A stretch of 61,874 nucleotides of DNA, the filler included, from Theionarchaea archaeon (GTDB lineage Archaea > Methanobacteriota_B > Thermococci > Methanofastidiosales > SZ-28-30), in assembly GCA_018992565.1 (NCBI GenBank). It is 3 parts of 3 records of this genome, joined end to end, with 100 filler letters (N's around TTAATTAATTAA, not from the genome) between each part and the next. Parts side by side here need not be neighbours in the genome. Positions count along the whole stretch, not along the records: positions 23,396 to 46,519 come from JACVGW010000042.1; 2 more parts are not named here. One strand, given 5' to 3'. The notes under the pieces were generated by a model. The model searched no databases. It was not told the origin of the DNA and saw only the letters and a program-made list of their open reading frames with translations. How positions within the stretch are numbered: position 1 is the stretch's first letter; every line of letters starts with the position of its first letter. Below are positions 1-61,874 of the stretch, in pieces. The translations under genes and the position numbers were made by a program.

Positions 1-16
1 TTCTATATCCATGATA

Positions 17-1006
17 TCACATCCAGTAGGCGTATTCCTGAAAGAAAAGGATACGGTACCAGTTTCCAACTTTTACTTTTATATCTTTTGGTCTTTTCAT
101 ATATCTCGTTTCAAAATCAGGAAGCATTACCAGAACCTGCGAGGGAGTAACATCAATGATCTGACAGTCTCTCATGGTATACTGGGAAGAAGAGAGTGTC
201 TTGAGTTGGTTCTGGTTCTCAAGGTATTCCACTTTTTTCCAGGGGACTACTTTTTCCGAGTGACCATTTCTGAGATGCAGCTTCTGTGATGAACCTACCA
301 CCTCAAAGACCTCGTTCTGGCACAGCACCATGTCACCTGGCTTGTATCTGTGAAGCGAGAAGAGTATGGTTCCTCTCTTGATATCAACACCTTTCTGCCT
401 GTCCATTCCTACTATGGCATATGACTCCCTCACCACTCCTCCCAGCTGCTTCTTCAAAATATGAGCCGCCCGCGAAGCTGCTCTTGATGTAGAGAAATAG
501 AAATCTGTTCCTTCTTTTCGTTCTTTAACGCGCGATATGAAATCCTTCTCTCTCAGGCTGGAAACCACAATAGAATCTATGAGAGCTCTTTCCTCTTCTG
601 TGAGGGTGTGGTGCTGGCGTCTCACCTGGAGAACAGCCTGGTAATACCCGGACAGCATCCTGGAGCACTGATTGCATAATGAGGGCTTCAGATGAATGGT
701 AAACTGGGTCTGCTGGACAAAAGCATGGGTCTGCTTCTCATGGAACCACTGTCTGGCCACCACAGAGACTGTGATTACCATGTCATGCTGTTCCGCACGG
801 TAATCAAAATCCTCCAATGAAACATGCTCCTTAATAACCTCCTCCAAGGAGATGTCTCTCCACGAGCCGTAGTACAGGGCATCACACTCCCTGCATCTCG
901 CAAGTTTCAGATTCCTGATGAAGAGAGGAGGCTGGCTTTCCAGAAAACAGGGTTCGCACAAGCCCTCGATACGAGCCTTCCTCTTACCACATTGAAAGCA
1001 CATCAT
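17..1006 (-). CDS. nmd3: NMD3-family ribosome biogenesis protein
   Basis: Zn-knuckles CxxC..CxxC (CFQCG/CEPC, CREC, CNQC) and GYYQAVLQVR motif; conserved archaeal aIF2beta-DUF424-NMD3 order. Confidence 0.85.
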   Translation of the reverse strand: MMCFQCGKRKARIEGLCEPCFLESQPPLFIRNLKLARCRECDALYYGSWRDISLEEVIKEHVSLEDFDYRAEQHDMVITVSVVARQWFHEKQTHAFVQQTQFTIHLKPSLCNQCSRMLSGYYQAVLQVRRQHHTLTEEERALIDSIVVSSLREKDFISRVKERKEGTDFYFSTSRAASRAAHILKKQLGGVVRESYAIVGMDRQKGVDIKRGTILFSLHRYKPGDMVLCQNEVFEVVGSSQKLHLRNGHSEKVVPWKKVEYLENQNQLKTLSSSQYTMRDCQIIDVTPSQVLVMLPDFETRYMKRPKDIKVKVGNWYRILFFQEYAYWM

Positions 1007-1299
1007 AATCTGACCATTTGGGCGTGCACAGTTTTCCCAATCCGAAGGACATTCTCTGGGTCAACGAGTCCCAGTTCAATAGCCTTTCCCACGATTTTCT
1101 CACCCACCAGGTTCAAAATGGTGGCCCTTACCAGGAGAGCTCCAGAGGCTTCCAGTGTCATACACTCACCACAGTAGAAGTCCTCCTTCACCTCAAGGCA
1201 CAGATCGTTTTCCTGGAAAGTTCTTCCCGCTATCTCTGCATCGCATCCTGCCACCAGCGTTTCTGTACCTGTCTTGAACGTCCTCACAAAGACTTCCAT
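1003..1299 (-). CDS. DUF424 family protein
   Basis: LVAGCD...FY.G...NLVGE..V..AI..G pattern; overlaps neighbours in operon. Confidence 0.8.
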   Translation of the reverse strand: MEVFVRTFKTGTETLVAGCDAEIAGRTFQENDLCLEVKEDFYCGECMTLEASGALLVRATILNLVGEKIVGKAIELGLVDPENVLRIGKTVHAQMVRL

Positions 1300-1715
1300 T
1301 AGATCGACCTGACAGAATGCCTAGCTCCACATGCTTCGCACTGCAAGAATACGATTCTACCTTCTCTGAAGAGGCGGGTATCGGGCTTTCCGCACTCGTG
1401 ACACAGAACATAAATGGCGGCATATTTCTCTATCTTTTCATTTATCTGATAGTTGGAGAACCTCCCCTGGAATACAGCACCCCGGCTCTCAAAGTTGCCC
1501 GATGTGGCCAGTTCGCCAGAGAGGAACTTCATGAGATGATTGGGATCACGGCTCATTCTCTGAGCAATCTCCTGGAAATTCTTGACAATTGTGCGGTTAC
1601 CCATGGTGAAGGAATCAGATTTAGGTATTTCGAACCTGCTCTTCTCAAAGACCTTTTCCGGCAATTTGGAAAGAGCACGGTCCAACATGTTTTCATAAGC
1701 ATACGTGAATTCCAT
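1299..1715 (-). CDS. eif2b: Translation initiation factor 2 beta subunit
   Basis: YENMLDRA, RFEIP, GNRTIVKNF, C-terminal CxxCGKPDT...CxACGA zinc ribbon. Confidence 0.95.
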   Translation of the reverse strand: MEFTYAYENMLDRALSKLPEKVFEKSRFEIPKSDSFTMGNRTIVKNFQEIAQRMSRDPNHLMKFLSGELATSGNFESRGAVFQGRFSNYQINEKIEKYAAIYVLCHECGKPDTRLFREGRIVFLQCEACGARHSVRSI

Positions 1716-2216
1716 GGAGTGGTTTCAATTCTATGTTTATAAACCTGATGGTGAATAATTGCAGGGTGGAAGTGCCTTCTTGAGTCAGGAGGAGCAATCA
1801 GGAAGGAGTAAGGTCTCATACTTGCTGCTCTGGAGGGCTTTCAAAAAGAAGTCCTTCATCCAGAAGAAAACCCTGTATACGTGCGACAGGGAGGTGGGTC
1901 ATCTGGCGCGAATCCCAAGAGGTCTCAGAACATCGTTGTATTCAGTGTACCTCCGGGCACCAGAAGTTCTGTGCTGCGCTGTGGTGCTGCTCGTCCGCCA
2001 CAATGCTGGTGATTCTCCTTTCTTGCAGAACATCTTTCACTTCTTGTCTTATCCACCCTTACTCAGTTCAGTGGACACTGAGCACTGATATCTCAGCTCC
2101 ACCAGATGACCCGTGGGTGGCTATGTCCACTAGGATTAAGGAAGTCAGGACTAATAAAGGTTTCTCCTCATCCCCAATTATAAAGTCCTCTCAGAAAAAA
2201 CAGAACCAGTGCTGGT

Positions 2217-3542
2217 TCAGAGTACCTCAATCTTCTTCCACCCACCCCTCCTGAACCTCAATGCCACAAAGAAGGCTCTCGCAGCGTATTCTACCACCAT
2301 GGCAACCCACGCACCAATCACCCCCCATCCAAGACTGAGTCCAAGTGCCATGGCCAGAGGTATTCTGAACCCATAAAGACCCACTGTAGACGCGTACAAT
2401 GGCCATTTCGTATCTCCTGCACCCCGCAGCGCACCTCCAATAGTGAAATGAGTCGCTATCCCTGGCATTCCAAAAGCCAGGAGCCTGATGAATACAACTG
2501 CCCTGTCAATGACCGCTTCCTCTCTCACAAATACTACTGCAATATCCCTGGCAAGAACAAAGACGAAAATACCCACGATACCCATGAGCATCATGGAAAG
2601 CTTGCATGCTTCCCATCCACTTCTTTCTGCCTCTCCTGGATTTCCTGCACCCAGATTCTGACCCACCAATGCAGTAGCAGCTATGGAGAACCCCATTCCC
2701 GGCATGAAGGCAAGGCTCTGAATCCTGAGTCCTATCTGATGAGCAGCAATACTCACTGTTCCAAATGATGTGATAATCACCATGTATACCAGAAATCCTA
2801 TCTGAATTACCAGTTGTTCCAGAGCTGCAGGGGTGCCAACAGCTAGAACCTTTCTGAGTGTAGAAAAGTCCAGCGAGAATCCCTTGAAAGTCACGTACAG
2901 CTTCAGCTTTCTCTTCTTCAGGAGAATTGTATATATGCTGGCACCGAGAATGAAGGCCAGAGTCGTCCCCAGGGCAGCACCTCTCACGCCCATGGGCTCA
3001 CATCCCAATTTTCCAAAAATCAGTATATAATTCAATCCCACGTTGGTCACATTGATGAGAGAACTGATAACCAGAGGGGTCTTGGTGTCACCCGCTCCTC
3101 TCAGAGCCTGAGCTGAGGCGAGGCACATGAAAATGAACCCAATGCCCAGAACAGCAATCTGAAGATACTGGGAACCAAGGACCAAGATCTCTTCTTCTGC
3201 CTGGTAGATTCTCAGAAATTCATCTGCAAGGAGATACAAAATGGGTGTCAAGACGAAGGTAGCTACTGCACCTGAAACCAGCGATTGTTCAAGAACATGT
3301 CTGGCCTTTTCTATGTCTTCTTCTCCAATGCTTCTGGCTACCATGGCCACAGTTCCTGCTGTCACTGCAATCATTAGAGACTGAAAAATAAACACAACCT
3401 GTCCACCCAATCCCACAGACGCAAGATAGCTGGCTCCCAGACTTCCAACCATGATCATATCTGCGGTAAGGGTCAACGTGTGGAGAAGGTTGTCAATGAC
3501 TGCAGGCCATGCTAATCCCAGGATGTCTCTCCTCGTTTGCAT
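2217..3542 (-). CDS. MATE family efflux transporter
   Basis: About 12 TM, duplicated LRGAGDTK motifs, VGQNLGAG. Confidence 0.95.
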   Translation of the reverse strand: MQTRRDILGLAWPAVIDNLLHTLTLTADMIMVGSLGASYLASVGLGGQVVFIFQSLMIAVTAGTVAMVARSIGEEDIEKARHVLEQSLVSGAVATFVLTPILYLLADEFLRIYQAEEEILVLGSQYLQIAVLGIGFIFMCLASAQALRGAGDTKTPLVISSLINVTNVGLNYILIFGKLGCEPMGVRGAALGTTLAFILGASIYTILLKKRKLKLYVTFKGFSLDFSTLRKVLAVGTPAALEQLVIQIGFLVYMVIITSFGTVSIAAHQIGLRIQSLAFMPGMGFSIAATALVGQNLGAGNPGEAERSGWEACKLSMMLMGIVGIFVFVLARDIAVVFVREEAVIDRAVVFIRLLAFGMPGIATHFTIGGALRGAGDTKWPLYASTVGLYGFRIPLAMALGLSLGWGVIGAWVAMVVEYAARAFFVALRFRRGGWKKIEVL

Positions 3543-3812
3543 TATGGTGCAAATATACCATCAGCTTATAAATACTTCGGCTTGAGATAGACGAGATGTG
3601 ATGATATTCCCACTATTCGACCGAAAGAGCATCCATTCCTGTACTGCAGGGCTTTGGACGAAAAGGAAAAGCGAGAATTTCAGCTTTGAACAAATGAGGA
3701 AAGATATTTAAAGATTGCAGCCATTATATATTTGGCAAGAGACTGAAGATAGTAAGTCTTTCGTGTCATCAAGACATTTCCACTTGAGAAGAACGCTAAA
3801 GGAGGTATAAGA

Positions 3813-3974
3813 ATGGATAAATATGAATGTAGTGTGTGCGGCTACATCTACGATCCAGAAAAGGGTGACCCCGATTCTGGCATAGATCCGGGAACATCTT
3901 TTGAAGACTTGCCTGAAGACTGGGTGTGCCCCGTATGTGGAGCACCAAAAAAAGCCTTCAAGAAGGTGAATTAA
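3813..3974 (+). CDS. Rubredoxin (53 aa; not in ORF track)
   Basis: Manual translation [67 protein letters not shown] overlap with next gene. Confidence 0.97.
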
Positions 3975-5149
3975 TGGCAGTCAGGAAGATCAAAAGTGGC
4001 ATATACTGGGTTGGGTCCCTCGATTGGGATCGCAGGCTCTTTGATGAACTGATTCCCCTTCCAGACGGTACCACATATAATGCATACATTGTGGAAGGTG
4101 AAAAGACTGCCCTCATTGATACTGTTGATCCTACCAAAGAGAGTGAACTGGTAGAAAACCTCAGTCAATGGGGAGGTTCCATTGATTTTGTTATAGCCAA
4201 CCATGCAGAACAGGATCATTCAGGTTCCATACCTGCGGTACTGGAGCTTTTTCCCCAGGCAAAAGTGGTGACAAACCCCAAGTGCAAGGGGATGCTCATG
4301 GACTCATTGTTGATTCCTGAGGAGAAGTTCATGACAATCAAGGATGGTGATACGCTCTCCCTGGGGGAGAGAACACTGCAGAGTTTCATGACTCCCTGGG
4401 TCCACTGGCCAGAAACCATGGTCACCTACCTGAAAGAAGAAAGAATCTTGTTCAGCTGTGATTTTCTGGGTTCCCATCTGGCAACCAGTGAGCTGTTTGT
4501 TCGAGATAAGGAGCGGGTGGTTGAATCTGCCAAGAGGTATTATGCTGAGATCATGATGCCTTTCAGAACCAGTATCAAGAGTCATTTGCAGAAAGTGGAT
4601 GCTCTGAAGGTGGATATTATTGCCCCCAGCCATGGCCCACTCTATGATGAACCGCAGTTCATACTGGATTGTTACAGGGAATGGGTTTCAGATACTGTGA
4701 AAAACGAGGTTATCCTGCCATTCGTTTCTATGCATGGGAGTACCCGGGCAATGGTGGATTACCTGATAGATGCCCTCATGAGTCGAGACATCACTGTAAA
4801 GCCCTTCAATCTGACACGAACAGACACTGGAGAACTGGCCAAAGCCCTGGTTGATGCAGCCACCATTGTGATAGCATGTCCCACTGTTTTGGCAGGACCT
4901 CATCCTGCGGCCGTGTATGCTGCGTACCTGGCGGGTGCACTGCGGCCCAAGACAAAGATAGTGGGCATCATTGGATCCTACGGATGGGGAGGAAAAACGG
5001 TGGAAGTCCTCAGCCAGCTTATAGGGAATCTCCAGGTTGAAGTTCTCGATCCAGTGATGATAAAAGGATACCCTGAGAAGGAGGGCTTCAGATTGCTGGA
5101 CAACCTGGCAGACGAAATCCTTAAAAGGCACAGAGCACTAAAAATATGA
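3974..5149 (+). CDS. fprA: Flavodiiron protein (FprA, type A flavoprotein)
   Basis: GTTYNAY, NHAEQDHSG, HWPE, PSHG, flavodoxin domain (SMHGST, GSYGWGG); start moved to ATG overlapping rubredoxin stop. Confidence 0.95.
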   Translation: MAVRKIKSGIYWVGSLDWDRRLFDELIPLPDGTTYNAYIVEGEKTALIDTVDPTKESELVENLSQWGGSIDFVIANHAEQDHSGSIPAVLELFPQAKVVTNPKCKGMLMDSLLIPEEKFMTIKDGDTLSLGERTLQSFMTPWVHWPETMVTYLKEERILFSCDFLGSHLATSELFVRDKERVVESAKRYYAEIMMPFRTSIKSHLQKVDALKVDIIAPSHGPLYDEPQFILDCYREWVSDTVKNEVILPFVSMHGSTRAMVDYLIDALMSRDITVKPFNLTRTDTGELAKALVDAATIVIACPTVLAGPHPAAVYAAYLAGALRPKTKIVGIIGSYGWGGKTVEVLSQLIGNLQVEVLDPVMIKGYPEKEGFRLLDNLADEILKRHRALKI

Positions 5150-5161
5150 GGAGGAAAGAAT

Positions 5162-5803
5162 ATGGAAGAAAAAATGCCTTTGATTGGGGATACATTCCCT
5201 CAGGTAGAAGTGGCGACGACGCACGGTAAAATGGTCTTACCTGATGCATATTCAGGTAAGTGGATGGTCTTCTTCAGCCATCCTGCTGATTTCACACCGG
5301 TATGCACTACTGAATTCGTGGCATTTCAGAAGAGAGTTGACCAGTTCAAGAGCTTGAATTGTGAACTCATTGGACTGAGTGTAGATCAGGTTTTTTCTCA
5401 CATCAAATGGATCGAATGGATCAAAGCAGCTTTAGATGTTGAAATACAGTTTCCGATTATTGCAGATACAGGAAAGGTTTCTAACATGCTGGGGTTAATA
5501 CATCCTGGAAAAGGAACAAACACTGTACGGGCTGTGTTCATTGTGGATCCCAAGGGGATCATTCGAGCAATTCTGTACTACCCTCAGGAACTGGGAAGAA
5601 ATATGGATGAAATCCTGCGGATGATAAAGGGGTTCCAGGTCAATGAGAAACATAACGTGGCTCTCCCTGCCAACTGGCCAGAAAACGAGCTGATAAAAGA
5701 TGAAGTAATTATACCACCTCCCTCAGATGAGAAGACTGCCCGGGAGAGAATGAAAGAGCACCAGTGTTTTGACTGGTGGTTCTGCCACAAGAAACTGAAA
5801 TGA
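5162..5803 (+). CDS. Peroxiredoxin (archaeal Prx6 type)
   Basis: [13 protein letters not shown] and C-terminal CFDWWFC. Confidence 0.95.
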
Positions 5804-5825
5804 AAAGGTAACAAGGAGGTATACT

Positions 5826-6203
5826 ATGACAAAAAAGCTACAGGTGTATAAGTGCACTGTATGTGGGAATATTGTCGAAGTGCTGCATGAAGGTGTGGGG
5901 CAGCTGGTGTGCTGCGGACAACCTATGGAGTTGATGGTGCCAAAAACAGCAGATGTGGGAAAGGAAAAACATGTCCCCGTTGTGGAGAAAAAGGACAATA
6001 CTGTAACAGTGAAAGTGGGCTCTATCCCCCACCCCATGGAGGCAACCCATTACATTGAGTGGGTTGAAGTTATTGCGGATGGTCGGGCATACCGCAAGTT
6101 CTTGAATCCAGGGGACAGCCCAGAAGCGAAATTCGAAATCGCCTTCAAAACCCTTGAAGTGAGAGAGTACTGCAATGTCCATGGACTATGGATGGCCACA
6201 TGA
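5826..6203 (+). CDS. dfx: Desulfoferrodoxin / superoxide reductase
   Basis: CxxCGN..CCG desulforedoxin domain, EKHVP, HPM, HYIEW, CNVHG. Confidence 0.95.
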
Positions 6204-6212
6204 GGTGTTGTC

Positions 6213-6740
6213 ATGATTAAGAAGGCAGTAGAGAAAGCCTTGAACAACCAGTTGAATGCTGAGCTGTATTCTTCGTATCTCTATCTCTCTATGTCGTCCT
6301 GGTTCAGTTCTCAGAACCTAAATGGATTTGCCAACTGGATGCGGGTACAGGCTCAAGAAGAACTCATGCATGCCATAAAATTCTATGACTATCTCATTCA
6401 GAGAGATGGACGGGTACTCCTCGTTGCTGTAGATGCGCCGCCCACCGGGTGGGATTCCCCTGAAGCGGTCTTTGAACATACATACCAGCATGAGCAGAAG
6501 GTCACTGAGTTGATTAATGACCTGGTTGATCTGTCTATTTCAGAAAAGGATCACGCCACCCATATGGTTCTCCAGTGGTTTGTGGATGAACAGGTAGAAG
6601 AAGAATCATCAGCCAGCGACATTCTTGGGAAGGTCAAGATGCTGAAAGAGAGCAAGAGCGGCATATATATGCTGGACAGGGAACTCAGCCAGAGGGTGTT
6701 CACTCCCCCCGCAGCCCAGGAACCTGCAACAGCACCGTGA
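6213..6740 (+). CDS. ftn: Ferritin
   Basis: [29 protein letters not shown]. Confidence 0.95.
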
Positions 6741-6752
6741 AGAGGGGTATCA

Positions 6753-7244
6753 ATGAACCTGAGTGAATACAGCTTGAAGGAATTGTTGCTTACTGCATTA
6801 GAAAGTGAAATTGAAAGTAGAAGTGTGTATGAAACACTTTCTAACAGGGTGAAAAACGCCTTTCTTAGAGACCGCCTTGCTTTCCTGGCAAATGAGGAAA
6901 AAAAGCACGGCATCTTTATTGAAGGTGTGTACAAGAAGACATTTCCCCAGGATATAATTATCTTGCCTGATGAGACCCCTGTTCCTCTACCTCTGGTGAA
7001 GATTCCCACAGAAGATGTCCCTCTGAGCTTCGTCTTTGAACAGGCCATGGAAGCAGAAAAAGCCTCCAGTGAGTTCTACCAGGGGCTGGTACATCAATTC
7101 CAGGATGTCAAAATACAGAAGACGCTAGCTGCTTTTGCAGCTATGGAAATGGATCACTACAGAATTCTTGAAGCTGAACACAAGACCATGAAGCGATTTG
7201 AAACCTTTGACACAGAATGGCCCATGATGAATGTGGGACCTTAA
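6753..7244 (+). CDS. Ferritin-like/rubrerythrin-family diiron protein
   Basis: E..S...Y, EExxH and EMDH diiron ligand patterns; no rubredoxin domain. Confidence 0.85.
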   Translation: MNLSEYSLKELLLTALESEIESRSVYETLSNRVKNAFLRDRLAFLANEEKKHGIFIEGVYKKTFPQDIIILPDETPVPLPLVKIPTEDVPLSFVFEQAMEAEKASSEFYQGLVHQFQDVKIQKTLAAFAAMEMDHYRILEAEHKTMKRFETFDTEWPMMNVGP

Positions 7245-7301
7245 TGCAGGAGCACGAAATTGCAGGTTGTATACCTGACGAATCTATAGAGATGTGATGT
7301 T

Positions 7302-7874
7302 ATGAACTTAAAAGGGACTCAAACAGAAGAGAATGTGCTAATCGCCTTCGCTGGCGAATCTCAGGCACGTAATCGCTACACCTTCTTTGCCTCTCAGGCC
7401 AAAAAGGAAGGATATGAACAGATCAAAGACATTTTTCTGGAAACAGCGGACAATGAGAAAGAACATGCAAAAAGACTATTCAAGTTCCTGGAAGGTGGGG
7501 AAGTGGAAATTACTGCTTCATATCCTGCTGGGACTATTGGCAGCACAAAGGAGAACTTGAAAGCGGCAGCAGAGGGAGAGAATTACGAGTATAGCACTAT
7601 GTACCCTCAATTTGCAGATGTTGCTGAGAAAGAAGGATTTCCAGAAATTGCTAGTGCTATGAGATCTATAGCGGTGGCAGAAAAACAGCACGAAAAGCGA
7701 TATCTTGCTTTGCGTGAGAATCTAGAAAAAAATCGGATATTCAAAAGAGAAAAACCCGTGAAATGGAGATGTGAAAATTGTGGATACATCCACGAAGGAA
7801 CAGAACCTCCTGAACAATGTCCCGCCTGTGCACATAGCAAAGCATATTTTGAACTGCTTGCGGAAAACTGGTGA
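7302..7874 (+). CDS. rbr: Rubrerythrin
   Basis: [23 protein letters not shown]-terminal CxNCG..CPAC. Confidence 0.97.
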
Positions 7875-7879
7875 ACAGC

Positions 7880-7900
7880 CCTCTTTTTTTCTTTCTTTCT
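7880..7900 (+). terminator. Archaeal oligo-T terminator of oxidative stress operon
   Basis: CTCTTTTTTTCTTTCTTTCT directly after rubrerythrin stop. Confidence 0.55.
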
Positions 7901-8019
7901 AGAAAATTCTCCTACTAGTTGAAGGATATTCTTCTGTCAATTGGGACAAACTGGCGAACTATACTACCAATAATTGGGTAGATTGGCAACTTTTTTATAG
8001 GGGTCACACAAAGGGTGGT

Positions 8020-8883
8020 ATGCACCTTCGAGATTGGTACGACCTGACCAGGCTGGATCATGGAATTCTGTGGGGTGCTGCTGTTGTAGTGGGAGAAATC
8101 CTGGCATACCGAGGAATCCCACCTCTGCAGTACATCATTTTGGGGTTTGCCGCTCCTCTTCTTGTTGAAATTGGCGTATTTTCTTTGAATGACTATATGG
8201 ATAGGGAGAGTGATATTCTCAACAACCGGATCGACAGGCCTCTCGTCCGAGGAGCATTCCCCAGACAGTACCCCCTCTATATTGCGCTGGTGATGCTGCC
8301 AGGAGCAGTAGTGGTGGGATTCATTTCCAGTCTCATGGTCCCTCTTATTCTCGTGATTCTGTTCTCTGCGCTGGGCGTTCTGTACAATGTCAAATTGAAA
8401 GGAGTACCCTGTGTCAAGAACTGCATCATGGGGGTGTGCATTGCGGCCCCCTTGCTGGGAGGAAACCTGATTGTAGAGGATGAGATCCTCCCTGTGGTTG
8501 CCCTTTTTGCCACCGCGGCTTTTTTGCTGGGAACAGGAAGAGAAATACTCAAGGACATGATGGACACTGCAGGAGACAAGGCAACTGGATGCAGGACACT
8601 TCCCCTGTTGATAGGCTCCAAGAACTCTGCCAGGATTGTCTTTTCTCTCTTTCTGGTATCATGCGTTGTGATCCTGTTTCCCTGTGGTTACCCCTGTGAC
8701 AGTTTCTATTTCCACGACATCTTGTACTTGATCTCAGCCTGCATAACATGTGGGCTCACAGTCTACTGTGCATGTTCTCTCCTGAAGGACTGGTCCAGAA
8801 CCCGTGTGGTTCTCCTGAGAAAAAGGACATTCAACATCCTTGAGCTGGGAGTCTTCACCTTCCTGTTAGGAGTGCTCTTCTGA
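8020..8883 (+). CDS. UbiA-family prenyltransferase, likely digeranylgeranylglyceryl phosphate synthase
   Basis: NDYMDRESD..N..DRPL..G and REILKDMMDxxGD aspartate-rich motifs; multi-TM. Confidence 0.85.
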   Translation: MHLRDWYDLTRLDHGILWGAAVVVGEILAYRGIPPLQYIILGFAAPLLVEIGVFSLNDYMDRESDILNNRIDRPLVRGAFPRQYPLYIALVMLPGAVVVGFISSLMVPLILVILFSALGVLYNVKLKGVPCVKNCIMGVCIAAPLLGGNLIVEDEILPVVALFATAAFLLGTGREILKDMMDTAGDKATGCRTLPLLIGSKNSARIVFSLFLVSCVVILFPCGYPCDSFYFHDILYLISACITCGLTVYCACSLLKDWSRTRVVLLRKRTFNILELGVFTFLLGVLF

Positions 8884-8885
8884 GC

Positions 8886-9764
8886 TCACTCGTTCCTGAT
8901 TCTTTTCAGTTTGGTGATCATTACTACCCCAATCAAGGAGATACATGACAGCATAATGAAATATACGTAATACTGAGACAGCGGAGGTTGAGCAGAAGCT
9001 GCATTTACGTGGACTTTCCTCACCTCAAAAGCAGAATAATCAGGTCTAATGACTTCAATTTGTTTTTCCTTTTCTTCAATGAGAATTCTCACCAGAAATG
9101 TCTTTTCGTATTCTCTGCCAAACCGATCCTTGTACATTACCCTGATAGACCCTGAATATTCCCCAGGATCCCCATATACTATGATTTCTTTGGATGCCCT
9201 GCTGAGCAAGTAGCCTATGTAGCTTTCATACTGTACTTTAAGGTCTGAAAGAATCTCAAACCTGAAATCAATGGCAACTTCATCTGAATTCTTGAATCCA
9301 ATGATCACCCTGTCACCCAGAACATTAAGAGTGGCAGATTCAAGGCTGATGGATGGTTCTCCATTCTTGATCTTGATAGTGTAGATCTTCTTATCCTCAA
9401 GCGTCTGGCATACACCGCCTTGGCACGTTTTTGAAGTCACCAGGCATGTGTAGGAAATAGTAACCGGATATTCCCCGTCTTCAAGAGATCTACAATGGAA
9501 TGTGAAGGCTGCCGTCTGTGAACCATATGGTAAGCTCTCGATCCGTGCTGACTTGTTATAGAACATGAGATCATTGCTGCTGACCCGGATTTCAATTCCT
9601 TCCGCCATCTGTCCTGAGTTATTGGTGAAGGTTACATTCATCGTTCCTTTATCCTGTGATTCATACACCGGTTTATCTGTGGTTATCTGGAGGGTAAGAA
9701 TGTCATCTGCCAGCACTGGTCCAAGAGATCCCAGAACAAGGATCACCAGAAGGAACCATCTCAT
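8886..9764 (-). CDS. Secreted/membrane-anchored hypothetical protein
   Basis: N-terminal signal peptide, TDKPVY Ig-like start, C-terminal TM plus basic tail. Confidence 0.75.
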   Translation of the reverse strand: MRWFLLVILVLGSLGPVLADDILTLQITTDKPVYESQDKGTMNVTFTNNSGQMAEGIEIRVSSNDLMFYNKSARIESLPYGSQTAAFTFHCRSLEDGEYPVTISYTCLVTSKTCQGGVCQTLEDKKIYTIKIKNGEPSISLESATLNVLGDRVIIGFKNSDEVAIDFRFEILSDLKVQYESYIGYLLSRASKEIIVYGDPGEYSGSIRVMYKDRFGREYEKTFLVRILIEEKEKQIEVIRPDYSAFEVRKVHVNAASAQPPLSQYYVYFIMLSCISLIGVVMITKLKRIRNE

Positions 9765-9885
9765 GCTGCGTTAATGGGACCCCTGATTTAAAAGACTTGT
9801 GGTCATGAACGAAAGGCCGAATCTGTGCTTTGCCTAGAAGTCAAACAGAGAAGACTGCTTTGAGCAAAAAAAGGAAGGCAGGGTT

Positions 9886-10044
9886 CTACCGACACTCTGA
9901 CCATGGAAATATCTTTCTGGCCACCCATACAATAAAGGCAGGAACAGCTCCCCCGTGGCCCCCGGCAAGCACTATGGGCCCAATACTGAGAATCTGTTCC
10001 TCTTCTGTCTGCTTGGGAGCAGATTGCGTCTTTTCAGACTGCAC
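9886..10044 (-). CDS. Small hypothetical protein, 52 aa (GTG start)
   Basis: AAGGTGA RBS just after upstream stop; MQSEKTQSAPKQTEEEQILSIGPIVLAGGHGGAVPAFIVWVARKIFPWSECR; followed by T-run. Confidence 0.5.
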   Translation of the reverse strand: MQSEKTQSAPKQTEEEQILSIGPIVLAGGHGGAVPAFIVWVARKIFPWSECR

Positions 10045-10055
10045 TAATATCACCT

Positions 10056-10184
10056 TTATTCTCTCTTAGTTTTCCTCTTCAGCCGGATTCTCTTCTTCAC
10101 TCGAACCCACTTCTTCTTGGGTCTGACCTTTATGTTGGGTGATTTCCTTAAAGGTCTGCGTTTTCTGTCTTTTCGTGATCCCAT
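10056..10184 (-). CDS. Very basic 42-aa protein, eS32/eL41-like ribosomal protein candidate
   Basis: MGSRKDRKRRPLRKSPNIKVRPKKKWVRVKKRIRLKRKTKRE; about half K/R; TATA-like AACCTTTATAT just upstream. Confidence 0.55.
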   Translation of the reverse strand: MGSRKDRKRRPLRKSPNIKVRPKKKWVRVKKRIRLKRKTKRE

Positions 10185-10356
10185 AATCCCACATTTTTTA
10201 GAACCATATAAAGGTTATGCAAGTCTTTTTCAATGAATCGAATCAGATTCACCTGATTGCACCCTGATAATAGAGGAGGGTAAAAGCAATTAGAGAAAAT
10301 CTCAAAGAAAGTAAAAAAAATAGTTATAGAAAGCTGCACTATCCGATTCAGCCACC

Positions 10357-10434
10357 CTACGCGTAGATTTCCATCTTTCCACCAGTGGAAGCAACGCAGG
10401 TAGCGTCCAGGTAGTCTTCAACTCGGGGTTCCAT
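10357..10434 (-). CDS. Putative RiPP precursor peptide A1, 25 aa
   Basis: MEPRVEDYLDATCVASTGGKMEIYA; AGGAGGTGA RBS, own BRE/TATA, downstream T-tract; co-oriented with rSAM/PqqD operon. Confidence 0.85.
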   Translation of the reverse strand: MEPRVEDYLDATCVASTGGKMEIYA

Positions 10435-10477
10435 CGTTCTCACCTCCTGTACAGTGATTATACAACATATTTCTTTG

Positions 10478-10497
10478 AGTTATTAAGCTTTTTGGTG
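10478..10497 (-). promoter_or_regulatory. BRE/TATA promoter of precursor A1
   Basis: Minus strand CACCAAAAAGCTTAATAACT about 45-60 nt upstream of ATG; conserved in both copies while the intervening spacer diverges. Confidence 0.75.
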
Positions 10498-10648
10498 CGT
10501 TCGGAGTATGATGCACCACGTGGGAGGTATTAACCCGAACTCTGTTACGGATAAGGGATAAGCAGAGAGATACGTCAAGGAACGCTCTTTCAAAAAAGAA
10601 ATAAAAGAAAAATATGGTATGTCAGGTCTTGTTCTTTCTACTCCCGGC

Positions 10649-10723
10649 TTAGAGGTACTCCATCTTTCCACCAGTGGAAGCAACGCAGGTAGCGTCCAGG
10701 TAGTCTTCAACTCGGGGTTCCAT
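10649..10723 (-). CDS. Putative RiPP precursor peptide A2, 24 aa
   Basis: MEPRVEDYLDATCVASTGGKMEYL; same RBS and promoter as A1. Confidence 0.85.
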   Translation of the reverse strand: MEPRVEDYLDATCVASTGGKMEYL

Positions 10724-10766
10724 CGTTCTCACCTCCTGTACAGTGATTGTTGAGTATATTCTTCTA

Positions 10767-10786
10767 AGTTATTAAGCTTTTTGGTG
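10767..10786 (-). promoter_or_regulatory. BRE/TATA promoter of precursor A2
   Basis: Identical CACCAAAAAGCTTAATAACT element at same spacing. Confidence 0.75.
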
Positions 10787-11014
10787 GTAATACATGTACA
10801 CATTTAAATAAGAAAAATTTCATTTCTACTCTATAAAATAGAGCAATATTATATTTATCTACACTTCAGAGTCACAGAAGAAAGAACATCATCAATGAAA
10901 TCTCTCTCAGCATAGGTTGATCTCTAGGGGACCACGAATATCTGTGAAGAACCGGTGTATGTTTTTTGGCTCAGGAAAAGCGGTAGTAGGCCCCATCCAC
11001 CCGACATGTGCCTG

Positions 11015-12022
11015 CTAAAGAGTGTCTGGATGATACAGACAATAGGGATCAGGTTCTTCAAAAGCTCCTCTCACCATATGTGCCGCAGCAATACATCCTC
11101 CACCGCACTCTGTTACATATGTGCACGTCGCACACTTTCCTCCTGTGATCACTGCGTCCCGTGCTCTCTGCAGCAGTGAGGATGTCTCCCACATGCACTT
11201 GAACCCCTCTTTCGCCACAGACTCATCCTGTATCGTGATGTAGGGGCAGGGAGTGATATTCCCTTCTGCAGTTATGGAACAGACCTGGACTCCCGCGGGG
11301 CATCTACGCCCTGCTTGTTCAGAAAAATCAAAAGCTTCTTCAATCTCGTAGTGAAGTCCCTTTTTATCGTATTGACTGCGGTTCCGTGCGTACCCTATGA
11401 TAATGGGGTTCAGTATGGTAGGATCTGGCAAGTGCTCATCGTTCTCCTTCCTGGGTATATATCTGCGAATATGGGCCAGGACTAGTCCCTGCTCATGCGC
11501 CCACTCTGGAAAAGAGGGGGCCTGGTGTATGTTATGGCTCATGGGCATGAATGACACAAAAGCTCGTATCTCAAGGTCTCTCAGCATGGCAAGAGTGTCA
11601 AGCAGTGTATCAAATGATCCAGGGATCCCTGTAATTGCATCATGGGTGTCTGAAGTGATGCCAAACAGAGGAAGGTCAAGTGCACCTAGGTGCGCCTCTC
11701 TGAGGGCTTTTGCCCGGGACTCAGTGAGCAGCAGCCCGTTAGTCTGCACGAGACTCCAGACGGGGCGACCCCTAAGGTGGATTAGAAGCTCCTCCAGCCC
11801 TGAGTAGAGTAGTGGCTCGCCTCCTGTAAAATATATCTTAAATACTCTCTCTTCCACCAATTCATCAAGAATTCTCTTGGCAACCTCTACATCCAGAGAT
11901 ACATTCTCATTCCTTACGAGGCAGTGTGCGCAGTGAAGGTTGCACTTCCGGGTTACCTCCAGGTAGACTGTCAGGGGTGCTCTCATTCTTTTCCCGGAGT
12001 TCTCTCTTCTGAGCGGAGTCAT
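11015..12022 (-). CDS. Radical SAM/SPASM protein (#4 of cluster)
   Basis: CNLHCAHC, TGGEP, SPASM CPAG..C..GNITPC..CxxCxxxxxCGGGC..DPYC; ATGA overlap with upstream gene. Confidence 0.92.
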   Translation of the reverse strand: MTPLRRENSGKRMRAPLTVYLEVTRKCNLHCAHCLVRNENVSLDVEVAKRILDELVEERVFKIYFTGGEPLLYSGLEELLIHLRGRPVWSLVQTNGLLLTESRAKALREAHLGALDLPLFGITSDTHDAITGIPGSFDTLLDTLAMLRDLEIRAFVSFMPMSHNIHQAPSFPEWAHEQGLVLAHIRRYIPRKENDEHLPDPTILNPIIIGYARNRSQYDKKGLHYEIEEAFDFSEQAGRRCPAGVQVCSITAEGNITPCPYITIQDESVAKEGFKCMWETSSLLQRARDAVITGGKCATCTYVTECGGGCIAAAHMVRGAFEEPDPYCLYHPDTL

Positions 12023-13032
12023 GGGTCTCCCTCTACAAAACACTGATAGTCTGAAGCGTACAAATCATGAGTTTTCGCGTACACAGCAGCTCTGCATCCT
12101 CCTCCACATTGATGAAGATGTGTGCAGGAGCTACACTTTCCGTGAATCTTGTCCAGGGCTCTGAATCGGGCCATCACAGGAGAATGTGCCCAGATTTTCC
12201 TGAAATCCTGGTCCAGCACGCTGCCGCAGTAAAATGCAGGATCATCAAACATAGGGCAAGGCACCACCTGGCCGTTGGCTTTTATTCCTGCCAGAGTGCG
12301 TCCCGCCTGACATCCCACCCATTGATGGGGGTTCTCTTTTCCATGGAGAAGGAATCCAAACGCTTCATCTGCCACAGCATGAATGGTCCCCTTGTATCCA
12401 TAGATCTCTTCCAATACCCAGCGATATTCTGTAGGCGTCAGGTCCATTGAACTCATTTCTGCTGCCCTTCCGGTATAGATCAACCGGTAGAACCTGATAG
12501 TGAAGGCACCCAATTTCTCGGCAAGCTGAACCAGTTCTGTAATTTCAGAGAAGTTCTTTCGATAGACTACGGTGGTAACCCCAAAAGGTATTCCTGCCTC
12601 TTTCAGAATGCCTGTGGCCTCAAGGACTCTCTGGAAAGCTCCCTGCCTCTTTCTAAGATAGTCATGGGCTTCTTCCAGTCCGTCAAGACTGAGCTGGACC
12701 ATGGACACTCCCGAGGACTTCAAAGCTGAGGCTTCTTCCCCATAGATGAGCATCCCATTGGTGGCCAGTTCCACTGGAACCCATTGAGCAGCATACTGGA
12801 TGAGATCGAAGATGTCTTTTCGTAGAAGAGGTTCTCCTCCTGAAAAGGACAGCCTGAATACCTTTGCTCTGACCACCTGATCAATGATGGTCATGGCTTC
12901 GCGAGTGGTAAGTTCGTGGACGCTGGCAGGCGTGGCCTCTACATAGCAGTGCCTGCAGTTCAAGTTGCACCTGTTGGTGACGTCCCAGATAATGCTATTG
13001 GGAGCTGATAAGTGTGTCCTATTCATTTTCAT
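12019..13032 (-). CDS. Radical SAM/SPASM protein (#3 of cluster)
   Basis: CNLNCRHC, SGGEP, CQAG..GQVVPC..CSSC..CGGGCRA; start at MKMNRT (13032 or 13026). Confidence 0.93.
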   Translation of the reverse strand: MKMNRTHLSAPNSIIWDVTNRCNLNCRHCYVEATPASVHELTTREAMTIIDQVVRAKVFRLSFSGGEPLLRKDIFDLIQYAAQWVPVELATNGMLIYGEEASALKSSGVSMVQLSLDGLEEAHDYLRKRQGAFQRVLEATGILKEAGIPFGVTTVVYRKNFSEITELVQLAEKLGAFTIRFYRLIYTGRAAEMSSMDLTPTEYRWVLEEIYGYKGTIHAVADEAFGFLLHGKENPHQWVGCQAGRTLAGIKANGQVVPCPMFDDPAFYCGSVLDQDFRKIWAHSPVMARFRALDKIHGKCSSCTHLHQCGGGCRAAVYAKTHDLYASDYQCFVEGDP

Positions 13033-14014
13033 TCCTCCAGCAGTAGGGATCCTTCCTGGTAGCATCCTGGTATCGTGCATATGCAGCTGCAGGGCATCCT
13101 CCCTTGCAGAAATCAGCAATTTCGCACGTACATACTCTTTTCATCTCTCTAAAATGCTCAGCAGATTCAGAATGCCAGATTTCATCAAATTCATCAGATA
13201 AAAGGTCCCCCATGAGAAATTCGTCATGTGCCAGAAAAATACAGGGATACACCTTCCCAGAGGAATCAACCCCACACTCAGTGCGCCCCGCAGGACACCC
13301 GTACCATGAGAGATTGTATTCCTCAATTCTCCTTCCCAGAAAGCTCATGCATTCATCAGGTACTATGTCAAGAACATTCTCATGCAGCCTTCTCTGTTCC
13401 AGCAGAACCTCAATGAGCGACTTGGTCTGAGCAGGTGTGAGAGCTTCACTTTCAAGAGCATCACCTCTCCCCATGAGGATGAGGCGGCTGGCTCTGAACT
13501 GAGTGACTCCCCACTCAACCGCTTTTTCCAGTAGAAGGGGAATTTCAGAGAGGTTTTGCTGCGAAACCAGAGTATTTACAGAAACAGGTACTCCATTTTC
13601 CACCAGGTAGCTAATCCCTTCTACAGACTTAGCAAAACAGCCCTTCATCTGCCTCTGATAGTCATGGTTTTCTTCCAATCCGTCAATGCTAATCTGGACC
13701 GAATCACAGCCAGTTTCCTTAATCCTCTGGGCAACTCGTTCTGTAATCAGCGTACCGTTGGATATCAACTGGACATACTTCTTTTCTTGTTTGAACATGG
13801 GGATAATATTCCAGATTTCTGGTTCCATGAGAGGTTCTCCTCCACTGAGAGTTGCAAGAAAGATGCCAGAATGAGCGAGCTTGTCAGCTATGGTCAAGAG
13901 CTCTCTGGGTGGAAGGCTCCTGCCTGATCCTGATGAGTTGTAGCAATGTCTGCATGACAGGTTACACCGGGTAGTTATGTCCCAGATGACTCGAAGTGGA
14001 GCACGCAAGGTCAC
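13019..14014 (-). CDS. Radical SAM/SPASM protein (#2 of cluster)
   Basis: CNLSCRHC, SGGEP, CPAGRTEC..GKVYPC..CTC..CKGGCPA..DPYC. Confidence 0.93.
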   Translation of the reverse strand: MTLRAPLRVIWDITTRCNLSCRHCYNSSGSGRSLPPRELLTIADKLAHSGIFLATLSGGEPLMEPEIWNIIPMFKQEKKYVQLISNGTLITERVAQRIKETGCDSVQISIDGLEENHDYQRQMKGCFAKSVEGISYLVENGVPVSVNTLVSQQNLSEIPLLLEKAVEWGVTQFRASRLILMGRGDALESEALTPAQTKSLIEVLLEQRRLHENVLDIVPDECMSFLGRRIEEYNLSWYGCPAGRTECGVDSSGKVYPCIFLAHDEFLMGDLLSDEFDEIWHSESAEHFREMKRVCTCEIADFCKGGCPAAAYARYQDATRKDPYCWRNENE

Positions 14015-14060
14015 ATGATCATCTCACTGTGGATTTCTATACTCTCTGGTGGCTGTAAAC

Positions 14061-15032
14061 TCACTTCTTGCTCAGTGGACACCCCGGATCGAGGTCCAGA
14101 GATTGGGTGATGCGGTATGCGGCTGCCCGACATCCTCCACACAGACTGCAGTATGAGCAACTCTGACATCCCTCCAGTCCCTTACGGAAGGCGTTGAGAA
14201 AGTCCCACTCTTTCCATATGGTCTTCAAATCTGAATCCCAGATTACAGGGGCATCAATTGACTCAGCCAGGGGCTTTGAGGCAAAATGGGGGCAGGGTAC
14301 TACATATCCATCGCAGGTAATCATTGCAGATGTTTTTCCTCCCACGCATCCCTGGAATGCATTCTTGTTGATCCTTTCTTTGTATGGGGTCAGGTGGAGG
14401 AACGTATAGCAGTTGTTGGGAATGATATTTCTTCCTTTCTTCTTGAGGTCATACACCCTGCTCAGGAGGTCCATGCATTGATCTGGACCGAGGTAGTCAG
14501 TGGGATGGATGTATCGAAGGATGCGATGGGCATTCACAGAAAACTGAGACACAATATCTGAGGTGGCCTCCAGGTATGAGAGGTTTTGCGGCGTCACCAC
14601 AGTTCCTACATGTGTGTCAATGTCCAGATCGCAAAAGGTCTTCATAGCCTCAAGCGTTCTCTGGAAACTCCCTTCCCCTCTGATAGAATCGTGATATTCT
14701 TCCGGCCCTTCTATGGGGAACTGGATCATATTCAGGTTAGCATTCCGAAGAGCTTCAGCTTGTGATATGTCTTCAGCCCCGGACACGAGGCCCACCACCA
14801 TAGGTTTCCTCCGCATGTACTCGACCAACTCTGCAATCCCCTCCCACAGCAAGGGCTCACCACCATCTATAAGTACGGTGAATACCTTGGCTTCCCATAA
14901 GAGGTCTACCAGGGAGAAGGCCTCTTTCTGGGATAGAGAAGCACCATCGGGGGGAGCATAGCACTCTAAAGCACAGGCTGCACATTTTCTGGAAACCTGA
15001 AGGTAAACATAGGTGGGGCTGGAGAACATCAT
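14061..15032 (-). CDS. Radical SAM/SPASM-like protein with atypical CX2CX3C motif (#1 of cluster)
   Basis: CAACALEC in place of CX3CX2C, DGGEP, SPASM CVGG..GYVVPC..CQSC..CGGCRA..GC; starts 1 nt after PqqD stop. Confidence 0.88.
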   Translation of the reverse strand: MMFSSPTYVYLQVSRKCAACALECYAPPDGASLSQKEAFSLVDLLWEAKVFTVLIDGGEPLLWEGIAELVEYMRRKPMVVGLVSGAEDISQAEALRNANLNMIQFPIEGPEEYHDSIRGEGSFQRTLEAMKTFCDLDIDTHVGTVVTPQNLSYLEATSDIVSQFSVNAHRILRYIHPTDYLGPDQCMDLLSRVYDLKKKGRNIIPNNCYTFLHLTPYKERINKNAFQGCVGGKTSAMITCDGYVVPCPHFASKPLAESIDAPVIWDSDLKTIWKEWDFLNAFRKGLEGCQSCSYCSLCGGCRAAAYRITQSLDLDPGCPLSKK

Positions 15033-15033
15033 A

Positions 15034-15294
15034 TTACAGCCACCCGATGAGCTTCCGCTCATCCATATCCTTCAAGAAAGCATCCACCTGTTCTCTGACA
15101 TCTTCAAGTTCCTCTCCTTCTTTTTGTGAGAGTGTCTCTGCAATAGTGCTAACATCCATGGTTCCGTCACACATACTCCAGATGAGAAATCCATCTTTGT
15201 TCAGTTTGTGCATCCGTCCTGCCCCGGGATCAAAGATGATAGCTCCAAAATCCTCCTCTCTACAGATCACATCTTCTCGCTGTTTTGGGATCAT
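15034..15294 (-). CDS. Stand-alone PqqD-family RiPP recognition element (RRE)
   Basis: 86 aa; LN..G..IW..CDG...V..I...L......E.V...V..FL..M....LI pattern. Confidence 0.92.
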   Translation of the reverse strand: MIPKQREDVICREEDFGAIIFDPGAGRMHKLNKDGFLIWSMCDGTMDVSTIAETLSQKEGEELEDVREQVDAFLKDMDERKLIGWL

Positions 15295-16508
15295 TCACTC
15301 ACCTTTGGGGGATTTGCAGGTAGAACAAAGTGTAGCATGATGATGGTAGCGACGACCATGGCAGCGCACAGGAAGAAGGGTACGCGCAGGCTGGTGAGTC
15401 CTCCTACGGCAGAGCCCAGTATAGGGCCAACCATAGATCCAATGCTGCAAACGCAGATGACTGCTCCGCTGGCAGTTCCCCTCTGTGATGAGACTGTCAC
15501 ATCACCAATAAGACTGTAAGCAACAGTAGCATATGGGGCAGCTCCTATGCCCACCAGCATGTAGCTGATAAAGAACATGAGGGGATTGACAGACAGGCCC
15601 GCCAAAGACACACCCACTACATAGATGAACAGGGGGTATATCAAGAGGCGCTTTCTCCCTAGCCGGTCTGACATGGTACCTGCCACAAATTGGGAAACAG
15701 CATACAGAATACCCAGTGAGGTGCCCAGGATTCCCAGCATTGTGTACGTCATGCCCAGCTCTTCTACAGCAAATATGCTCATGATGGGAGTGAGAATCCC
15801 ACTGGCGAAGTAAAGCATACCAAACATCAACAGGACTGTAAGGAAGACCAGGTTGCCCACGAGTTCTCTTGTGGGAAGCCTCATTTTCTGAACAGTAAAT
15901 CCTGTCCCCAGTTCTCTGAATTGAACGAGGAAGAAGACTGCCGCTATCATGGGAAAAATTGTACCCACATAGAATAACGGGTTAAAGCTCCCAGTAGAGT
16001 CTCTTATTACACCTCCCACCGTAGGTGCAGCCATGCTGGCCAGCGTCGTGAGCAACGCAAACGTGCCCAGTGCTTGTCCTCTATTCTCCTCTGTGGTCTT
16101 GTCCATTACATATGCGCGCGCAATAGGAAAGATGAATCCTATGATTCCTCCATGTGCTGCCCTCAAGAGCAAGAGCTGTGTTGTGGTGTGGGCCAGGGTA
16201 TACGAGAATACTATCCCTCCCAATAAGAACAAGCTCAGCGTAATGAGGTTTCTGCCAATCCTGTCTGAAATGTATCCTGCAGGCAGGGAAATCAGCGCAT
16301 TAAACAGAGAGTAGACAAGTGCAAAAGCACCCAGTTGCACCACAGGGACACCAAAGTCCTTGAGGAAAAGGTACAGGAATGCGCCGTAGATCTGTTCCCC
16401 AAAGAGCACCAGTGACATGACAATGCTGAACAGCAGAATCAGAGCTTCTACTCGAATCAGATCAGAAAATCTCTTCTTGAGTCTACTTATTCCTTCATCT
16501 ATTATCAT
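15291..16508 (-). CDS. MFS transporter
   Basis: About 12 TM; G..SDRIGR and G..SDRLGRK motifs; stop overlaps PqqD start. Confidence 0.92.
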   Translation of the reverse strand: MIIDEGISRLKKRFSDLIRVEALILLFSIVMSLVLFGEQIYGAFLYLFLKDFGVPVVQLGAFALVYSLFNALISLPAGYISDRIGRNLITLSLFLLGGIVFSYTLAHTTTQLLLLRAAHGGIIGFIFPIARAYVMDKTTEENRGQALGTFALLTTLASMAAPTVGGVIRDSTGSFNPLFYVGTIFPMIAAVFFLVQFRELGTGFTVQKMRLPTRELVGNLVFLTVLLMFGMLYFASGILTPIMSIFAVEELGMTYTMLGILGTSLGILYAVSQFVAGTMSDRLGRKRLLIYPLFIYVVGVSLAGLSVNPLMFFISYMLVGIGAAPYATVAYSLIGDVTVSSQRGTASGAVICVCSIGSMVGPILGSAVGGLTSLRVPFFLCAAMVVATIIMLHFVLPANPPKVSE

Positions 16509-16735
16509 AGGTTAACCCTCCGTGTTGTTCAGAAAAAGGAGGAGCAGAACATGGAAGAAATGCGTGCCATAGAGCATCATGACAACGAGGTTGGCATATC
16601 TGCGGAAGAACACGCGTGCGTGAAAGGGGTTGAGATCCATGATATTCCACGTTTCCACCTCCAGTATGTAGTGCTCCTTCACTTCTTCTGCTTTCTTTAT
16701 AAATATTTCGAGCTGCTGAATGTGTGCAGCACAAA

Positions 16736-17686
16736 CTAGATAACCTTCTGTATCTTAACATGTTTTTGAGCAGGCACAAACCCCAGTTCCTTGAGAAGGG
16801 TTCGCTCAGGGAGATTATCTTCCATTACCATGTAGTCCAGAATGTATTCTGCATTCCACTTTCTCATCTCTTGCAGCATTTCAACATACAGAGCAGACCC
16901 AATCCCCATACCTCTGAATTCCTTGAGAACACCGTTGTTCAGGACCCTGCCCACAACCCTGTTCTTATTAAACACCTTCTGAAATGATATAAGAGCTCCA
17001 ATGAAGCCTGCTGGCACCTCCTTCACTTCTGCAAATATCCACACCCCAATCATGTGTCTCTGGCCCTGGTACATGACAGAATCCAGATGTTCCTCATGGA
17101 TTTGAGACATGTTGGGGATTTCAGCGCTGATCTCATTGACCAGAGCAGTATATGTCTTGATATCTTCTCTCAGGTTTTTTGATATACGTAAGTCTACCTT
17201 CTCTTTTGTTTTTTTGTAATAACCAAGCATGAGTTCAGTGATGGGGAGAGATCCTTCTCTGATGAATGTGTCTTCCTTATACAGTTCCTGGTATCCTTTT
17301 TCTTTGAACAGAACGACAAACCGCGAATTGAAATCAGCTATCCGCGTGGTGATCCTGGTAACCCCTTTCTGAGCCAGTACAGTCTCGCATTCCTGCAGCA
17401 GTTCGTCCTCAATTTTCCCACGATATGGTGTGGCAATCCACAAATCCAGCCAGTACGTATCTCCAAGAAAGCAGCTTCTCTTGCCAGGCGCTATTCGAGT
17501 GGTGAATCCTGCCTGGACATTGTCATTCTCTTCCACAACCCAGTAGGTTCTTTCTGTTCCATCGGGTACTGGTTTGTTCATATCGATTTCACTGACAGGT
17601 GCACAGACATCTCCGTGCTCCCACTCTTTCTGGCAGTATTCTGCCCACTGGGGCTGTTCCTGCACACGAAGTCCTCTTACCTCCAC
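16736..17686 (-). CDS. Tandem-domain GNAT family N-acetyltransferase
   Basis: Two acetyl-CoA-binding motif A-like segments (IATPYRGK; GVLKEFRGMGIG), N..ERTLLKELGF. Confidence 0.8.
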   Translation of the reverse strand: MEVRGLRVQEQPQWAEYCQKEWEHGDVCAPVSEIDMNKPVPDGTERTYWVVEENDNVQAGFTTRIAPGKRSCFLGDTYWLDLWIATPYRGKIEDELLQECETVLAQKGVTRITTRIADFNSRFVVLFKEKGYQELYKEDTFIREGSLPITELMLGYYKKTKEKVDLRISKNLREDIKTYTALVNEISAEIPNMSQIHEEHLDSVMYQGQRHMIGVWIFAEVKEVPAGFIGALISFQKVFNKNRVVGRVLNNGVLKEFRGMGIGSALYVEMLQEMRKWNAEYILDYMVMEDNLPERTLLKELGFVPAQKHVKIQKVI

Positions 17687-18213
17687 TATTTCACCACCTC
17701 CTCCATGTACTCAGTTTCGGGAATTTCAAGTTCCACATGAGCGGAATTCTCTGGAATGTCATATTCATCCAGGAAGAAGGCAAACAGAAGGATATCCTTG
17801 CCATCAACAGTATGTTTTCTCAGACAGCCCTCATACGTATAACCAAGGAAATTCAAAAGAGATACCATCATGGGGTTCCTACCAATAACAGAATCAGTGA
17901 CTTTATTCCTACCTTCTGCCTTAAACACCTTTAGAGCTGCAATATACAAATTGGTACCTATTTCATGCCCTCTACATTCTCTATCAACCACAATGACCCC
18001 ATTTTTGCCAATTGTTTTTGAAGGTCTGTGCAGAACATGAGCGCCAACTACTGTGCTCTCCATGCATGCACTGAGAATGGAAATCTTTCCTCTCTTATTG
18101 GCATTTACTGCATTTCGTATCTCTTTCTCTCTTTTGTCATAACTAGATTGAGAAAAAATTCGTACTATATCCACTAAATCATCCGGAATGCTCGGTCTGA
18201 TGACTATTTTCAT
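17686..18213 (-). CDS. GNAT family N-acetyltransferase
   Basis: VVDRECRGHEIG, N......LGYTYEGCLRKH (RimJ/RimL-like tail). Confidence 0.82.
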   Translation of the reverse strand: MKIVIRPSIPDDLVDIVRIFSQSSYDKREKEIRNAVNANKRGKISILSACMESTVVGAHVLHRPSKTIGKNGVIVVDRECRGHEIGTNLYIAALKVFKAEGRNKVTDSVIGRNPMMVSLLNFLGYTYEGCLRKHTVDGKDILLFAFFLDEYDIPENSAHVELEIPETEYMEEVVK

Positions 18214-18364
18214 TCTTCCACCTCCAGCTAGTCTGGTGAAGACAGTATAAAAATCTTATGGTATCTGTATTTGTATCTGTTCGAATGATGATATTGCCCG
18301 TATGTCAGAAGGAGAGGTCTTTAATGTTCGAATGATGACTACATAAATCGTTTGCGTCCATCAG

Positions 18365-18838
18365 CTACTGCTGTTTTGCAGAAATCTCTGTCCTGCGGTT
18401 AAAAAAATCTTCCCTGAATTTCTTTGCCCTCTTGATTTCAGCAACGAAGGATTCATCGGGAAAGAAGCCAGAGGACTTTGGTTCTCCTTCGGCTAACTCA
18501 GTTACCATCTCAGACAGCTTTACGGGCTGTTGAAGGAGGTATTCCACATTAATATCCTTTGCTATTCTCATCTCTGTTTCAGTAAAAGACCTCTTTTCCA
18601 CCTCAAATCGTTCGATCTCCTGATATAGCATATCATCAAGCGAATTGTCTCCCTTGATGCTGTAGTATCCTATCAGGATCCCATTCTCAAATAGAAGGAA
18701 TGAGATGTTCCATGCAGTTCCTCTTTCAAAGAACCGTATGACACCAGAGAAGTCAGAATCCACCCTGGACAGATAGTTCAAAGGCTGAGTATGTTCCCAT
18801 TCTTCAGTACTCTCCAGCTTTCCTCGGGGCAAGTTCAT
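18365..18838 (-). CDS. Hypothetical protein (DUF2226-like)
   Basis: MNLPRGK start after AGGTG RBS; FSG.I...LLFENG..IG pattern. Confidence 0.55.
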   Translation of the reverse strand: MNLPRGKLESTEEWEHTQPLNYLSRVDSDFSGVIRFFERGTAWNISFLLFENGILIGYYSIKGDNSLDDMLYQEIERFEVEKRSFTETEMRIAKDINVEYLLQQPVKLSEMVTELAEGEPKSSGFFPDESFVAEIKRAKKFREDFFNRRTEISAKQQ

Positions 18839-19252
18839 GTCAACACCTTTCAGATTGAGAATTGATGTCATAAATTCATCGAAGGAGAACTTTATAAAGA
18901 TATGTGTCAATATGAATCTAATCTGTGGGAGTGTATCTTAATCGTTACCCTCTTTGAAAAATTGATCCACTTTAGAAATCTATTCCCCTATTTCAATGGA
19001 ATGAGTGCACACATTTCTTGAAGATTCTGTACGTTCTCAGTGATTCTAGAATTGTGATTGTGACTTTCCGGGTGCCTGGTGATCCCAGCCAATACAGCAG
19101 GAGGCCGCTCAGGGCTCGCGATGCTATCAGGTGGATCAGGCATGTCGAATGTCTGACCGACAGGCAAGTCAGGAATCCACATCAGCCCAACTTTGTTGAG
19201 ACAAACCACACTATCAGAAAAGAATATAAAGCGTTGATGAAATATAAAGGAA

Positions 19253-19795
19253 TTGATGTTACTGGAAAAGCTTCGAGAGACTGTAAGAGGTATTAATGGT
19301 GCTTTCATCCTAACAGATGGAACAATCACGGAAAACAGTCTAAAGAAAGATCTAAAATTTCTGACTTATAATATTTCTTATTTAAGACAAGCAATAACGG
19401 AAAGGAGAAGCTGTGAGGAACTCCTCATACTTGGAGAGAGATACAACTTCGTAGTGTATTTCTCTCAGGATAGGACAATTGGAATTCTCCTGGATCACAC
19501 TACTAACCTCCCTCTCCTGCAGTATGTGGTGAAGAGAATCCTGGAGGCACCACCTTCGCAAGAAGAAGTGCTTGTGCCTTCCTCCCTAGAAGATCAGATC
19601 CCTTACCTTGATAAACCAAGAGACCAGATCTTGCCCAATGTCCCTCAGTACGCACGCCAAGTCCTGGAATTCGTAGACGGGGCTCGCACCATTAAAGAGA
19701 TTATTGCCAAATCAAACCTCCCACCTGAGGTCGTGTTGGATGTTATCCTGGCCCACAGACGATCATCTGTGCTCCACTACAGAGAAAAGGCATAA
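19253..19795 (+). CDS. Roadblock/LC7-like domain plus C-terminal winged helix
   Basis: GINGAFILTDG N-terminus; VLEFVDGARTIKEII C-terminus. Confidence 0.6.
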   Translation: MMLLEKLRETVRGINGAFILTDGTITENSLKKDLKFLTYNISYLRQAITERRSCEELLILGERYNFVVYFSQDRTIGILLDHTTNLPLLQYVVKRILEAPPSQEEVLVPSSLEDQIPYLDKPRDQILPNVPQYARQVLEFVDGARTIKEIIAKSNLPPEVVLDVILAHRRSSVLHYREKA

Positions 19796-19875
19796 TCGTC
19801 CAGCTAGAGCGGAGTGTGGTAAGGAACACTCTTCTGTGGAACAAGGTTTAAATACCCGCGATATCACTTTTTCTT

Positions 19876-20157
19876 ATGGCACTATACGGAGAGGTTTTCA
19901 AGATAGGAGAAATGATTGCACTAGTGACCATGATTCTTTCCTTTCTGGTCATTTATAGAATTTGCTGGAGGAGAAAGACTTTCCGAAAAATGGTGCTGGC
20001 GTATTTTTTCTTTTTGCTCTCTGCTGGATTTGCTGTTCTGAGGGAATACATGTGGTATGACGTCATGAGAGAGACGGAACACATTTTGCTGGTTATTTCA
20101 TCTTCCATATTTTTGTATATTACCTATGTGGCGCACAAGAACCTGGGTGGTGGCTGA
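19876..20157 (+). CDS. Small 3-TM membrane protein
   Basis: Hydrophobic ORF, TGATG-coupled to next gene. Confidence 0.7.
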   Translation: MALYGEVFKIGEMIALVTMILSFLVIYRICWRRKTFRKMVLAYFFFLLSAGFAVLREYMWYDVMRETEHILLVISSSIFLYITYVAHKNLGGG

Positions 20158-21185
20158 TGGACATACTGGTAGTCATCCTGAAGGGCGTTATTACTGTGAA
20201 TTTTCTCTGGGCCCTTTATTTTGGAGTAGAAAACTACAGGATGACACAATCTCACAGCTGGCTCTTCCTGGACCTGGGCCTGGGTACAGCTTTCATACTT
20301 TCCCTGGTTCGATTAGTTAAAGAATTCTTCTATACGGACTTTCAGCAGTTTGAATCCATTATTGTGGTGCTGGAAGTAGTAAAAGTGAACTTGATACCGT
20401 TTGTTACAGCGTTCCTACTGGCATCTGCTCTTGCCATTGGGAGAGAACGGATATCTGCTGTTATACCTATCGGTAAGAAAGAGGAAGTACCTCTACGATG
20501 TGGGATAGAAAAAGGAATCACGTATCTGGTAAAGGAGGAGACTCCCAGGGACGGATATCAGGTCTTTCTGGATTTGTTATCCAGAGGATATCAGGGGCTC
20601 TTGATATTGAGGACCCATCCAGACGAGGTGAGGAAGGAATATACTGTTGATGTTCCTATTCTGTGGATGAGCAGGCTGCAGGTGGGAGACAATGCAGTCT
20701 ATCCCAACGTCACCGTCATTGAGCAGGTCATTGAGGAATTCTTTGAGCATAAGGGAAACCACGTCGTTCTCATTGAACGTCTGGATTATCTCATTTCTCA
20801 GCAGGGATTTGAAAAGACTCTGCAGTTCATCCAGAAACTGTCCAGTCTGGTGTACATTACAAAATCAGTGGCTATTGTACACATAGATCCCCTAACCATT
20901 GGTGAACGGGAGCTCATGCTCATAGAAAAGGAAACAAAGGAGTTCAGAGAAAAACCACAGGAACTGGAAGAAGAACTGGCAGAAATGCTGCTCTATCTGT
21001 ATGAGAAGAACAGACGGGGAAGGAAACCCAACCTCAGAGAGGTTACCCAGGACCTGGGCTTGAGCAGGAACACAGCCAAGAAAAGGATGAACATGTTGAG
21101 ACTGAGGAATCTCATTATCCTCAAGAAAAAGGGGAGAGAAAAAGTGGTGGAAATCACTCGATGGGGAGAGGACATGGTCCGGTAG
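20157..21185 (+). CDS. Membrane-bound DUF835-domain protein with C-terminal wHTH
   Basis: 3 TM; GL...R.HP, ILWMS, VVLIERLDYLI (DUF835); HTH LREVTQDLGLSRNT. Confidence 0.8.
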   Translation: MDILVVILKGVITVNFLWALYFGVENYRMTQSHSWLFLDLGLGTAFILSLVRLVKEFFYTDFQQFESIIVVLEVVKVNLIPFVTAFLLASALAIGRERISAVIPIGKKEEVPLRCGIEKGITYLVKEETPRDGYQVFLDLLSRGYQGLLILRTHPDEVRKEYTVDVPILWMSRLQVGDNAVYPNVTVIEQVIEEFFEHKGNHVVLIERLDYLISQQGFEKTLQFIQKLSSLVYITKSVAIVHIDPLTIGERELMLIEKETKEFREKPQELEEELAEMLLYLYEKNRRGRKPNLREVTQDLGLSRNTAKKRMNMLRLRNLIILKKKGREKVVEITRWGEDMVR

Positions 21186-21340
21186 CTGCATTTGATAGTA
21201 GTTGACAACATCTGACACCTTTTTTCACACAATCCACTTAGGCAATGATCACAAGATGACAGTAATGGAACAACACAGACAGCTGTCCCAGACTGTAGAA
21301 TGTGAATCTGGTAATCAGGCAGCAGGAAAGGGTGATGTTC

Positions 21341-21493
21341 ATGTGGATTGCAGTTAGGGTAGGCGAGGATACCATTTTATTCAATAGTGACAGTGAGGAA
21401 ACTCTGAACTGGCTCAAAGAGATTCATGGAGTGGGCCAGACACGAGAAGAAGCAATCTTTGATTTGGAAAGGAGGTTGTCTCATGAAAAGTAA
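21341..21493 (+). CDS. Small HicB-like protein
   Basis: GGTGA RBS; GVGQTREEAIFDL resembles HicB G.T.EEA motif; overlaps pstS start. Confidence 0.45.
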   Translation: MWIAVRVGEDTILFNSDSEETLNWLKEIHGVGQTREEAIFDLERRLSHEK

Positions 21494-22427
21494 AGTTCTA
21501 AGAATCTTCTGTTCAGTAGTCGTTATGGCTGCTCTGGTTTCATCATGCTGTATTACGCAGAAAAGTGAGACTATAAATGTCTCTGGTGCGTGGGCCCTGT
21601 ATCCCCTGATGGTCAAGTGGGCAGAGGAATATACCAATCTACACCCTGAGATCAGGATAGATGTCTCTGCAGGGGGAGCGGGGAAAGGAATGGCAGATGT
21701 TTTGGGAGGCCTCGTTGACATTGGAATGGTATCAAGAGAAATATATCCTGAGGAAATCGAGAAAGGGGCTTTCTGGGTTGCTGTGGCAAAAGATGCCGTG
21801 GTTCCCATTTTCAACAAGGAGAATCCCTATGCAGAGGACATACTTAATCACGGAGTCAGCCGTCAGGTATTCACAGACATTTTCATTACAGGGAAGGTGA
21901 CAACATGGGGAGACATTCTTGGAAAGCCAGAAATCACAGAAAAAGTCCATGTATATACCCGAAGTGATGCGTGTGGTGCCGCCCAGACCTGGGCCCAGTA
22001 TCTTGGGTTTGCTCAGGAGGACCTCATTGGAGTCGGTGTATATGGCGACCCCGGGATTGTGGAGGCTGTAGGGAGCGATGAATACGGTATTGGTTATGGC
22101 AACCTGAATTTCGCGTATGACGCAAGTACAGGTGCACCGTCACCAGGAGTGATTGCACTGCCCCTGGACCTCGATGGGAACGGTACAATTGAATTCCGCG
22201 AAAATGTATATGCTACGAAATCTGATGTCATTGCAGCCATCGACCAGGGAATCTACCCTTCACCTCCGGCACGAGCACTGCATCTTGTGACCAAAGGGGC
22301 TCCTGAAGGGTTAGTGAAAGAGTTCTTGATCTGGATTCTTACCGAAGGACAACAGTATGTTTCTGAAACTGGATACATTGGATTGGGAGAAAGAATCCAG
22401 GAAGAACTCGAAAAACTGGAGGGGTAA
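21483..22427 (+). CDS. pstS: Phosphate ABC transporter substrate-binding protein
   Basis: Signal peptide with Cys, SGAWALYPL, GGAGKG, DIGMVSR. Confidence 0.9.
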   Translation: MKSKVLRIFCSVVVMAALVSSCCITQKSETINVSGAWALYPLMVKWAEEYTNLHPEIRIDVSAGGAGKGMADVLGGLVDIGMVSREIYPEEIEKGAFWVAVAKDAVVPIFNKENPYAEDILNHGVSRQVFTDIFITGKVTTWGDILGKPEITEKVHVYTRSDACGAAQTWAQYLGFAQEDLIGVGVYGDPGIVEAVGSDEYGIGYGNLNFAYDASTGAPSPGVIALPLDLDGNGTIEFRENVYATKSDVIAAIDQGIYPSPPARALHLVTKGAPEGLVKEFLIWILTEGQQYVSETGYIGLGERIQEELEKLEG

Positions 22428-22428
22428 C

Positions 22429-23295
22429 ATGAGCATGAGGAAGGTCATTGATTGGGTTTCTCAGAGAGTGATGTACGCTGTCACTGCTGCAGTCTCATTC
22501 CTTGTAGTGCTTATTGCAGCCGGATTATATCTCAAAGCACGTCCCATCCTGGAGATTAACCCAATAGATGAATTGCTGACCTCCTCATCATGGCACCCCC
22601 TCAAGGGTGAGTTTGGATTCTACCCCTTCTTAATGGGTACGTTCTGGGTAACCTTTCTGGCAATGGTATTTGCCATTCCCATCTGTCTATTATCCTCAAT
22701 TTATGTATCAGAATATGCCCCCAGAAGGATGAGGGATGTAATAAAGCCACTAGTTGACCTTTTGGCAGGAATCCCTTCAGTAGTGTACGGAGTGTTTGGC
22801 ATTCTCGCTGTGGTGCCATTCATACGGGATGTAGCCCACAGGATCAACATTTCCACCACAGGATATTCAGTTCTGGCAGGGGGAATTGTACTCGCTATCA
22901 TGGTTTTTCCCATTATTATTTCTGTATCTGTAGAAGTGATCCAGAGTGTGCCATATGAGGCACGAGAATCGTCTCTCTCGCTGGGAGCTACTCAATGGCA
23001 GACTGTAAAGAAGGTGGTGCTCAAGAAAGCTTTCCCAGGAATTGTAGCAGCCATCATATTGGGATTTTCTCGGGCCTTCGGGGAGACTATGGCAGTTTTG
23101 ATGGTGGTGGGGAACATTCCTCAAGTTCCCCACTCCATTTTTGACGAAGCATATCCACTGACTGCATTGATCGCCAACAACTACGGCGAAATGCTGTCTA
23201 TTCCCCTGTACGATTCAGCCCTTCTCCTTGGCGCTCTCATTTTGCTGCTAATAGTCCTGCTGTTTAGTATGGCAGCCAGGCTTATACTCATGAGG
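22429..23295 (+). CDS. pstC: Phosphate ABC transporter permease (3' end at gap)
   Basis: LLAGIPSVVYG, LGATQWQT, SRAFGETMAV. Confidence 0.93.
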
Positions 23296-23395
23296 NNNNN
23301 NNNNNNNNNNNNNNNNNNNNNNNNNNNNNNNNNNNNNNNTTAATTAATTAANNNNNNNNNNNNNNNNNNNNNNNNNNNNNNNNNNNNNNNNNNNN
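23296..23395. other. Assembly gap with TTAATTAATTAA linker
   Basis: N-run flanking a stop-codon linker. Confidence 0.95.
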
Positions 23396-23397
23396 TT

Positions 23398-24510
23398 GTG
23401 GAGTATATGATGGGGGAGCATGTGCTGGAGTGGAGTCAGGTACCAGACCCTGTACAGCCGCTGCACAAAAGGAATAGCCCCTTCAGTATGTCTTTTGACA
23501 TAACGTATGCATGCAATCTTTCGTGTCCTTTCTGTTCAGTTGATGCAGGAGAACCCAGGCCTGATGAATTGACCGTGGAGGATATTGCACCATTTCTGGA
23601 ATGGATAAAAACTGTGAAGCCGTCTCCTGTAATGATCAATGGAGGAGAACCGCTCATGAGAAAGGACTTCCTTCTGCATATTCTCCAGGAATTGTCTCAG
23701 GTGAAAGACATCATTACCCCCGTCCTGACCAATGGCACGTTGATAACCCAGGAATATGCAAGAGATTTAGTCGAGGCAGGTCTCACCATAGGGAGGGTGG
23801 GGATAGATGGACACACAGCAGCTTTACACAATGCCATGAGAGGTGAGGGAACGTTCAAGAAGGCAATAGCTGGTATTGAAAATCTCAAAGAATGTGGTAT
23901 TCATGTTAATGTCATTGCTGTCATCACACAGCTGAATTATCCACACCTGCAGGACATTGTAGCATTTCTGGAGACAATAGCTGACAGTTATAATATTGCA
24001 CCAGTGTATCCCTTTGGGAGAGCAACGTCAGACATGATGCTAACCCAGGAACAAGTCTTCAGGGTAAAAACTGCCCATCTGAAGGGGGGAAAAATTGAAA
24101 CACTCATTGCTCCGAGGACGCAGTGCGATGCAGGAGATGTCATACATATTGCAGGAAACGGGGATATTTTTCCCTGTTTTTATATGCAGTTCCCTGAATA
24201 CCGTCTAGGGAATATCAAAGAAGACTTTTCCTCAATCTACGACGCACATGTCATGCGCACCGTCCTGGAATTAGATGTTGACAAGATTGAAGAATGTAGA
24301 ACATGTGAGATCCGGTATTTCTGTGGGGGCGGGTGCAGAGGATTTGCACGTCATATGTGCGGATCAGTGCTCAGTCCTGATCCACTCGATTGTGAATCCA
24401 ATAAGATACTGGTGGACCAGATTCAAAAAACCGGAGAAGATGTGACCAAAAAAGTACTTGAAGAATTGCTTGACAGGACCCGGCATCTCAAGACAGGGGC
24501 GTGGAGATGA
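23398..24510 (+). CDS. Radical SAM/SPASM protein (5' truncated by gap)
   Basis: CNLSCPFC, NGGEP, CDAG..GDIFPC..CRTC..CGGGCR..DC. Confidence 0.92.
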   Translation: MEYMMGEHVLEWSQVPDPVQPLHKRNSPFSMSFDITYACNLSCPFCSVDAGEPRPDELTVEDIAPFLEWIKTVKPSPVMINGGEPLMRKDFLLHILQELSQVKDIITPVLTNGTLITQEYARDLVEAGLTIGRVGIDGHTAALHNAMRGEGTFKKAIAGIENLKECGIHVNVIAVITQLNYPHLQDIVAFLETIADSYNIAPVYPFGRATSDMMLTQEQVFRVKTAHLKGGKIETLIAPRTQCDAGDVIHIAGNGDIFPCFYMQFPEYRLGNIKEDFSSIYDAHVMRTVLELDVDKIEECRTCEIRYFCGGGCRGFARHMCGSVLSPDPLDCESNKILVDQIQKTGEDVTKKVLEELLDRTRHLKTGAWR

Positions 24511-24584
24511 GGACGGGGGCTTCTTCAAATCGAAAGCTTTAAGAAAGATTATTGTGTTAACCAACAGACTGGAGGAGAAATCAC

Positions 24585-25826
24585 ATGGCTGAAGAATACC
24601 AGATAACTGACAGGAGTGTTATTAAATTCCATGATCTCTTCAAGGGTGAAGAGGAAGACGGGCTCGTTCTGGTGGGAAGACGGGATATTGGTTCCTACGT
24701 CAGTCTACCTGTGGAAGCGTATGACGTAATCGATTTACTTGATTCTGGAAAGACTGTTGGAGAAGTCAAAACCATTCTGGAGGCAAAATACGGAGAGGAA
24801 GCAGAGATTGAAGATTTCATTGAGGATATGATCAGCAATGAAATGGTTCACTATGTGGATGATTATGAGATCCCCACAACCTCTGAACTCCAGAAAGATG
24901 TATTCAGTGGAATAACAGGGAGGCATGTGGGGTGGCTGTTTTCCCCGTACGCCTGGGTTGTCTATGGAGTCCTGGCTGCTGGATGCCTCATCCTGTTCGC
25001 CTCACATCCCCAGTATATCCCTCAGCCTGCTGATTTCTTCTGGCATCCCTGGTATTCAGTGGCAGTTGGATTAACATTCTTTTTTGGATGGATACTGGTG
25101 GCGTTCCATGAGCTGGCTCACTTGTTTGCAGCTAAAGCAGTGGGTACAGAAGGGTACTTCAGCCTCAGTAACAGACTCATATTTGTTGTGGCTCAGACAA
25201 ATCTGGGCAATATCTGGACAATCCCGCGAGAGAAACGGTACATTGTCTATCTGGCAGGGATGGCATGGGACTCAGTCATGGTCTTCCTCTGCCTGCTGCT
25301 ACTATTACTCAGCGACAGCAGCGTGATCCACCTGGACCAGCTTGTATATGCGTTTGTGAAAGCAATTATTTTCATAAAAGTGTGGGGGATTATCTGGCAG
25401 TTCAGATTCAATATGCAGACAGATGTGTATTATGTGGTTGCCAACTATTTCAGGTGCAGGAATTTGCTGGGTGATGCACAGGCCAGAATAAAGAATACGC
25501 TCAGCACATTCGTGAGCAGGATTGAGAAGACAGACTTCACCGGCACTCCACCTTCAGAAATGAGGGCAATCAAGTGGTATACCCCTCTGTATTTTGTGGG
25601 GACTGCTGTCACACTGGCTACCTATCTTCTGAGAAACCTTCCCTTGTTATTGCTGCAGATACGACGGGCTCTCGATGGTATTCTCACAGGATATCACGCC
25701 AATCATGCACTCTTCATTGATGCTATAGTACTTGTCATATTGACCAGTTTCAACTTTGGCCTGTTGGGATTCTTGGTTCTACGGCCGAGATGGCAAGGAG
25801 TAAAGCAATGGCTGAAGGCACGGTAG
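24585..25826 (+). CDS. PqqD/RRE-like domain fused to M50-like intramembrane zinc peptidase (YydH/EpeP-like)
   Basis: N-terminal wHTH (DLLDSGKTVGEV..LE.KYG....EDFIEDM...EMV), HELAH in TM, LAG...D, F....D.YY motif. Confidence 0.8.
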   Translation: MAEEYQITDRSVIKFHDLFKGEEEDGLVLVGRRDIGSYVSLPVEAYDVIDLLDSGKTVGEVKTILEAKYGEEAEIEDFIEDMISNEMVHYVDDYEIPTTSELQKDVFSGITGRHVGWLFSPYAWVVYGVLAAGCLILFASHPQYIPQPADFFWHPWYSVAVGLTFFFGWILVAFHELAHLFAAKAVGTEGYFSLSNRLIFVVAQTNLGNIWTIPREKRYIVYLAGMAWDSVMVFLCLLLLLLSDSSVIHLDQLVYAFVKAIIFIKVWGIIWQFRFNMQTDVYYVVANYFRCRNLLGDAQARIKNTLSTFVSRIEKTDFTGTPPSEMRAIKWYTPLYFVGTAVTLATYLLRNLPLLLLQIRRALDGILTGYHANHALFIDAIVLVILTSFNFGLLGFLVLRPRWQGVKQWLKAR

Positions 25827-25949
25827 CAGGACTCGTGGCGGTATCACCTGTTATACCATCTTGAGGTGGCCACAGCATAGTAGTCAATCTGGAGTAAGGA
25901 TTATATGAGTGATTTTCTGATACTGGGCAAGAGAACTCGGAGCTGAATC

Positions 25950-27305
25950 ATGACTCCACCTGAAAAGCGTCTTTCTGCTCACGAAAAGAGACCTTCCGGG
26001 ATGCTGGGATTTACCATAGTGTGGGCTGGGCAACTCGTTTCACTCATGGGAACTTCCATGGCAGGATTCGCCATCATGATCTGGCTGTGGCAGACCACAG
26101 GAAAGGCGACTCCCTTTGCACTCTATGGGTTCTTCTCCTCTCTTCCCTTGATAGTGGCCAGCCCCCTGGCTGGAGCTCTGGTGGACAGATGGGACAGGAA
26201 GTTGACCATGATGCTCAGCGATCTGGCTGCAGGAATATCCTCCGTCATTATAGTGATCTTGTACACCGCAGACGCACTGGAAGTATGGCATTTATATGCC
26301 ACGGGGGCACTGGCAGGGTTTTTTGGGGCATTCCAGTTTCCTGCGTTCTCTGCAGCAACTACCATGATGGTATCCAAGAGACACTATGCCAGGGCAAGTG
26401 GCATGAGGTCTGTGGCTGATTCTGCGTCAGGAATTTTCGGACCGCTGGCAGGTGCTGGACTCCTGGGAATAATTGGAATAAGAGGCATACTCATACTAGA
26501 TATTATAACCTTCTCTCTTGCAATCGGGACACTGCTCGTCATCTACATACCACGCCCTCCTGCAACTGCAGAAGGATCAGAAGGGGCCGGGAGTCTCTGG
26601 AAAGAATCAGCGTATGGGTTCCACTACATCTACCAGCGCACAGCCCTCATGGGGTTGTTGCTGGTCTTCCTCATGATCAACCTGACCACAACACTTGGGT
26701 TCTCCGTGTGGGCTCCCATGATACTGGCGCGTACCAACAACAATGAGGTGGTGCTGGGTGGAGCTCAGTCTGCTCTTGCTGTGGGAGGACTGGTCAGCGG
26801 ATTGTTGCTGTCTGTATGGGGCGGTCCCAACCGCAGGATCAAAGGAATCTTCGTCACCATGGCGGGAATGGGACTGGCCATGTCTGTTATGGGAGTAGGC
26901 CGTGACCTCTATGTGTGGGGTGCCGCAGGGTTCGGGCTCACCTTCCTGGGAGTCATAGCGTCTGGGTGCAGCAATGCTTTCTGGCAGTCCAAGGTGGCGC
27001 CTGACGTCCAGGGACGTGTATTTGCAGCCAGGGGCATGGTGGCCTGGGCGGCACGTCCTCTCTCCATGGTGCTGGCAGGTCCTCTGGCAGACCACTTCTT
27101 CGAACCTGCAATGAGAGAAGGGGGTGTACTGGCTGGTGTATTTGGGGATGTGGTGGGAACAGGCCCGGGGGCAGGTATGGGGTTGATGTTTGTGTTGACT
27201 GGTATACTCTGTGCCCTGGCCGCAGGAGTAGGTTACACCTTCCGGTCTGTACGGGACGCAGAACATATATTGCCAGATCATGAAGCAACTGGCGAATCGG
27301 AATGA
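25950..27305 (+). CDS. MFS transporter (macrolide-efflux/DHA3-like)
   Basis: GQLVSLMG, GALVDRWDRK, QSKVAPDVQGRVF. Confidence 0.92.
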   Translation: MTPPEKRLSAHEKRPSGMLGFTIVWAGQLVSLMGTSMAGFAIMIWLWQTTGKATPFALYGFFSSLPLIVASPLAGALVDRWDRKLTMMLSDLAAGISSVIIVILYTADALEVWHLYATGALAGFFGAFQFPAFSAATTMMVSKRHYARASGMRSVADSASGIFGPLAGAGLLGIIGIRGILILDIITFSLAIGTLLVIYIPRPPATAEGSEGAGSLWKESAYGFHYIYQRTALMGLLLVFLMINLTTTLGFSVWAPMILARTNNNEVVLGGAQSALAVGGLVSGLLLSVWGGPNRRIKGIFVTMAGMGLAMSVMGVGRDLYVWGAAGFGLTFLGVIASGCSNAFWQSKVAPDVQGRVFAARGMVAWAARPLSMVLAGPLADHFFEPAMREGGVLAGVFGDVVGTGPGAGMGLMFVLTGILCALAAGVGYTFRSVRDAEHILPDHEATGESE

Positions 27306-27459
27306 TACAGCTACGTCTCTCTCATGAAAGAGAGTGTATGCATTTCTGGATTGATTCTTCCTGGAAAAAACATCTTCTGTAGAATCTTTTGAAGCATAAG
27401 TGGAAATCTTTATATGCTTTCAACCATAGAAGGAAGAAAGCTCATCAGGAGGAATATAC

Positions 27460-28716
27460 ATGAAAGGAGTAAGATTCTTCATCGCAGGGATGCTCTTGAT
27501 TTCGTTCTTTACAGTTGTTTCTGAACCATCGCAGGCTGCATCTGCCTCATTAAACATCAATAAAGGATGTGGAGCTACATACTACCCTGGAGAAGTGGTG
27601 ACCATCAGCTACAAAGTCACAGCAAGTGCCTCAGCCACTGTGGTAGCTTCACTCAGGGTGCAGCTGCCTGACTCATCGTGGTCAACATTCTTCATTAACA
27701 GGAGTATACTGCCCAATATCACATACTACATTTCCGGAGTTGCAGGCTCCCAACTGGGAGGAAGAACAGTCGTGTTCGAGTGGGAAGCCACCTACATGGG
27801 GACTGATGCTGGGTCAACCTCATGCACGTATGTCGTCTCTTCAGGTGGAGGGACTACAGGAACCACCTTACAGATCAACAGCAATGTTTCAGGATTCCAG
27901 GTATGGTGGAACGGAGTGTACAACCACACAACGCCCTACAACTACGCTCTTCTATATAATGTGCCATCGGGAACCCATACAGTAACCTTGAAGAAGTCGG
28001 GATGCAGCGATGCGAGCAAGACAGTCACCATCGTTCCAGCAGTAGCCAATCAGGTTACCATCAACATGAGCTGCGGCTCAGGAGGTGGCGGAGAAGAAGA
28101 AGCTGACATTGATGGTGATGGCGTTCCTGATGATGAAGACGGGTGCTACAACCCTGACTGTAATGTCGTGGACAGGAATGGATGTCCCAAAGATTCAGAT
28201 AGAGACGGGGTAAACGAATGTGATGATGACTGCCCCACAGAGGCAGGGAGTCCTTCCAATGACGGATGTCCTGCAGGTGACAAAGACGATGATGGCGTGA
28301 CTGATGATGAAGATGCCTGCTACAACCCAGGATGCTCACTTGTTGATTCCCAGGGATGCCCGCGAGACTCTGATGGTGATGGACTGAATGACTGTGCAGA
28401 TGACTGCCCCAATGAGGAAGGTGACCGGAGGAACAATGGATGTCCTGCTGAAGATGCTGATGGTGATGGCGTGACTGATGACCAGGACAACTGCTACAAT
28501 CCAGGATGTAACCTGGTGGACTCCCGGGGATGCCCACGAGACTCTGATAATGATGGAATGAATGACTGTGAAGATAACTGCCCAAACCAGTCTGGCACCC
28601 GAAGCAATAGTGGTTGCCCCGAACAGCAGCAGGGTCCTCAATTCTGTCTGGGATCAGGGTTGCTGGCAGTGCTGATCTGTCTTGGAAGTGTTTGGAAGGT
28701 CTTGAAACTGAAATAA
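27460..28716 (+). CDS. Cell-surface protein: signal peptide, PEGA-like domain, thrombospondin type-3-like Ca-binding repeats, C-terminal anchor
   Basis: GTHTVTLKKSG; repeated DxDxDGVxDxxDxC..GCP; C-terminal CLG plus TM plus KLK. Confidence 0.85.
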   Translation: MKGVRFFIAGMLLISFFTVVSEPSQAASASLNINKGCGATYYPGEVVTISYKVTASASATVVASLRVQLPDSSWSTFFINRSILPNITYYISGVAGSQLGGRTVVFEWEATYMGTDAGSTSCTYVVSSGGGTTGTTLQINSNVSGFQVWWNGVYNHTTPYNYALLYNVPSGTHTVTLKKSGCSDASKTVTIVPAVANQVTINMSCGSGGGGEEEADIDGDGVPDDEDGCYNPDCNVVDRNGCPKDSDRDGVNECDDDCPTEAGSPSNDGCPAGDKDDDGVTDDEDACYNPGCSLVDSQGCPRDSDGDGLNDCADDCPNEEGDRRNNGCPAEDADGDGVTDDQDNCYNPGCNLVDSRGCPRDSDNDGMNDCEDNCPNQSGTRSNSGCPEQQQGPQFCLGSGLLAVLICLGSVWKVLKLK

Positions 28717-28815
28717 TCTTTTGTTTTTGCTTTATTATTCACCTTTTTTTTCTCTCAGGTTGGCTTTGAGGATTTCATGGTTCTGCTGACCCGGTGACTG
28801 TGCAAATCTATAAGA

Positions 28816-29619
28816 ATGCCAAATCAATCCTGTAGTATGAACCTGTTTCCCGTGAAGTTCCCTATTATTGGTATGATCCATTTACTTCCTCTTCCTGGCT
28901 CACCACTGTTTATAGACTCCCAGTCTATATTCTACAGGGCAAATCATGATTATCACGTCTTGCGAGAGGGAGGAGTGGATGGCGTACTCATTGAAAACTT
29001 CGGAGATGTTCCCTACACGAAAAGCAAAGTCTCCCCGCAGGTAGTAGCCTGGATGACCAAAATTGTATCATCTCTGGCAATTGACATACCTTTTGGGATC
29101 AATGTACTGAGAAATGATGCCATATCTGCATTAGCTGTTGCTCACGCCACAGGGGCTCATTTTATCCGATGCAATGTCTTAACAGGAGTCATGGTGACTG
29201 ATCAGGGGGTGATTGAGGGAAAGTCTGCAGAAGTCTTGCGCTACCGTTCTCTCCTGCAGTCCAATGCCAGAATTCTCGCTGACATTCACGTGAAGCATGC
29301 ATATCCTCTGGTATCCCAGCCTCTTGAACGCACGGCCAGAGATACTGCTCACAGGGGATTGGCTGATGGACTCATTGTGACAGGAGAAGAGACAGGAGCC
29401 CCGCCCACCAGTGAGGACATGAAAGCAGTGAAAGAAGCAGTTCCAGACAGGCCACTCTTTGCAGGAAGTGGTGTCACCCTTCAGAACGTGGAATCTGTGC
29501 TCAGGCTTTGTGACGGATGCATTGTGGGGAAGGCTTTCAAGAAGAATGGTAAAATGGAGAATCCTCTGGATCTGACCAGGGTGAAGTCATTTGTGCAGAA
29601 GGTAAGAGACACGCAGTAG
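28816..29619 (+). CDS. BtpA/SgcQ family protein
   Basis: IGMIHLLPLPGSP, ENFGDVPY, GINVLRND, ADIHVKH. Confidence 0.93.
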   Translation: MPNQSCSMNLFPVKFPIIGMIHLLPLPGSPLFIDSQSIFYRANHDYHVLREGGVDGVLIENFGDVPYTKSKVSPQVVAWMTKIVSSLAIDIPFGINVLRNDAISALAVAHATGAHFIRCNVLTGVMVTDQGVIEGKSAEVLRYRSLLQSNARILADIHVKHAYPLVSQPLERTARDTAHRGLADGLIVTGEETGAPPTSEDMKAVKEAVPDRPLFAGSGVTLQNVESVLRLCDGCIVGKAFKKNGKMENPLDLTRVKSFVQKVRDTQ

Positions 29620-29741
29620 CACCCTGTTCGATATCTTTGTTGTTCACCCTGAATTGCTTCAGACAGACTGCCACGTGTCTCTGCCATGTAGCACGTACTC
29701 TGGCCTTCCAGAGAGATGAAAAGAATCAACATACACTGGAA

Positions 29742-29877
29742 CGGACCTGGGGGGATTCGAACCCCCGACCTACAGCTTTCTTCGCCTCTGCTAACTCTCT
29801 TTAGATCATTCAATCATCGAGCGGATGTTCATCATCGGCATAGGAGGCTGTTGCCCTATCCTCTAGGCTACAGGTCC
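29742..29877 (-). tRNA. tRNA-Arg(CCT) with 63-nt intron at 37/38 (intron 29778-29840)
   Basis: Acceptor GGACCTG/CAGGTCC, anticodon stem ACAGC/GCTGT with CTCCTA|A loop, T-arm GGGGGTTCGAATCCCCC; bulge-helix-bulge junction; no encoded CCA. Confidence 0.93.
29784..29839 (-). ncRNA. Putative box C/D guide RNA inside tRNA intron
   Basis: GCC/GGC terminal stem, box C ATGATGA, box D variant CAGA, internal D'/C'-like TGA motifs. Confidence 0.65.
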
Positions 29878-30016
29878 TATTCTATACTTCTGGACAGAAT
29901 ATATAACTCTTTCGAATCTTTCCCGTAACAATGAAGATAGCCTTTCCTGCTTTCAACGGCTCACGACAGGCAACAATGACAATTCCTTGCAGGAACCGAA
30001 CCCAGCGATGCTTCCA

Positions 30017-30508
30017 CTAGTCTTGAGAGAATATATACTCCAGCAACCTCTTTCCCAGGTCTACCACCTCCCAGAAGTGGTCAGTCACTGCCAGGTATCC
30101 TGCAGAAAACATGATGGCCAGCATGACTCCCAAGGGGAAGGAAAACACACTGGAATTGGGTACTCCCCACCCACCAACACCTATCTGGCCCCCATTGTGG
30201 GGTATCGGCCACAGAACGTACACAGGAGAGCTGCTGAACATATCCATTACGATGTGGAGGCACATCCCCATAACCCAGTACACCAGAAAAGGAATCCTGA
30301 AAGACACAACTCCAATCGCTCCCACCACAAACACGTTGTGAAGGAGCCTCCGATGAAGCCCCTGGGAACTGACAGGGATATCCACAATATCCAGATCACA
30401 GAACAGCCCTCCAAACACAATGAGAGATGCGGTCAAGGGGGGGACTCCTGCCAGCATTGCAGCTGTAGCCAGGATCAATCCGGCCGTCAAGTGCGCCTTC
30501 TGGTTCAT
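30017..30508 (-). CDS. Membrane-bound metal-dependent hydrolase (YbcI-like)
   Basis: H near N-terminus, DLD, HRRLLH, H..MD, LWP motifs. Confidence 0.8.
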   Translation of the reverse strand: MNQKAHLTAGLILATAAMLAGVPPLTASLIVFGGLFCDLDIVDIPVSSQGLHRRLLHNVFVVGAIGVVSFRIPFLVYWVMGMCLHIVMDMFSSSPVYVLWPIPHNGGQIGVGGWGVPNSSVFSFPLGVMLAIMFSAGYLAVTDHFWEVVDLGKRLLEYIFSQD

Positions 30509-30669
30509 GCAACCACCTCTCCTCTCCAGTTAAAAGGTTATTTCATCCACAGGTAGGAGTATTCAACAGACTGCCCTCTGACTATAACCCTGCCCTCAAG
30601 AGGGTTGAAACCAATCACAGCTCCACACCACATGTGAACCCTTAAAAACCTCGGACCGAATTCCACCAC

Positions 30670-32406
30670 ATGAAGATCGTTCCTGATACCAGTATTGTCA
30701 TTGATGGAAGGCTGAAACGATTTCTTGAGCAGAACACGGTAGATGAAATCATCCTGCCCGAACTTGTCATTGCAGAAGTGGAATACAATGCCAACAAGAG
30801 GACGCGAATTGGCATTACAGGACTGCAGGAACTGACTGAAATCAGAGAGTACTGCCTCACTCACAACATAATGCTCACCTATTACGGGGAAAGGACACAT
30901 GATTACAGAGACATGGATGAAAAAATCAGGAAAGTGGCAGAGGAGACCAATTCCATTCTGGTAACAGGCGATTTCGTCCAGGGTAAGATTGCAGACGCCA
31001 AAGGTATCTCCTGCTTGATCCTGGAAAAAGAAGTTGAAACGGAAATGAAAATTGAAGATTTCTTTGACCCCCAAACCCTTTCTGTTCACCTGAAAGAAGA
31101 CCTGCCTGTCCTGCTGAAAACAGGAAAACCAGGGGACATCGACCTCGTGAGAACCCAGCGAATGCTGAATAGAGAAGAACTGGAAGCAATTGCGCTGGAC
31201 ATTGTAGAGAGGGCCAGGCAGTCTCAGGATTCTTTCATTGAACTGGACGAAAAAGGGGCTACAGTGGTCCAGTTGAGGGAGTACCGTATTGCCATTACCC
31301 AGCCCCCCTTCTCCGACCGCATGGAGATTACTGCAGTAAGACCCTTAAAGAAGCTGGCTCTGCCTGAATATACCGTATCTGGCAGGCTGCTGGCACGGTT
31401 TGAGAAGGCAGAGGGAATTCTGGTCTCCGGGTCTCCTGGTGCCGGGAAATCCACCTTTGTGCAGAGCCTGGCTGAATTCTACAAAGACAAGGGCAAGATT
31501 GTCAAGACTATGGAGAAGCCCAGGGACCTGCAAGTGTCTGAAGAAATCACCCAGTACACTGCCCTGAGGGGATCTATGGCCAAGACAGCAGACATTTTGC
31601 TGTTGACCAGGCCAGATTTCACTGTTTTTGATGAGATGCGAAAAACAGAGGACTTCCAGGTATTTGCTGACATGCGGTTGGCTGGAGTAGGCATGGTGGG
31701 AGTGGTGCATGCCACAGATGCAATTGATGCAGTACAGCGGTTCATTGGACGAATTGAGCTGGGGATGATACCTCAGGTCATTGATACTATTGTCCACATC
31801 GAAAACGGGGATATTGGCACCGTGCTGAACCTGACCTTCTCTGTCAAAGTCCCCCACGGGATGAGTGAACCTGATCTGGCGCGCCCTGTTATCGAGGCAA
31901 AAGACTTTGAATCAGGAGTATGTGAATTTGAGATTTACTCTTACGGGGAGCAGATCGTCGTCATGCCTGTGAAGAAGCAGAACCGCACTCCACCGAAGAA
32001 GATACTCAAGAATATTGACAAGTTCGTGGGGGTGGACTACAGGCTGGAGCAGGTAGCACCCAACAAGGGCATCCTGTACGTTCCAAAAGAGGCCATGGCT
32101 GAAATTATCGGGAAGAAGGGGAAGACCATCTCCCAGATCGAAAAGGAAGTGAACATGAACCTGGACGTCAAGCCCATGGAAGAGCAGATTCCAGTGAATC
32201 TGGATTTTACCAAGAGAGCGGGACGTCTTTCTGTAAGCAGGCGATACAGGAATGTTCCTTTGAACTTTTACTGCAAGGGAGAACCTCTTTTTTCTGCTAC
32301 TGTGGGGAAGAAAGGGGTCATAAAGATCGACCTTCAGAGTAAGCTTGCACATACCCTCTATGACATCTGGAACAGAGGAGACACTGTCTATGCCAAGGAA
32401 GAATAG
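30670..32406 (+). CDS. pina: PINA-type ATPase (PIN + ATPase + KH)
   Basis: VPDTS PIN start, [27 protein letters not shown]. Confidence 0.92.
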
Positions 32407-32478
32407 AAGGACTGGATTTCACAATCCACTGTATCTCTCCACAATCACCTTTTTATACTTGGTACTGGATAACATTTC

Positions 32479-32745
32479 ATGAACCTGGTTAAGAAAGGCA
32501 AAGCAGGAACTGATGATGATTCTGACATTCTTGTAGAAGTCGAACCCGCTGATACTGTTACTATTGAACTTGAAAGTAGGGTTGACCAATTATACGGAAA
32601 GAAAATCCGGGAAGTCATTATGAGAACACTGGAAAGTCTTCAGGTGAAAGGGTGTATCATTACTGCTCACGATAATGGAGCTCTTGATTATACGATCCGG
32701 GCACGTGTTGAAGCTGCTGTACGATTGGCAGGAGGGGTGGTATGA
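32479..32745 (+). CDS. citD: Citrate/citramalate lyase acyl carrier (gamma) subunit
   Basis: AGT...SD, S.V...YG..I, D.GALD..I.AR. Confidence 0.88.
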   Translation: MNLVKKGKAGTDDDSDILVEVEPADTVTIELESRVDQLYGKKIREVIMRTLESLQVKGCIITAHDNGALDYTIRARVEAAVRLAGGVV

Positions 32746-33584
32746 TACGCAGATCTCGCTTATACATTCCTGGCAATAACCCCAAGATGATACAGAGTGG
32801 GAAGGCACTGAAGCCTGATGTCATTCTGCTGGACCTGGAGGATTCTGTCCCTATCCAGGATAAACTGGCAGCACGTCTCCTTGTCAGGGAAGCTATCAAA
32901 TTTTTGCAGTTCAAGAATGAAGTCATGGTGAGAATCAACCACTTTCCCATGGGAAGAGAGGATCTAACGGAGATTGTATGTGAACAGCTTGATTCTATTC
33001 TCTATCCAAAGACAGAATCCTCGCAGGATATAGAAGAGGTCGCTGGACTGCTGGAGGATCTGGAAAAGGCCAGGTCCCTCTCCAAGAAGATTGAGATTGT
33101 GCCGGTGATTGAAACTGCCAGAGGGTGCCTGCGCTGTGAGGAGATTGCATTCTCCCCCAGGGTTTCAGCCATCACCTTCGGGGCAGAGGACTTTGTTGCA
33201 GATATTGGAGGAACCAGAACCAGGGAATGTCTCTTCCACCTGAAATCAACTCTTGCTGTTGCCGCTGCTGCAGCGGGGATTCAGGCTCTGGACACGGTGT
33301 ATCCATTCATTGATGATGAGAAGGGATTACGAGAAGAAGCAGAAGAGAGTAAGGCCATGGGATTCTGTGGGAAAGGGGCCATCCATCCCCTGCAGCTGAA
33401 TGTCATCCATGAGGTATTCTCGCCCTCTGAAGAAGAGGTAGCATGGGCACAGAAGGTTATTGACGCTATGAAAGAAGCAGAAGAGAAAGGTAGAGCAGCT
33501 GCAGCACTTGAAGGGAGGATGATTGATACACCCACGTTGAAGAAAGCTCACCGCATTATGGAAACATTCAAGGTGATGACATGA
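32742..33584 (+). CDS. citE: Citrate/citramalate lyase beta subunit
   Basis: RRSRLYIPG, DLEDSV, VRIN, IETARG, GAEDF, GK.AIHP. Confidence 0.92.
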   Translation: MIRRSRLYIPGNNPKMIQSGKALKPDVILLDLEDSVPIQDKLAARLLVREAIKFLQFKNEVMVRINHFPMGREDLTEIVCEQLDSILYPKTESSQDIEEVAGLLEDLEKARSLSKKIEIVPVIETARGCLRCEEIAFSPRVSAITFGAEDFVADIGGTRTRECLFHLKSTLAVAAAAAGIQALDTVYPFIDDEKGLREEAEESKAMGFCGKGAIHPLQLNVIHEVFSPSEEEVAWAQKVIDAMKEAEEKGRAAAALEGRMIDTPTLKKAHRIMETFKVMT

Positions 33585-35113
33585 TTGTGAATGCAGCAGG
33601 CAGGAAGCTCCCTGAGACTATTGGGGGCCAAAAGGTGGAGCCCTTCATGGGAGCATTTGCCACACCTCCCCGGAAGAAGAGACTGGCTCCCAAGCTCTCC
33701 TACGTGAAACCGGGAGAGGACAAGCTCATGTCTCTGGACGAGGCTGTCATGAAGTACGTGAAAGATGGTATGACCATCTCGTTCCATCACCACCTGCGGG
33801 ATGGAGACTACCTGGTGAACCAGGTGCTGGAGATGGTGTCCACTCTGGGGATCAAGGATGTGGTCCTGGCGTCTACTGCACTGTTCCCCGTTCATGAACC
33901 AGTGGTGCGCCACTTGATGGATGGGACAGTACGAAGGGTTGAAGGTAGTATGAATGGGCCAGTGGGAAGAGCATGCTCTTTTGGACATATGAAGGAAATT
34001 GCCACTCTCAGAGACCATGGGGGAAGAGGAGCTGCTGTGGAAATGGGAGATCTTCCCATCGATGTGGCCTTTATCGCTGCCCCCACTGCAGATGACTATG
34101 GTAACTGCAATGGTGTTCACGGGAAATCAGCCTGTGGTCCTCTGGGTTATTCCTACCCCGACTCGCTGTATGCCAAGAAGGTGATTGCAGTCACTGACAA
34201 CCTGGTGGAGTACCCCGTGACTCCCATGAGCATACACCAGACGCATGTGGATCATGTTGCTGAAGTTGAGACTATCGGGAATCCGGAGCAAATAGTCTCG
34301 GGCACGACCAAGGTTACCAAGAGCCCCACCAACCTGCAGATAGCGGAGTATGTGGTGGAGACCATGGATGCTCTGGGTATTATCAGTGAAGGTGCTTCTA
34401 TCCAGGCAGGTGCAGGAGGAATTTCCCTGTCTGTAACCTCCCAAATGGGAGACTTGCTGGAAGACCGCCATATCGTGGGTGGATTTGGACTGGGAGGTGT
34501 TACCCAGTACCTGGTGGACATGCTACACAGGGGAGTAATCAAAAAGATTCTGGACGCCCAGTGTTTTGATCTCACTGCAGTGCAATCACTGCGGGATGAT
34601 CCTGACCATGCAGAGATCAACATCATTTACAGCAGCCCCTACAATAAGGGATCCGTGTACAACAAGCTGGACGCAGCATTCCTGGGGGCTACGGAGGTAG
34701 ATCTGGACTTCAATGTCAATGTCAACACCCACTCTGATGGGCTCTTGCTCCACGGCATTGGAGGCCATCAGGGACCTGCAGCCTGTGCCAAAGTCACCTT
34801 TATTACCGTACCACTGTACAGAAAGAGAATTCCTGTAATCCGGGACAGAGTGACTACCATTTCCACACCGGGAGAAGTTATCGACGTCATTGCCACAGAA
34901 TATGGTATTGCTGTAAATCCCAGAAGGAAAGACATCCTGAAAAAGGTTGAAAATACCAAAATACCTGTTCTCACTATTGAAGAACTGAAAAAGGAGGCAT
35001 ACGACCTGTGTGGTGAGCCTGAACTTCCCGATACCACAGATGACATTGTAGCTGTGATCCAGTGGAGGGATGGGACCATCCTGGATACGGTAAAGAAAGT
35101 GGTGGAGAAGTAG
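33581..35113 (+). CDS. citF: Citrate/citramalate lyase alpha subunit (CoA transferase)
   Basis: ISFHHHLRDGD, HGGR, GKSACG.LGY, FNVNV.T.SDG. Confidence 0.93.
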   Translation: MIVNAAGRKLPETIGGQKVEPFMGAFATPPRKKRLAPKLSYVKPGEDKLMSLDEAVMKYVKDGMTISFHHHLRDGDYLVNQVLEMVSTLGIKDVVLASTALFPVHEPVVRHLMDGTVRRVEGSMNGPVGRACSFGHMKEIATLRDHGGRGAAVEMGDLPIDVAFIAAPTADDYGNCNGVHGKSACGPLGYSYPDSLYAKKVIAVTDNLVEYPVTPMSIHQTHVDHVAEVETIGNPEQIVSGTTKVTKSPTNLQIAEYVVETMDALGIISEGASIQAGAGGISLSVTSQMGDLLEDRHIVGGFGLGGVTQYLVDMLHRGVIKKILDAQCFDLTAVQSLRDDPDHAEINIIYSSPYNKGSVYNKLDAAFLGATEVDLDFNVNVNTHSDGLLLHGIGGHQGPAACAKVTFITVPLYRKRIPVIRDRVTTISTPGEVIDVIATEYGIAVNPRRKDILKKVENTKIPVLTIEELKKEAYDLCGEPELPDTTDDIVAVIQWRDGTILDTVKKVVEK

Positions 35114-35759
35114 AGGCAGACTGAAGCGTTAAGAACCTGTGAATATGATCCCTACTGATAGAGAATTAAATACCTCTCTAATCCTGATGCCACCAGGATA
35201 CTAAAGCCCGCATCTTCAAGCTCAGGTATCGGTAATGTGGCGATTGCTGTGTCAATCATCCTCAGTTAGACACAGGCAGCAAAGCGCATCAGAAAGCAGC
35301 CCCGCGTTTGATTTCAAGAAAAAGAGCATAAGTTGCCCCATTGTTTATTGGATAAGGGAACGCCAGAACCAGAGGTCAGCGTAAAGAATAAACGGCTAAA
35401 ATACATGACTCTTCTGATATATCAGACCTTTAGATGAGCTCATTGAGGGCAGGGTTCATCTTGGAATTCTAGGGCAAAAACTTATATATCTTGTCTTACA
35501 GAGATGTCCGCAAGAATCTCGAAGGGATATGTTTGAGCTTTTCCTCGAATATATCACAAGTCTTGTCAAGGCTAGGTCAGGAATGACATTACAATCTGGG
35601 GAAAGATCTCAATAGATATCTCATGAGATGTTGAGAAAAAGGAGGTGTATAAAAATGGCAATGGAGAAGAGAACCCTTACCAGGAGATTCAAAGACCACC
35701 AGGTTTTTGAAAAGGCAGAATGTGGAGCATTCATATTACAAATGACGGGGGGGCCATAG

Positions 35760-36323
35760 ATGAAACAGAGATGGTATAAGAAGTCCTCAATCCAGGCCGC
35801 GATTGTGACAGGTATATTCGTCATAGCTGCTGCAGTCATCTCGGGCTTGGCCACCCATCAAACCCCATCTGTATATTCTCCAGAGACGAGTGTATATTCT
35901 CCAGAGACGAGTTCCTCTTCTACATTTTCAGCAGGTCTTGAAGTTGCTGACATTATTGTGATTCTGGAGAAGGGAGGAGTCCGTTTGATTGATTTCAGAG
36001 TAGTAAACAAGAGCTCTTCAGATGTGGTGGTGAGTCGAGTCCGGTTCAAGGTGATCAGAGTTGAATCCGAACCTCTACCTGCACTTGGATATGTGGAGTT
36101 TTCAAAGGTATATGACCTGGACATCAGTGACCTGGAAAACGCAGGAGATCAGGTTGAGTGCGTGGTGTCTCAGGTGATAGAGCCAAATCGGACTGATCGC
36201 TTCGGTATTAGACTCACAGCACAAGATATGGGGAATGAAGCTCGTAGATGGGTTCTAGAAGTCATCCTCATTACTAGTGAAGGGATTATTGTATCAGGGC
36301 CTATAGAGGTGGAACTGCCTTAG
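35760..36323 (+). CDS. Hypothetical membrane-anchored protein
   Basis: N-terminal TM, beta-rich domain. Confidence 0.7.
   Translation: MKQRWYKKSSIQAAIVTGIFVIAAAVISGLATHQTPSVYSPETSVYSPETSSSSTFSAGLEVADIIVILEKGGVRLIDFRVVNKSSSDVVVSRVRFKVIRVESEPLPALGYVEFSKVYDLDISDLENAGDQVECVVSQVIEPNRTDRFGIRLTAQDMGNEARRWVLEVILITSEGIIVSGPIEVELP
35870..35911 (+). repeat. Perfect 21-bp tandem duplication (SVYSPET x2)
   Basis: TGTATATTCTCCAGAGACGAG twice, in frame. Confidence 0.9.
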
Positions 36324-36758
36324 GCAAATGAAAGAGAAATTCGATTCTTGCCCTTTGACCCTGATATTCTACTCAGTGCTAACCTCACTCATCCAGGTCC
36401 TGATTGGCTTGGGTAGAAAATCTCAGCCTGGAGGAATTGGACGTAATCGAGACCACCTATTTTCAAGAACCTGGAACTGCCAGAATGTGGATTGAAGCAG
36501 ATGCTGTCCCGGAAAATCCATAAAAGAGGGAGATAAAATCCAATTTCATGATAACGTGCAGTCAATCCCCTGTTTCGATCCCAAGGACTACGCACAGGAG
36601 ATCATATTGACTTCCAGTAATCCTAAAAAAGAATAAAGAACTCTGCTTTGTCTTTGTTCCTCAATACGCGAGAGATGTGGCTAAACCTTTAAATGTCAAC
36701 AATCCACACCTTGAATGTGAATCTATCCATCAAACCAGGATTCACAGGAGGAATCACC

Positions 36759-37274
36759 ATGAACGAAGAATACCTCAAGAAGACATTTCCTCAGATAGAC
36801 CTCATAAAAGATCCAGACCTCAAAAAGAAAGTCATCTCTACATTCCTGAAGACTGCCCAGAATGGAGGGTGGGACACGCTTCAAGGAATTCCTTTCACCC
36901 TGCTTACAGATACGTCAGTCACCTTTGTAGAGCATACCAAGGCTGTTACTGACATGGCAATCCACTGTGCTGATGTCATGAAGAATTTCGTTCCCATCAA
37001 CAGGGACTATGTGGTGGCAGGGGGGCTGCTGCATGATGTGGGGAAGCTGGTTGAATATCAAAAGAAGGAAGGAAAAGTCACCCAGTCCAGGTATGGTGCC
37101 TTACTGCGGCATCCAGTATCTGGTGCAGTCATTGCAGCCGAACTCGGTCTCCCTCCAGAAGTCATCCATATTATTGTTGCCCATTCCAAAGAAGGTGACG
37201 CAATCAAAAGGATTCCTGAAGCCATCATTATCCATCACTGCGATTTCGTGCACTTTGAGAGCCTGAAAAAATAG
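36759..37274 (+). CDS. HD-domain phosphohydrolase
   Basis: EHT..V, LLHDVGK, RHP..G, H..D; GGAGG RBS before MNEEY. Confidence 0.9.
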   Translation: MNEEYLKKTFPQIDLIKDPDLKKKVISTFLKTAQNGGWDTLQGIPFTLLTDTSVTFVEHTKAVTDMAIHCADVMKNFVPINRDYVVAGGLLHDVGKLVEYQKKEGKVTQSRYGALLRHPVSGAVIAAELGLPPEVIHIIVAHSKEGDAIKRIPEAIIIHHCDFVHFESLKK

Positions 37275-37381
37275 GTGTGCAGCCTTGTGGAGAGTTCTTC
37301 CATGAAATCATAGCCCGTGGTAAGGTGACCAATCTACAATATTTATATTACCCCGCCATAATCTATAGGTGAGGTTTTCTC

Positions 37382-38758
37382 ATGGAATCCATCAGTCAGA
37401 AAATGGCACGCTTCGCCCTCCAGTTGCAGTACAGAGATATCCCCCCTGAAGCTGTAAAGGAGGCTAAGCGATTTCTTCTGGACAGCGTAGGATGTGCTCT
37501 CGCTGCCTGTCACAATGAGGATATGGACAATGCATTGCAGTATATTAAGAACCTGGGAGGACACCCGCACTCCACTATCATCGGATATGGACACAAGACC
37601 AATATGCCGAATGCAGCCTTGATGAATTCTCTGTTAGTACGAGCCTTGGATTACAATGATATCTACTGGAAGCAGGATCCTTCACACCCTTCAGACATTA
37701 TCCCCGCGGCCTTGAGTCCTGGTGAATACCAGCACTGTTCAGGAAAAGAGCTGATTACCAGTATTGTTATCGCTTATGAACTTGAGATGCGCCTGTGCCT
37801 GGCTGCCCATCCTGGCGTACGGGAGGTGGGATGGCATCATGCTACCCTGACCCAGTTTGTCAGCCCAATCGTGGCAGGCAGGACTCTGGGACTGACAGAG
37901 GACCAGATAGTGGCAGCTGTGGGCATCTCTGGATCGTCTCATTCCACCTTTGGAGGTGTGGTGGCAGGAGCTCTCACCAACATGAAGAACACAGCAGATC
38001 CCATGGCCACAGAAGCAGGAGTCCGGGCAGCCATGCTTGCTCAAACTGGATATACAGGACCTGTACAGGTATATGAAGGAAAAGAAGGGTTGTTCCAGGT
38101 AATCAACAATGTGAAATGGGATGATTCCGTTCTCACCGGGGATCTGGGCAGGGAGTTCCTGATTACCCAGTGCGAGTATAAAGCCTTCCCCACTGAAGCT
38201 CTGACTCACCAGCCCATAACTGCTGCCCTGAATATTATGAAGGACAACAGGCTGGACCCACAGCAGGTCACAGGAATCCTGGTGGAGACTACCACACGGG
38301 GAGCTGATATTCTGTCCGACCCTTCAAAGTACAACCCTACCACCAAGGAGACAGCAGACCACTCTCTCCCCTACTGTATTGCTGTGGCCGTGGCCAAGGG
38401 AAATGTACTGCCCAGCGATTTTGAGGAGAAAGCGCTGTTTGATCCTCTGGTGAGGGAGCTACTCAAGAATGTGAAAGTCATTGCCAACCCAGAAATTGAC
38501 TCTCTCTTCCCCAAGGTCAAGCGTGCTATCTGCACCATCACTACAGAGGAAGGGAGAGAATACACACGACAGGAGGACTTCGCCCGGGGGAGCACAGGGT
38601 ACCCCATGACAGATGAAGATATTGTATCCAAGTTCAAAGCAAATTCAGGTACCCAGATGTCAGAATCGCGTCTTGAAAAGGTCGTGGATGCCACGTTCAA
38701 CTGCGAGAAGTTCACAGATATTTCTGATTACATGAACCTGCTTATCAGTGACCTCTAG
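37382..38758 (+). CDS. MmgE/PrpD family protein
   Basis: LLDSVGCA, RALDYND, HPSD, TADHSLPY. Confidence 0.92.
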   Translation: MESISQKMARFALQLQYRDIPPEAVKEAKRFLLDSVGCALAACHNEDMDNALQYIKNLGGHPHSTIIGYGHKTNMPNAALMNSLLVRALDYNDIYWKQDPSHPSDIIPAALSPGEYQHCSGKELITSIVIAYELEMRLCLAAHPGVREVGWHHATLTQFVSPIVAGRTLGLTEDQIVAAVGISGSSHSTFGGVVAGALTNMKNTADPMATEAGVRAAMLAQTGYTGPVQVYEGKEGLFQVINNVKWDDSVLTGDLGREFLITQCEYKAFPTEALTHQPITAALNIMKDNRLDPQQVTGILVETTTRGADILSDPSKYNPTTKETADHSLPYCIAVAVAKGNVLPSDFEEKALFDPLVRELLKNVKVIANPEIDSLFPKVKRAICTITTEEGREYTRQEDFARGSTGYPMTDEDIVSKFKANSGTQMSESRLEKVVDATFNCEKFTDISDYMNLLISDL

Positions 38759-39038
38759 TCACTCTTTCTTTTTTCCTTATGGGTTCATCACCCAGTACCA
38801 TTGCATGACAACACGTGCGGGGCGTACATGGCCGAAAGAGTTTATTTTCATCTCGTTCCCAGCATCTACTACTGCAATTGCAATTCAACCCTCACAAGTG
38901 CCTTTTTTAGATGGGTGATTCTCCAATATACTTTACATAAGTAAATATAATCAATTGCAGGACAGGAATTGGAGCAGAATACCGTATTTGTTCCATAACA
39001 TTTAAAAGGCATATGCAGAATAACGAGCAGGTGTTACT

Positions 39039-40004
39039 ATGCCCGAAAAAAAGGAGTATGATGTTGTTATTGTTGGAGGAGGACCTGGAGGACTGACCAC
39101 AGGTATTATGTGCGCGGATCGAAAGCTTGATGTCCTGGTGCTGGAAGGTGGGACATGGGGAGGTCTGCTGGCCACGCTCTACCCCAACAAGGTGATCCCT
39201 AACTATCCAGGATTTCCCGATGGAATTGTAGCTATAGAACTGGTGAGACGCTGGTTGAAGCAGGCCAAAGCGTCTGGCATCGATATGAAGAACGAACGAG
39301 TGGTTGAAATTACCTCTGATAAGAAGGTAATCGCCCAGGATGGAAAAGAATACAACGGTAAGGTAATCATCATTGCAGTAGGAATCAGACCACGAGAACT
39401 TGGAATTCCTGGTGAATCAAAGTTCAATAAGAAAGACAAAGGCGTTTTCTACTACGTGACTCATCCTGAAGATTTCATCGGAAAGCGCGTCCTGGTGGTA
39501 GGAGGGGGAGATACTGCTATTGATGCTGCTCTGGATCTGGTGGACCTGGCAAAGGAGATCACTATTGCCCACCGCAAGGAAGCCTTCAGAGGGGTGGACG
39601 AAAATGTCGAAAAGATGAAAAAGAGCACAAAAATCAACATCGTCATGAACACTGAACTGGAAAAGATCGAAGGAGAGGATGTGGTGACAAGCGTGACATT
39701 GTGGAACAATAGAGAAGACAAGAGCTATTCAATGGATGTGGATGGAGTCATTCTCAGTGTAGGAATGGTACCTAACAGTGAAATCTTTGACAAGGTTGGT
39801 ATAAAAGCTGACAAGAGAGGGTATATTATCACAGACACGTCACAGAGAACAAATGTGGAGGGAGTCTTTGCTGTAGGAGACATAGTGGAAGGTGCATTCA
39901 AACTGATCATTGTGGGGGCAGCACATGGTGCAGTTGCAGCCCACCACGCGTACGCATATATCAATAAACCATACTGGGCAGCTGAAGAACAGTGGAAAGA
40001 ATAA
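39039..40004 (+). CDS. Thioredoxin-reductase-like FAD/NAD(P) oxidoreductase lacking CxxC (ferredoxin-NADP reductase-like)
   Basis: GGGPGG, GGGDTA, HRK..FR, GVFAVGD; GVFYYV instead of CxxC. Confidence 0.85.
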   Translation: MPEKKEYDVVIVGGGPGGLTTGIMCADRKLDVLVLEGGTWGGLLATLYPNKVIPNYPGFPDGIVAIELVRRWLKQAKASGIDMKNERVVEITSDKKVIAQDGKEYNGKVIIIAVGIRPRELGIPGESKFNKKDKGVFYYVTHPEDFIGKRVLVVGGGDTAIDAALDLVDLAKEITIAHRKEAFRGVDENVEKMKKSTKINIVMNTELEKIEGEDVVTSVTLWNNREDKSYSMDVDGVILSVGMVPNSEIFDKVGIKADKRGYIITDTSQRTNVEGVFAVGDIVEGAFKLIIVGAAHGAVAAHHAYAYINKPYWAAEEQWKE

Positions 40005-40275
40005 CCTTTCCTTTCTTTTCCATTTATTGGAAGAACAGGACATACTTCCAGAATACTGGTCTCCCACAGGAAGGGGCTGTGTGCTTGATGGAATACTCTG
40101 GGGAGAACCTATAATTCTCTGATTTTCTACGCCAGTATGTATCAAGTGCTGCTAAGAACATTCTGCGAGAACTGCAAGAACGATCCTTCCTTTCCGTATG
40201 ATCCTGTCAATTTCAGTGCTCTGGCTCTGCTCAGCGGTCCATCAGGCAGCAGATGAACCCCACAGGTACTGAAGT

Positions 40276-40743
40276 CTACTTAATAGACAGCCTGACATCT
40301 TCTTTTGCAGTGTGTATGCATATGAGCACGTTGAGGTCACGAACACTTCCAATAGTAACGACCTTCTCCATGAGAAATGCTCTCAAAGCAGTGGTGTCGG
40401 AAACCTTGACCTTGGCCAATATGTCTCGCTCCCCCGAGACTTCATGAACTTCCAGGACCTCGTCCAACTGTGCCAGCTTCCGCGCAGTCTCCTCAATGGT
40501 TGAAATGGGATGTACAGACACGCCGATATATGCAGTAGTAGAAACCCCTATCATCTCCCCATCTAAAAGAGGGACGACTGCTTTGATCACTTTCTGGTCT
40601 TTCAATCGTTTCGTTCTGTCGTATATTGTGGATTCAGGAGCACCTATTTCCGAAGCAAGAATTTTGTACGATGTGGTGGCATCCTCTTGTAGTTTCCTCA
40701 GAATCCTCTTATCGAGCTCATCTAGTTTCGGCTCCCTCTTCAT
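40276..40743 (-). CDS. Lrp/AsnC family transcriptional regulator
   Basis: LDELDKRIL..LQED HTH; VSGERD RAM domain. Confidence 0.93.
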   Translation of the reverse strand: MKREPKLDELDKRILRKLQEDATTSYKILASEIGAPESTIYDRTKRLKDQKVIKAVVPLLDGEMIGVSTTAYIGVSVHPISTIEETARKLAQLDEVLEVHEVSGERDILAKVKVSDTTALRAFLMEKVVTIGSVRDLNVLICIHTAKEDVRLSIK

Positions 40744-41209
40744 ACGTAGGGTTCACGGTGGATATATTTATTCTTTGTGGTTAAGTTGCATTTTTGAGTA
40801 ATCAACCGGTAATTATCAGGTTTGAGTACTCTTAGAGAGTATATATTCTGCGAATTACCGACAGAAGATGGGTGCTCTGAAATGGGCAAGATTTGAATTT
40901 TGATCTGGTAGTACATCCCCTAGGATGACGGCACACCATAGCTCACATAGGAAGAGGAAGCTGGCTTTGTAATCCCCTCATTCAGTGACCCTCTTTTCTT
41001 CTATCATGAGCTTTTATAGCGAATTACTGAAGGCATTTGCCGCCCATCAATTCTTGTGAGACCAGGAATGCTGCGGGGTGTCAGATTTCATCAATGGTTC
41101 ACGTGATGCCTCTCTGATGAATCCAGAACAGAATTTGAACAGATATCCTTGCTTCATCGAATTCTGGAGTCTGCACAAGGCTTAAATACAATACTGCGAG
41201 GTCATATCA

Positions 41210-42259
41210 ATGAGTGTCCCTGATCTCACAGTGGTGCTTCTCGTCCTGATTGTTGCATATGACTGTTACTACTTTGTCATTTTTCTCTATCAGAGCTCAA
41301 AGAAAACACTTCTTGAGTATACACCTTCCTGTTCTGTGATCATACCCGTGTACAATGATGAATCCACTATTGGCCAGTGTGTACAGAGTGTCCTGGATTC
41401 TGACTATCTCTTTGAGGAGGTTATTGTGGTAAACGATGGATCAACTGACGGAACACGAGAAGTCCTCCAGAACCTTCAGGGGATAACAGTGTACAACATA
41501 CCACATTCTGGAAAAGCAACTGCCCTCAACTATGGGATTGCTCACTCAAGAGGCGATATTGTCACACTTGATGCAGATACGTATGTCGGAAGAGACACTG
41601 TGAAAATGCTGGTTCGCAACCTAAGAGAGTATGATGCAGTTGCAGGTAACCTCCAGGTCTCCAACGTCAAGAAATTCCTGGGGAGATGTCAGGCCATTGA
41701 ACATGTCAGAGTGGCCATGTTCAGACGAGTGGCCCAGTACTTCAATGAGATAGATATTGTCCCCGGCCCCATTGGAGCATTCAGACGGGCGGTGTTCTCA
41801 AGGATCGTCTACGGGACATCCATGGTGGAGGATATGGAGTTAACCTACAACCTGCGGCACGAAGGGTTCACTGTAGGATATGAACAGAAAGCCAAGGCAT
41901 ACACCCGGATGCCTGACAGATGGATACCCTTCCTCAACCAGCGGCTCAGATGGGCAAAGGGAAATCTGCACCTGCTTCTTGAAGGGAATGCACCTGCACG
42001 GAAATTCCTGGCAGGCTACGGGCTGGCTCTGGCAGATATACTCCTGGTGCTTCTGTGCTTTCTGTACGGACAGTACCCTGCCTTACTCCTGTTTCTGTGG
42101 TTTGAATCTGTAACCATGGTCATGGGGACCTACAAAGAAGGGGCCAACCTGTATGCAGAATCACTGGCATTCCCCATATTCATGCTGTTCCTGGACAGCA
42201 TGTTTCTCATATCTCATGGTGCAGGGTTGATATCCATTCTAAGGTCACATCATTCCTAG
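41210..42259 (+). CDS. Glycosyltransferase family 2 (processive type)
   Basis: IIPVYN, NDGSTD, DAD, ED, QRLRW. Confidence 0.92.
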   Translation: MSVPDLTVVLLVLIVAYDCYYFVIFLYQSSKKTLLEYTPSCSVIIPVYNDESTIGQCVQSVLDSDYLFEEVIVVNDGSTDGTREVLQNLQGITVYNIPHSGKATALNYGIAHSRGDIVTLDADTYVGRDTVKMLVRNLREYDAVAGNLQVSNVKKFLGRCQAIEHVRVAMFRRVAQYFNEIDIVPGPIGAFRRAVFSRIVYGTSMVEDMELTYNLRHEGFTVGYEQKAKAYTRMPDRWIPFLNQRLRWAKGNLHLLLEGNAPARKFLAGYGLALADILLVLLCFLYGQYPALLLFLWFESVTMVMGTYKEGANLYAESLAFPIFMLFLDSMFLISHGAGLISILRSHHS

Positions 42260-43315
42260 ATACTCCTTTACAGAAGAACAGGCCCCACACCGGACGCAGC
42301 CTGCCTTATTCTTGAAAGGGTCTACTCCAGCCTCCATCATCTTCTCAGCTGCCCATACGGAACCCATCTTGACAACATCAAAGGAGGGCAGAGGGTGAGA
42401 TTCCAGAACAGTTCCCTGGAGAGGCCTGAAAGGGACAACAAAGGGAATCACGCCGCGCTGCACCATGTCTTCAATGCCTGTCTTTGTCTTCTCTTCATCT
42501 TCTCCCAATCCTACCAGAACATAGGAGCTGACCTGGTGTTCACCGAAAATCTCCACAGCATCCTCCCATGCACTGTTGAACTCGGAAAAATGCTTTGAGG
42601 GACAAATCCTCTCAAACAAGTTCTCATCTACTGTCTCAATGTGGACACCCAGTGTATCTGTCCCCTGATCTCTCAACAGTTCCAGGTACCGCCTGGCCAC
42701 TGGCTCTACCTGAGAATGAACAGGTAATCCCATCCGCTTGAGAGCAGCAGCGCACTGGGCCAGCATTACTGCTCCCCTGTCACTGTCATTGACAGTGCCT
42801 GTAGTGAGAGTAACATGAGAGGCACCTTCTTTCATGGCAGCCTCTGCCACCAGTTCCAGTTGCTCAGGGGTCTTCTGCTGGATAGTCCCCCCATACTCCA
42901 GTGACCGCTCGATTCCACAGAACCAACAGGGTGCAGTCCTCCACCTGATACACTTCTGGTACACCGTGGTGGCCAGACAGTCTACCCCATGGAGGAGTGC
43001 GATCTTCTTGTAGGGAATCCCCTCTTCTGTCTTCAGAGCATAAAAGTGAGGATCGTCAACCACGTGAACGGGCACTCCTTCCTGTAGAGGGCTTTGAGGG
43101 TTCTCATCCACCAGGACGCAGGTATCATCTTCTTTCTGCAGCCAGATGTCGGAGGTTGCAGCAGCCCCGTATACAAAGCAGTTCACCACCATGTCCTGGA
43201 TCACCATATATCTCCCCCCTGCAGGACCTGCCCCTCCTTTTCTCTCCGTACGCATGGGTTCAGGTACCCGGACTCCCTGACAGAGCAACCGTGTCTTCAC
43301 ATCTGCATTATTCAT
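42245..43315 (-). CDS. Radical SAM protein, MSMEG_0568-like
   Basis: RKGGAGP, IALLHG.DCLATTV.Q.C......C.FC.I, C-terminal AGCVRCGACS. Confidence 0.85.
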   Translation of the reverse strand: MNNADVKTRLLCQGVRVPEPMRTERKGGAGPAGGRYMVIQDMVVNCFVYGAAATSDIWLQKEDDTCVLVDENPQSPLQEGVPVHVVDDPHFYALKTEEGIPYKKIALLHGVDCLATTVYQKCIRWRTAPCWFCGIERSLEYGGTIQQKTPEQLELVAEAAMKEGASHVTLTTGTVNDSDRGAVMLAQCAAALKRMGLPVHSQVEPVARRYLELLRDQGTDTLGVHIETVDENLFERICPSKHFSEFNSAWEDAVEIFGEHQVSSYVLVGLGEDEEKTKTGIEDMVQRGVIPFVVPFRPLQGTVLESHPLPSFDVVKMGSVWAAEKMMEAGVDPFKNKAGCVRCGACSSVKEYLGMM

Positions 43316-43778
43316 GACATCCTCTCTCATATTTTTGAACGTTCATTCCAGGAGCCTGCTCAAAGACAGGCCCCACTCTGGAGAAGCCGTACTTTTCAAC
43401 AAGGTGGAGGCTTTCTTTTTGGTTCAGCAGGACATTGACGTAGTTCTTCTTACAGCAGTGGTCCCTGGCAAACTGTATGAACTGCTCATACATGGCAGAA
43501 GCTATCCCCTGCCCGGTATATTCCGGGAGGATTGACTGGTGCTCGCCAAAACACCCCTCCTCAGTTATCTGCAACTTATAGCAGCCCACAATCTTTTTCT
43601 GATCTCTGGCTCCAAAGAAGCGAACCCCGGAGTGCATCTCCCGTATGATCTCCTGACTGGTAATTTTGCGCTTTTCTCTCCACTTTTCCGGATATTCATA
43701 CGCACGTGACCACACGTTCTTGAACAGTCTTTCCAACTCTTCTGCATCCTCTTCTTTGAATTCTTCAATATTCTGCAC
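43308..43778 (-). CDS. GNAT family N-acetyltransferase
   Basis: ILPEYTGQGIA, N..S....EKYGF. Confidence 0.85.
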   Translation of the reverse strand: MQNIEEFKEEDAEELERLFKNVWSRAYEYPEKWREKRKITSQEIIREMHSGVRFFGARDQKKIVGCYKLQITEEGCFGEHQSILPEYTGQGIASAMYEQFIQFARDHCCKKNYVNVLLNQKESLHLVEKYGFSRVGPVFEQAPGMNVQKYERGCHE

Positions 43779-43900
43779 ATGAAAGGATTATTCACTTCAT
43801 TTAAATACGTGTTGATTGCCCCCAGGTGAAACTTTTGACGTGAAAAGATGAGGTGATGGGAGTGAGTAACCTTTATAAATAGTCTCTAAGAACACAGAGC

Positions 43901-44059
43901 ATGGACATGAAACTCAGAGACATTGTACAGTGCCCGAAATGTGGATATAGATTCAGCAAGTCTTATTCTCGAGTGACCAGTTGCAGAGGCTGCCCTGAAT
44001 CTGCGGGCCAGTGTGGTCTGATTCGGTGCCCCAAGTGCAGTAACGAGTTTGCAGGCTGA
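43901..44059 (+). CDS. Small Cys-rich zinc-finger/FeS protein, 52 aa (not in ORF track)
   Basis: MDMKLRDIVQCPKCGYRFSKSYSRVTSCRGCPESAGQCGLIRCPKCSNEFAG; AACCTTTATAAA about 25-30 nt upstream (leaderless). Confidence 0.8.
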   Translation: MDMKLRDIVQCPKCGYRFSKSYSRVTSCRGCPESAGQCGLIRCPKCSNEFAG

Positions 44060-44186
44060 GCCGGACATTCTATCAGAGGGACAGTGAGCCCCTGCTGATC
44101 CTGCAGTCATTTTCTCAATCTCTCGTATGAGGTACTGTGAGGTCACTTTCCAAAACCCTTATAAAGGATTTTGCCGTTCAAAGACT

Positions 44187-44690
44187 ATGGAAATGGAGAA
44201 CGAACTACGCGAAATAGGCGAAGGGTTTCTCATCGCTGTTGTCATCTACCTTATCATTCAAGCCTCCTTGATGGTCACCCTGGGGGTGGAAAGACCCCTC
44301 TATGTGGTGATATCAGGAAGCATGGAACCTACTTACTATGAGGGGGATATTCTTGTTGTCAAGAGAGCAAATCCCTATACCATTGAGGAAGGGGACATTA
44401 TCGTATTTGAATCTCCCTCGGGAGGAATACCTATTGTGCATCGGGTGTTTGATGTTGAGATTGCTGGCGGAATCCCGTATTTCGTCACCAAAGGAGACCA
44501 TAACAATAGCCTGGATGTATATTACCAATTCAGCTACCCCGGAGTTCCTCCTGAGCAAATCATTGGAAAACCTATTTTCAGGATTCCCAAACTGGGCTGG
44601 GGACAGATAAAGCTGCGAGAACTTGGTATGTATTTGAGAATGCAATTCAAGAACCTGGGTGAAGTGATACGATGTCCTCAGATAGTGTAA
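44187..44690 (+). CDS. Signal peptidase I (Sec11/SipW type)
   Basis: SGSMEP, IVHRV, TKGDHN...D. Confidence 0.92.
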   Translation: MEMENELREIGEGFLIAVVIYLIIQASLMVTLGVERPLYVVISGSMEPTYYEGDILVVKRANPYTIEEGDIIVFESPSGGIPIVHRVFDVEIAGGIPYFVTKGDHNNSLDVYYQFSYPGVPPEQIIGKPIFRIPKLGWGQIKLRELGMYLRMQFKNLGEVIRCPQIV

Positions 44691-45109
44691 GGAAGAACCT
44701 CATCGATATAGCCATAGCGTTATGTATATTCCTGGTTATCCAGGGGGCGCTCTACGGTGTCCTGGGTGTATTTCCTCCCTACAGGGTGGTCAGCTCAGGA
44801 AGCATGGAACCGACCTACTACGAAGGAGACATTGTGTTTATCAAGCAAATTGACCCTCACAAGTTGCAGGTAGGGGATATCATTGTCTTCAGGCCGAAAG
44901 GGGGAGGAATTCCCATTGTACATCGGGTCACAGAGATAGTGGAGGAAAGTCAGGTACTGTACTTCGTCACCCAGGGAGATCATAATGCATTTCCTGATTC
45001 TTTTTATAGACCGTTGCCCGGAGTTCCTGAATCAGAAGTCATTGGCACTCCTGTACTGAAGATTCCCAAAGTGGGGTATGTTTCAGTATTCTTCAGGAGA
45101 CTTCTATGA
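44672..45109 (+). CDS. Signal peptidase I (Sec11/SipW type), paralog
   Basis: SGSMEP, IVHRV, TQGDHN..PD, IPKVG. Confidence 0.92.
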   Translation: MSSDSVRKNLIDIAIALCIFLVIQGALYGVLGVFPPYRVVSSGSMEPTYYEGDIVFIKQIDPHKLQVGDIIVFRPKGGGIPIVHRVTEIVEESQVLYFVTQGDHNAFPDSFYRPLPGVPESEVIGTPVLKIPKVGYVSVFFRRLL

Positions 45110-45519
45110 AAGACAGAGAGAGGATAGCAGTGGCAGTGGATGGAGTCATTCTTGATGGTGAACGTATCCTGCTTATCAGGAGGAGGAATGATCCATTCCA
45201 GGGGGACTGGGCTCTGCCTGGAGGATTTGTAGAATACGGAGAGACCACAGAACAGGCTGCTGTCAGGGAAATGGAGGAAGAAACTGGGCTTGTCTGCAGA
45301 ATTGAAGGGTTGGTGGGTGTTTACTCTGCTCCCGATCGTGACCCTCGAGGGCATACTATTTCTATTGCCTATGTGATGGGTGTTAGAGAAGGCCAGATGA
45401 AAGCAGGGGATGATGCAGCAGGCGCCACCTGGCACCGTCTTGCTGAATTACCTGAAAGAATGGCTTTTGATCATCGTACTATCATAGAAGATGCCCTGAG
45501 AATGATTCGGTCAGGATGA
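45106..45519 (+). CDS. NUDIX hydrolase (ADP-ribose pyrophosphatase-like)
   Basis: Nudix box GGFVEYGET..AAVREMEEETG, RDPR, GDDA, AFDH. Confidence 0.93.
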   Translation: MKDRERIAVAVDGVILDGERILLIRRRNDPFQGDWALPGGFVEYGETTEQAAVREMEEETGLVCRIEGLVGVYSAPDRDPRGHTISIAYVMGVREGQMKAGDDAAGATWHRLAELPERMAFDHRTIIEDALRMIRSG

Positions 45520-46020
45520 ACTCTTTGAAGCTGACATAATCTGTTTTGGCCTGTATTCTGTATCTACAATGCAGGTGGTGACAGGGTTGAAATCATTTTG
45601 ATAGAGAATCGGGACCACTTTCCTGGCAGAAAGGGGAAATGGATTCCATGAGGTGGGAGTTTTCTGGCAGTATTCGATAATAATGAGATGTCCTGAGGGA
45701 TATAACACCCGATAAGATTCCTTAACGAAGGAGATGATCCTGGGATAGTAGTGAAGCACGTTAACGTAGAGAACTCCGGAGACGGTCTCATCTCCAAAAG
45801 GTAGATACTGACAATTCCCGTTAACTGCCAGCGATTGTTTTGGGAGAGCTCCCAGCATTTCAACTCTGGTATCAATCCCGATGACTGGAGATGCTCCCAG
45901 GCGGGCCAGTGCCTCACAGTACACTCCGCGTCCGCATCCACAGTCAACCCAGGCTCCTGAAATGGTCGTGCCTGATGCCTTCAGGAACGAGACTGCTTTC
46001 TCTAGGTAGTGCGTTCTCAT
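45511..46020 (-). CDS. Class I SAM-dependent methyltransferase
   Basis: DCGCGRG, IGID, LPF, RVL.P.G. Confidence 0.85.
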   Translation of the reverse strand: MRTHYLEKAVSFLKASGTTISGAWVDCGCGRGVYCEALARLGASPVIGIDTRVEMLGALPKQSLAVNGNCQYLPFGDETVSGVLYVNVLHYYPRIISFVKESYRVLYPSGHLIIIEYCQKTPTSWNPFPLSARKVVPILYQNDFNPVTTCIVDTEYRPKQIMSASKSSS

Positions 46021-46045
46021 GGTTTGACCTGGTTCTTCCGATGGA

Positions 46046-46519
46046 CTACTGGCGGATTTTTATGTGACGCAACAGGTAGAACCAGAGGAATCCTGCAGGG
46101 ATAATACAGAACATCAATTTGAGTTCATTCCTGATTGATTCCACAAAAGAGAAGTATCCTTCAATAATTCCCGCTATAATCAACAGGATTATAGCTCCTG
46201 CCACCAGTTGAGTTGCTTCCTTTCCTGCTGTACTGATTGCTTCAGATCGGGAGAGGTCTCCTGGATTCAGGACTGCATTTCCCAGTTTTAACCCTGCCCC
46301 ACCGCAGATGAAGATGGCTGCAAATTCTAAAATCCCGTGAGGAAGGACACTGGCTGCCAGTGAAATCCCCAGTCCCTGATCCACAAAGAATGCAACAACA
46401 ATCCCCAGGAACAGGCCGTTGATCACCAGATAGAAGATAGTCCCCAGCCCCAGGAGTATTCCACTTCCATACAGTGCTATGCCGACCTGAGTATTATTGG
46501 CGAAAATAGACGATGTGGC
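46046..46519 (-). CDS. SpoIIM-family membrane protein (5' truncated by gap)
   Basis: NG...G, PHGILE, A..IEGY. Confidence 0.85.
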   Translation of the reverse strand, partial: ATSSIFANNTQVGIALYGSGILLGLGTIFYLVINGLFLGIVVAFFVDQGLGISLAASVLPHGILEFAAIFICGGAGLKLGNAVLNPGDLSRSEAISTAGKEATQLVAGAIILLIIAGIIEGYFSFVESIRNELKLMFCIIPAGFLWFYLLRHIKIRQ

Positions 46520-46619
46520 NNNNNNNNNNNNNNNNNNNNNNNNNNNNNNNNNNNNNNNNNNNNTTAATTAATTAANNNNNNNNNNNNNNNNNNNNNNNNN
46601 NNNNNNNNNNNNNNNNNNN
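46520..46619. other. Assembly gap with TTAATTAATTAA linker
   Basis: N-run with linker. Confidence 0.95.
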
Positions 46620-46651
46620 CCCATATATACAGATATAGAGGAAATTCGGTT

Positions 46652-47860
46652 ATGAAAGAAGTTTTGGAGAAGATTCGTCCCACAGAAGAAGAACGAAAGG
46701 CTGTTAAGAAGGTAATCAGTGCATGTACTGGCATATTGAAAGACAGAGTCAAGGAAAGAGAGCTCCATGCTGAAGTCACCCTCCAGGGTTCTATGGCAAA
46801 GGACACCTGGATTTCGGGTGATAGAAATGTCGACATGTTTCTGATTTTCTCTCATGACTATTCTGAAAAGGAATTGAAGCAGTACGGACTTGAGATTGGT
46901 GTGCTAGGAGACCACGAGATCGCCTACGCAGAACATCCCTATGTAAGGAATTTCGTGGAGGGATATGAAGTGGATGTGGTCCCTGCTTACACCTTCAGAG
47001 AAGGGATCAGGAGCTCAGTGGATAGGACTCCCTTGCATACTGAGTATGTGTTAACTCATCTTACAGATAAGGACCAGGTACGACTCCTCAAAAAGTTTAC
47101 ACGATCAATTGCAGTGTATGGCTCTGATCTCAAGGTCCAGGGATTATCTGGTTACTTGTGTGAGTTGCTGGTCATTAAGTATGGTACCTTTTTTCAGGTT
47201 CTGGAGAATATGAGCACAATAAAACCAGGGGAATGCCTGTATTTGGAAATGCCTCCTTCAAGAGAGTTCACTGAACCATTGGTGTTCGTGGATCCAGTTG
47301 ATCCTGAACGGAATGTGGCTGCTGTCGTGTCATTGGAGAATCTAGCCAGACTAGTACACCACGCCCGGGAATTCTTGAAAAATCCTGAGCCTTCTCAGTT
47401 TTTCAGAGAACCTGAATCCTATAAACGGATATCGGGAACCGAGTTGTACAGAATTGACTTTCAACTCGACGTAATCGATGATATCCTGTTTCCTCAATTG
47501 AGGAAAACCAGGGACTACATGGTTAAGATGCTGGAGCATCATGGATTCCGCGTGTTCAATACAGCAGTATTCGGCAGAGGGATTCTCATAGAATTGTCCG
47601 TTTTTGCGCTGCCTCCATCCAAGAAGCACTTGGGCCCCCCGGTATATGAGAAAGAGCACTGTGAGCGGTTTCTGCAGAAACATGCGATGGCAGGGGTTGA
47701 TAGAGACAGGATCTATGCAGTCATTGACAGGAAATACGTCAGAGCTGGTGATCTACTGAGGGATTTACTCAAGAACAGGCAGGGATTCGGGAAAGACCTC
47801 ATCTCAGCACAGGCAGCGATTACGCTTGTTTCAGGCAATGTCAGTGAATGTGTGTACTGA
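46652..47860 (+). CDS. cca: Class I (archaeal) CCA-adding enzyme
   Basis: GS.AKDTW, YAEHPY, DVVP, SVDRTP.H, SGYLCELL, DPVDPERNVAA. Confidence 0.93.
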   Translation: MKEVLEKIRPTEEERKAVKKVISACTGILKDRVKERELHAEVTLQGSMAKDTWISGDRNVDMFLIFSHDYSEKELKQYGLEIGVLGDHEIAYAEHPYVRNFVEGYEVDVVPAYTFREGIRSSVDRTPLHTEYVLTHLTDKDQVRLLKKFTRSIAVYGSDLKVQGLSGYLCELLVIKYGTFFQVLENMSTIKPGECLYLEMPPSREFTEPLVFVDPVDPERNVAAVVSLENLARLVHHAREFLKNPEPSQFFREPESYKRISGTELYRIDFQLDVIDDILFPQLRKTRDYMVKMLEHHGFRVFNTAVFGRGILIELSVFALPPSKKHLGPPVYEKEHCERFLQKHAMAGVDRDRIYAVIDRKYVRAGDLLRDLLKNRQGFGKDLISAQAAITLVSGNVSECVY

Positions 47861-47875
47861 ATCATCATTCTGCTT

Positions 47876-48286
47876 CTAAACGTTACTTCTCTCTGAATGT
47901 TCTTCACAAATGCGATCCCTGATTTCGGTGGAAGAATAAGGCAACCGCTCAGGCAGTTGCTTCACTTCAATGGTCAGATTTCGCTTCTTGATCTGCAACT
48001 TCACCCACTCATAGTCTTGATCAGGACCGAGGAACAAGTAATCAGGCGAAATGTCTTCTATGGGTCTGAAGAAATCTTCTTTATCACCAAGAATTGCCTT
48101 TGTTACAGGCTTCAAACTCTGTATCATCGCCAATCTTTCTTTCTCATTGAAAATGATTTTCCTCTTATTGATGTTGCAGTCCCTCGCAACAATCACATAG
48201 AGGTCTCCAAGGGCTGCAGCTTCTTTGAGCAGGTACATGTGTCCGGGATGCAGCACATCGAAGGTTCCAGCAACAACAACGATCAT
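47876..48286 (-). CDS. ribL: FAD synthase (RibL)-like cytidyltransferase
   Basis: GTFDVLHPGH, VIVARD, LGPDQ, SST.I. Confidence 0.8.
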   Translation of the reverse strand: MIVVVAGTFDVLHPGHMYLLKEAAALGDLYVIVARDCNINKRKIIFNEKERLAMIQSLKPVTKAILGDKEDFFRPIEDISPDYLFLGPDQDYEWVKLQIKKRNLTIEVKQLPERLPYSSTEIRDRICEEHSERSNV

Positions 48287-48623
48287 ACCTGTGGTTATCC
48301 GACAGGTCTTTTAAAGATTGTCAGCACTCCATTGCGGAAGAGCGGGATACAATCCACAATCGATATTCATCCGTCTCTCATTTCTCATATAAGAACAGAA
48401 AATTGGTGAAGTATAATAGATTTGATTGCCAAATAGAGTGAATATCTCGATATTATCTTATCAATGGAGCTAACTGAGCTTTAAAAAGAAATTTATGAAT
48501 AAATCAGAAGACAGAATGTCTCAAATCAGGACTGTGAAATACGATTTCACTGTTTTTTTCACAAATGTATTTATTCAATGAAAAGGCATCATTCCGTGAG
48601 AAGACTTACAGGAGGAACGCAAA

Positions 48624-48998
48624 ATGGCCAGAAAATCGAAGGTCGAAGATCTGACAGATTTGTTGAAAGGTCTTGAAGCTACAACACCCGATATTGAAGC
48701 CTCTGCTGTCGTTTCTGTGGATGGGTTGATGATTGCATCTGCTCTTCCTCGAGATGTGGAGGAAGACAGAGTTGCTGCCATGTCTGCTGCCATGCTCTCA
48801 CTGGGCGAGAGGACTGCCAAAGAACTGGCTCGAGGAGACTTGTCAGAGGTCTACGTTAAAGGGGAGAATGGATATGTAGTGCTCATGGCATCAGGTGAGA
48901 ACGCAGTGCTGACTGCGCTGGCACGAAAAGATGCCAAACTGGGGCTGGTCTTTCTGGACATGAAGAGAACTGCAGAAGAGGTTGTCAACCTCGTGTAG
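48624..48998 (+). CDS. Roadblock/LC7 (MglB-like) protein
   Basis: AVVSVDGLMIAS, RVAAMSAA, LGLV. Confidence 0.92.
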   Translation: MARKSKVEDLTDLLKGLEATTPDIEASAVVSVDGLMIASALPRDVEEDRVAAMSAAMLSLGERTAKELARGDLSEVYVKGENGYVVLMASGENAVLTALARKDAKLGLVFLDMKRTAEEVVNLV

Positions 48999-49021
48999 GT
49001 GATATTACGGCTGAACAAAAG

Positions 49022-49645
49022 ATGGCTGACAATTTCATCATGAAAGTCTACCTCAAGACTGTCCAGAATATTGTGGGAATAAATGGACTCAATTCAGTCC
49101 TGAATTACGCCCATCTGCAAAAGTATATCAACAACTCGCCCCCAGACAACGGAAAACTTGAGACTCCTGTGAAAGACATACAGAATCTATTCCATGCTCT
49201 ATATGAGTTATTTGGGGAAAATGGTACACGCAATCTTTCGCTTCGATTAGGTCGTGAATTTGCCCGCGAAGCAATAGAGGAACGTTCATCGATGATGGAA
49301 ACTCTGTCAGCGGCATCCGGTCCCGACCATGAAGAGAGGAAAACGAGGATGTTTCTGGACACGGTTGCTCAAGAGACAGGCAAAATGTTCACCTGTGATT
49401 CTGGCAATCCTGTGGAAATTCAGGAACACGACGATCACTTCTTCATAATCCATAGAGACTACTTCGAAAGCAATGGGCTTCAGTCTGATGATCCTGTTTG
49501 TAATGTGTACGTGGGCATGCTCGAGTATTTCATGTACTGGATTACAGGAGCGAGACATGAAGTGAAAGAAATCGAGTGCAAAGCAATGGGGAACCACGCA
49601 GATGTATTCAGAATCTCGAAGAACAAGAAAATAGATGCGTCATAA
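49022..49645 (+). CDS. V4R-domain protein
   Basis: PVC....G, V.EIECKAMG....F. Confidence 0.8.
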   Translation: MADNFIMKVYLKTVQNIVGINGLNSVLNYAHLQKYINNSPPDNGKLETPVKDIQNLFHALYELFGENGTRNLSLRLGREFAREAIEERSSMMETLSAASGPDHEERKTRMFLDTVAQETGKMFTCDSGNPVEIQEHDDHFFIIHRDYFESNGLQSDDPVCNVYVGMLEYFMYWITGARHEVKEIECKAMGNHADVFRISKNKKIDAS

Positions 49646-49690
49646 TTATTTTTTCTCTTTGAAGAGAAAATTAGGTGGAGTGGTGGCTGC

Positions 49691-49972
49691 GTGATCAAAA
49701 TACAAATTAAAAATCTGGAAGACTTCAAGAAGGTCATCAGAAATAGAAGCACAGTCTATTTCACCAGAGAACATGATACCAATTCAGAGAGACATACCTA
49801 CTATGTATTATCCAAGGAATCTGGGGTTGATATTGTAATCATCTTTGTATCAGAAGAACCTCTTAGGTTTGTCGATGAGTACAATCCTGAAGAATCGGAA
49901 GGGATTAATGTCACGTACCTTATAGAAATAGAAGAACTGGTTTTTTGTTGTCTGGGAGATTCTTCCTGTTGA
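49691..49972 (+). CDS. Hypothetical protein
   Basis: 93-aa ORF with GGTGG-type RBS. Confidence 0.5.
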   Translation: MIKIQIKNLEDFKKVIRNRSTVYFTREHDTNSERHTYYVLSKESGVDIVIIFVSEEPLRFVDEYNPEESEGINVTYLIEIEELVFCCLGDSSC

Positions 49973-50400
49973 GTACCAGGACAATAGCTTATTCTTTCTT
50001 CTTAGGTCTCAAAAGAATATAAGAGAAAACGATTTTTGTGTTTCCCAGGACTCTGGAGAAAGGCCAATCCTGTGTTCCTGAAACATGAGACTTCTTATTC
50101 TTGCCCTTTCCGAGAGGATTTTGCCTGGGTTACCCTTCATGGAGACTGCTCATTCTTCTCTTATAGTGCAGGTACTGATTATTCTGTCTTGGGTGCTGTG
50201 AGTGGCAAGAAAGGCAGCTACTTCTACAACAGCTTTCCGACATCATGGAGTATTGCTGCATCTTCTTCAATACCTCTCCACAGATTTTTTCGCTACAAAT
50301 AAACATACAACCGATAAGTTTATAAATACATCCAATGTTAATAATAACAGATGCAGTACATAAATACTGAAAGAGAAAAAAATCTCAAGAGGTGTGAAAA

Positions 50401-50565
50401 ATGATTGGAACTGAATTGTATCTGTACGAGCTTGGAAAGCAGAAAATGCAGGAGCTCATTGAGAACTCTGAAAGGAAGAGAATGCTCAATCCGCAAGAAT
50501 CACACTCATTCAGATTCCCATTAAGAAAGATGTGGAATCTCTCATCAAGACCAGAGTACACCTGA
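50401..50565 (+). CDS. Small hypothetical protein, 54 aa
   Basis: GAGGTG RBS, upstream TTTATAAA, downstream T-tract; MIGTELYLYELGKQKMQELIENSERKRMLNP... Confidence 0.55.
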   Translation: MIGTELYLYELGKQKMQELIENSERKRMLNPQESHSFRFPLRKMWNLSSRPEYT

Positions 50566-50968
50566 AGCTATTCTTTCCTTTTCTTTTGTTTCCTCATCTT
50601 TTTGTATTGCCAACAGGAAGTATATGCCATGAGGTCTCATGTGACTACAAGGCTGCCACCTTCTTCTGATCGTGGATGGTTTCGCCTCAACCCTGTGAGA
50701 TAAATACGCGTTCCTGCAGGGAGATATATACCCCACTTCATCCTTATAGTCCTTCCCAGACTACCCCGGCGTATTCTTGATTCTTTTGGTCTACCGGAGA
50801 CTAAGGCGGTCTCTTCCAGAATGTGAAGATAAATTGGTTCTGCTTCTGCTACATGTCCAAACCGAAAGACTTAAAAGACACTGCGGTCACTCTTTTAAAA
50901 CGGAAGATCCTTATAGCCTGCTGCAGAAACCAGTCCTGATCTGCAGAATTTCGCCTGGAGGTATCAAC

Positions 50969-52348
50969 ATGCTTGAGAAATTCCCTGCACTGGAAGAGGG
51001 ATATACCCTTCTTATCCAGCCATTTGGTGGACAGATATATCTTGCAATTGACAAAGCAACGAAAATTGGCGCAAAGAGGTATGGGCACGACGTGAATGTT
51101 GAAGGAGCTGTCATTCTGAGAAAATGCACCGGGAGAAAAACAGTAAGAGAAATTGTTGATGAGATTTGTGAAGAATTTGATGATGTCCCTGCTTCAGTGG
51201 AACCAAAGGTCGTTGCATTCTTGAACGAGGCAGTAGAGAAGCGATATGTTCAAATCCAAGATAACCCGCATTTCACAAACAGTTTCATGAAGGGAACAAC
51301 TGACTACATAACTCCTTTCAAGGCAATCGTGGAAGTCACTTCTGCCTGTAACCTACGCTGCATACACTGCTACGGAGATTGTGGTATCAAGTCTGAGAGA
51401 GAGCTCACTACGGATGAGCTCATCACGATTCTGGATCAACTCCATGAAATGGGGACTGAGGGGTTAAACATCAGTGGAGGAGAGCCACTGCTTAGAAAAG
51501 ACTTACTGAAAATACTTGACTACTGCCATGGAAAGTTCACTTTTTCTCTCCTTTCAAACGGGACACTGATCGATGATGAATTTGCCAGAAAGTTTGCTCA
51601 GTATGGCTCACCGCTGCAGGTCAGCATCTACGGACATGAAGACGAAGATCATGATGCAGTCACACGAGTGAAGGGGTCATTCAAGGCAACCATGAGAGGT
51701 GTGCAGAGCATGGTTCGCAACCATGTTTACGTCATGGGGGCCTATCTGTACAAACCGGGAAATCTTGATTACATTGAAGAAATGGCCAAGTTTTGTGCTG
51801 AGCTGGGACTGGCGGTATTCAGAGTCGGAGCACTCGTCACCGTGGGTAGAGGAAAAGATCTCGAGTGGGAAGTAACAGCATCTGAATTTCGTCAAGTTGC
51901 AGACATACTCAATAACTTGGAAAAGGAATACCAAGGAACAATGACTGTGCAGCCGTGGTCTCCCGGAGGAGAACTTCCTAAAGAAGAGATGAACGGCCCA
52001 GAAGAAGGAAAAAGATCTCTCAACTGCGATGTGGGCAGCTACAATATTGTCATAGGCCCAAATGGGGATCTCATACCCTGTGGATTGATGAGGATGAGAT
52101 TTGGAAACTTGCATAGGGACGATCCACGAGAACTCTTCTCCAGAGATCACGTTCAGTACTTTTCCACAATTGAGGCTCCTAGTCCTCAATTGTGTGGAGA
52201 TTGCGAATTCCTGTACAAGTGCCGAAAATGTCATGCAGAGGCAGCTTCCCATTTCTTCAGAGTTGAACATTGCCCCTGGTATGATCAGTTCAAAGATGGG
52301 CCAAAGGTCATAACAACCTGGTTGCAGGAAGAAGCAAACAAATACTAG
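50969..52348 (+). CDS. RRE(PqqD)-radical SAM-SPASM peptide maturase
   Basis: GGAGGT RBS before MLEKF; N-terminal RRE (VN.EG..IL..C.G..TV.EIV..I...F); CNLRCIHC; SGGEP; CDVG..GDLIPC..CGDC....CRKC..C. Confidence 0.92.
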   Translation: MLEKFPALEEGYTLLIQPFGGQIYLAIDKATKIGAKRYGHDVNVEGAVILRKCTGRKTVREIVDEICEEFDDVPASVEPKVVAFLNEAVEKRYVQIQDNPHFTNSFMKGTTDYITPFKAIVEVTSACNLRCIHCYGDCGIKSERELTTDELITILDQLHEMGTEGLNISGGEPLLRKDLLKILDYCHGKFTFSLLSNGTLIDDEFARKFAQYGSPLQVSIYGHEDEDHDAVTRVKGSFKATMRGVQSMVRNHVYVMGAYLYKPGNLDYIEEMAKFCAELGLAVFRVGALVTVGRGKDLEWEVTASEFRQVADILNNLEKEYQGTMTVQPWSPGGELPKEEMNGPEEGKRSLNCDVGSYNIVIGPNGDLIPCGLMRMRFGNLHRDDPRELFSRDHVQYFSTIEAPSPQLCGDCEFLYKCRKCHAEAASHFFRVEHCPWYDQFKDGPKVITTWLQEEANKY

Positions 52349-52443
52349 AGTACAAGAATATTGCGCAGAGAAAAGAGGAAAAAAGGTAGTGAGAGCTCTT
52401 AAGAAAAGAGCCCTTTGTTTGTCACATCAGTCGACAGGTTGCC

Positions 52444-52572
52444 CTATGGGATGGATGGGATGTATGTGATTGAGCAGACATCGTGACCCGCATCACAGAT
52501 GTTTGTGGTGCAGACATCGAGCCCTGGCTTGCATACATATGCAGCCTCTATGAAGATTGGTGTTCCGAACAT
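52444..52572 (-). CDS. Putative RiPP precursor, 42 aa (not in ORF track)
   Basis: GGAGGTGA RBS; MFGTPIFIEAAYVCKPGLDVCTTNICDAGHDVCSITYIPSIP; convergent with rSAM maturase. Confidence 0.78.
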   Translation of the reverse strand: MFGTPIFIEAAYVCKPGLDVCTTNICDAGHDVCSITYIPSIP

Positions 52573-52790
52573 GTGTTTCACCTCCTCTTTTTGAAAGGAT
52601 AAAGGGTCCCCGGCATAAGTAATTTATTGGAGTCAAAAAGATCAATTTTGGGTAATGAATAATAACCTGTGGAATGTTACTACCTAGTGACAACGGAAAT
52701 ATCAAGCAAGAGTTTTATCACGTCCTCTCTTAATTGCCCTATATAGGCTATTCCTTGTTATTTCAAATAAGAAAGATCCAAATTTCAGAA

Positions 52791-53321
52791 TCAAGAGAAA
52801 AGAATCATTGGAATGTCACACCTTCTCACTGTGACATAATTGTCACTTATCTGCAAGAGCTCGGAATTTTCATAGTCAGGATTAACCGTCAGGATGACCT
52901 CTATGTGGTTTTCTCGTGTGTAATCAAAGAAATCTTCCACATTTTTCTTTGAACCATTCCTCGCCATGAGGTCAAACCGATCGATTGCGAGCCTGGTGAA
53001 TCTGACATCTTCATGAATCGATTTCATCAGCTCAAGGAGCGAATCCATATGAAGATTCTCTCCATTAATCCTCAAATTGATTTCACTAAGGTTCTCAACA
53101 TCAAACATCACTATGGAAGGGGAATTCGCGAGATTTTCCAAGGGCATTCCATAGTAGTTCATGAGGCTCTCGATTTCTTCAAGAGTTGCTGAACCTGACA
53201 GAAAACATCCATATTCTCCATGAACTGTGGATCCCCTATAGACAAACTGCAGGGAGAAGGCAGTGCAAATAGCCTCCTCTCCTTCAATTACTGTAATACT
53301 TCCTTTTTTCATAGGGCTCAC
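52791..53321 (-). CDS. KaiC/RecA-like ATPase domain, degenerate
   Basis: KGSITVIEGE, F..QF...G...GE, RLAID; Walker A absent. Confidence 0.6.
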   Translation of the reverse strand: MSPMKKGSITVIEGEEAICTAFSLQFVYRGSTVHGEYGCFLSGSATLEEIESLMNYYGMPLENLANSPSIVMFDVENLSEINLRINGENLHMDSLLELMKSIHEDVRFTRLAIDRFDLMARNGSKKNVEDFFDYTRENHIEVILTVNPDYENSELLQISDNYVTVRRCDIPMILFS

Positions 53322-53516
53322 TCATCCAGGAGTTCCTGGAGCGCCGCCTGGTATTCCATCAGTGGGGATCACTCCACCGAATAAGAGGAGGCGGCATGCT
53401 GTTACGACATTCTGGGGCACAGCGGGACATGAGAAGTCATCAGACTCGCAGATGACCCCGCAGAAACTGCATACCATCAATGCCACGACAGCTACGACTG
53501 CGATTCTCTCTTTCAT
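53322..53516 (-). CDS. Small secreted peptide, 64 aa
   Basis: Signal-peptide-like N-terminus, Gly/Pro-rich tail DGIPGGAPGTPG; directly abuts downstream gene. Confidence 0.6.
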   Translation of the reverse strand: MKERIAVVAVVALMVCSFCGVICESDDFSCPAVPQNVVTACRLLLFGGVIPTDGIPGGAPGTPG

Positions 53517-53582
53517 CTTGCATCACCACCCCTTGGTGGTCTGGCAAAGATTTATAAATTACTTGAGGCGAAAAAGTCAATA

Positions 53583-54689
53583 ATGGGGAAGATCCACAGG
53601 ATAACCGAGAGTGAAAAGAAATTGATAAACGTCATGGGTAGCCTTCCTGAGACTTCTCCAAGAGAACTTCTCAATTATACTAAGTACAAGTGGGTCAGTA
53701 CTGTGGTGAGAAAGCTTGACAACCTAAAAGAACGTGACATAATCTGGGGACCGTACTATGCAGTGGACTATGGCAGACTGTGCCGAAACCCTCTCAATAT
53801 CCTGGTATGTATCATAGAATCCAATCAAAGCTATGAGACAATCATTTCATATCTCTCACTGATTGAACCTCTCAAGTGGATCTATCCCGTCATGTCTTCC
53901 TACAAGAAATTGCTGCACGTGGGGTTCGTGTCTTCAAGTGATACAGAAATGAAGGTAATCCTTGATCTTCTCAAGACAAATGACATCATATCGGAGTATA
54001 TTGCCCGCCCCTGCAGACACAAGTGGATGCTTGAGAACCCTGATTTCTTTGGAGATCCTAATCCCTCTCTGGATGGATTGCTGATTCCTTGCGAACCTCC
54101 TGATATATCTCCAGGATGTCATGATACTGACTGGAATGAAAGCGACATCAGAATCCTTCCCTATCTACAGGTGGGATACAAAGGCGCAAAACTCGTGGAA
54201 ATACTGAGAGCAGAAAAAAGGCTGAAATCCAGAGAATGGACCTATGAACAGATTAAATATTCTCGCGAGAAGATGGTAAAGAGAGGACTGATTGAAAAGA
54301 GATATTCTATATCACCATTTCCGCGGAATGAATGTGCTCACTTCGTCATATTCCTGAAATCCAGCAGTATCTCACTGACACAGATGATGATGCACAATTT
54401 CGTCAAGGGTGAGAGGGTATACAAGGAATATACATTGTGTGGTGATTGGGGAATGCTCATATTTCAGTCCCATCCCGTATTCTTGACTGACTTGATGTAT
54501 AAACTGGACGGAATAGACCAGATTAAGGAAAAAGAACTCTATCAGCTTCGTTCATATCCAACTAAGTATTTTTTCAAGCAATCCCTTGAAGATAAGTATT
54601 ATGACTTTGAAAACCAGACACTGAAATATCCGTATGATACATACAAAGAGAAGATTGAAACTGAGCTGGAACGTAGTTCAGCCCTGTGA
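53583..54689 (+). CDS. Putative transcriptional regulator (tandem Lrp-like wHTH/ligand domains)
   Basis: Two HTH-like segments (ITESEKKLI...STVVRKL..L; WNESDIRIL...EQIKYSREKM..RGLI). Confidence 0.6.
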   Translation: MGKIHRITESEKKLINVMGSLPETSPRELLNYTKYKWVSTVVRKLDNLKERDIIWGPYYAVDYGRLCRNPLNILVCIIESNQSYETIISYLSLIEPLKWIYPVMSSYKKLLHVGFVSSSDTEMKVILDLLKTNDIISEYIARPCRHKWMLENPDFFGDPNPSLDGLLIPCEPPDISPGCHDTDWNESDIRILPYLQVGYKGAKLVEILRAEKRLKSREWTYEQIKYSREKMVKRGLIEKRYSISPFPRNECAHFVIFLKSSSISLTQMMMHNFVKGERVYKEYTLCGDWGMLIFQSHPVFLTDLMYKLDGIDQIKEKELYQLRSYPTKYFFKQSLEDKYYDFENQTLKYPYDTYKEKIETELERSSAL

Positions 54690-54691
54690 CT

Positions 54692-56611
54692 TCAGGTTGC
54701 TGCCTGACTGTCTGTGTGATTTTCGAACCGATTTATGGATCCTTTCACCCGTTTCACCAGGACCTCTTTCCCCTCACCAACCATGGCCTGGTCAATGACC
54801 TCATCCAGTGTCTTCACAGGTATGATCTCAATTTTCTCGAGATTGCTATGGCTCAACATGACGTCGCCCAGATTGGCATATGGTATCAACACTTTCTCAA
54901 TCCCGGCTTCAATGGCTGCCTCAATCTTGGCATTCACTGCCCCAATGGGCAAGACTTCTCCCCGTACAGACAAGGAACCCGTCATGGCAATATTCTGCTT
55001 TACAGGAAGCTCTTCCAGAGCAGATACAACTGCAGTGGCAATGGACACACTTGCCGAGTCCCCCTCCACTCCCTCATAGGTTTGCAGGAATTGAATGTGC
55101 ACATCAAACTGGGACATGTCTTTCTTTGCGTATTTCTTTATCAGTGCAGAGACATTGGCCACTGCTTCCTTGGCGATCTTGCCTAATTTGCCTGTGGCAA
55201 TGACCTTTCCTTCTGATCTACTAGAGGCGGGAGGCGTTTCGGCTTCAATAGGAGTCAAAATACCAGATTCCCCTGACCGTCCTATGACAGCCAGCCCATT
55301 GACTCTGCCAATCTGCAGTCCAGCGGTTCGCATTACCTGGTACTCTTTCTTCTGTTCTATGTATCTGTCAGCTATCTGATGTTCCAGCGTGCGGGCAAGT
55401 TTCCTTGATTCTAAAATATCTTCAACATCCACGTATTTCTTGCCTTTCTTAATAGCCAGATCTCCTGCTGACCTCACCAGTCCTCCCAGATCCCTGAATA
55501 TGCAGCTCAAGTGTCCCTTCCTGCCGGATTTTCTTCTGCTCTCTCTCAAAATCTCAAGGACAGCTTCTTTTGTAAAATGAGGAATCTTACCGTCTTTAAC
55601 CACTTCTTGGGCCACAAATTGGACGATCTTCTTTCTATTCTCTGGTGTATCTGGCATGGAATTGTTCATGTAGATTTCATACCCGTATCCTCTTATTCTA
55701 GATCTCAGGGCTGGGTGCATTTGATTTACTGTCTCAAGGTTACCTGCAGCTACCAGGACGAAGTCGCAGGGGACGGGGCTCGTATGTACCATAGCCCCTG
55801 AAGACATTTCGGACTGCCCTGTAATAGCGAATTTCTTGTCCTGCATGGCAGTCAAGATTGCCTGCTGCATGTTCACCTTAAGAGTTGAAATCTCGTCAAT
55901 AAACAGCACACCTTTGTGCGCCTTGTGGATCATTCCTGCCTCAACTCTCTCATGAGCAGGGGTTCCCAAGCCACCACTCTGGAAGGGATCATGTCTTACA
56001 TCGCCCAGGAGTGCTCCAGCGTGGGCTCCAGTAGCATCCACAAAGGGGGCATGTTCCTTGTCTGAATTATCCACCAGCACTTTTGGAACCATAATTGATG
56101 CCTTGCTGCGCACAGACTGCAACAAGAACACCATCAACATCATTATCAAAATGCCCAGCAGAATAGTATTGGGGTCCAAATTGGAGCGTATCACCAGATA
56201 TGCAATGATTACTCCCATGAGCAAAAAAAAGATGAATTTTGATCCTTCCTGCTTCTTGGCACTTTCTCTGTCCCGTTCCACAATGTCGCGTGCTTCTCCT
56301 GCAGGGACTGTCCGTATTCTGGGGGTATTAGGATCTTCATAATTGGGATAAGCAATAACATCCTGGAGCTCTTCGCGGGGAAGCAATTCCGCCATCGCCT
56401 GTCCCAGCATGGATTTGCCATTACCAGGATCACCTATGAGAAGAGCATTCCGTCTCTGTCGAGCAGCTATCTTCACGAGTTCCACAGCATGTTCCTGTCC
56501 AATGACCTGATCGATCAAGAAATCAGGTATCGGGACAGTCTGGGTGGTTTCAAAATCAACACCCAGGTCTTCCAATTCATATTCCTGGACGAGCTCCAGT
56601 CTTTGTCCCAT
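54692..56611 (-). CDS. lonB: Archaeal membrane-anchored Lon protease
   Basis: DQVIGQ, GDPGNGKS, TM insertion, HDPFQSGG, EGDSAS catalytic Ser, downstream Lys. Confidence 0.97.
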   Translation of the reverse strand: MGQRLELVQEYELEDLGVDFETTQTVPIPDFLIDQVIGQEHAVELVKIAARQRRNALLIGDPGNGKSMLGQAMAELLPREELQDVIAYPNYEDPNTPRIRTVPAGEARDIVERDRESAKKQEGSKFIFFLLMGVIIAYLVIRSNLDPNTILLGILIMMLMVFLLQSVRSKASIMVPKVLVDNSDKEHAPFVDATGAHAGALLGDVRHDPFQSGGLGTPAHERVEAGMIHKAHKGVLFIDEISTLKVNMQQAILTAMQDKKFAITGQSEMSSGAMVHTSPVPCDFVLVAAGNLETVNQMHPALRSRIRGYGYEIYMNNSMPDTPENRKKIVQFVAQEVVKDGKIPHFTKEAVLEILRESRRKSGRKGHLSCIFRDLGGLVRSAGDLAIKKGKKYVDVEDILESRKLARTLEHQIADRYIEQKKEYQVMRTAGLQIGRVNGLAVIGRSGESGILTPIEAETPPASSRSEGKVIATGKLGKIAKEAVANVSALIKKYAKKDMSQFDVHIQFLQTYEGVEGDSASVSIATAVVSALEELPVKQNIAMTGSLSVRGEVLPIGAVNAKIEAAIEAGIEKVLIPYANLGDVMLSHSNLEKIEIIPVKTLDEVIDQAMVGEGKEVLVKRVKGSINRFENHTDSQAAT

Positions 56612-56846
56612 AGCCGAACTCGCTTGAACAAACTTAAAAATTTATCGGTAATCGCAATGGGGACTCTTGTGACTTATATGTTATTTTTACCTTTAAATAT
56701 CAATTTAATAATAAAGATGGAAACATAGAAGACGTATACCGTAGCTGCGGCACGCCTTGTTCTGGCATGAAGGTGGCTTCGTCTGATACCACAGTCCCCG
56801 CCATCATGCCAGGAAATGCTTTTATGTTATGTCATTATGCTGGTGT

Positions 56847-57776
56847 ATGAGGCTCTTGTTTTACCTTTCTGGAGAACATGCTGGAATGGCAGAAGCAGAG
56901 GTACGAGCCTTGCTTGAGACGTACCATGTCCCGTGGACATGTCTTTTTTTTGAAAATCAGGTAGCAGTCTATGAGACTGAAGTTTTTCCTGGACTGTCCA
57001 GGCTATCCATGACACACAAGGTCTTATCCTTGGATTTTACTCTTTCCAGACGCCCTTTCAGAGTACGGGTGAAGAAGCTCCTCTCTGGGGATGCAGACAG
57101 CCTACAGCTGGAAAGGGAGATAGCAGATACTCTACAGCAGGAACATGGCAGAATCCCCGTTGATCTTGAAAATCCAGAGCAGGAGATTTACTGCATCATA
57201 CAGAAAGGAACACGGTTCACAGGAAAGACAATCATGGATTTTCCTTATTCTTACGAAGAAAGAAAGCCACACTTCAGGCCATATTTCCATCCGTCTTCCA
57301 TTCACCCTCGAATAGCCAGGGCTCTCGTGAATCTGGGAAGATGTAGCGTTGAAGTGCTGGACCCCTTTTGTGGGACAGGAGGCATTCTCATTGAAGCAGG
57401 ACTCATGGGACTTGAAGTGAAAGGGCTGGATGTCTCAGAGGACATGGTGGCAGGAACCAGGAGAAATCTGGAGCACTTTGGGATTGGGGCCCATGAAGTA
57501 TTCCAGGGCGATGCTACCTGTGTGCAGGACTATTTCTGTGAGGTTGAATCAGTAGTCACAGACGTGCCTTACGGCAAGGCTTCACGACTTACCTCCGCTC
57601 GGAAAATATTGTACGAGAAAACATTTGATTCCATTCAGAATATCACCAAGAAAGCTTGCATTGTACTGTCCTGTCCCTATGATTTCGAAAGAATTGGATA
57701 TAGCACCAGAGAGCATTTCATCCTGCATGTCCACAAGAGCCTGGAGAGGCATGTCTATGTACTATCTGTGGAGTAG
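56847..57776 (+). CDS. tRNA (m2G10) methyltransferase Trm11-like (THUMP + MTase)
   Basis: LSGEH, VDLENP, RPYFHPSS, DPFCGTGG, TD.PYG. Confidence 0.85.
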   Translation: MRLLFYLSGEHAGMAEAEVRALLETYHVPWTCLFFENQVAVYETEVFPGLSRLSMTHKVLSLDFTLSRRPFRVRVKKLLSGDADSLQLEREIADTLQQEHGRIPVDLENPEQEIYCIIQKGTRFTGKTIMDFPYSYEERKPHFRPYFHPSSIHPRIARALVNLGRCSVEVLDPFCGTGGILIEAGLMGLEVKGLDVSEDMVAGTRRNLEHFGIGAHEVFQGDATCVQDYFCEVESVVTDVPYGKASRLTSARKILYEKTFDSIQNITKKACIVLSCPYDFERIGYSTREHFILHVHKSLERHVYVLSVE

Positions 57777-57780
57777 GGAG

Positions 57781-58845
57781 TCAGAACCATTGCAAGAGGG
57801 TTTCCTGGTATGTTTTTGTTGCTCTCAGGTTAGTCAACCGAATCCCCAATAACCGTATATACTCCCCACGGAATTCCTGAAAGAGCTCCCTGGACACAGC
57901 AATAATCACGTCTTTACCATCAACATGGTAGGGTAAGGTCCGACTACGATTGTAAGTCCGAAACTCCTTGAGTCTCACTTTTACACTCACAGTCCTGAAT
58001 TCCATAGTCCTCTGGTGGAGTCTTCTGGCCAGCCGTTCTGCTATCCACTCTACAGCATTGAAAATGTCCTGAACATTCTTTGTATCTTTTGCAAACGTGT
58101 GTTCTTTGCCCATGGAATGTACAGAACCCCTGTAGCCTACTGGTCTCTCGTCTTTTGCATTTGCCACAACCCACAGCCAGCTACCAGATTTCCCCAGAAT
58201 TCTCTCTAGCTGAGCTACATCAGTCTTTTCAAGCTGTTCAATAGTAGTTATGCCATGATCATTCAAGACTTGTCTGGTTTTCTTTCCCACTCCACTGATC
58301 TTTTCCACCGGTAATGGTCTCAAAAAGGACAATACATCCTCTTGAGGAACAACGGTGACGCCATGTGGTTTCCTGAAGTCAGAGGCAATCTTGGCCACAG
58401 ATTTACTGGGTGCAATACCAACAGAGCAGGTAATGCATTCATGAGTCAGTATGGAATGCTGTACTGCCTGTGCAAAGTGATAGGGCGTTTGGTACTGGGT
58501 GACTCTCCGGGTAACATCAAGGTATGCCTCATCAATCCCGGCTCTCTGAAAAACATCTGCAAACTGGGCGAGAATACCCATGACGTTTTCAGACACACTC
58601 TTGTACAGTTGGAAGTCGGGCCTGAGATATACTCCTCCGGGACACAGCTGGAAAGCCCTAGATATGGGCATGGCAGAATGAATCCCGTACTCTCGCGCTT
58701 CGTAGGAACAGGTTGTTACTACACCTCTTCCTTTCTCTGGATCTCCTCCTATGATTACAGGTAGCCCTTTGATGTCTGGGGTTTCCCTGATGTGACAGGA
58801 CGCGTAAAATGCATCCATATCCACATGCGCGACAGTACGTTCCAT
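57781..58845 (-). CDS. dinB: Y-family DNA polymerase IV
   Basis: HVDMDAFYAS, SYEAR.YG, IDEAYLD, AKIASD..KP.G, C-terminal QETLLQWF PIP box. Confidence 0.95.
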   Translation of the reverse strand: MERTVAHVDMDAFYASCHIRETPDIKGLPVIIGGDPEKGRGVVTTCSYEAREYGIHSAMPISRAFQLCPGGVYLRPDFQLYKSVSENVMGILAQFADVFQRAGIDEAYLDVTRRVTQYQTPYHFAQAVQHSILTHECITCSVGIAPSKSVAKIASDFRKPHGVTVVPQEDVLSFLRPLPVEKISGVGKKTRQVLNDHGITTIEQLEKTDVAQLERILGKSGSWLWVVANAKDERPVGYRGSVHSMGKEHTFAKDTKNVQDIFNAVEWIAERLARRLHQRTMEFRTVSVKVRLKEFRTYNRSRTLPYHVDGKDVIIAVSRELFQEFRGEYIRLLGIRLTNLRATKTYQETLLQWF

Positions 58846-58967
58846 TGCTGTATCAAAGGAGAAGATGTTATAGTTTTTTGAGGGAGAGCGGCGGAAAAAT
58901 AAAATGGAAAAAAAGACTTTAGGTTTCAGATGTGGAAGACTCAACGACTGCGCATCAATCTCTACAC

Positions 58968-59348
58968 CTATTCACAATCCCAGCCGCATGTCGGATAGCA
59001 TGTCGCATCTGGGCATGTATACGAACACGTGAAGTCGCATGTCACAGGGCCAGTAGGAGCTGGTGTGGGCCTGATGCAGGGTGGTTCGCATGTTCTAATA
59101 GTCGTACCTAGAGTGTCGGAAGAGGATATGCTGTGACAGCGTGGAGAGTCGTACTTCAGGTCGTTGCCTTTTCCAGTCATATATAGAAAATCGACCAAAG
59201 GTATCAGAAAATTCATATCAGTACTTGCTTGCTCCATTCTCACCGTGAAGAGAGGTGTGGTTGCTACAGAGGTACCAGAAGTCACAAACAGAGTGGTCAA
59301 CAGTATAGCTATGCCGACTGTCACGGACAGGGTTGGTTTCATTCTCAT
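58968..59348 (-). CDS. Secreted protein with C-terminal TCxxTC cysteine ladder
   Basis: GGAGGTGA RBS before MRMKP; signal peptide; tail TCDFTCSYTCPDATCYPTCGWDCE. Confidence 0.75.
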   Translation of the reverse strand: MRMKPTLSVTVGIAILLTTLFVTSGTSVATTPLFTVRMEQASTDMNFLIPLVDFLYMTGKGNDLKYDSPRCHSISSSDTLGTTIRTCEPPCIRPTPAPTGPVTCDFTCSYTCPDATCYPTCGWDCE

Positions 59349-59461
59349 TTTTCTCACCTCCATTCTGATAGAGACCCAAATCAAGAAATCCTTATAAATG
59401 TTCCGCCACAATTGGTGATAAGAATCTATAAAAGAAAATATCATATAAAAAAAAGAAAGAA

Positions 59462-60562
59462 TCACATGTTATTCTTTCCAGATATAATAGCTGACCTCAA
59501 TGCGTAAGCCCTTCCCAGGTCCTCCAGGGTTACTACGCCCATCAACTCTCCTTTCTCGACCACAGCAAAAGCACTGCGCTGGTTCTGCTGCATCTTCTTG
59601 TACACTTCGCTCAATGATTCGTCCCCACTGACAGAGGGTGTATCTCGTCTCACTATCTTCCCAAGCTGAATCCCCAGTCCATGCTCATGGATTGCAGAGA
59701 GAATATCATCGCGCGTGACCACTCCAACGTACGTACCGTCTTCTGTCACCGGGATTACTCCCCCACACGCACCGTGAAAGATGCTCTCCACAATCTGAGC
59801 CAATGTCGTCTCTGCAGGGATTGCTGCACACTGCGTGTTCATCACGTTCCTGACCCGTAAATCCTTGAGAATCTCGCTCACCACAACACTCTGTTCTTCC
59901 GATGAAGCCCCCAGATATACGAAGAACGCAATGAAAATGAGAAAGGGATTGACCAGAAGTCCCCCAGCCCCGAAAAGAATGGCAAACCCCTTGCCAATGG
60001 AGGCTGCCACCCGGGTGGCTCTGGCATAGTTCATCCTCTGAGCAAGGTACGCCCTGACCACTCTCCCGCCATCCATAGGGAAGGCAGGCAGCAGATTAAA
60101 GAGTGCCAGAAGTATGTTGATCCATCCCAGATACACAGGGATGTAGTCCCAGCTGGTGGCGATCTTCTCAAAACTGAAATCCAGAATTGTATAGCCCACT
60201 ATGTAGTCCAGTCCCAACACAATGAATCCAATAGCCAGACTGGTAAGAGGACCAGCAAGGGCCACCTTCAGCTCTTGTCTCGGCTCTGATGGCATGCTCT
60301 CCATGTTGGAGACCCCTCCAATGGGCAGCAGAGTAACGTCTCTCACTTTAACCCCATATTTCTGGGCCTGCCTTGAGTGGGCTAATTCATGGAGTACTAC
60401 AAATACAAAAAGAACACTAACGAGTAAAGCACCACGCAAGGCTGCTTCCAGTCCATATTGATACCCGAAGAGAGCCGCATATGCAACGATAAGCATGGGG
60501 AAGGTAATATGCATCTTCAAAGGAATTCCAAATAGTGTAATAATCTTATAGGACCACTTCAT
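59462..60562 (-). CDS. M50 site-2 protease with CBS pair
   Basis: HELAH, LAGP, FNLLPAFPMDGGR, CBS domains. Confidence 0.93.
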   Translation of the reverse strand: MKWSYKIITLFGIPLKMHITFPMLIVAYAALFGYQYGLEAALRGALLVSVLFVFVVLHELAHSRQAQKYGVKVRDVTLLPIGGVSNMESMPSEPRQELKVALAGPLTSLAIGFIVLGLDYIVGYTILDFSFEKIATSWDYIPVYLGWINILLALFNLLPAFPMDGGRVVRAYLAQRMNYARATRVAASIGKGFAILFGAGGLLVNPFLIFIAFFVYLGASSEEQSVVVSEILKDLRVRNVMNTQCAAIPAETTLAQIVESIFHGACGGVIPVTEDGTYVGVVTRDDILSAIHEHGLGIQLGKIVRRDTPSVSGDESLSEVYKKMQQNQRSAFAVVEKGELMGVVTLEDLGRAYALRSAIISGKNNM

Positions 60563-60577
60563 AGTCTTCAACACGTC

Positions 60578-60677
60578 NNNNNNNNNNNNNNNNNNNNNNN
60601 NNNNNNNNNNNNNNNNNNNNNNNNNNNNNNNNNNNNNNNNNNNNNNNNNNNNNNNNNNNNNNNNNNNNNNNNNNNNN
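60578..60677. other. Assembly gap (100 N)
   Basis: N-run. Confidence 0.95.
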
Positions 60678-61385
60678 ACTCTGGTTCATTTTGATGCACA
60701 CAGTGATATGGATTGTGTGATAGGAGATTATTATGAGCAGTGGTTGGCCACCTATCAACGGGGCCCAGAAGACGTTGAAGGAGTGACCAATGCTACGTTT
60801 GTTTCTGCAGCAGTTACCGAAGGACTCGTTACAGAAATCTGGTGGGTTCTGCCCGATTACCTCTACTGGAGCGAACGGTTCGACTGCATAGAGACCTTTA
60901 TCAGCAATGGAGAACCTCGCACCTTCTACAAGTATGTCAAGTATTGTGACTGCCAAGAGGAAAACAATCATGTAGTGTGCACATTGATGCAGGTCCACAC
61001 AGTGGCTCCACCTCTCCTCACTCTTGATATGTATGAGAAAACTGAAGCACGCGTCCACTTCGTCACCATTGGGATGCTGCCTCAGTTTGAGGAAGAGGTT
61101 CTCCTGGATGTAGATACAGACTACTTCATCAACAGACTTGACATTGACAGGTACCCTGATTACTTCTATAACCAGGGCGAAATAACTCCCTGGATTACAA
61201 TTGAGAGATTCATGCGTGTGTTACATAGAATACGCATCCGTTCCCGAGTTGCTACTGTCGCCGTGAGTCCATATTACACCCATGAGGAATATCACTACCT
61301 TTCCAATGTGGTGGCTGATGAGCTGGACAGATACCTCTCCTTCCTGTATCCTACCAGAATTACAGGGCGATTTCAGGTAGAATGA
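60678..61385 (+). CDS. Arginase/deacetylase-fold protein (UPF0489-like), 5' truncated
   Basis: LVHFDAHSDM immediately after gap; LDVDTDYF; VAVSPYY. Confidence 0.75.
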   Translation, partial: TLVHFDAHSDMDCVIGDYYEQWLATYQRGPEDVEGVTNATFVSAAVTEGLVTEIWWVLPDYLYWSERFDCIETFISNGEPRTFYKYVKYCDCQEENNHVVCTLMQVHTVAPPLLTLDMYEKTEARVHFVTIGMLPQFEEEVLLDVDTDYFINRLDIDRYPDYFYNQGEITPWITIERFMRVLHRIRIRSRVATVAVSPYYTHEEYHYLSNVVADELDRYLSFLYPTRITGRFQVE

Positions 61386-61734
61386 ACCCACACTATCTTA
61401 TTCAGCTTTGTCTCTCAGGAGATTGGGGTTCTCTCAATTATCCACCGAGTTTCCAGCAGAACTAGACCTTTTCGATTTACGGTGGATAATAAAGAAAAGG
61501 ACATGATAGTAAGGGAGGTCTCACAGGGTTCAACCTAAATGACTCCCAGAATCCCAGAGCCTCAATGTCGGGAGCCTCTGTTTGCGTACGCCTGGAGGGT
61601 TTAAGTGAACATAAGAAGTGGCTGACATAGTAATTCTTGCTATAATACTTCTTAGAAGTGCAGATGAAATTCATGGAAAAGGAGTAAAAGAGAAAAAAAG
61701 GAAAGGGGAAAGGAAAAAGAAGGATGTAAACAAA

Positions 61735-61874
61735 TCAGGGGAACACTCCTCTGTAGCCGTAGACTTCAGCAATCCTTTCAATGGCAACAACATAAGCAGC
61801 AGTCCTCAGAGATATTTTCTTCTCCTGTGCTTTCATCCACACTTTGTCAAACATTGCTACAAGCCGTTTTTCCA
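61735..61874 (-). CDS. Glutamate dehydrogenase family, C-terminal fragment
   Basis: ...ISLRTAAYVVAIERIAEVYGYRGVFP* runs in from window edge. Confidence 0.85.
   Translation of the reverse strand, partial: EKRLVAMFDKVWMKAQEKKISLRTAAYVVAIERIAEVYGYRGVFP

Follow-up and report, generated by a model that had tools for sequence, protein, structure and literature searches.

A candidate RRE-dependent peptide maturation system with four radical SAM enzymes in Theionarchaea-type archaea

We describe a gene cluster from an uncultured sediment Theionarchaea archaeon that probably encodes an undescribed, lineage-restricted system for RRE-dependent peptide maturation by multiple radical SAM (rSAM) enzymes and for export of the product (probability about 0.72, judged by sequence comparison). 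The cluster lies in a stretch of 61,874 nt (the window), along which all positions are counted. Its substrates would be 23–29-aa peptides encoded by mini-genes that adjoin the cluster and that, in one genome at least, are also scattered elsewhere. A stand-alone PqqD-family protein would bind the peptide at its conserved N-terminal block, P-x-V-E-D-Y-x-D-x-T-C-V-A-S-S/T, and hand it to four non-redundant radical SAM/SPASM enzymes. These would carry out four conserved steps, so that their targets would have to be invariant residues. The product would be exported by the MFS transporter, while two GNAT acyltransferases may constitute an optional tailoring or self-protection module. To our knowledge, few archaeal RiPPs (modified ribosomal peptides) have been characterised. 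With four distinct radical SAM/SPASM enzymes and a defined, tiny substrate, each chemistry could be read by mass spectrometry after co-expression.

Organisation of the cluster

Eight genes share one orientation on the minus strand, in the order GNAT1, GNAT2, MFS, PqqD, rSAM1, rSAM2, rSAM3 and rSAM4, and two mini-genes come next (Table 1). This array had been proposed in a sequence-only reading, and ORF reading and profile searches place every gene where it was expected. The overlapping or abutting start and stop codons described there can be read directly at the gene junctions. GNAT1 and GNAT2 overlap by 1 nt, the MFS/PqqD and rSAM3/rSAM4 pairs each overlap by ATGA, the ATG of rSAM3 falls within the end of rSAM2, and the rSAM1 start favoured by homologues lies 2 nt past the PqqD stop. 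Sizeable gaps occur only between GNAT2 and MFS (227 nt) and between rSAM1 and rSAM2 (46 nt).

Table 1 Features of the cluster, with positions along the window.
Feature	Position	Strand	Basis or remark
TATA-like box tttttatac	18245..18253	-	~31 nt 5' of GNAT1 start; putative promoter, function predicted from sequence
GGAGGTGG ribosome site of GNAT1	18214-18225		Read from sequence
GNAT1, 175 aa, acetyltransferase fold	17686..18213	-	Pfam Acetyltransf_1, alignment, tblastn
GNAT2, 316 aa, two GNAT domains	16736..17686	-	Pfam Acetyltransf_1 (two stretches), Acetyltransf_4
Archaeal promoter-like element CGAAA-nn-TTTATAAAG	16690..16715	-	5' of MFS; recurs in relatives
MFS transporter, 405 aa, drug/H+ antiporter-like	15291..16508	-	Pfam MFS_1
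Stand-alone protein of the PqqD family (RiPP recognition element type), 86 aa	15034..15294	-	Pfam PqqD
rSAM1, radical SAM/SPASM	14061..15032	-	Longest ORF to 15062; ATG ~15032 favoured by homologues
rSAM2, radical SAM/SPASM, canonical CxxxCxxC	13019..14014	-	NCBIfam, Pfam, alignment
rSAM3, radical SAM/SPASM, canonical motif	12019..13032	-	Longest ORF to 13119
rSAM4, radical SAM, canonical motif and SPASM-type cysteines	11015..12022	-	Other possible starts 12043, 11986
Promoter-like box AAAAGCTTAATAAC, peptide gene A	10768..10783	-	Putative; promoter role predicted
Peptide gene A, 24 aa, MEPRVEDYLDATCVASTGGKMEYL	10649..10723	-	Preceded by GGAGGTGA ribosome site
T-rich run 3' of peptide gene A, archaeal terminator-like	10592..10612	-	
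Promoter-like box, peptide gene B	10479..10494	-	Inside 128-nt direct repeat
Peptide gene B, 25 aa, ends ...KMEIYA	10357..10434	-	Preceded by GGAGGTGA; first 22 residues same as A
T8 and T-rich run 3' of peptide gene B	10304..10320	-	

Peptide mini-genes

The two tiny ORFs, reported in the earlier reading as missed by the ORF track, are present exactly as quoted, each behind GGAGGTGA. In the window each has its own promoter-like box, ribosome site and T-run, and both lie within the direct repeat, whose copies are 93% identical. They belong to a precursor family of 23–29 aa, a size that escapes gene callers, in which the N-terminal block is followed by a hypervariable, Met-containing tail. Each peptide has one Cys. 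After the Met, the tails of the cluster-linked peptides and of those in G001, the genome of one relative, contain no Lys, Arg or His. Y-x-D with variable x is invariant in 19/19 peptides; this motif invariance is partly built in, since the dispersed copies were located by a pattern that demands the motif and divergent copies would be missed.

In total 13 peptide genes are cluster-linked. The homologous clusters were examined for the small ORF, and all 7 of 7 lineages, the window included, carry 1–3 copies each. The location shifts between lineages: the genes lie 3' of rSAM4, 5' of GNAT1 or MFS, or in the rSAM1–rSAM2 gap. A GGAGGTG-type ribosome site and T-runs accompany every one, and most of the 13 have similar A/T boxes 45–60 nt upstream. 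Invariant residues are encoded with synonymous codon changes between genes. When 103 unrelated rSAM/SPASM loci (981,681 bases) were translated in six frames, the motif had no match. The peptide ORFs are far beyond chance ORFs, because each of the 6 other lineages has family members next to its homologous cluster, the codons vary synonymously and the unrelated loci contain none. The mini-peptides are almost certainly the substrates of the cluster enzymes, to judge from these sequence comparisons.

Seven motif matches were found in G001, six of them dispersed, while a reversed-pattern control gave 0. All seven are intact mini-genes with near-identical N-termini and fully diverged tails, and most adjoin no rSAM gene. 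Seven copies in one genome suggest that precursor inventories of archaeal MAGs are underestimated. In the class, 131 further genomes were searched with the pattern, and 0 contain the motif. The proposal of a single ~25-mer substrate needs extension: small peptides are confirmed, but they form a multi-copy family that is partly dispersed and hypervariable in its tail.

Conservation across lineages

The module was found in 6 further lineages, and the homologues are named Theionarchaea. The gene order of the eight is the same across lineages, at 48–83% identity. The full set occurs in L001, L052/L053, L055 and L056/L057; L058 holds the rSAM part of the cluster, and in L054 tblastn recovers the set without GNATs. 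The four rSAMs appear to be one-to-one orthologues across lineages, an assignment that rests on tblastn matches. Besides the peptide genes, only the eight cluster genes are shared between loci, and none of the genes flanking the relatives' clusters is conserved with the window flanks. The cluster is rare, as a search across the 132 species genomes of the class found it in just 1. The earlier statement that no peptidase lies inside the cluster is borne out: none is conserved in or beside it in the neighbourhoods of the loci compared.

A leader with a variable core accounts for the hypervariable tail and for the many, dispersed gene copies no less naturally than a conserved core does. The 17-residue block would then be the leader recognised by PqqD and the 4–12-aa tail the core, and the precursor library would yield a range of small modified peptides, either signals or antimicrobials, for export. 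Several cluster-linked copies per locus with differing tails are consistent with this, as are the seven G001 genes with near-identical N-termini and fully diverged tails. The tails, which always contain a Met and many hydrophobic and acidic residues, are also non-random in that Lys, Arg and His are missing after the Met, and in many peptides they directly follow G-G, G-S or G-A, which we take to resemble double-glycine leader cleavage sites. However, four one-to-one conserved enzymes need conserved targets, and Met is the only invariant residue of the tail. In addition, G-G is missing in L054, and no C39-type peptidase or ABC exporter was found in the cluster and its neighbourhood. We regard the variable core as a possible but less probable account.

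Radical SAM enzymes

All four enzymes match PF04055 (Radical SAM). PF13186 (SPASM) is found in rSAM1–3, and TIGR04085 exceeds its cut-off in rSAM1. No Pfam SPASM match at E ≤ 0.01 was obtained for rSAM4, in which a SPASM-type pattern, CX2CX5CX3C...C, is kept in 7/7 lineages. CxxxCxxC is present in rSAM2, rSAM3 and rSAM4. Every aligned lineage keeps the cysteines of both the rSAM cluster and SPASM in rSAM1, rSAM2 and rSAM4; in rSAM3 they were counted in 5/7, the other two extracted sequences being probably truncated. With its Cys triad, SPASM cysteines, PqqD-like RRE and co-conserved precursor gene, the cluster has the predicted make-up of an RRE-dependent radical SAM/SPASM maturase.

rSAM1 carries a non-canonical CxxCxxxC (C27-x2-C30-x3-C34), with the GGE motif and the SPASM cysteines kept. 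All three Cys are found in 19 of 20 homologues, and the AlphaFold model puts the motif on the loop that follows strand 1. By fold, the enzyme is best matched by SuiB, PqqE, BlsE and SkfB. Translationally coupled to PqqD and bearing CxxCxxxC, rSAM1 may have a specialised or scaffolding role, and it may be catalytically inactive. How much displacement the radical SAM cluster motif tolerates is a question that this variant makes testable.

The rSAM1 family (21 homologue clusters at 64–99% identity, next at 26%) and the rSAM3 family (26 orthologue clusters at 64–100%, next ≤38%) are discrete. The nearest solved sequences to rSAM3 are PqqE (6c8v, E 1.6e-25) and SkfB (6efn). Among the solved relatives closest to the rSAMs are three peptide maturases (PqqE, SkfB, SuiB) together with BlsE and anSME.

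A profile scan places the rSAMs outside the heme-biosynthesis Ahb/NirJ families and outside PqqE and MftC, as had been anticipated. The highest raw NCBIfam scores of rSAM2–4 come from NirJ/AhbD models. Among AhbC, AhbD, NirJ and NirJ1/2 (cut-offs 500–650 bits), rSAM3 scores best, with 217.6 for NirJ2 and 212.3 for AhbD against 500 for each. A protein annotated as "heme b synthase" has 35% identity to rSAM3, the level of hundreds of other rSAMs. A rival account, in which the rSAMs act on a protein, a lipid or, in the manner of Ahb/NirJ, a tetrapyrrole and the small ORFs encode unrelated small proteins or serve as regulatory elements, is very improbable. The raw score ranking and the position of most G001 peptide copies away from any rSAM speak for this rival. 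Against it, every Ahb/NirJ score is below half of its cut-off, G001 has no AhbD over the cut-off (best 174.6 vs 500), the gene translationally coupled to rSAM1 encodes a PqqD peptide chaperone, and the peptide gene accompanies the cluster in 7/7 lineages despite its shifting position.

Relation to known systems

The cluster was suggested not to belong to a described class, and its gene combination is indeed absent from the literature and family libraries searched. It resembles the PQQ core in the short precursor (~23 aa in PQQ), in the stand-alone PqqD-family protein beside rSAM/SPASM without fused RRE, and in the invariant Tyr and acidic residues of the peptide, and among solved sequences PqqE comes closest to rSAM3. 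In contrast, PQQ uses one rSAM rather than four, and the cluster adds MFS and GNATs. The PqqA E-x-x-x-Y motif occurs in none of the 19 peptides, PqqB/C domains were not detected by Pfam among the cluster proteins, and PqqF is likewise missing. The best TIGR02109 (PqqE) score is 146.4 vs 381.35.

Mycofactocin (MftA/MftB/MftC) likewise combines a PqqD-like RRE and a SPASM rSAM with a short peptide. MftC is the closest curated family for rSAM3 relative to cut-off (TIGR03962, best 190.3 vs 265 in the window; 190.3 in G001), but Pfam detects no MftD/E/F-type genes among the cluster proteins, and MftA ends in a GVY-type motif, which the cluster peptides do not. In the SynChlorMet (SCM) cassette one PqqD-like protein also serves more than one tandem rSAM/SPASM, and ScmD is the best NCBIfam match of the PqqD protein. 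Unlike SCM, the cluster has no ScmC-like gene and has four paralogues, one with CxxCxxxC; scores are 38.5 vs 100 for ScmD, 112.9 vs 400 for ScmE and 119.2 vs 400 for ScmF.

These likenesses raise the idea of a peptide-derived cofactor, in which block residues would be cross-linked and excised to yield one conserved small molecule for use by the cell, the tail and the rest being discarded. The matching architecture, the proximity of rSAM3 to MftC and the invariance of block residues across lineages and paralogues agree with it. We consider it unlikely, as the conserved core includes an efflux-type MFS, PqqB/C and MftE-type creatininase/MftD are missing from the cluster (Pfam), and the patchy occurrence among relatives (1/132 genomes) is unlike that of a core cofactor. 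A doubtful variant is that the D-Y-x-D-x-T-C-V-A-S block and the Met would give one conserved small molecule through four successive radical reactions, dispersed mini-genes raising precursor supply. If true, this would add to PQQ and mycofactocin a third class of peptide-derived cofactor or metallophore, the first archaeal one, and the CxxCxxxC of rSAM1 would be a new form of the site that holds the radical SAM cluster.

For the favoured maturation and export system, cross-linking enzymes provide analogies. Triceptides, three-residue cyclophanes in which rSAM/SPASM enzymes (3-CyFEs) join an aromatic residue to a C-beta, are defined by an aromatic-X2-X3 motif (PMC11499958). The invariant Tyr-x-Asp fits this motif in form only. 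Unlike triceptides, the cluster peptides have a single such motif each, and the related cross-linking family WgkB scores 150 vs 650. No cluster enzyme matches any curated 3-CyFE model over its cut-off. Cys-to-Asp/Glu thioethers are formed in ranthipeptide (PapB) and QhpD systems. Here too, by analogy only, rSAM/SPASM enzymes accompany a single invariant Cys three residues past an invariant Asp. However, ranthipeptides known so far carry several Cys, and the PapB family scores 89 vs 340. Candidate steps, at roughly even odds, are a Cys13–Asp thioether, a three-residue cyclophane-type cross-link at Tyr8-x-Asp10 and a reaction at the invariant tail Met.

Accessory proteins

The PqqD protein matches Pfam PF05402 (E 4.8e-14) and stays under the equivalog cut-offs of PqqD proper (TIGR03859, 33.1 vs 46) as well as ScmD. 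The transporter matches MFS_1 with 179.7 bits; its top NCBIfam matches are multidrug/Tet efflux families, every one under cut-off. It is present in 6/6 lineages with enough upstream sequence. The regex used did not find the CGAAA-nn-TTTATAAAG element in the GNAT2–MFS spacer of L054; it is found in that spacer in 5 of 6 loci (window, L001, L053, L055 and L057).

The GNATs, proposed as cluster members, are present in the window but accessory, as they are absent in L054. GNAT2 matches Acetyltransf_1 with 55.3 bits over two stretches and Acetyltransf_4 in its N-terminal half, and its identity between lineages is 48–55% (tblastn). GNAT1 matches Acetyltransf_1 just above the cut-off (21.8 vs 20.7 bits) and is the most conserved protein of the cluster, with 78–83% identity between lineages.

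Gene array and operon layout

The cluster consists of eight co-oriented genes encoding two GNATs, an MFS transporter, a PqqD-family protein and four radical SAM (rSAM) enzymes, followed by two peptide mini-genes. The sequence-only reading had described a minus-strand array with mostly overlapping or abutting start and stop codons, and the junctions bear this out. ATGA overlaps are present between MFS and PqqD and between rSAM3 and rSAM4, the homologue-supported start of rSAM1 comes 2 nt after the PqqD stop, and rSAM3 starts inside the 3' end of rSAM2. The arrangement is consistent with a translationally coupled operon.

A TATA-like box precedes GNAT1 in the window. A CGAAA-nn-TTTATAAAG element ahead of MFS is better conserved, being present in five of the six loci examined (window, L001, L053, L055 and L057). 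In these five, the GNAT2-MFS spacer carries a GGAGGTG-like site ~40 nt downstream of the BRE/TATA-like element, with a ~150-nt leader between the site and MFS. Since no conserved small ORF was found in the spacer of the window or the loci compared, it may constitute a regulatory 5' leader.

Features of the cluster, the rest of the window and one related locus
Feature	Sequence	Position	Strand	Description
Eight-gene array	window	18213 to 11015	minus	GNAT1 to rSAM4
GNAT1	window		minus	175 aa
GNAT2	window		minus	316 aa, two GNAT domains
MFS transporter	window		minus	405 aa
PqqD-family protein	window		minus	86 aa, stand-alone; Pfam E 4.8e-14
rSAM1-4	window		minus	330-366 aa; SPASM-type C-terminal cysteines in all
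GNAT2-MFS spacer	window	16509-16735	minus	
Peptide gene A	window	10649-10723	minus	
Peptide gene B	window	10357-10434	minus	
Basic ORF	window	10056-10184	minus	42 aa, extremely basic, Lys/Arg-rich
Oxidative-stress run	window	5162-7874	plus	peroxiredoxin, desulfoferrodoxin, ferritin, two rubrerythrins
UbiA prenyltransferase	window	8020-8883		
Transporter and rSAM region	window	21426-27305	plus	in order: ABC-transporter parts, rSAM/SPASM gene, 413-aa protein of no known family, second MFS
N run	window	23296-23395		
rSAM/SPASM gene	window	23398-24510	plus	27-29% identical to rSAM3
Second MFS	window	25950-27305	plus	
GNAT and rSAM pair	window	42245-43778	minus	
GNAT gene of the pair	window	43308-43778	minus	
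Radical SAM gene of the pair	window	42245-43330	minus	361 aa
Fusion protein	window	50777-52348	plus	523 aa; PqqD + Radical_SAM + SPASM
MFS paralogue	L053	4506-5744	plus	~53-56% identical to cluster MFS

Conservation of the module

Homologues of rSAM1 form 21 close clusters at 64–99% identity, several of them named 'Theionarchaea archaeon' at NCBI, with nothing further above 26%. The orthologues of rSAM3 form 26 clusters at 64–100% identity, followed by matches at 38% or less. Many homologues of the two enzymes sit on contigs matching in size, consistent with linkage. The rSAM1 alignment, scanned against genome and metagenome collections, found nine related loci (L001, L051–L058) at 64–70% identity, with the remaining matches at or below 35%. 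L051 duplicates L001, L052 duplicates L053 and L056 duplicates L057; the loci therefore represent six lineages besides the window.

According to tblastn, gene order is the same in the related loci. All eight genes are present in L001, L052/53, L055 and L056/57, L054 contains MFS to rSAM4 and lacks the GNATs, and the short locus L058 covers the rSAM part only. In an all-against-all ORF comparison, the eight cluster genes were the only ones common to the window and other loci, and L054 is flanked by housekeeping genes such as RadA, RPA and PurA. At the level of gene content, the conserved core is thus MFS, PqqD and the four rSAMs, and the GNAT pair is optional. The pair, originally proposed as part of the system, is present in five of the six lineages with enough upstream sequence and missing from L054. 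No conserved peptidase or other accessory gene was found in the cluster flanks, in line with the earlier remark that the cluster contains no peptidase. In L053, a second MFS paralogue is located upstream of an extra peptide gene and GNAT1.

The only PDB sequence match of the GNATs is the N-alpha-acetyltransferase Naa30, at marginal significance (E 0.0016 for GNAT1, 0.0057 for GNAT2), which hints faintly at N-alpha-acetylation. The GNAT1 structure model has a pLDDT of 55. The GNATs may tailor or detoxify. L054, the sole lineage without them, also lacks a G-G-K stretch in its peptides (n=1).

A peptide family accompanies the cluster

The two tiny ORFs noted in the sequence-only reading, of 24 and 25 aa, are present downstream of rSAM4. 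In both, a GGAGGTGA ribosome site lies 5 nt ahead of the ATG, an A/T-rich box is located 45–60 nt upstream, and a T-run follows the stop codon. The two are part of a direct repeat (128 nt, 93% identity). The small ORF is carried by the homologous clusters as well: six-frame motif searches found 13 cluster-adjoining peptide genes over all seven lineages. Their location varies. Copies follow rSAM4 in the window (two), L001, L053 (two), L054, L057 and L058. In L053 and L057 a further copy precedes GNAT1, and in L055 the copy ahead of GNAT1 is encoded on the other strand. In L054, one additional copy separates rSAM1 from rSAM2 and another lies ahead of MFS. Peptide gene B is closely followed in the window by a short basic ORF, which has no match in any related locus compared.

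All peptides share the motif P-x-(V/I)-(E/T)-D-Y-x-D-x-T-C-V-A-S-(S/T). The variable stretch that follows contains a Met in every peptide, in most cases four residues further along and often as part of G-(G/S/A)-K-M, and ends 1–8 mostly hydrophobic or acidic residues later. At invariant residues, synonymous codons differ between loci (TAC/TAT, GAC/GAT, ACC/ACG/ACT, TGC/TGT, GTT/GTC/GTA, TCC/TCA/TCG), a pattern that reads as a coding signature. A set of 103 unrelated rSAM/SPASM loci (981,681 bases) served as negative control and had no match to the motif in any frame.

A degenerate DNA pattern, applied to the 132 species genomes of the class of G001 (the genome containing L001), matched G001 alone, where it found seven copies; a reversed-pattern control gave 0 matches. 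One copy is at the cluster and six are on four other contigs, next to unrelated housekeeping genes. Each of the seven is an intact mini-gene, complete with ribosome site and T-run; the tails have diverged completely. The motif invariance of the dispersed copies is partly by construction, because the pattern demanded the motif and divergent copies escape it; the searches that found the cluster-linked copies used looser patterns. This seven-copy, tail-diverged family is a good fit to a conserved leader followed by a diversified short core, an arrangement that we consider possible and rather unlikely.

We favor a reading in which the conserved residues themselves are modified. The conserved module comprises a peptide chaperone, a transporter and four distinct SPASM rSAM enzymes, and members of one peptide family occur with it in every case. 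By analogy to PqqD-type recognition elements, PqqD would bind the conserved N-terminal block of the peptide, the rSAMs would modify it as SPASM peptide maturases do, and the MFS protein would export the product. Since each of the four rSAMs has one orthologue per lineage, four conserved steps would be expected, and therefore conserved target residues. Candidates are Tyr8, Asp7/Asp10, Thr12, Cys13 and the tail Met. PapB/QhpD-type chemistry yields a Cys-Asp thioether, and D-x-x-C could by analogy give such a product. Likewise by analogy, Y-x-D could carry a triceptide-like modification, as it resembles in form the aromatic-X2-X3 motif described in PMC11499958.

Identity of the four rSAM enzymes

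None of the four rSAMs reaches the curated NCBIfam cut-off for NirJ2 (best rSAM3, 217.6 bits vs 500), AhbD (rSAM3, 212.3 vs 500), MftC (rSAM3, 190.3 vs 265), PqqE (rSAM3, 146.4 vs 381), ScmE (rSAM2, 113 vs 400) or ScmF (rSAM3, 119 vs 400). The HMM scan thus places them outside the heme-biosynthesis, PqqE and MftC families. In the list of rSAM3 homologues, a protein annotated as heme b synthase is 35% identical and stands in the company of hundreds of unrelated archaeal rSAMs. Among solved sequences, PqqE and SkfB are the closest. Mutual identity of rSAM1–4 is 24–37%, and in G001 the paralogues most similar to rSAM1 are the rSAM3 and rSAM4 enzymes of its own cluster, suggesting ancient tandem duplication.

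G001 is unusually rich in rSAM/SPASM genes: rSAM1 has 28 matches there and the AhbD model 64 matched stretches, none of which passes the cut-off. Many lie in 420–500-aa open frames, and several form adjacent pairs (e.g. on C8, C45, C11 and C202). No AhbD or MftC above cut-off was found in this genome, despite dozens of rSAM/SPASM paralogues.

While rSAM2, rSAM3 and rSAM4 contain CxxxCxxC, rSAM1 contains C-x2-C-x3-C; its outer two Cys fall at the canonical positions in the alignment, and the middle one is off by one position. Of 20 homologues, 19 have all three, and rSAM1 retains the GGEPLL motif and SPASM cysteines. The AlphaFold model (pLDDT 70.7; barrel confident, SPASM part poor) places the Cys motif in the loop that follows strand 1, with SuiB, PqqE, BlsE and SkfB as best matches. 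In a profile search against 1.84 billion representatives, the rSAM1 family itself scored 634 bits and two distant cousins with unusual motifs 361 and 300 bits, followed by a continuum at or below 204. The rSAM1-like proteins P0024 (CxxCxxxC, GGN instead of GGE) and P0025 (CxxxCxxxC), from the representative search, are 42–47% identical. A search of 132 genomes from the phylum of G001 did not recover them, and no match in the rSAM3 homologue list could be assigned to their contigs. A near-identical member of this group is located on a 2.16-Mb contig.

Comparison with known systems

The cluster would work in the manner of the front ends of PQQ and mycofactocin biosynthesis and of multi-rSAM cassettes such as SynChlorMet, but falls outside these systems in every membership test run. 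It differs from them in having four paralogous SPASM enzymes for a ~25-aa peptide, a cluster motif that is shifted in one of the four, an MFS protein in the core, and precursors encoded by multi-copy, partly dispersed mini-genes. Literature searches found no published account of the cluster or peptide motif, and none of Theionarchaea biosynthetic gene clusters, which agrees with the initial impression of a class not yet described. In the available portions of two papers, CrpA/CrpC is a different archaeal system (PMC13692751), and Theionarchaea are mentioned in the context of methanogenesis remnants only (PMC9635834). The cluster is real, conserved and experimentally tractable.

Other genes in the window

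The rest of the window is an ordinary archaeal chromosome of an anaerobe, with NMD3, an archaeal CCA-adding enzyme, LonB, desulfoferrodoxin and rubrerythrins. An oxidative-stress run is followed by a UbiA prenyltransferase; none of these genes is conserved beside the cluster in other lineages. Another rSAM/SPASM gene lies in a region interrupted by the N run. The fused protein has a sactisynthase-like architecture and may mark a second, separate peptide-maturation locus. The pairing of GNAT and rSAM recurs once more in the window, where a GNAT gene overlaps the start of a radical SAM gene.

Follow-up and report, generated by a model that had tools for sequence, protein, structure and literature searches.

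Two mini-genes in direct repeat

The window, a stretch of 61,874 nucleotides (three joined parts of a Theionarchaea archaeon genome), carries two very short genes on the minus strand. Gene A (10723-10649) encodes a peptide of 24 aa, MEPRVEDYLDATCVASTGGKMEYL, and gene B (10434-10357) encodes a peptide of 25 aa, MEPRVEDYLDATCVASTGGKMEIYA; both belong to a family of 61 unique peptides. The genes lie in a 128-nt direct repeat (10370-10497 versus 10659-10786, 93% identity in a repeat search) whose units are spaced 289 nt from start to start. A base-by-base comparison bore out the preliminary description, which had reported two near-identical cassettes with shared blocks of 20 and 90 bp and a diverged spacer. 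The 20-nt block is perfectly identical (10786-10767 and 10497-10478), as is the 90-nt block running from 5′ of GGAGGTG into codon 22 (10748-10659 and 10459-10370), and nine mismatches fall in the 18 nt that separate the two blocks. Beyond codon 22 (3′), the copies are essentially unalignable, and the difference between the peptides is confined to their last residues, with a penultimate Tyr in both.

The 20-nt block resembles a BRE/TATA promoter in silico, both in copy A (10767..10786, minus) and in copy B (10478..10497, minus). Each gene is preceded by a GGAGGTG ribosome-binding site (10730..10736 for A and 10441-10447 for B, both minus). The T-rich tract said to follow each copy is also there on the minus strand, as a putative archaeal terminator at 10612-10592 (copy A) and as a putative terminator with a T8 run at 10320-10304 (copy B). 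The high expression proposed in the preliminary description is an inference from the quality of promoter and ribosome-binding site. Two RNA-library runs (metatranscriptomes X19 and X20) gave contigs only on 9883-10175 and none over the peptide genes, which is no evidence either way because RNAs of ∼140 nt rarely assemble and RNA libraries may contain DNA.

An assembly duplication was rejected as the source of the repeat. The 199-nt spacer between the copies and both tails are unique sequence, and a single contig piece from the independent DNA run X15, whose study is not flagged as a possible source, spans 10430-10688 with 0 differences, covering the whole spacer and 30 nt of the identical block on either side. 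These flanks are one letter short of the 31-letter bridging criterion and are what a k=31 graph yields when a tandem repeat is genuine. Arrays of two to four tandem copies were also found elsewhere, both on further contigs and in different assemblies. The independent run supports the layout of the two copies.

The genes of this family, with 23 to 29 codons, are largely missed by gene calling. An exact look-up found neither peptide A nor peptide B in a collection of ∼15 billion proteins, in which two 29-aa relatives are present without a name. No NCBIfam family matched either peptide at an E value of ≤0.01, and an Rfam scan of 9600-11100 returned no match. The 292-aa ORF downstream (9764-8886) has no Pfam family, and neither it nor the small ORFs at 9886-10339 have relatives among the loci compared; for this reason, they were rejected as parts of a conserved unit.

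A radical SAM operon upstream of the mini-genes

Directly upstream, also on the minus strand, lies an operon of an MFS transporter, an 86-aa PqqD-type protein, and four radical SAM/SPASM enzymes (rS1 to rS4). The MFS transporter (15291..16508; PF07690, 179.7 bits) is nearest to drug:H+ antiporter types (TIGR00880, 118.3 bits, under the cut-off of 131) and is syntenic in other cassettes; from its sequence, it is likely an exporter. Its stop is overlapped by the start of the gene for the PqqD-type protein, a predicted peptide chaperone, or RRE (15034..15294; PF05402, 52.9 bits against a cut-off of 23.4). The structural model of this protein (pLDDT of 91) had TbiB1, a lasso-peptide B1 protein, and PqqD as its top Foldseek matches (TM of 0.81 to 0.89), the first two being leader complexes. 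Of the other distinct cassettes, four extend over this position, and all four have the gene.

The four enzymes are encoded at 14061..15032 (rS1; Pfam Radical_SAM, 54.6 bits; SPASM, 25.4 bits), 13019..14014 (rS2, with a GTG start; 98.4 and 41.6 bits), 12019..13026 (rS3; 94.2 and 40.1 bits), and 11015..11986 (rS4; Radical_SAM, 75.4 bits), all on the minus strand. The rS3 ORF is open to 13119, with a conserved Met at 13026 as the probable start, and the rS4 ORF is open to 12043, its start at 11986 being set from an orthologue alignment. PF04055 scores above cut-off in all four and PF13186 (SPASM) in rS1 to rS3. For rS4, which has no Pfam SPASM match at an E value of ≤0.001, SPASM is assigned by a cysteine motif (Cx2Cx5Cx3C at C304-C317, plus flanking Cys). 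The canonical CxxxCxxC motif is present in rS2 to rS4 (at C34 in rS4). In its place, rS1 has an unusual C-x2-C-x3-C triad that is kept in five cassette orthologues; across the 19 rows of an alignment, two of its Cys never vary and the third occurs in at least 90% of the rows. Nothing useful on this motif was among the papers listed in a literature search. The rS4 protein aligns end to end with the MftC and PqqE models and is 56 to 60% identical to its orthologues in five other cassettes.

The nearest solved relatives of the four enzymes are the peptide-modifying enzymes PqqE, SkfB, SuiB, and CteB, with SkfB (6efn; E value of 3e-22) the closest to rS2. None of the four reaches any cut-off of the curated NCBIfam families, so no known family can serve as a guide to their chemistry. 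The top NCBIfam names were heme and heme d1 enzymes (AhbC/AhbD/NirJ), at 89 to 218 bits against cut-offs of 500 to 650; we rejected this identity, which also sits poorly with the neighbouring peptide and PqqD genes. Further upstream are two genes for GNAT acetyltransferases (316 and 175 aa; 16736..18213, minus). They are syntenic in the congener G002 and on the L055/L056 contigs and do not occur upstream of the L103 cassette; on this evidence, they are possibly part of the unit. The preliminary description did not mention the decisive context of the mini-genes, namely the PqqD gene and the four radical SAM/SPASM genes directly upstream.

A peptide family with a conserved N terminus and a variable tail

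The search for further copies that had been proposed returned nine copies in the window's own genome (G000), eight in G002, and 46 further distinct copies in sediment metagenomes, giving 63 distinct copies and 61 unique peptides of 23 to 29 residues. The N-terminal 16 to 19 residues are conserved, including the segment P-x-V-E-D-Y-x-D-x-T-C-V-A-S, and the C-terminal 4 to 10 residues are variable. All 63 copies keep P, E, D, D, T, C, A, and S unchanged, and Tyr is found in 62/63. Because each of the eight invariant residues uses two to four synonymous codons across the 63 distinct copies, selection acts on the reading frame at the protein level, and the mini-genes are real genes under such selection. 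A GGAGG-type site lies ≤20 nt from the ATG in 62/63 copies, a run of T5 or more lies ≤80 nt past the stop in 62/63, and a TATA element matching a crude pattern is found in 44/63, with a mode at −52. Two earlier claims about the pair, that each copy forms its own unit and that the N-terminal part is kept while the C terminus varies, extend to the family.

Exactly one Met is present in each of the 61 tails, compared with 0 of 20,000 residue shuffles. Tyr occurs anywhere in the tail in 18/61 and is penultimate in 4/61. The penultimate Tyr, previously taken as a kept feature of the tail, is thus peculiar to this pair, and the conserved tail residue is the single Met. A gammaproteobacterial match (L037) was rejected as an out-of-frame chance match within an apparent aminoacyl-tRNA synthetase gene. 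Literature searches on Theionarchaea radical SAM enzymes, archaeal RiPP/SPASM systems, genome mining, and SynChlorMet gave no description of the family. Modified-peptide products are hardly known in archaea, and the peptide family itself is undescribed.

Gene order, co-occurrence, and orphan copies

In 6/6 distinct cassettes (G000, G002, and the lineages of L063, L089, L093, and L103), the genes follow one and the same order, with a peptide gene as the last member 150 to 290 nt after rS4. This count is biased because the four metagenome cassettes were found via the peptide search. An enzyme-led scan with rS4, which may omit the window's own genome, found only G002. Enzyme identity between cassettes is 56 to 70%, and rS1 to rS4 form four separate orthogroups with support of 99 to 100. 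Orthologues of rS1 fall into 21 clusters. In L103, peptide genes are interleaved among the enzyme genes.

Both the peptides and the cassette are present in G000 (88% complete) and G002 (84% complete). In G001 (same genus, 91% complete) and G003 (same family), no peptide was found at an E value of ≤0.001, and there was no orthologue of rS1 or rS4, the two enzymes searched, the best matches being 27 to 31% identical. A nearby cassette gene is absent at 46/54 metagenome loci and for 7/9 of the genome's own copies. These orphan copies mostly sit among housekeeping genes; once close synteny is set aside, radical SAM, MFS, and PqqD genes are the only ones that recur next to them. A recurrent protease was not found near orphan copies, and none is encoded in the cassette.

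Probable precursors of the adjacent cassette and rival explanations

We consider it probable that the mini-genes are RiPP precursors of the adjacent radical SAM cassette. The features expected in general of radical SAM/SPASM RiPP systems are all found: a three-Cys radical SAM motif, SPASM, a PqqD/RRE fold, and an adjacent small gene. The best reading is a new RiPP system restricted to Theionarchaea, where a single set of enzymes serves many dispersed precursors: at least one separately promoted precursor gene follows the operon and more, with the same N terminus and other tails, are scattered over the genome. We counted in its favour the selected reading frame, the PqqD and radical SAM context, the conserved gene order, the joint presence or absence of peptides and cassette, and the single Met of all 61 tails, together with the best solved relative of rS2, SkfB, which cross-links at the alpha-carbon of a Met (PMC6231123). 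Counted against it were the bias of the 6/6 count, the RNA-library contigs that miss the peptide genes, enzyme scores under every family cut-off, the lack of the canonical CxxxCxxC in rS1, the lack of a cassette protease, and the 46/54 loci and 7/9 own copies without a cassette gene nearby.

Comparison with SkfA/SkfB (sporulation killing factor, a sactipeptide) extends to rS3, of which SkfB is the second-best solved relative, and to the residues themselves: the thioether there lies at a Met alpha-carbon (PMC6231123), and one invariant Cys and one Met are present here. From sequence conservation, these two residues are candidates for the partners of a sactipeptide thioether. SkfB differs in that its aligned radical SAM core starts at approximately residue 107, behind an extra N-terminal part, whereas the leader-binding protein is separate here. 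The best scores against curated sactisynthase families were 125.7 bits for StsB (cut-off, 625), 99 bits for SkfB (300), and 80.4 bits for AlbA (850). The SynChlorMet cassette (ScmD/ScmE/ScmF) likewise combines a PqqD-like protein with paralogous radical SAM/SPASM enzymes, and ScmD is the best NCBIfam match of the 86-aa protein. The scores are far under cut-off (ScmD, 38.5 versus 100 bits; ScmE/F, 64 to 119 versus 400 bits), and nothing can be transferred from that cassette because our literature search gave no paper on SynChlorMet. Prochlorosins are made by bacterial hosts and have much longer cores. They resemble the present system in layout, with many dispersed ProcA precursors, a conserved leader, variable cores, and one ProcM (PMC10783134). 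Their enzymes, however, belong to an unrelated class (lanthionine synthetase rather than radical SAM), and there is no family relationship.

Among the rivals, a classical leader/core arrangement survives best, although we think it unlikely. According to it, 19 residues ending in GG are a leader that is cut off, and only the tail of 4 to 10 residues is modified and released. A conserved N terminus with a variable C terminus is the usual RiPP layout, and the tail is preceded by a small-residue pair (GG, GS, GA, AG, or GC) in 58/61 unique peptides. Such a pair resembles double-glycine cleavage sites. However, the supposed leader holds the only Cys along with a Tyr, two Asp, and a Thr, all of them conserved, and four enzymes would have a single conserved tail residue, the Met, to act on. 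Moreover, a search for C39 peptidase (PF03412), which usually sits on an ABC exporter, gave 0 matches in G000 (88% complete) and G002 (84% complete), both incomplete, with a control that matched in 7/14 genomes, and the cassette brings no protease of its own. For the core near GG-KME(I)Y proposed earlier, release at GG thus finds no supporting protease.

More doubtful is a redox-cofactor precursor like that of PQQ or mycofactocin, in which the invariant Glu, Asp, Tyr, or Cys would be cross-linked and excised as a small molecule; we regard this as quite improbable. Its appeal lies in the PqqD-type chaperone and the PqqE- and MftC-like enzymes of the cassette and in the proximity of an acidic residue to a Tyr within the invariant set. 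As with PQQ, there is a stand-alone PqqD-family chaperone (PF05402 above cut-off; fold matching PqqD 5sxy), a tiny precursor gene beside the enzymes, and PqqE-like SPASM enzymes, with 6c8v the top or second solved match for rS2 to rS4. Unlike PQQ, there are four enzymes rather than one, many precursors with variable tails, and an exporter, and the spacing of the acidic residue and Tyr differs from that in PqqA. The rS3 protein scores 190 bits with the mycofactocin maturase model (MftC TIGR03962, best 190.3) and 146 bits with the PqqE model (TIGR02109, best 146.4), but these are under the family cut-offs of 265 and 381 bits (381.35 for TIGR02109); MftB reached 13.4 bits against 33, and the PqqD model TIGR03859 reached 33.1 bits against 46. 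In mycofactocin, the C-terminal residue of the precursor is an invariant Tyr; here, only 8/61 tails end in Tyr. Nine copies per genome with hypervariable tails and one Met each are also unexpected for a cofactor precursor, the exporter points to a secreted product, and the system is absent from the closest relatives, unlike a core cofactor.

A third rival takes the mini-genes as coding for small proteins (e.g., regulatory or membrane-active ones) that have nothing to do with the radical SAM operon and lie next to it incidentally. The many orphans among housekeeping genes and the promoter and terminator of each copy might suggest this, but it is very improbable given the peptide gene after rS4 in 6/6 cassettes, the interleaving in L103, the joint presence or joint absence of peptides and enzymes within the family, and the predicted dedicated leader-binding protein in the operon.

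Proposed mechanism and significance

If the mini-genes are precursors of the adjacent cassette, the PqqD protein would, by its modeled fold, bind the invariant N-terminal segment and hand the peptide to the four enzymes. Each enzyme might add one radical-mediated change, for instance, a cross-link or an epimerisation, and the MFS protein would carry the products out. Orphan copies would be modified in trans by the same cassette enzymes, which is only assumed because most copies have no cassette gene nearby; one machine would then give a small congener library of at least nine in this genome. The preliminary description had expected two product congeners: several are plausible, and the number of precursors in the genome is nine, not two.

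It is possible, if doubtful, that the sole Cys (Cys13) is thioether-linked to the single tail Met, a suggestion drawn from conservation and a distant relative; such a link would give macrocycles of varying size, and the remaining enzymes might act on the invariant Tyr8, Asp10, or Thr12. In its fullest form, the scheme is speculative, and we give it rather little weight: a combinatorial library in which at least nine dispersed, separately promoted precursors are turned by a single PqqD protein and the four radical SAM enzymes into Cys13-Met thioether macrocycles of different ring sizes with further Tyr/Asp/Thr cross-links. It would form a new RiPP class confined to Theionarchaea, whose diversity would come from promoter, leader, and tail modules that recombine into mosaics.

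Archaeal radical SAM-made peptides are almost unexplored, and we found one biochemical example in the literature, from 2026: in Methanococcus voltae, the archaeal SPASM radical SAM enzyme CrpC puts thioether cross-links on its gene neighbour CrpA (PMC13692751). That system differs in having a cysteine-rich protein as substrate, one enzyme, and a predicted RRE carried by CrpC itself (PMC13692751); we saw no sequence link between CrpA/CrpC and the present family. The system at this locus is clearly bounded: beside a likely exporter and a predicted leader-binding protein, it has four different enzymes and 61 natural variants of the putative substrate, in which Tyr8, Asp10, Thr12, Cys13, and the tail Met stand out as important residues. 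Its enzymes stand outside the curated families, one of them with a non-canonical cluster motif, and its products might serve an abundant but uncultured lineage of sediments as signals or weapons.

A further PqqD-radical SAM-SPASM gene was considered and rejected as part of the system. No gene at the cassette locus of G002 or at any of the 54 loci from metagenomes matches this fusion gene, which is on contig C47, at ≥45% identity; the fusion gene lies 2.5 kb from a four-copy array and, from these comparisons, is probably a separate system.

Mini-gene pair and its repeat

The first 23295 positions of the window correspond to contig C119, part of a metagenome-assembled genome (MAG) of 2.8 Mb and 88% completeness. 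Runs of N at 23296-23395, 46520-46619, and 60578-60677 mark the window as several contigs chained together, and the mini-gene pair lies on C119 only. Two mini-ORFs are found on its minus strand: copy A runs from an ATG at 10723 to a stop at 10649 (product MEPRVEDYLDATCVASTGGKMEYL), and copy B from an ATG at 10434 to a stop at 10357 (product MEPRVEDYLDATCVASTGGKMEIYA). A repeat search of the window identified a 128-nt direct repeat spanning both copies (93% identity, 289 nt apart), which base-by-base comparison resolved into two perfectly identical minus-strand blocks: a 20-nt BRE/TATA-like element (10786-10767 and 10497-10478) and a 90-nt block that begins shortly before GGAGGTG and ends within codon 22 (10748-10659 and 10459-10370). 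The 18 nt between these blocks hold 9 mismatches, no alignment exists 3' of codon 22, and a T-rich tract follows each gene on the same strand (10612-10592 for copy A and 10320-10304 for copy B). Minus-strand reading and base comparison thus bore out the preliminary description of a duplicated cassette in every point, including repeat, promoter element, and T-rich tracts.

The duplication is real and not an assembly artifact, a possibility that the preliminary description had raised. The spacer between the copies and both tails are unique sequence, and one contig piece of an independent DNA run (X15) spans 10430-10688 with zero differences; this piece contains the entire spacer and extends 30 nt into the identical block on either side, which misses our rule for bridging by one letter. 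In both DNA runs compared (X14 and X15), the 90-nt block formed a separate piece with a depth above that of its flanks, as expected of a collapsed true repeat.

Gene family and protein-level selection

Further copies, suggested as a check in the preliminary description, were found in the same genome and in relatives. The window's own genome carries nine (two on C119, a tandem array of four on contig C47, and one each on C79, C143, and C33), and another species of its genus (G002, represented by a MAG with the title "uncultured Thermococci archaeon") carries eight. JGI metagenomes, when scanned for the motif VEDYxD[AST]TC, yielded 54 loci. After duplicate removal, the family set comprised 63 distinct gene copies encoding 61 unique peptides of 23 to 29 residues. 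All 63 copies retain P, E, D, D, T, C, A, and S, and 62 retain Tyr. Each invariant residue is encoded by two to four synonymous codons (for example, GAA in 28 copies and GAG in 35, or GAC in 25 and GAT in 38), which argues for selection at the protein level in this frame. The preliminary description had staked its reading on conservation of the frame in relatives, and the frame is indeed kept through synonymous codons. Judged from these codons, the mini-genes are real genes under protein-level selection.

The two C119 copies are identical over the 20 plus 90 nt at every synonymous site, and other paralogues differ by 11 to 20% over that stretch. On C47, two copies have a near-identical 5' UTR and different tails. 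Identity among paralogues is therefore mosaic in the window (10357-10786) and on C47 (locus L009, 5864-6440), with identical or near-identical promoter and leader blocks and diverged flanks and tails. From these alignments we infer that gene conversion or module shuffling may account for the pattern better than simple duplication and drift.

Peptide positions 3 to 16 read P-x-V-E-D-Y-x-D-x-T-C-V-A-S and are followed by T or S and two small residues (TGG in 40 of the 61 unique peptides). The remaining tail has 4 to 10 residues, with M, L, A, V, and F abundant and Cys, Trp, and Gln absent from all 61. Every tail contains exactly one Met, an outcome reached by none of 20,000 shuffles (the best gave 41 such tails). 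In 40 peptides the Met stands at tail position 2; in the others it comes farther on, close to the C terminus. A penultimate Tyr is present in both peptides A and B, as first described, and in only 4 of the 61 tails, so it is not a kept feature and the proposed Tyr-centered core fails.

Upstream cassette

The preliminary description, correct on the mini-gene pair, overlooked a tight operon upstream of copy A on the same strand. It consists of an MFS transporter assigned by domain annotation (16508-15291), an 86-aa ORF whose start overlaps the MFS stop (15294-15034), and four radical SAM/SPASM genes, rS1 (15032-14061), rS2 (14014-13019), rS3 (13026-12019), and rS4 (11986-11015), with a 291-nt gap separating rS4 from copy A. 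The 86-aa protein scored 52.9 bits against PF05402 (cutoff, 23.4), and its AlphaFold model (pLDDT 91) superposes on leader-bound lasso-peptide B1/TbiB1 structures and on PqqD with TM scores of 0.81 to 0.89; profile and model identify it as a PqqD-family peptide chaperone.

The four enzymes are minimal in size (323 to 336 aa), and their radical SAM domains begin within ∼50 residues of the N terminus. Pfam found no PqqD/RRE domain in any of them, consistent with a separate chaperone. CxxxCxxC and SPASM Cys motifs are present in rS2, rS3, and rS4. In place of the canonical motif, rS1 has C-x2-C-x3-C, and all 5 cassette orthologues keep this spacing. When 19 sequences were aligned, two of these Cys did not vary, and the third occurred in at least 90% of rows. 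The closest solved relatives of rS1 to rS4 are the peptide modifiers PqqE, SkfB, SuiB, CteB, and anSME, and the sugar-nucleotide enzyme BlsE is likewise among them. No NCBIfam cutoff was reached (best scores: NirJ2, 218 of 500 bits; MftC, 190 of 265; PqqE, 146 of 381).

Conservation and distribution

G002 and four distinct lineages from metagenomes (loci L063 with L055/L056, L089, L093 with L094, and L103) repeat the order MFS, PqqD, rS1, rS2, rS3, rS4, peptide, with enzyme identities between cassettes of 56 to 70%. A peptide gene lies 150 to 290 nt past rS4 in all six cassettes, a count biased by the metagenome cassettes having been reached via the peptide. L063 has two peptide genes past rS4, and L103 (2862-9700) has peptide genes ahead of MFS, in the rS1-rS2 interval, and past rS4; the L103 precursors carry TV, TM, or MV in place of the small-residue pair. 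A tree of 23 enzymes resolved four clean orthogroups (support, 99 to 100), indicating that all four enzymes have been kept since before the lineages split. Two upstream GNAT genes are syntenic in the window's genome, G002, and the L055/L056 contigs, and not in L103.

The system is confined to a Theionarchaea lineage. The peptide occurs in 2 of 133 genomes of the phylum sample, the window's own and G002. A motif scan of 185,579 species (one genome each) returned G002 only, as did an enzyme-led scan of the same collection with an rS4 alignment, which found the G002 cassette. Neither a relative of the same genus (91% complete) nor one of the same family has a peptide gene or an orthologue of rS1 or rS4 (best matches, 27 to 31% identical). 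Among 5.8 billion proteins, rS1 fell into 21 sequence clusters, all at 64% identity or more, with generic source names only, such as "radical SAM protein [Theionarchaea archaeon]." Sequencing runs of 6 studies, labeled marine sediment, soil, mangrove, or unspecified metagenomes, contain window sequence.

Most copies lie away from any cassette gene (7 of 9 in the window's genome; 46 of the 54 loci from metagenomes). On C47, 2.5 kb separate the four-paralogue array (5864-7112, minus) from a gene encoding a PqqD-radical SAM-SPASM fusion (9604-11025, plus). At ≥45% identity, neither the 54 metagenome loci nor the cassette locus of G002 contains a counterpart of this fusion gene, so it probably represents a separate system.

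Proposed mechanism and comparison with known systems

The genes and how they are conserved, together with the cassette and the joint occurrence of peptides and enzymes, are directly shown, and the mini-genes are probably precursors for this cassette. The PqqD protein would bind the conserved N-terminal segment and bring the peptide to rS1 to rS4, export of the product would fall to the MFS protein, and orphan precursors would be processed in trans. The conserved part holds invariant Cys, Tyr, Asp, and Thr and the tail offers Met alone, which argues that the conserved part is no mere leader; we think that it may itself hold modification sites. Its Y-x-D resembles the three-residue cyclophane motif of triceptides, and its D-x-x-C resembles the NxxC beta-thioether motif. 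Our most specific guess, made with low confidence, is a thioether joining Cys13 to the tail Met; a precedent is the best solved relative of rS2, SkfB, which PMC6231123 describes as cross-linking at the alpha-carbon of Met12 in SkfA.

PqqD-assisted radical SAM/SPASM RiPP systems are a known kind, and prochlorosins (PMC10783134) resemble the present system functionally in pairing one enzyme with many precursors. An NCBIfam scan of the peptides matched no family, and literature searches found no description of this peptide/enzyme system. It is distinguished by its four different enzymes, its many scattered, self-promoted precursors, an invariant floating Met, and an archaeal host. The preliminary interpretation was thus partly right: a whole conserved system goes beyond it, and its Tyr-centered core is lost.

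Expression signals and neighboring features

In 62 of 63 copies, a GGAGG-type site lies no more than 20 nt from the ATG, and in 62 of 63 a T run of at least 5 lies within 80 nt past the stop, mostly at 30 to 40 nt. A crude TATA pattern matched in 44 of 63 (mode at −52), many matches resembling the archaeal BRE/TATA consensus. In silico, each copy appears to be its own expression unit, and general knowledge of archaeal promoters predicts leadered monocistronic RNAs of ∼140 nt.

Two RNA-library runs sharing words with the window gave contigs on 9883-10175 only and none on the peptide genes. This interval lies within the 590 nt that separate copy B from a 292-aa ORF, has no Rfam match, and contains small ORFs without relatives in the loci examined; the signal could be an unannotated RNA, a 5' UTR, or DNA carry-over. 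Elsewhere on the contig, an oxidative-stress run (3926-7874, plus strand) encodes a flavodiiron-like metallo-beta-lactamase protein, peroxiredoxin, desulfoferrodoxin, ferritin, and two rubrerythrins, followed by a UbiA prenyltransferase at 8020-8883.

Follow-up and report, generated by a model that had tools for sequence, protein, structure and literature searches.

A tRNA-Arg(CCU) intron as a candidate box C/D guide RNA for helix 69 of archaeal 23S rRNA

In the accessible parts of two reviews and two original studies, the intron of tRNA-Trp is the named case of a box C/D RNA within a tRNA intron (PMC7994747, PMC11408192, PMC4090602, PMC3218864), and the same parts describe it as guiding methylation of C34 and U39 in its own tRNA. 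For the elongator tRNA-Met of Nanoarchaeum equitans, the available portion of a further study (PMC3491384; Randau, 2012) describes a stable RNA that derives from the 66-nt intron and carries elements of boxes C and D. As far as these partial texts go, guides in tRNA introns have been treated as a curiosity of tRNA-Trp, plus one candidate in Nanoarchaeum tRNA-Met. In eukaryotes, a snoRNA is processed from the intron of its host, and guide and host are thereby co-expressed, as stated in the accessible part of PMC7994747. In archaea, helices 68, 69 and 71 are hotspots of predicted guide-directed methylation, according to the portion of PMC4644070 (Dennis, 2015) available to us.

Here we describe a tRNA-Arg(CCU) gene whose intron has the layout of a box C/D RNA and is probably a working guide with a target in trans, the C1920 equivalent of helix 69. 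In the main texts of openly accessible articles, we found no prior report of a guide in a tRNA-Arg intron.

The host gene and the layout of its intron

The original prediction had placed a tRNA-Arg(CCT) gene with a 63-nt intron at 29778–29840 of the window, by which we mean the whole stretch of 61,874 bases that was analysed, and these coordinates proved exact when each boundary was checked on the sequence. This tRNA was the single RNA gene called by Rfam in the window, with a 65-position insert in the anticodon loop of the alignment, and joining exons of 37 and 36 nt yields a 73-nt cloverleaf. The features are as follows.

29742–29877, minus strand: tRNA-Arg(CCU) gene, interrupted by a single intron (Rfam RF00005; score 56.5 bits, gathering score 29)
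29899–29906, minus strand: TATA-like box TTATATAT, at -29 to -22 relative to the tRNA start (sequence reading)
29841–29877, minus strand: 5' exon, 37 nt, ending in the anticodon loop CTCCTA (positions 32–37)
29778–29840, minus strand: intron, 63 nt, at position 37/38, the candidate box C/D RNA (bulge-helix-bulge by hand)
29837–29839, minus strand: 5' strand of the terminal stem, GCC, also the outer splice helix (base-paired in the RNAfold MFE, with co-variation at the homologous positions of alignment A1)
29829–29835, minus strand: box C, ATGATGA (sequence)
29818–29828, minus strand: D' guide, 11 nt, ACATCCGCTCG (sequence)
29814–29817, minus strand: box D' variant ATGA (sequence and layout pattern)
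29803–29809, minus strand: box C' variant ATGATCT (sequence and layout pattern)
29791–29802, minus strand: D guide, 12 nt, AAAGAGAGTTAG; its complement, on the plus strand of the window, is CTAACTCTCTTT (core common to seven metagenome loci)
29787–29790, minus strand: box D variant CAGA (A1 column)
29784–29786, minus strand: 3' strand of the terminal stem, GGC (RNAfold MFE and A1)
29778–29783, minus strand: intron tail GAAGAA, of which four bases pair with positions 32–35 and the last two lie in the 3' bulge (by hand)
29742–29777, minus strand: 3' exon, 36 nt

In the splice motif, drawn by hand, anticodon-loop positions 32–35 pair with the four intron bases that precede its last two, with three of the four pairs formed and one C-A mismatch; the related loci L064 and L072, introduced below, have two mismatches in this helix. 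Two 3-nt bulges lie on opposite strands four pairs apart (T36, A37 and T1; A62, A63 and A38); the anticodon stem borders them on one side and the intron helix GCC/GGC, as outer helix, on the other. The elements of a canonical archaeal tRNA intron were all found, namely position 37/38, two 3-nt bulges and a 4-bp central helix, here paired at three of four positions. By this folding, the bulge-helix-bulge is near-canonical, with both predicted cuts after the second bulge base, and its register after A37 gives the anticodon CCT and thus arginine.

Read from 5' to 3', the intron consists of one base, GCC, one base, box C, the 11-nt guide, box D', a 4-nt spacer, box C', the 12-nt guide, box D, GGC and a 6-nt tail, so that the terminal stem is the 3-bp helix GCC/GGC. 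Set against CAGA, box C gives by hand a K-turn geometry of 3-bp stem, 3-nt bulge, G-A and A-G pairs, and then T-A and G-C pairs; the T-A pair replaces the usual T-T mismatch, and the GA of box D is kept. Box C, box D, a terminal stem and internal D'/C' motifs with guides of about 12 nt, the elements that define an archaeal box C/D sRNA, are all present, with boxes D, D' and C' all as non-canonical variants. A C-D'-C'-D pattern, composed after the intron had been seen, matched once in the window, at this intron, and in 0 of 100 dinucleotide shuffles, in keeping with the terminal stem, box C, K-turn-compatible box D and D'/C'-like motifs that had been predicted.

Upstream of the gene, TTATATAT is presumably its archaeal TATA-type promoter, and a T-rich stretch follows the 3' end of the gene; the two together suggest a tRNA with its own promoter. 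No separate promoter for the intron RNA was seen when the sequence was read. The end of a BtpA-family gene lies at a distance of 123 nt from the tRNA, and further neighbours encode a PIN-ATPase-KH protein (PINA; 30670–32406) and citrate lyase beta-like and alpha subunits (32742–35113). Relatives of the BtpA neighbour reached at most 52% identity in a scan of genome contigs, and best identities for the PINA protein were 49% and 56% in the two archaeal phyla searched. Among the matches listed, DNA near-identical to 28800–30600 occurred in 20 rows from 6 studies, none of them RNA, and the runs concerned came from marine sediment, estuary, mangrove and soil metagenomes. Given its occurrence across six studies, the organism appears to be widespread, and many of these rows may represent the source of the window itself.

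Related introns and complementarity to helix 69

We scanned metagenomes with a pattern that required only CTCCTA, box C within 10 nt and a T-loop 45–75 nt further on. This retrieved 54 loci, 11 of which were exact duplicates of another locus; the window's own sequence was absent, and 27 of the 54 passed a simple cloverleaf test of acceptor and anticodon stems. The core GAGAGTTA of the window's D guide was common to seven of them (L064, L065, L068, L070, L071, L072 and L094). One base after this core stands CAGA in six loci and CTGA in L065, and directly after it a stretch that pairs with the bases ahead of box C to form a stem; guide core, box D and terminal stem all lie outside what the scan pattern demanded. 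Conservation of the boxes in related introns, which the original prediction had named as a sign of a genuine guide, was found in this group: box C and the D guide core recur in the window and 7 of the 54 loci together with box D, which reads CAGA in 7/8 and CTGA in 1/8.

Alignment A1 comprised nine sequences, one of them L057, whose D guide is a different one. Its box D columns read CAGA in 8/9 and the canonical CTGA in 1/9 (L065), and six of the seven box C positions were invariant, a conservation that is not independent because the scan pattern demanded box C. The terminal stem changed sequence among relatives, with GC in six, TA in two and AT in one sequence at one pair, CG in seven and TG and TA in one each at another, and compensatory changes in 7 of the 17 predicted pairs overall. 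The stems found in the group are GCC/GGC, CAGTC/GGCTG, GGCC/GGCC, ATCC/GGAT, TTCC/GGAA, GCGCC/GGCGC, GCATGCC/GGCATGC and GTGGATC/GATCCGC. The tRNA bodies around these introns differ, and the intron middle has diverged, mostly to a hairpin in place of D'/C'.

Rfam scored a tRNA above threshold in seven of the eight group loci, including L094 and excluding L065. In both L065 (1.24-Mb contig) and L094 (1.56-Mb contig), the 5' half of the tRNA-Arg is not contiguous with the anticodon arm, which suggests, from the arrangement of the sequence, a further intron or a split gene. Five other loci (L060, L066, L082, L096 and L098) are tRNA-Arg-like with box C after CTCCTA and have no clear 3' anticodon strand; they adjoin a PIN-ATPase-KH gene 50–54% identical to that at 30670–32406, and the same gene-tRNA adjacency is seen in the window. 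In sampled genomes of two archaeal phyla the scan pattern had no match (0/401 and 0/201), and a DNA search with tRNA plus intron against four genomes matched the 3' half only. A loose pattern gave 30 matches on viral contigs, all of them chance juxtapositions with other tRNAs.

Regarding targets, the guides had been predicted to lack complementarity to the host tRNA, and indeed their longest complement in its exons is 4 nt, which gives no support to a role on the host tRNA. The D guide had instead been expected to pair with helix 69 and, by the N+5 rule, to select the C1920 equivalent, and this agrees with what we found in LSUs of another phylum than the window's: at helix 69, the complement of guide positions 2–11 was exact in 5 of 12 LSU loci from the phylum of G004, giving 10 contiguous pairs, with 8 contiguous pairs in a further 5/12 and 6 in 2/12. 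Among 19 LSU rows from the phylum of G001, 11 differed from the 10-mer by a single A-to-G change, which by our own reading leaves 11 contiguous pairs that include one G-T and the base next to box D; three rows had a C in the stem, and five (from four genomes) were interrupted or atypical at the site. L019 and L020, the first two LSUs examined, had no helix 69 match to the D guide. When aligned with E. coli rrlH by MAFFT, the 10 paired bases correspond to 1917–1926, and the N+5 base, opposite the fifth guide position, is C1920. In bacteria, C1920 of helix 69 is the site of 2'-O-methylation by TlyA. As helix 69 forms a bridge between the two ribosomal subunits, a C1920-equivalent site would be functionally sensitive. 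In three LSU loci (L110, L116 and L137), an insert, probably an rRNA intron, interrupts the 23S gene; it begins within a few bases of the 3' side of helix 69, directly beyond the segment that the guide is predicted to pair with.

Matches of 10 nt arise by chance in a 6-kb rRNA locus for 2.7% of shuffled guides and 1.4% of random 12-mers, and at this rate the 10-nt match of the D guide is by itself only suggestive. It gains weight because the conserved part of the D guide is the part that pairs, and because three relatives have a second complementarity to the adjacent segment. The 12 nt that follow box C in L068, L070 and L071 can pair at 9/10 positions with the segment just 3' of helix 69, which begins 25 nt after the start of the helix (about E. 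coli 1931–1940); this complementarity was present in 22/22 LSUs, compared with 4 of 3000 shuffles. In this segment, the D' guide of the window, ACATCCGCTCG, matches only 6/10 bases. Against the 12 LSU loci, its best contiguous match was 9 nt in 1/12, or, with G-T allowed, 9 pairs plus one G-T of 11 in 3/12, which is within chance.

Alternative explanations

The alternative that survives best, and one we still consider unlikely, is that the intron forms a real box C/D RNP directed elsewhere than C1920 of helix 69, whether to another rRNA, tRNA or mRNA site, or that it works as a folding chaperone that does not methylate. The helix 69 match comes from LSUs of phyla other than the window's, and guide position 1 and positions 10–12 vary among relatives, both of which would fit another target. 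However, the 8–10 nt of the guide that are conserved are precisely the bases complementary to a nearly invariant rRNA segment, and the second complementarity of three relatives to the adjacent rRNA segment also points to helix 69.

An ordinary tRNA intron, in which the C/D-like motifs are due to chance or are the relic of a decayed guide that no longer works, is improbable in our assessment. It would account for the variant form of boxes D, D' and C', for a D' guide that finds no target, and for a 10-nt rRNA match of a kind obtained by chance in 1.4–2.7% of trials. It would also be consistent with the Rfam results, since no C/D family reached its gathering score on the window. On the eight related loci, none matched at E values up to 1. 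Eight Pyrococcus C/D families gave sub-threshold matches on the intron, the best being sR34 (RF01273), a free-standing gene. Its 21.6 bits (E = 0.08 in a 401-base search) fall below the gathering score of 40, and the intron is not a member of RF01273 by the Rfam rule. The intron does align end to end with the sR34 model, whose consensus D guide differs in 2 of 12 positions and, as in the window, is followed by a non-canonical box D. Against chance or decay stand the absence of the layout from all 100 shuffles and the retention of guide core and box D in seven loci with different tRNA bodies. A guide core and box D that are kept while the intron middle diverges and the stems co-vary form the pattern expected under selection on the guide.

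A third explanation, which we regard as very improbable, is that the conserved elements serve splicing or maturation of the tRNA, through the outer helix and a K-turn that recruits L7Ae to fold the precursor, and that there is no trans-acting guide. The terminal stem is indeed also the outer helix of the bulge-helix-bulge, and given this double role, its co-variation cannot separate the two functions. Yet a splicing role leaves unexplained both the conserved single-stranded 8–10 nt next to box D and the complementarity of that stretch to helix 69.

Finally, it is hardly credible that the gene is a tRNA-Trp(CCA) with the known intron guide methylating its own tRNA, as would follow from the intron mode of ARAGORN, which called tRNA-Trp (cca) and shifted the 63-nt intron by two bases towards the 5' side. 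In that register neither cut would fall in a 3-nt bulge, whereas the register after A37 gives by hand two such bulges four pairs apart. In the Arg register, the CTCC/GGAG central helix of L068 and L071 is perfect, and ARAGORN itself called Arg (cct) with an intron in 23 of the 54 metagenome loci. The exons contain no match to the guides longer than 4 nt and no complement at host positions 34 and 39, and the D-loop carries A20, which is typical of tRNA-Arg.

As an observation on annotation, ARAGORN found nothing in the window without its intron mode and was thus either blind to 29742–29877 or, with that mode, wrong (Trp), so routine annotation is likely to lose or mislabel this gene. If the intron is a guide, long introns ought to be checked for guide RNAs whenever tRNA genes are annotated by pipeline.

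Proposed pathway and comparison with known systems

The gene, the position of its intron, the motif layout, the conservation in relatives and the complementarity to archaeal LSUs were observed directly. On this basis, we propose that the intron is a trans-acting box C/D guide for the C1920 equivalent of helix 69, and we consider this the probable reading of the locus, with splicing, stability, protein binding and methylation as its predicted steps. The tRNA-Arg(CCU) would be transcribed from its own TATA-type promoter, and in the pre-tRNA the anticodon arm and the intron ends would fold into the bulge-helix-bulge, where the endonuclease would cut after A37 and before A38. A ligase would join the exons, and the 63-nt intron would probably be circularised. 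Once freed, the intron would act as a box C/D small RNA in which a K-turn arises from the 3-bp stem, box C and CAGA, and an internal K-loop from D'/C', and both would bind L7Ae, Nop5 and fibrillarin. The 12-nt guide before box D would pair with the 3' half of helix 69, and the RNA would thus serve the ribosome in trans instead of modifying its host tRNA. The 2'-O-methyl group would be placed on the first C of the 3' strand of the stem in helix 69, the equivalent of E. coli C1920.

Two further families of introns were recovered at the same position of tRNA-Arg(CCU). The second family (L056, L059, L062, L063, L067, L069 and L074) has a textbook layout of GTGATGA, a 12-nt guide, CTGA, ATGATGA or GTGATGA, a 12-nt guide, and CTGA or CAGA, together with a perfect CTCC/GGAG central splice helix; its guides are unlike those of the window and had only 7–9 nt matches in the LSU panel. 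In the third family (L055, L058, L078, L083, L084, L088, L093, L095, L097, L102–L105 and L107), the D guide precedes a box D of CGGA or CAGA and has a 10-nt complement in 16S rRNA at L112:356–365, inside an Rfam SSU_rRNA_archaea call covering model positions 632–1478. The guide of L079 is another again; 4 of 12 LSU loci contain a 10-nt match to it, located in the sequence that flanks the LSU on its 5' side (L108:840).

Tentatively, and with the balance tipped slightly against it, the tRNA-Arg(CCU) intron may be a recurrent host of ribosome-directed C/D guides in several uncultured archaeal lineages, with at least four unrelated guide sets, counted as the helix 69 family, the textbook C-D'-C'-D family, the 16S-matching family and the single cases L079 and L100. 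If so, archaea would have an equivalent of the intronic snoRNAs of eukaryotes, modification of rRNA would be coupled to the expression of one rare-codon tRNA, and guide genes would seem to move into, or swap within, a fixed tRNA intron site. The helix 69 guide, if real, would mean that archaea, like eukaryotes, also deliver rRNA guides via introns, and it would single out a concrete position, the C1920 equivalent, in lineages for which sediment metagenomes are the only source.

Compared with described systems, the locus combines familiar elements in a different host. The euryarchaeal pre-tRNA-Trp intron (Haloferax volcanii; Pyrococcus sR50) is likewise, in the accessible parts of the sources, a C/D RNA at position 37/38 released via a bulge-helix-bulge. 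That intron acts on its host tRNA, whereas the present candidate sits in tRNA-Arg(CCU) and its D guide finds a match in 23S rRNA. The Nanoarchaeum tRNA-Met intron is similar, as far as its partly available description goes, in being a C/D-bearing intron of a non-Trp tRNA, with a different tRNA and lineage. TlyA makes the same C1920 2'-O-methylation as predicted here, but is a stand-alone protein enzyme without a guide RNA. Eukaryotic intronic box C/D snoRNAs resemble the candidate in that an rRNA guide derives from the intron of a host gene (PMC7994747, accessible part). Their hosts, however, are spliceosomal introns of mRNA or non-coding genes, processed by debranching and exonucleases, in contrast to a tRNA intron and the tRNA endonuclease here.
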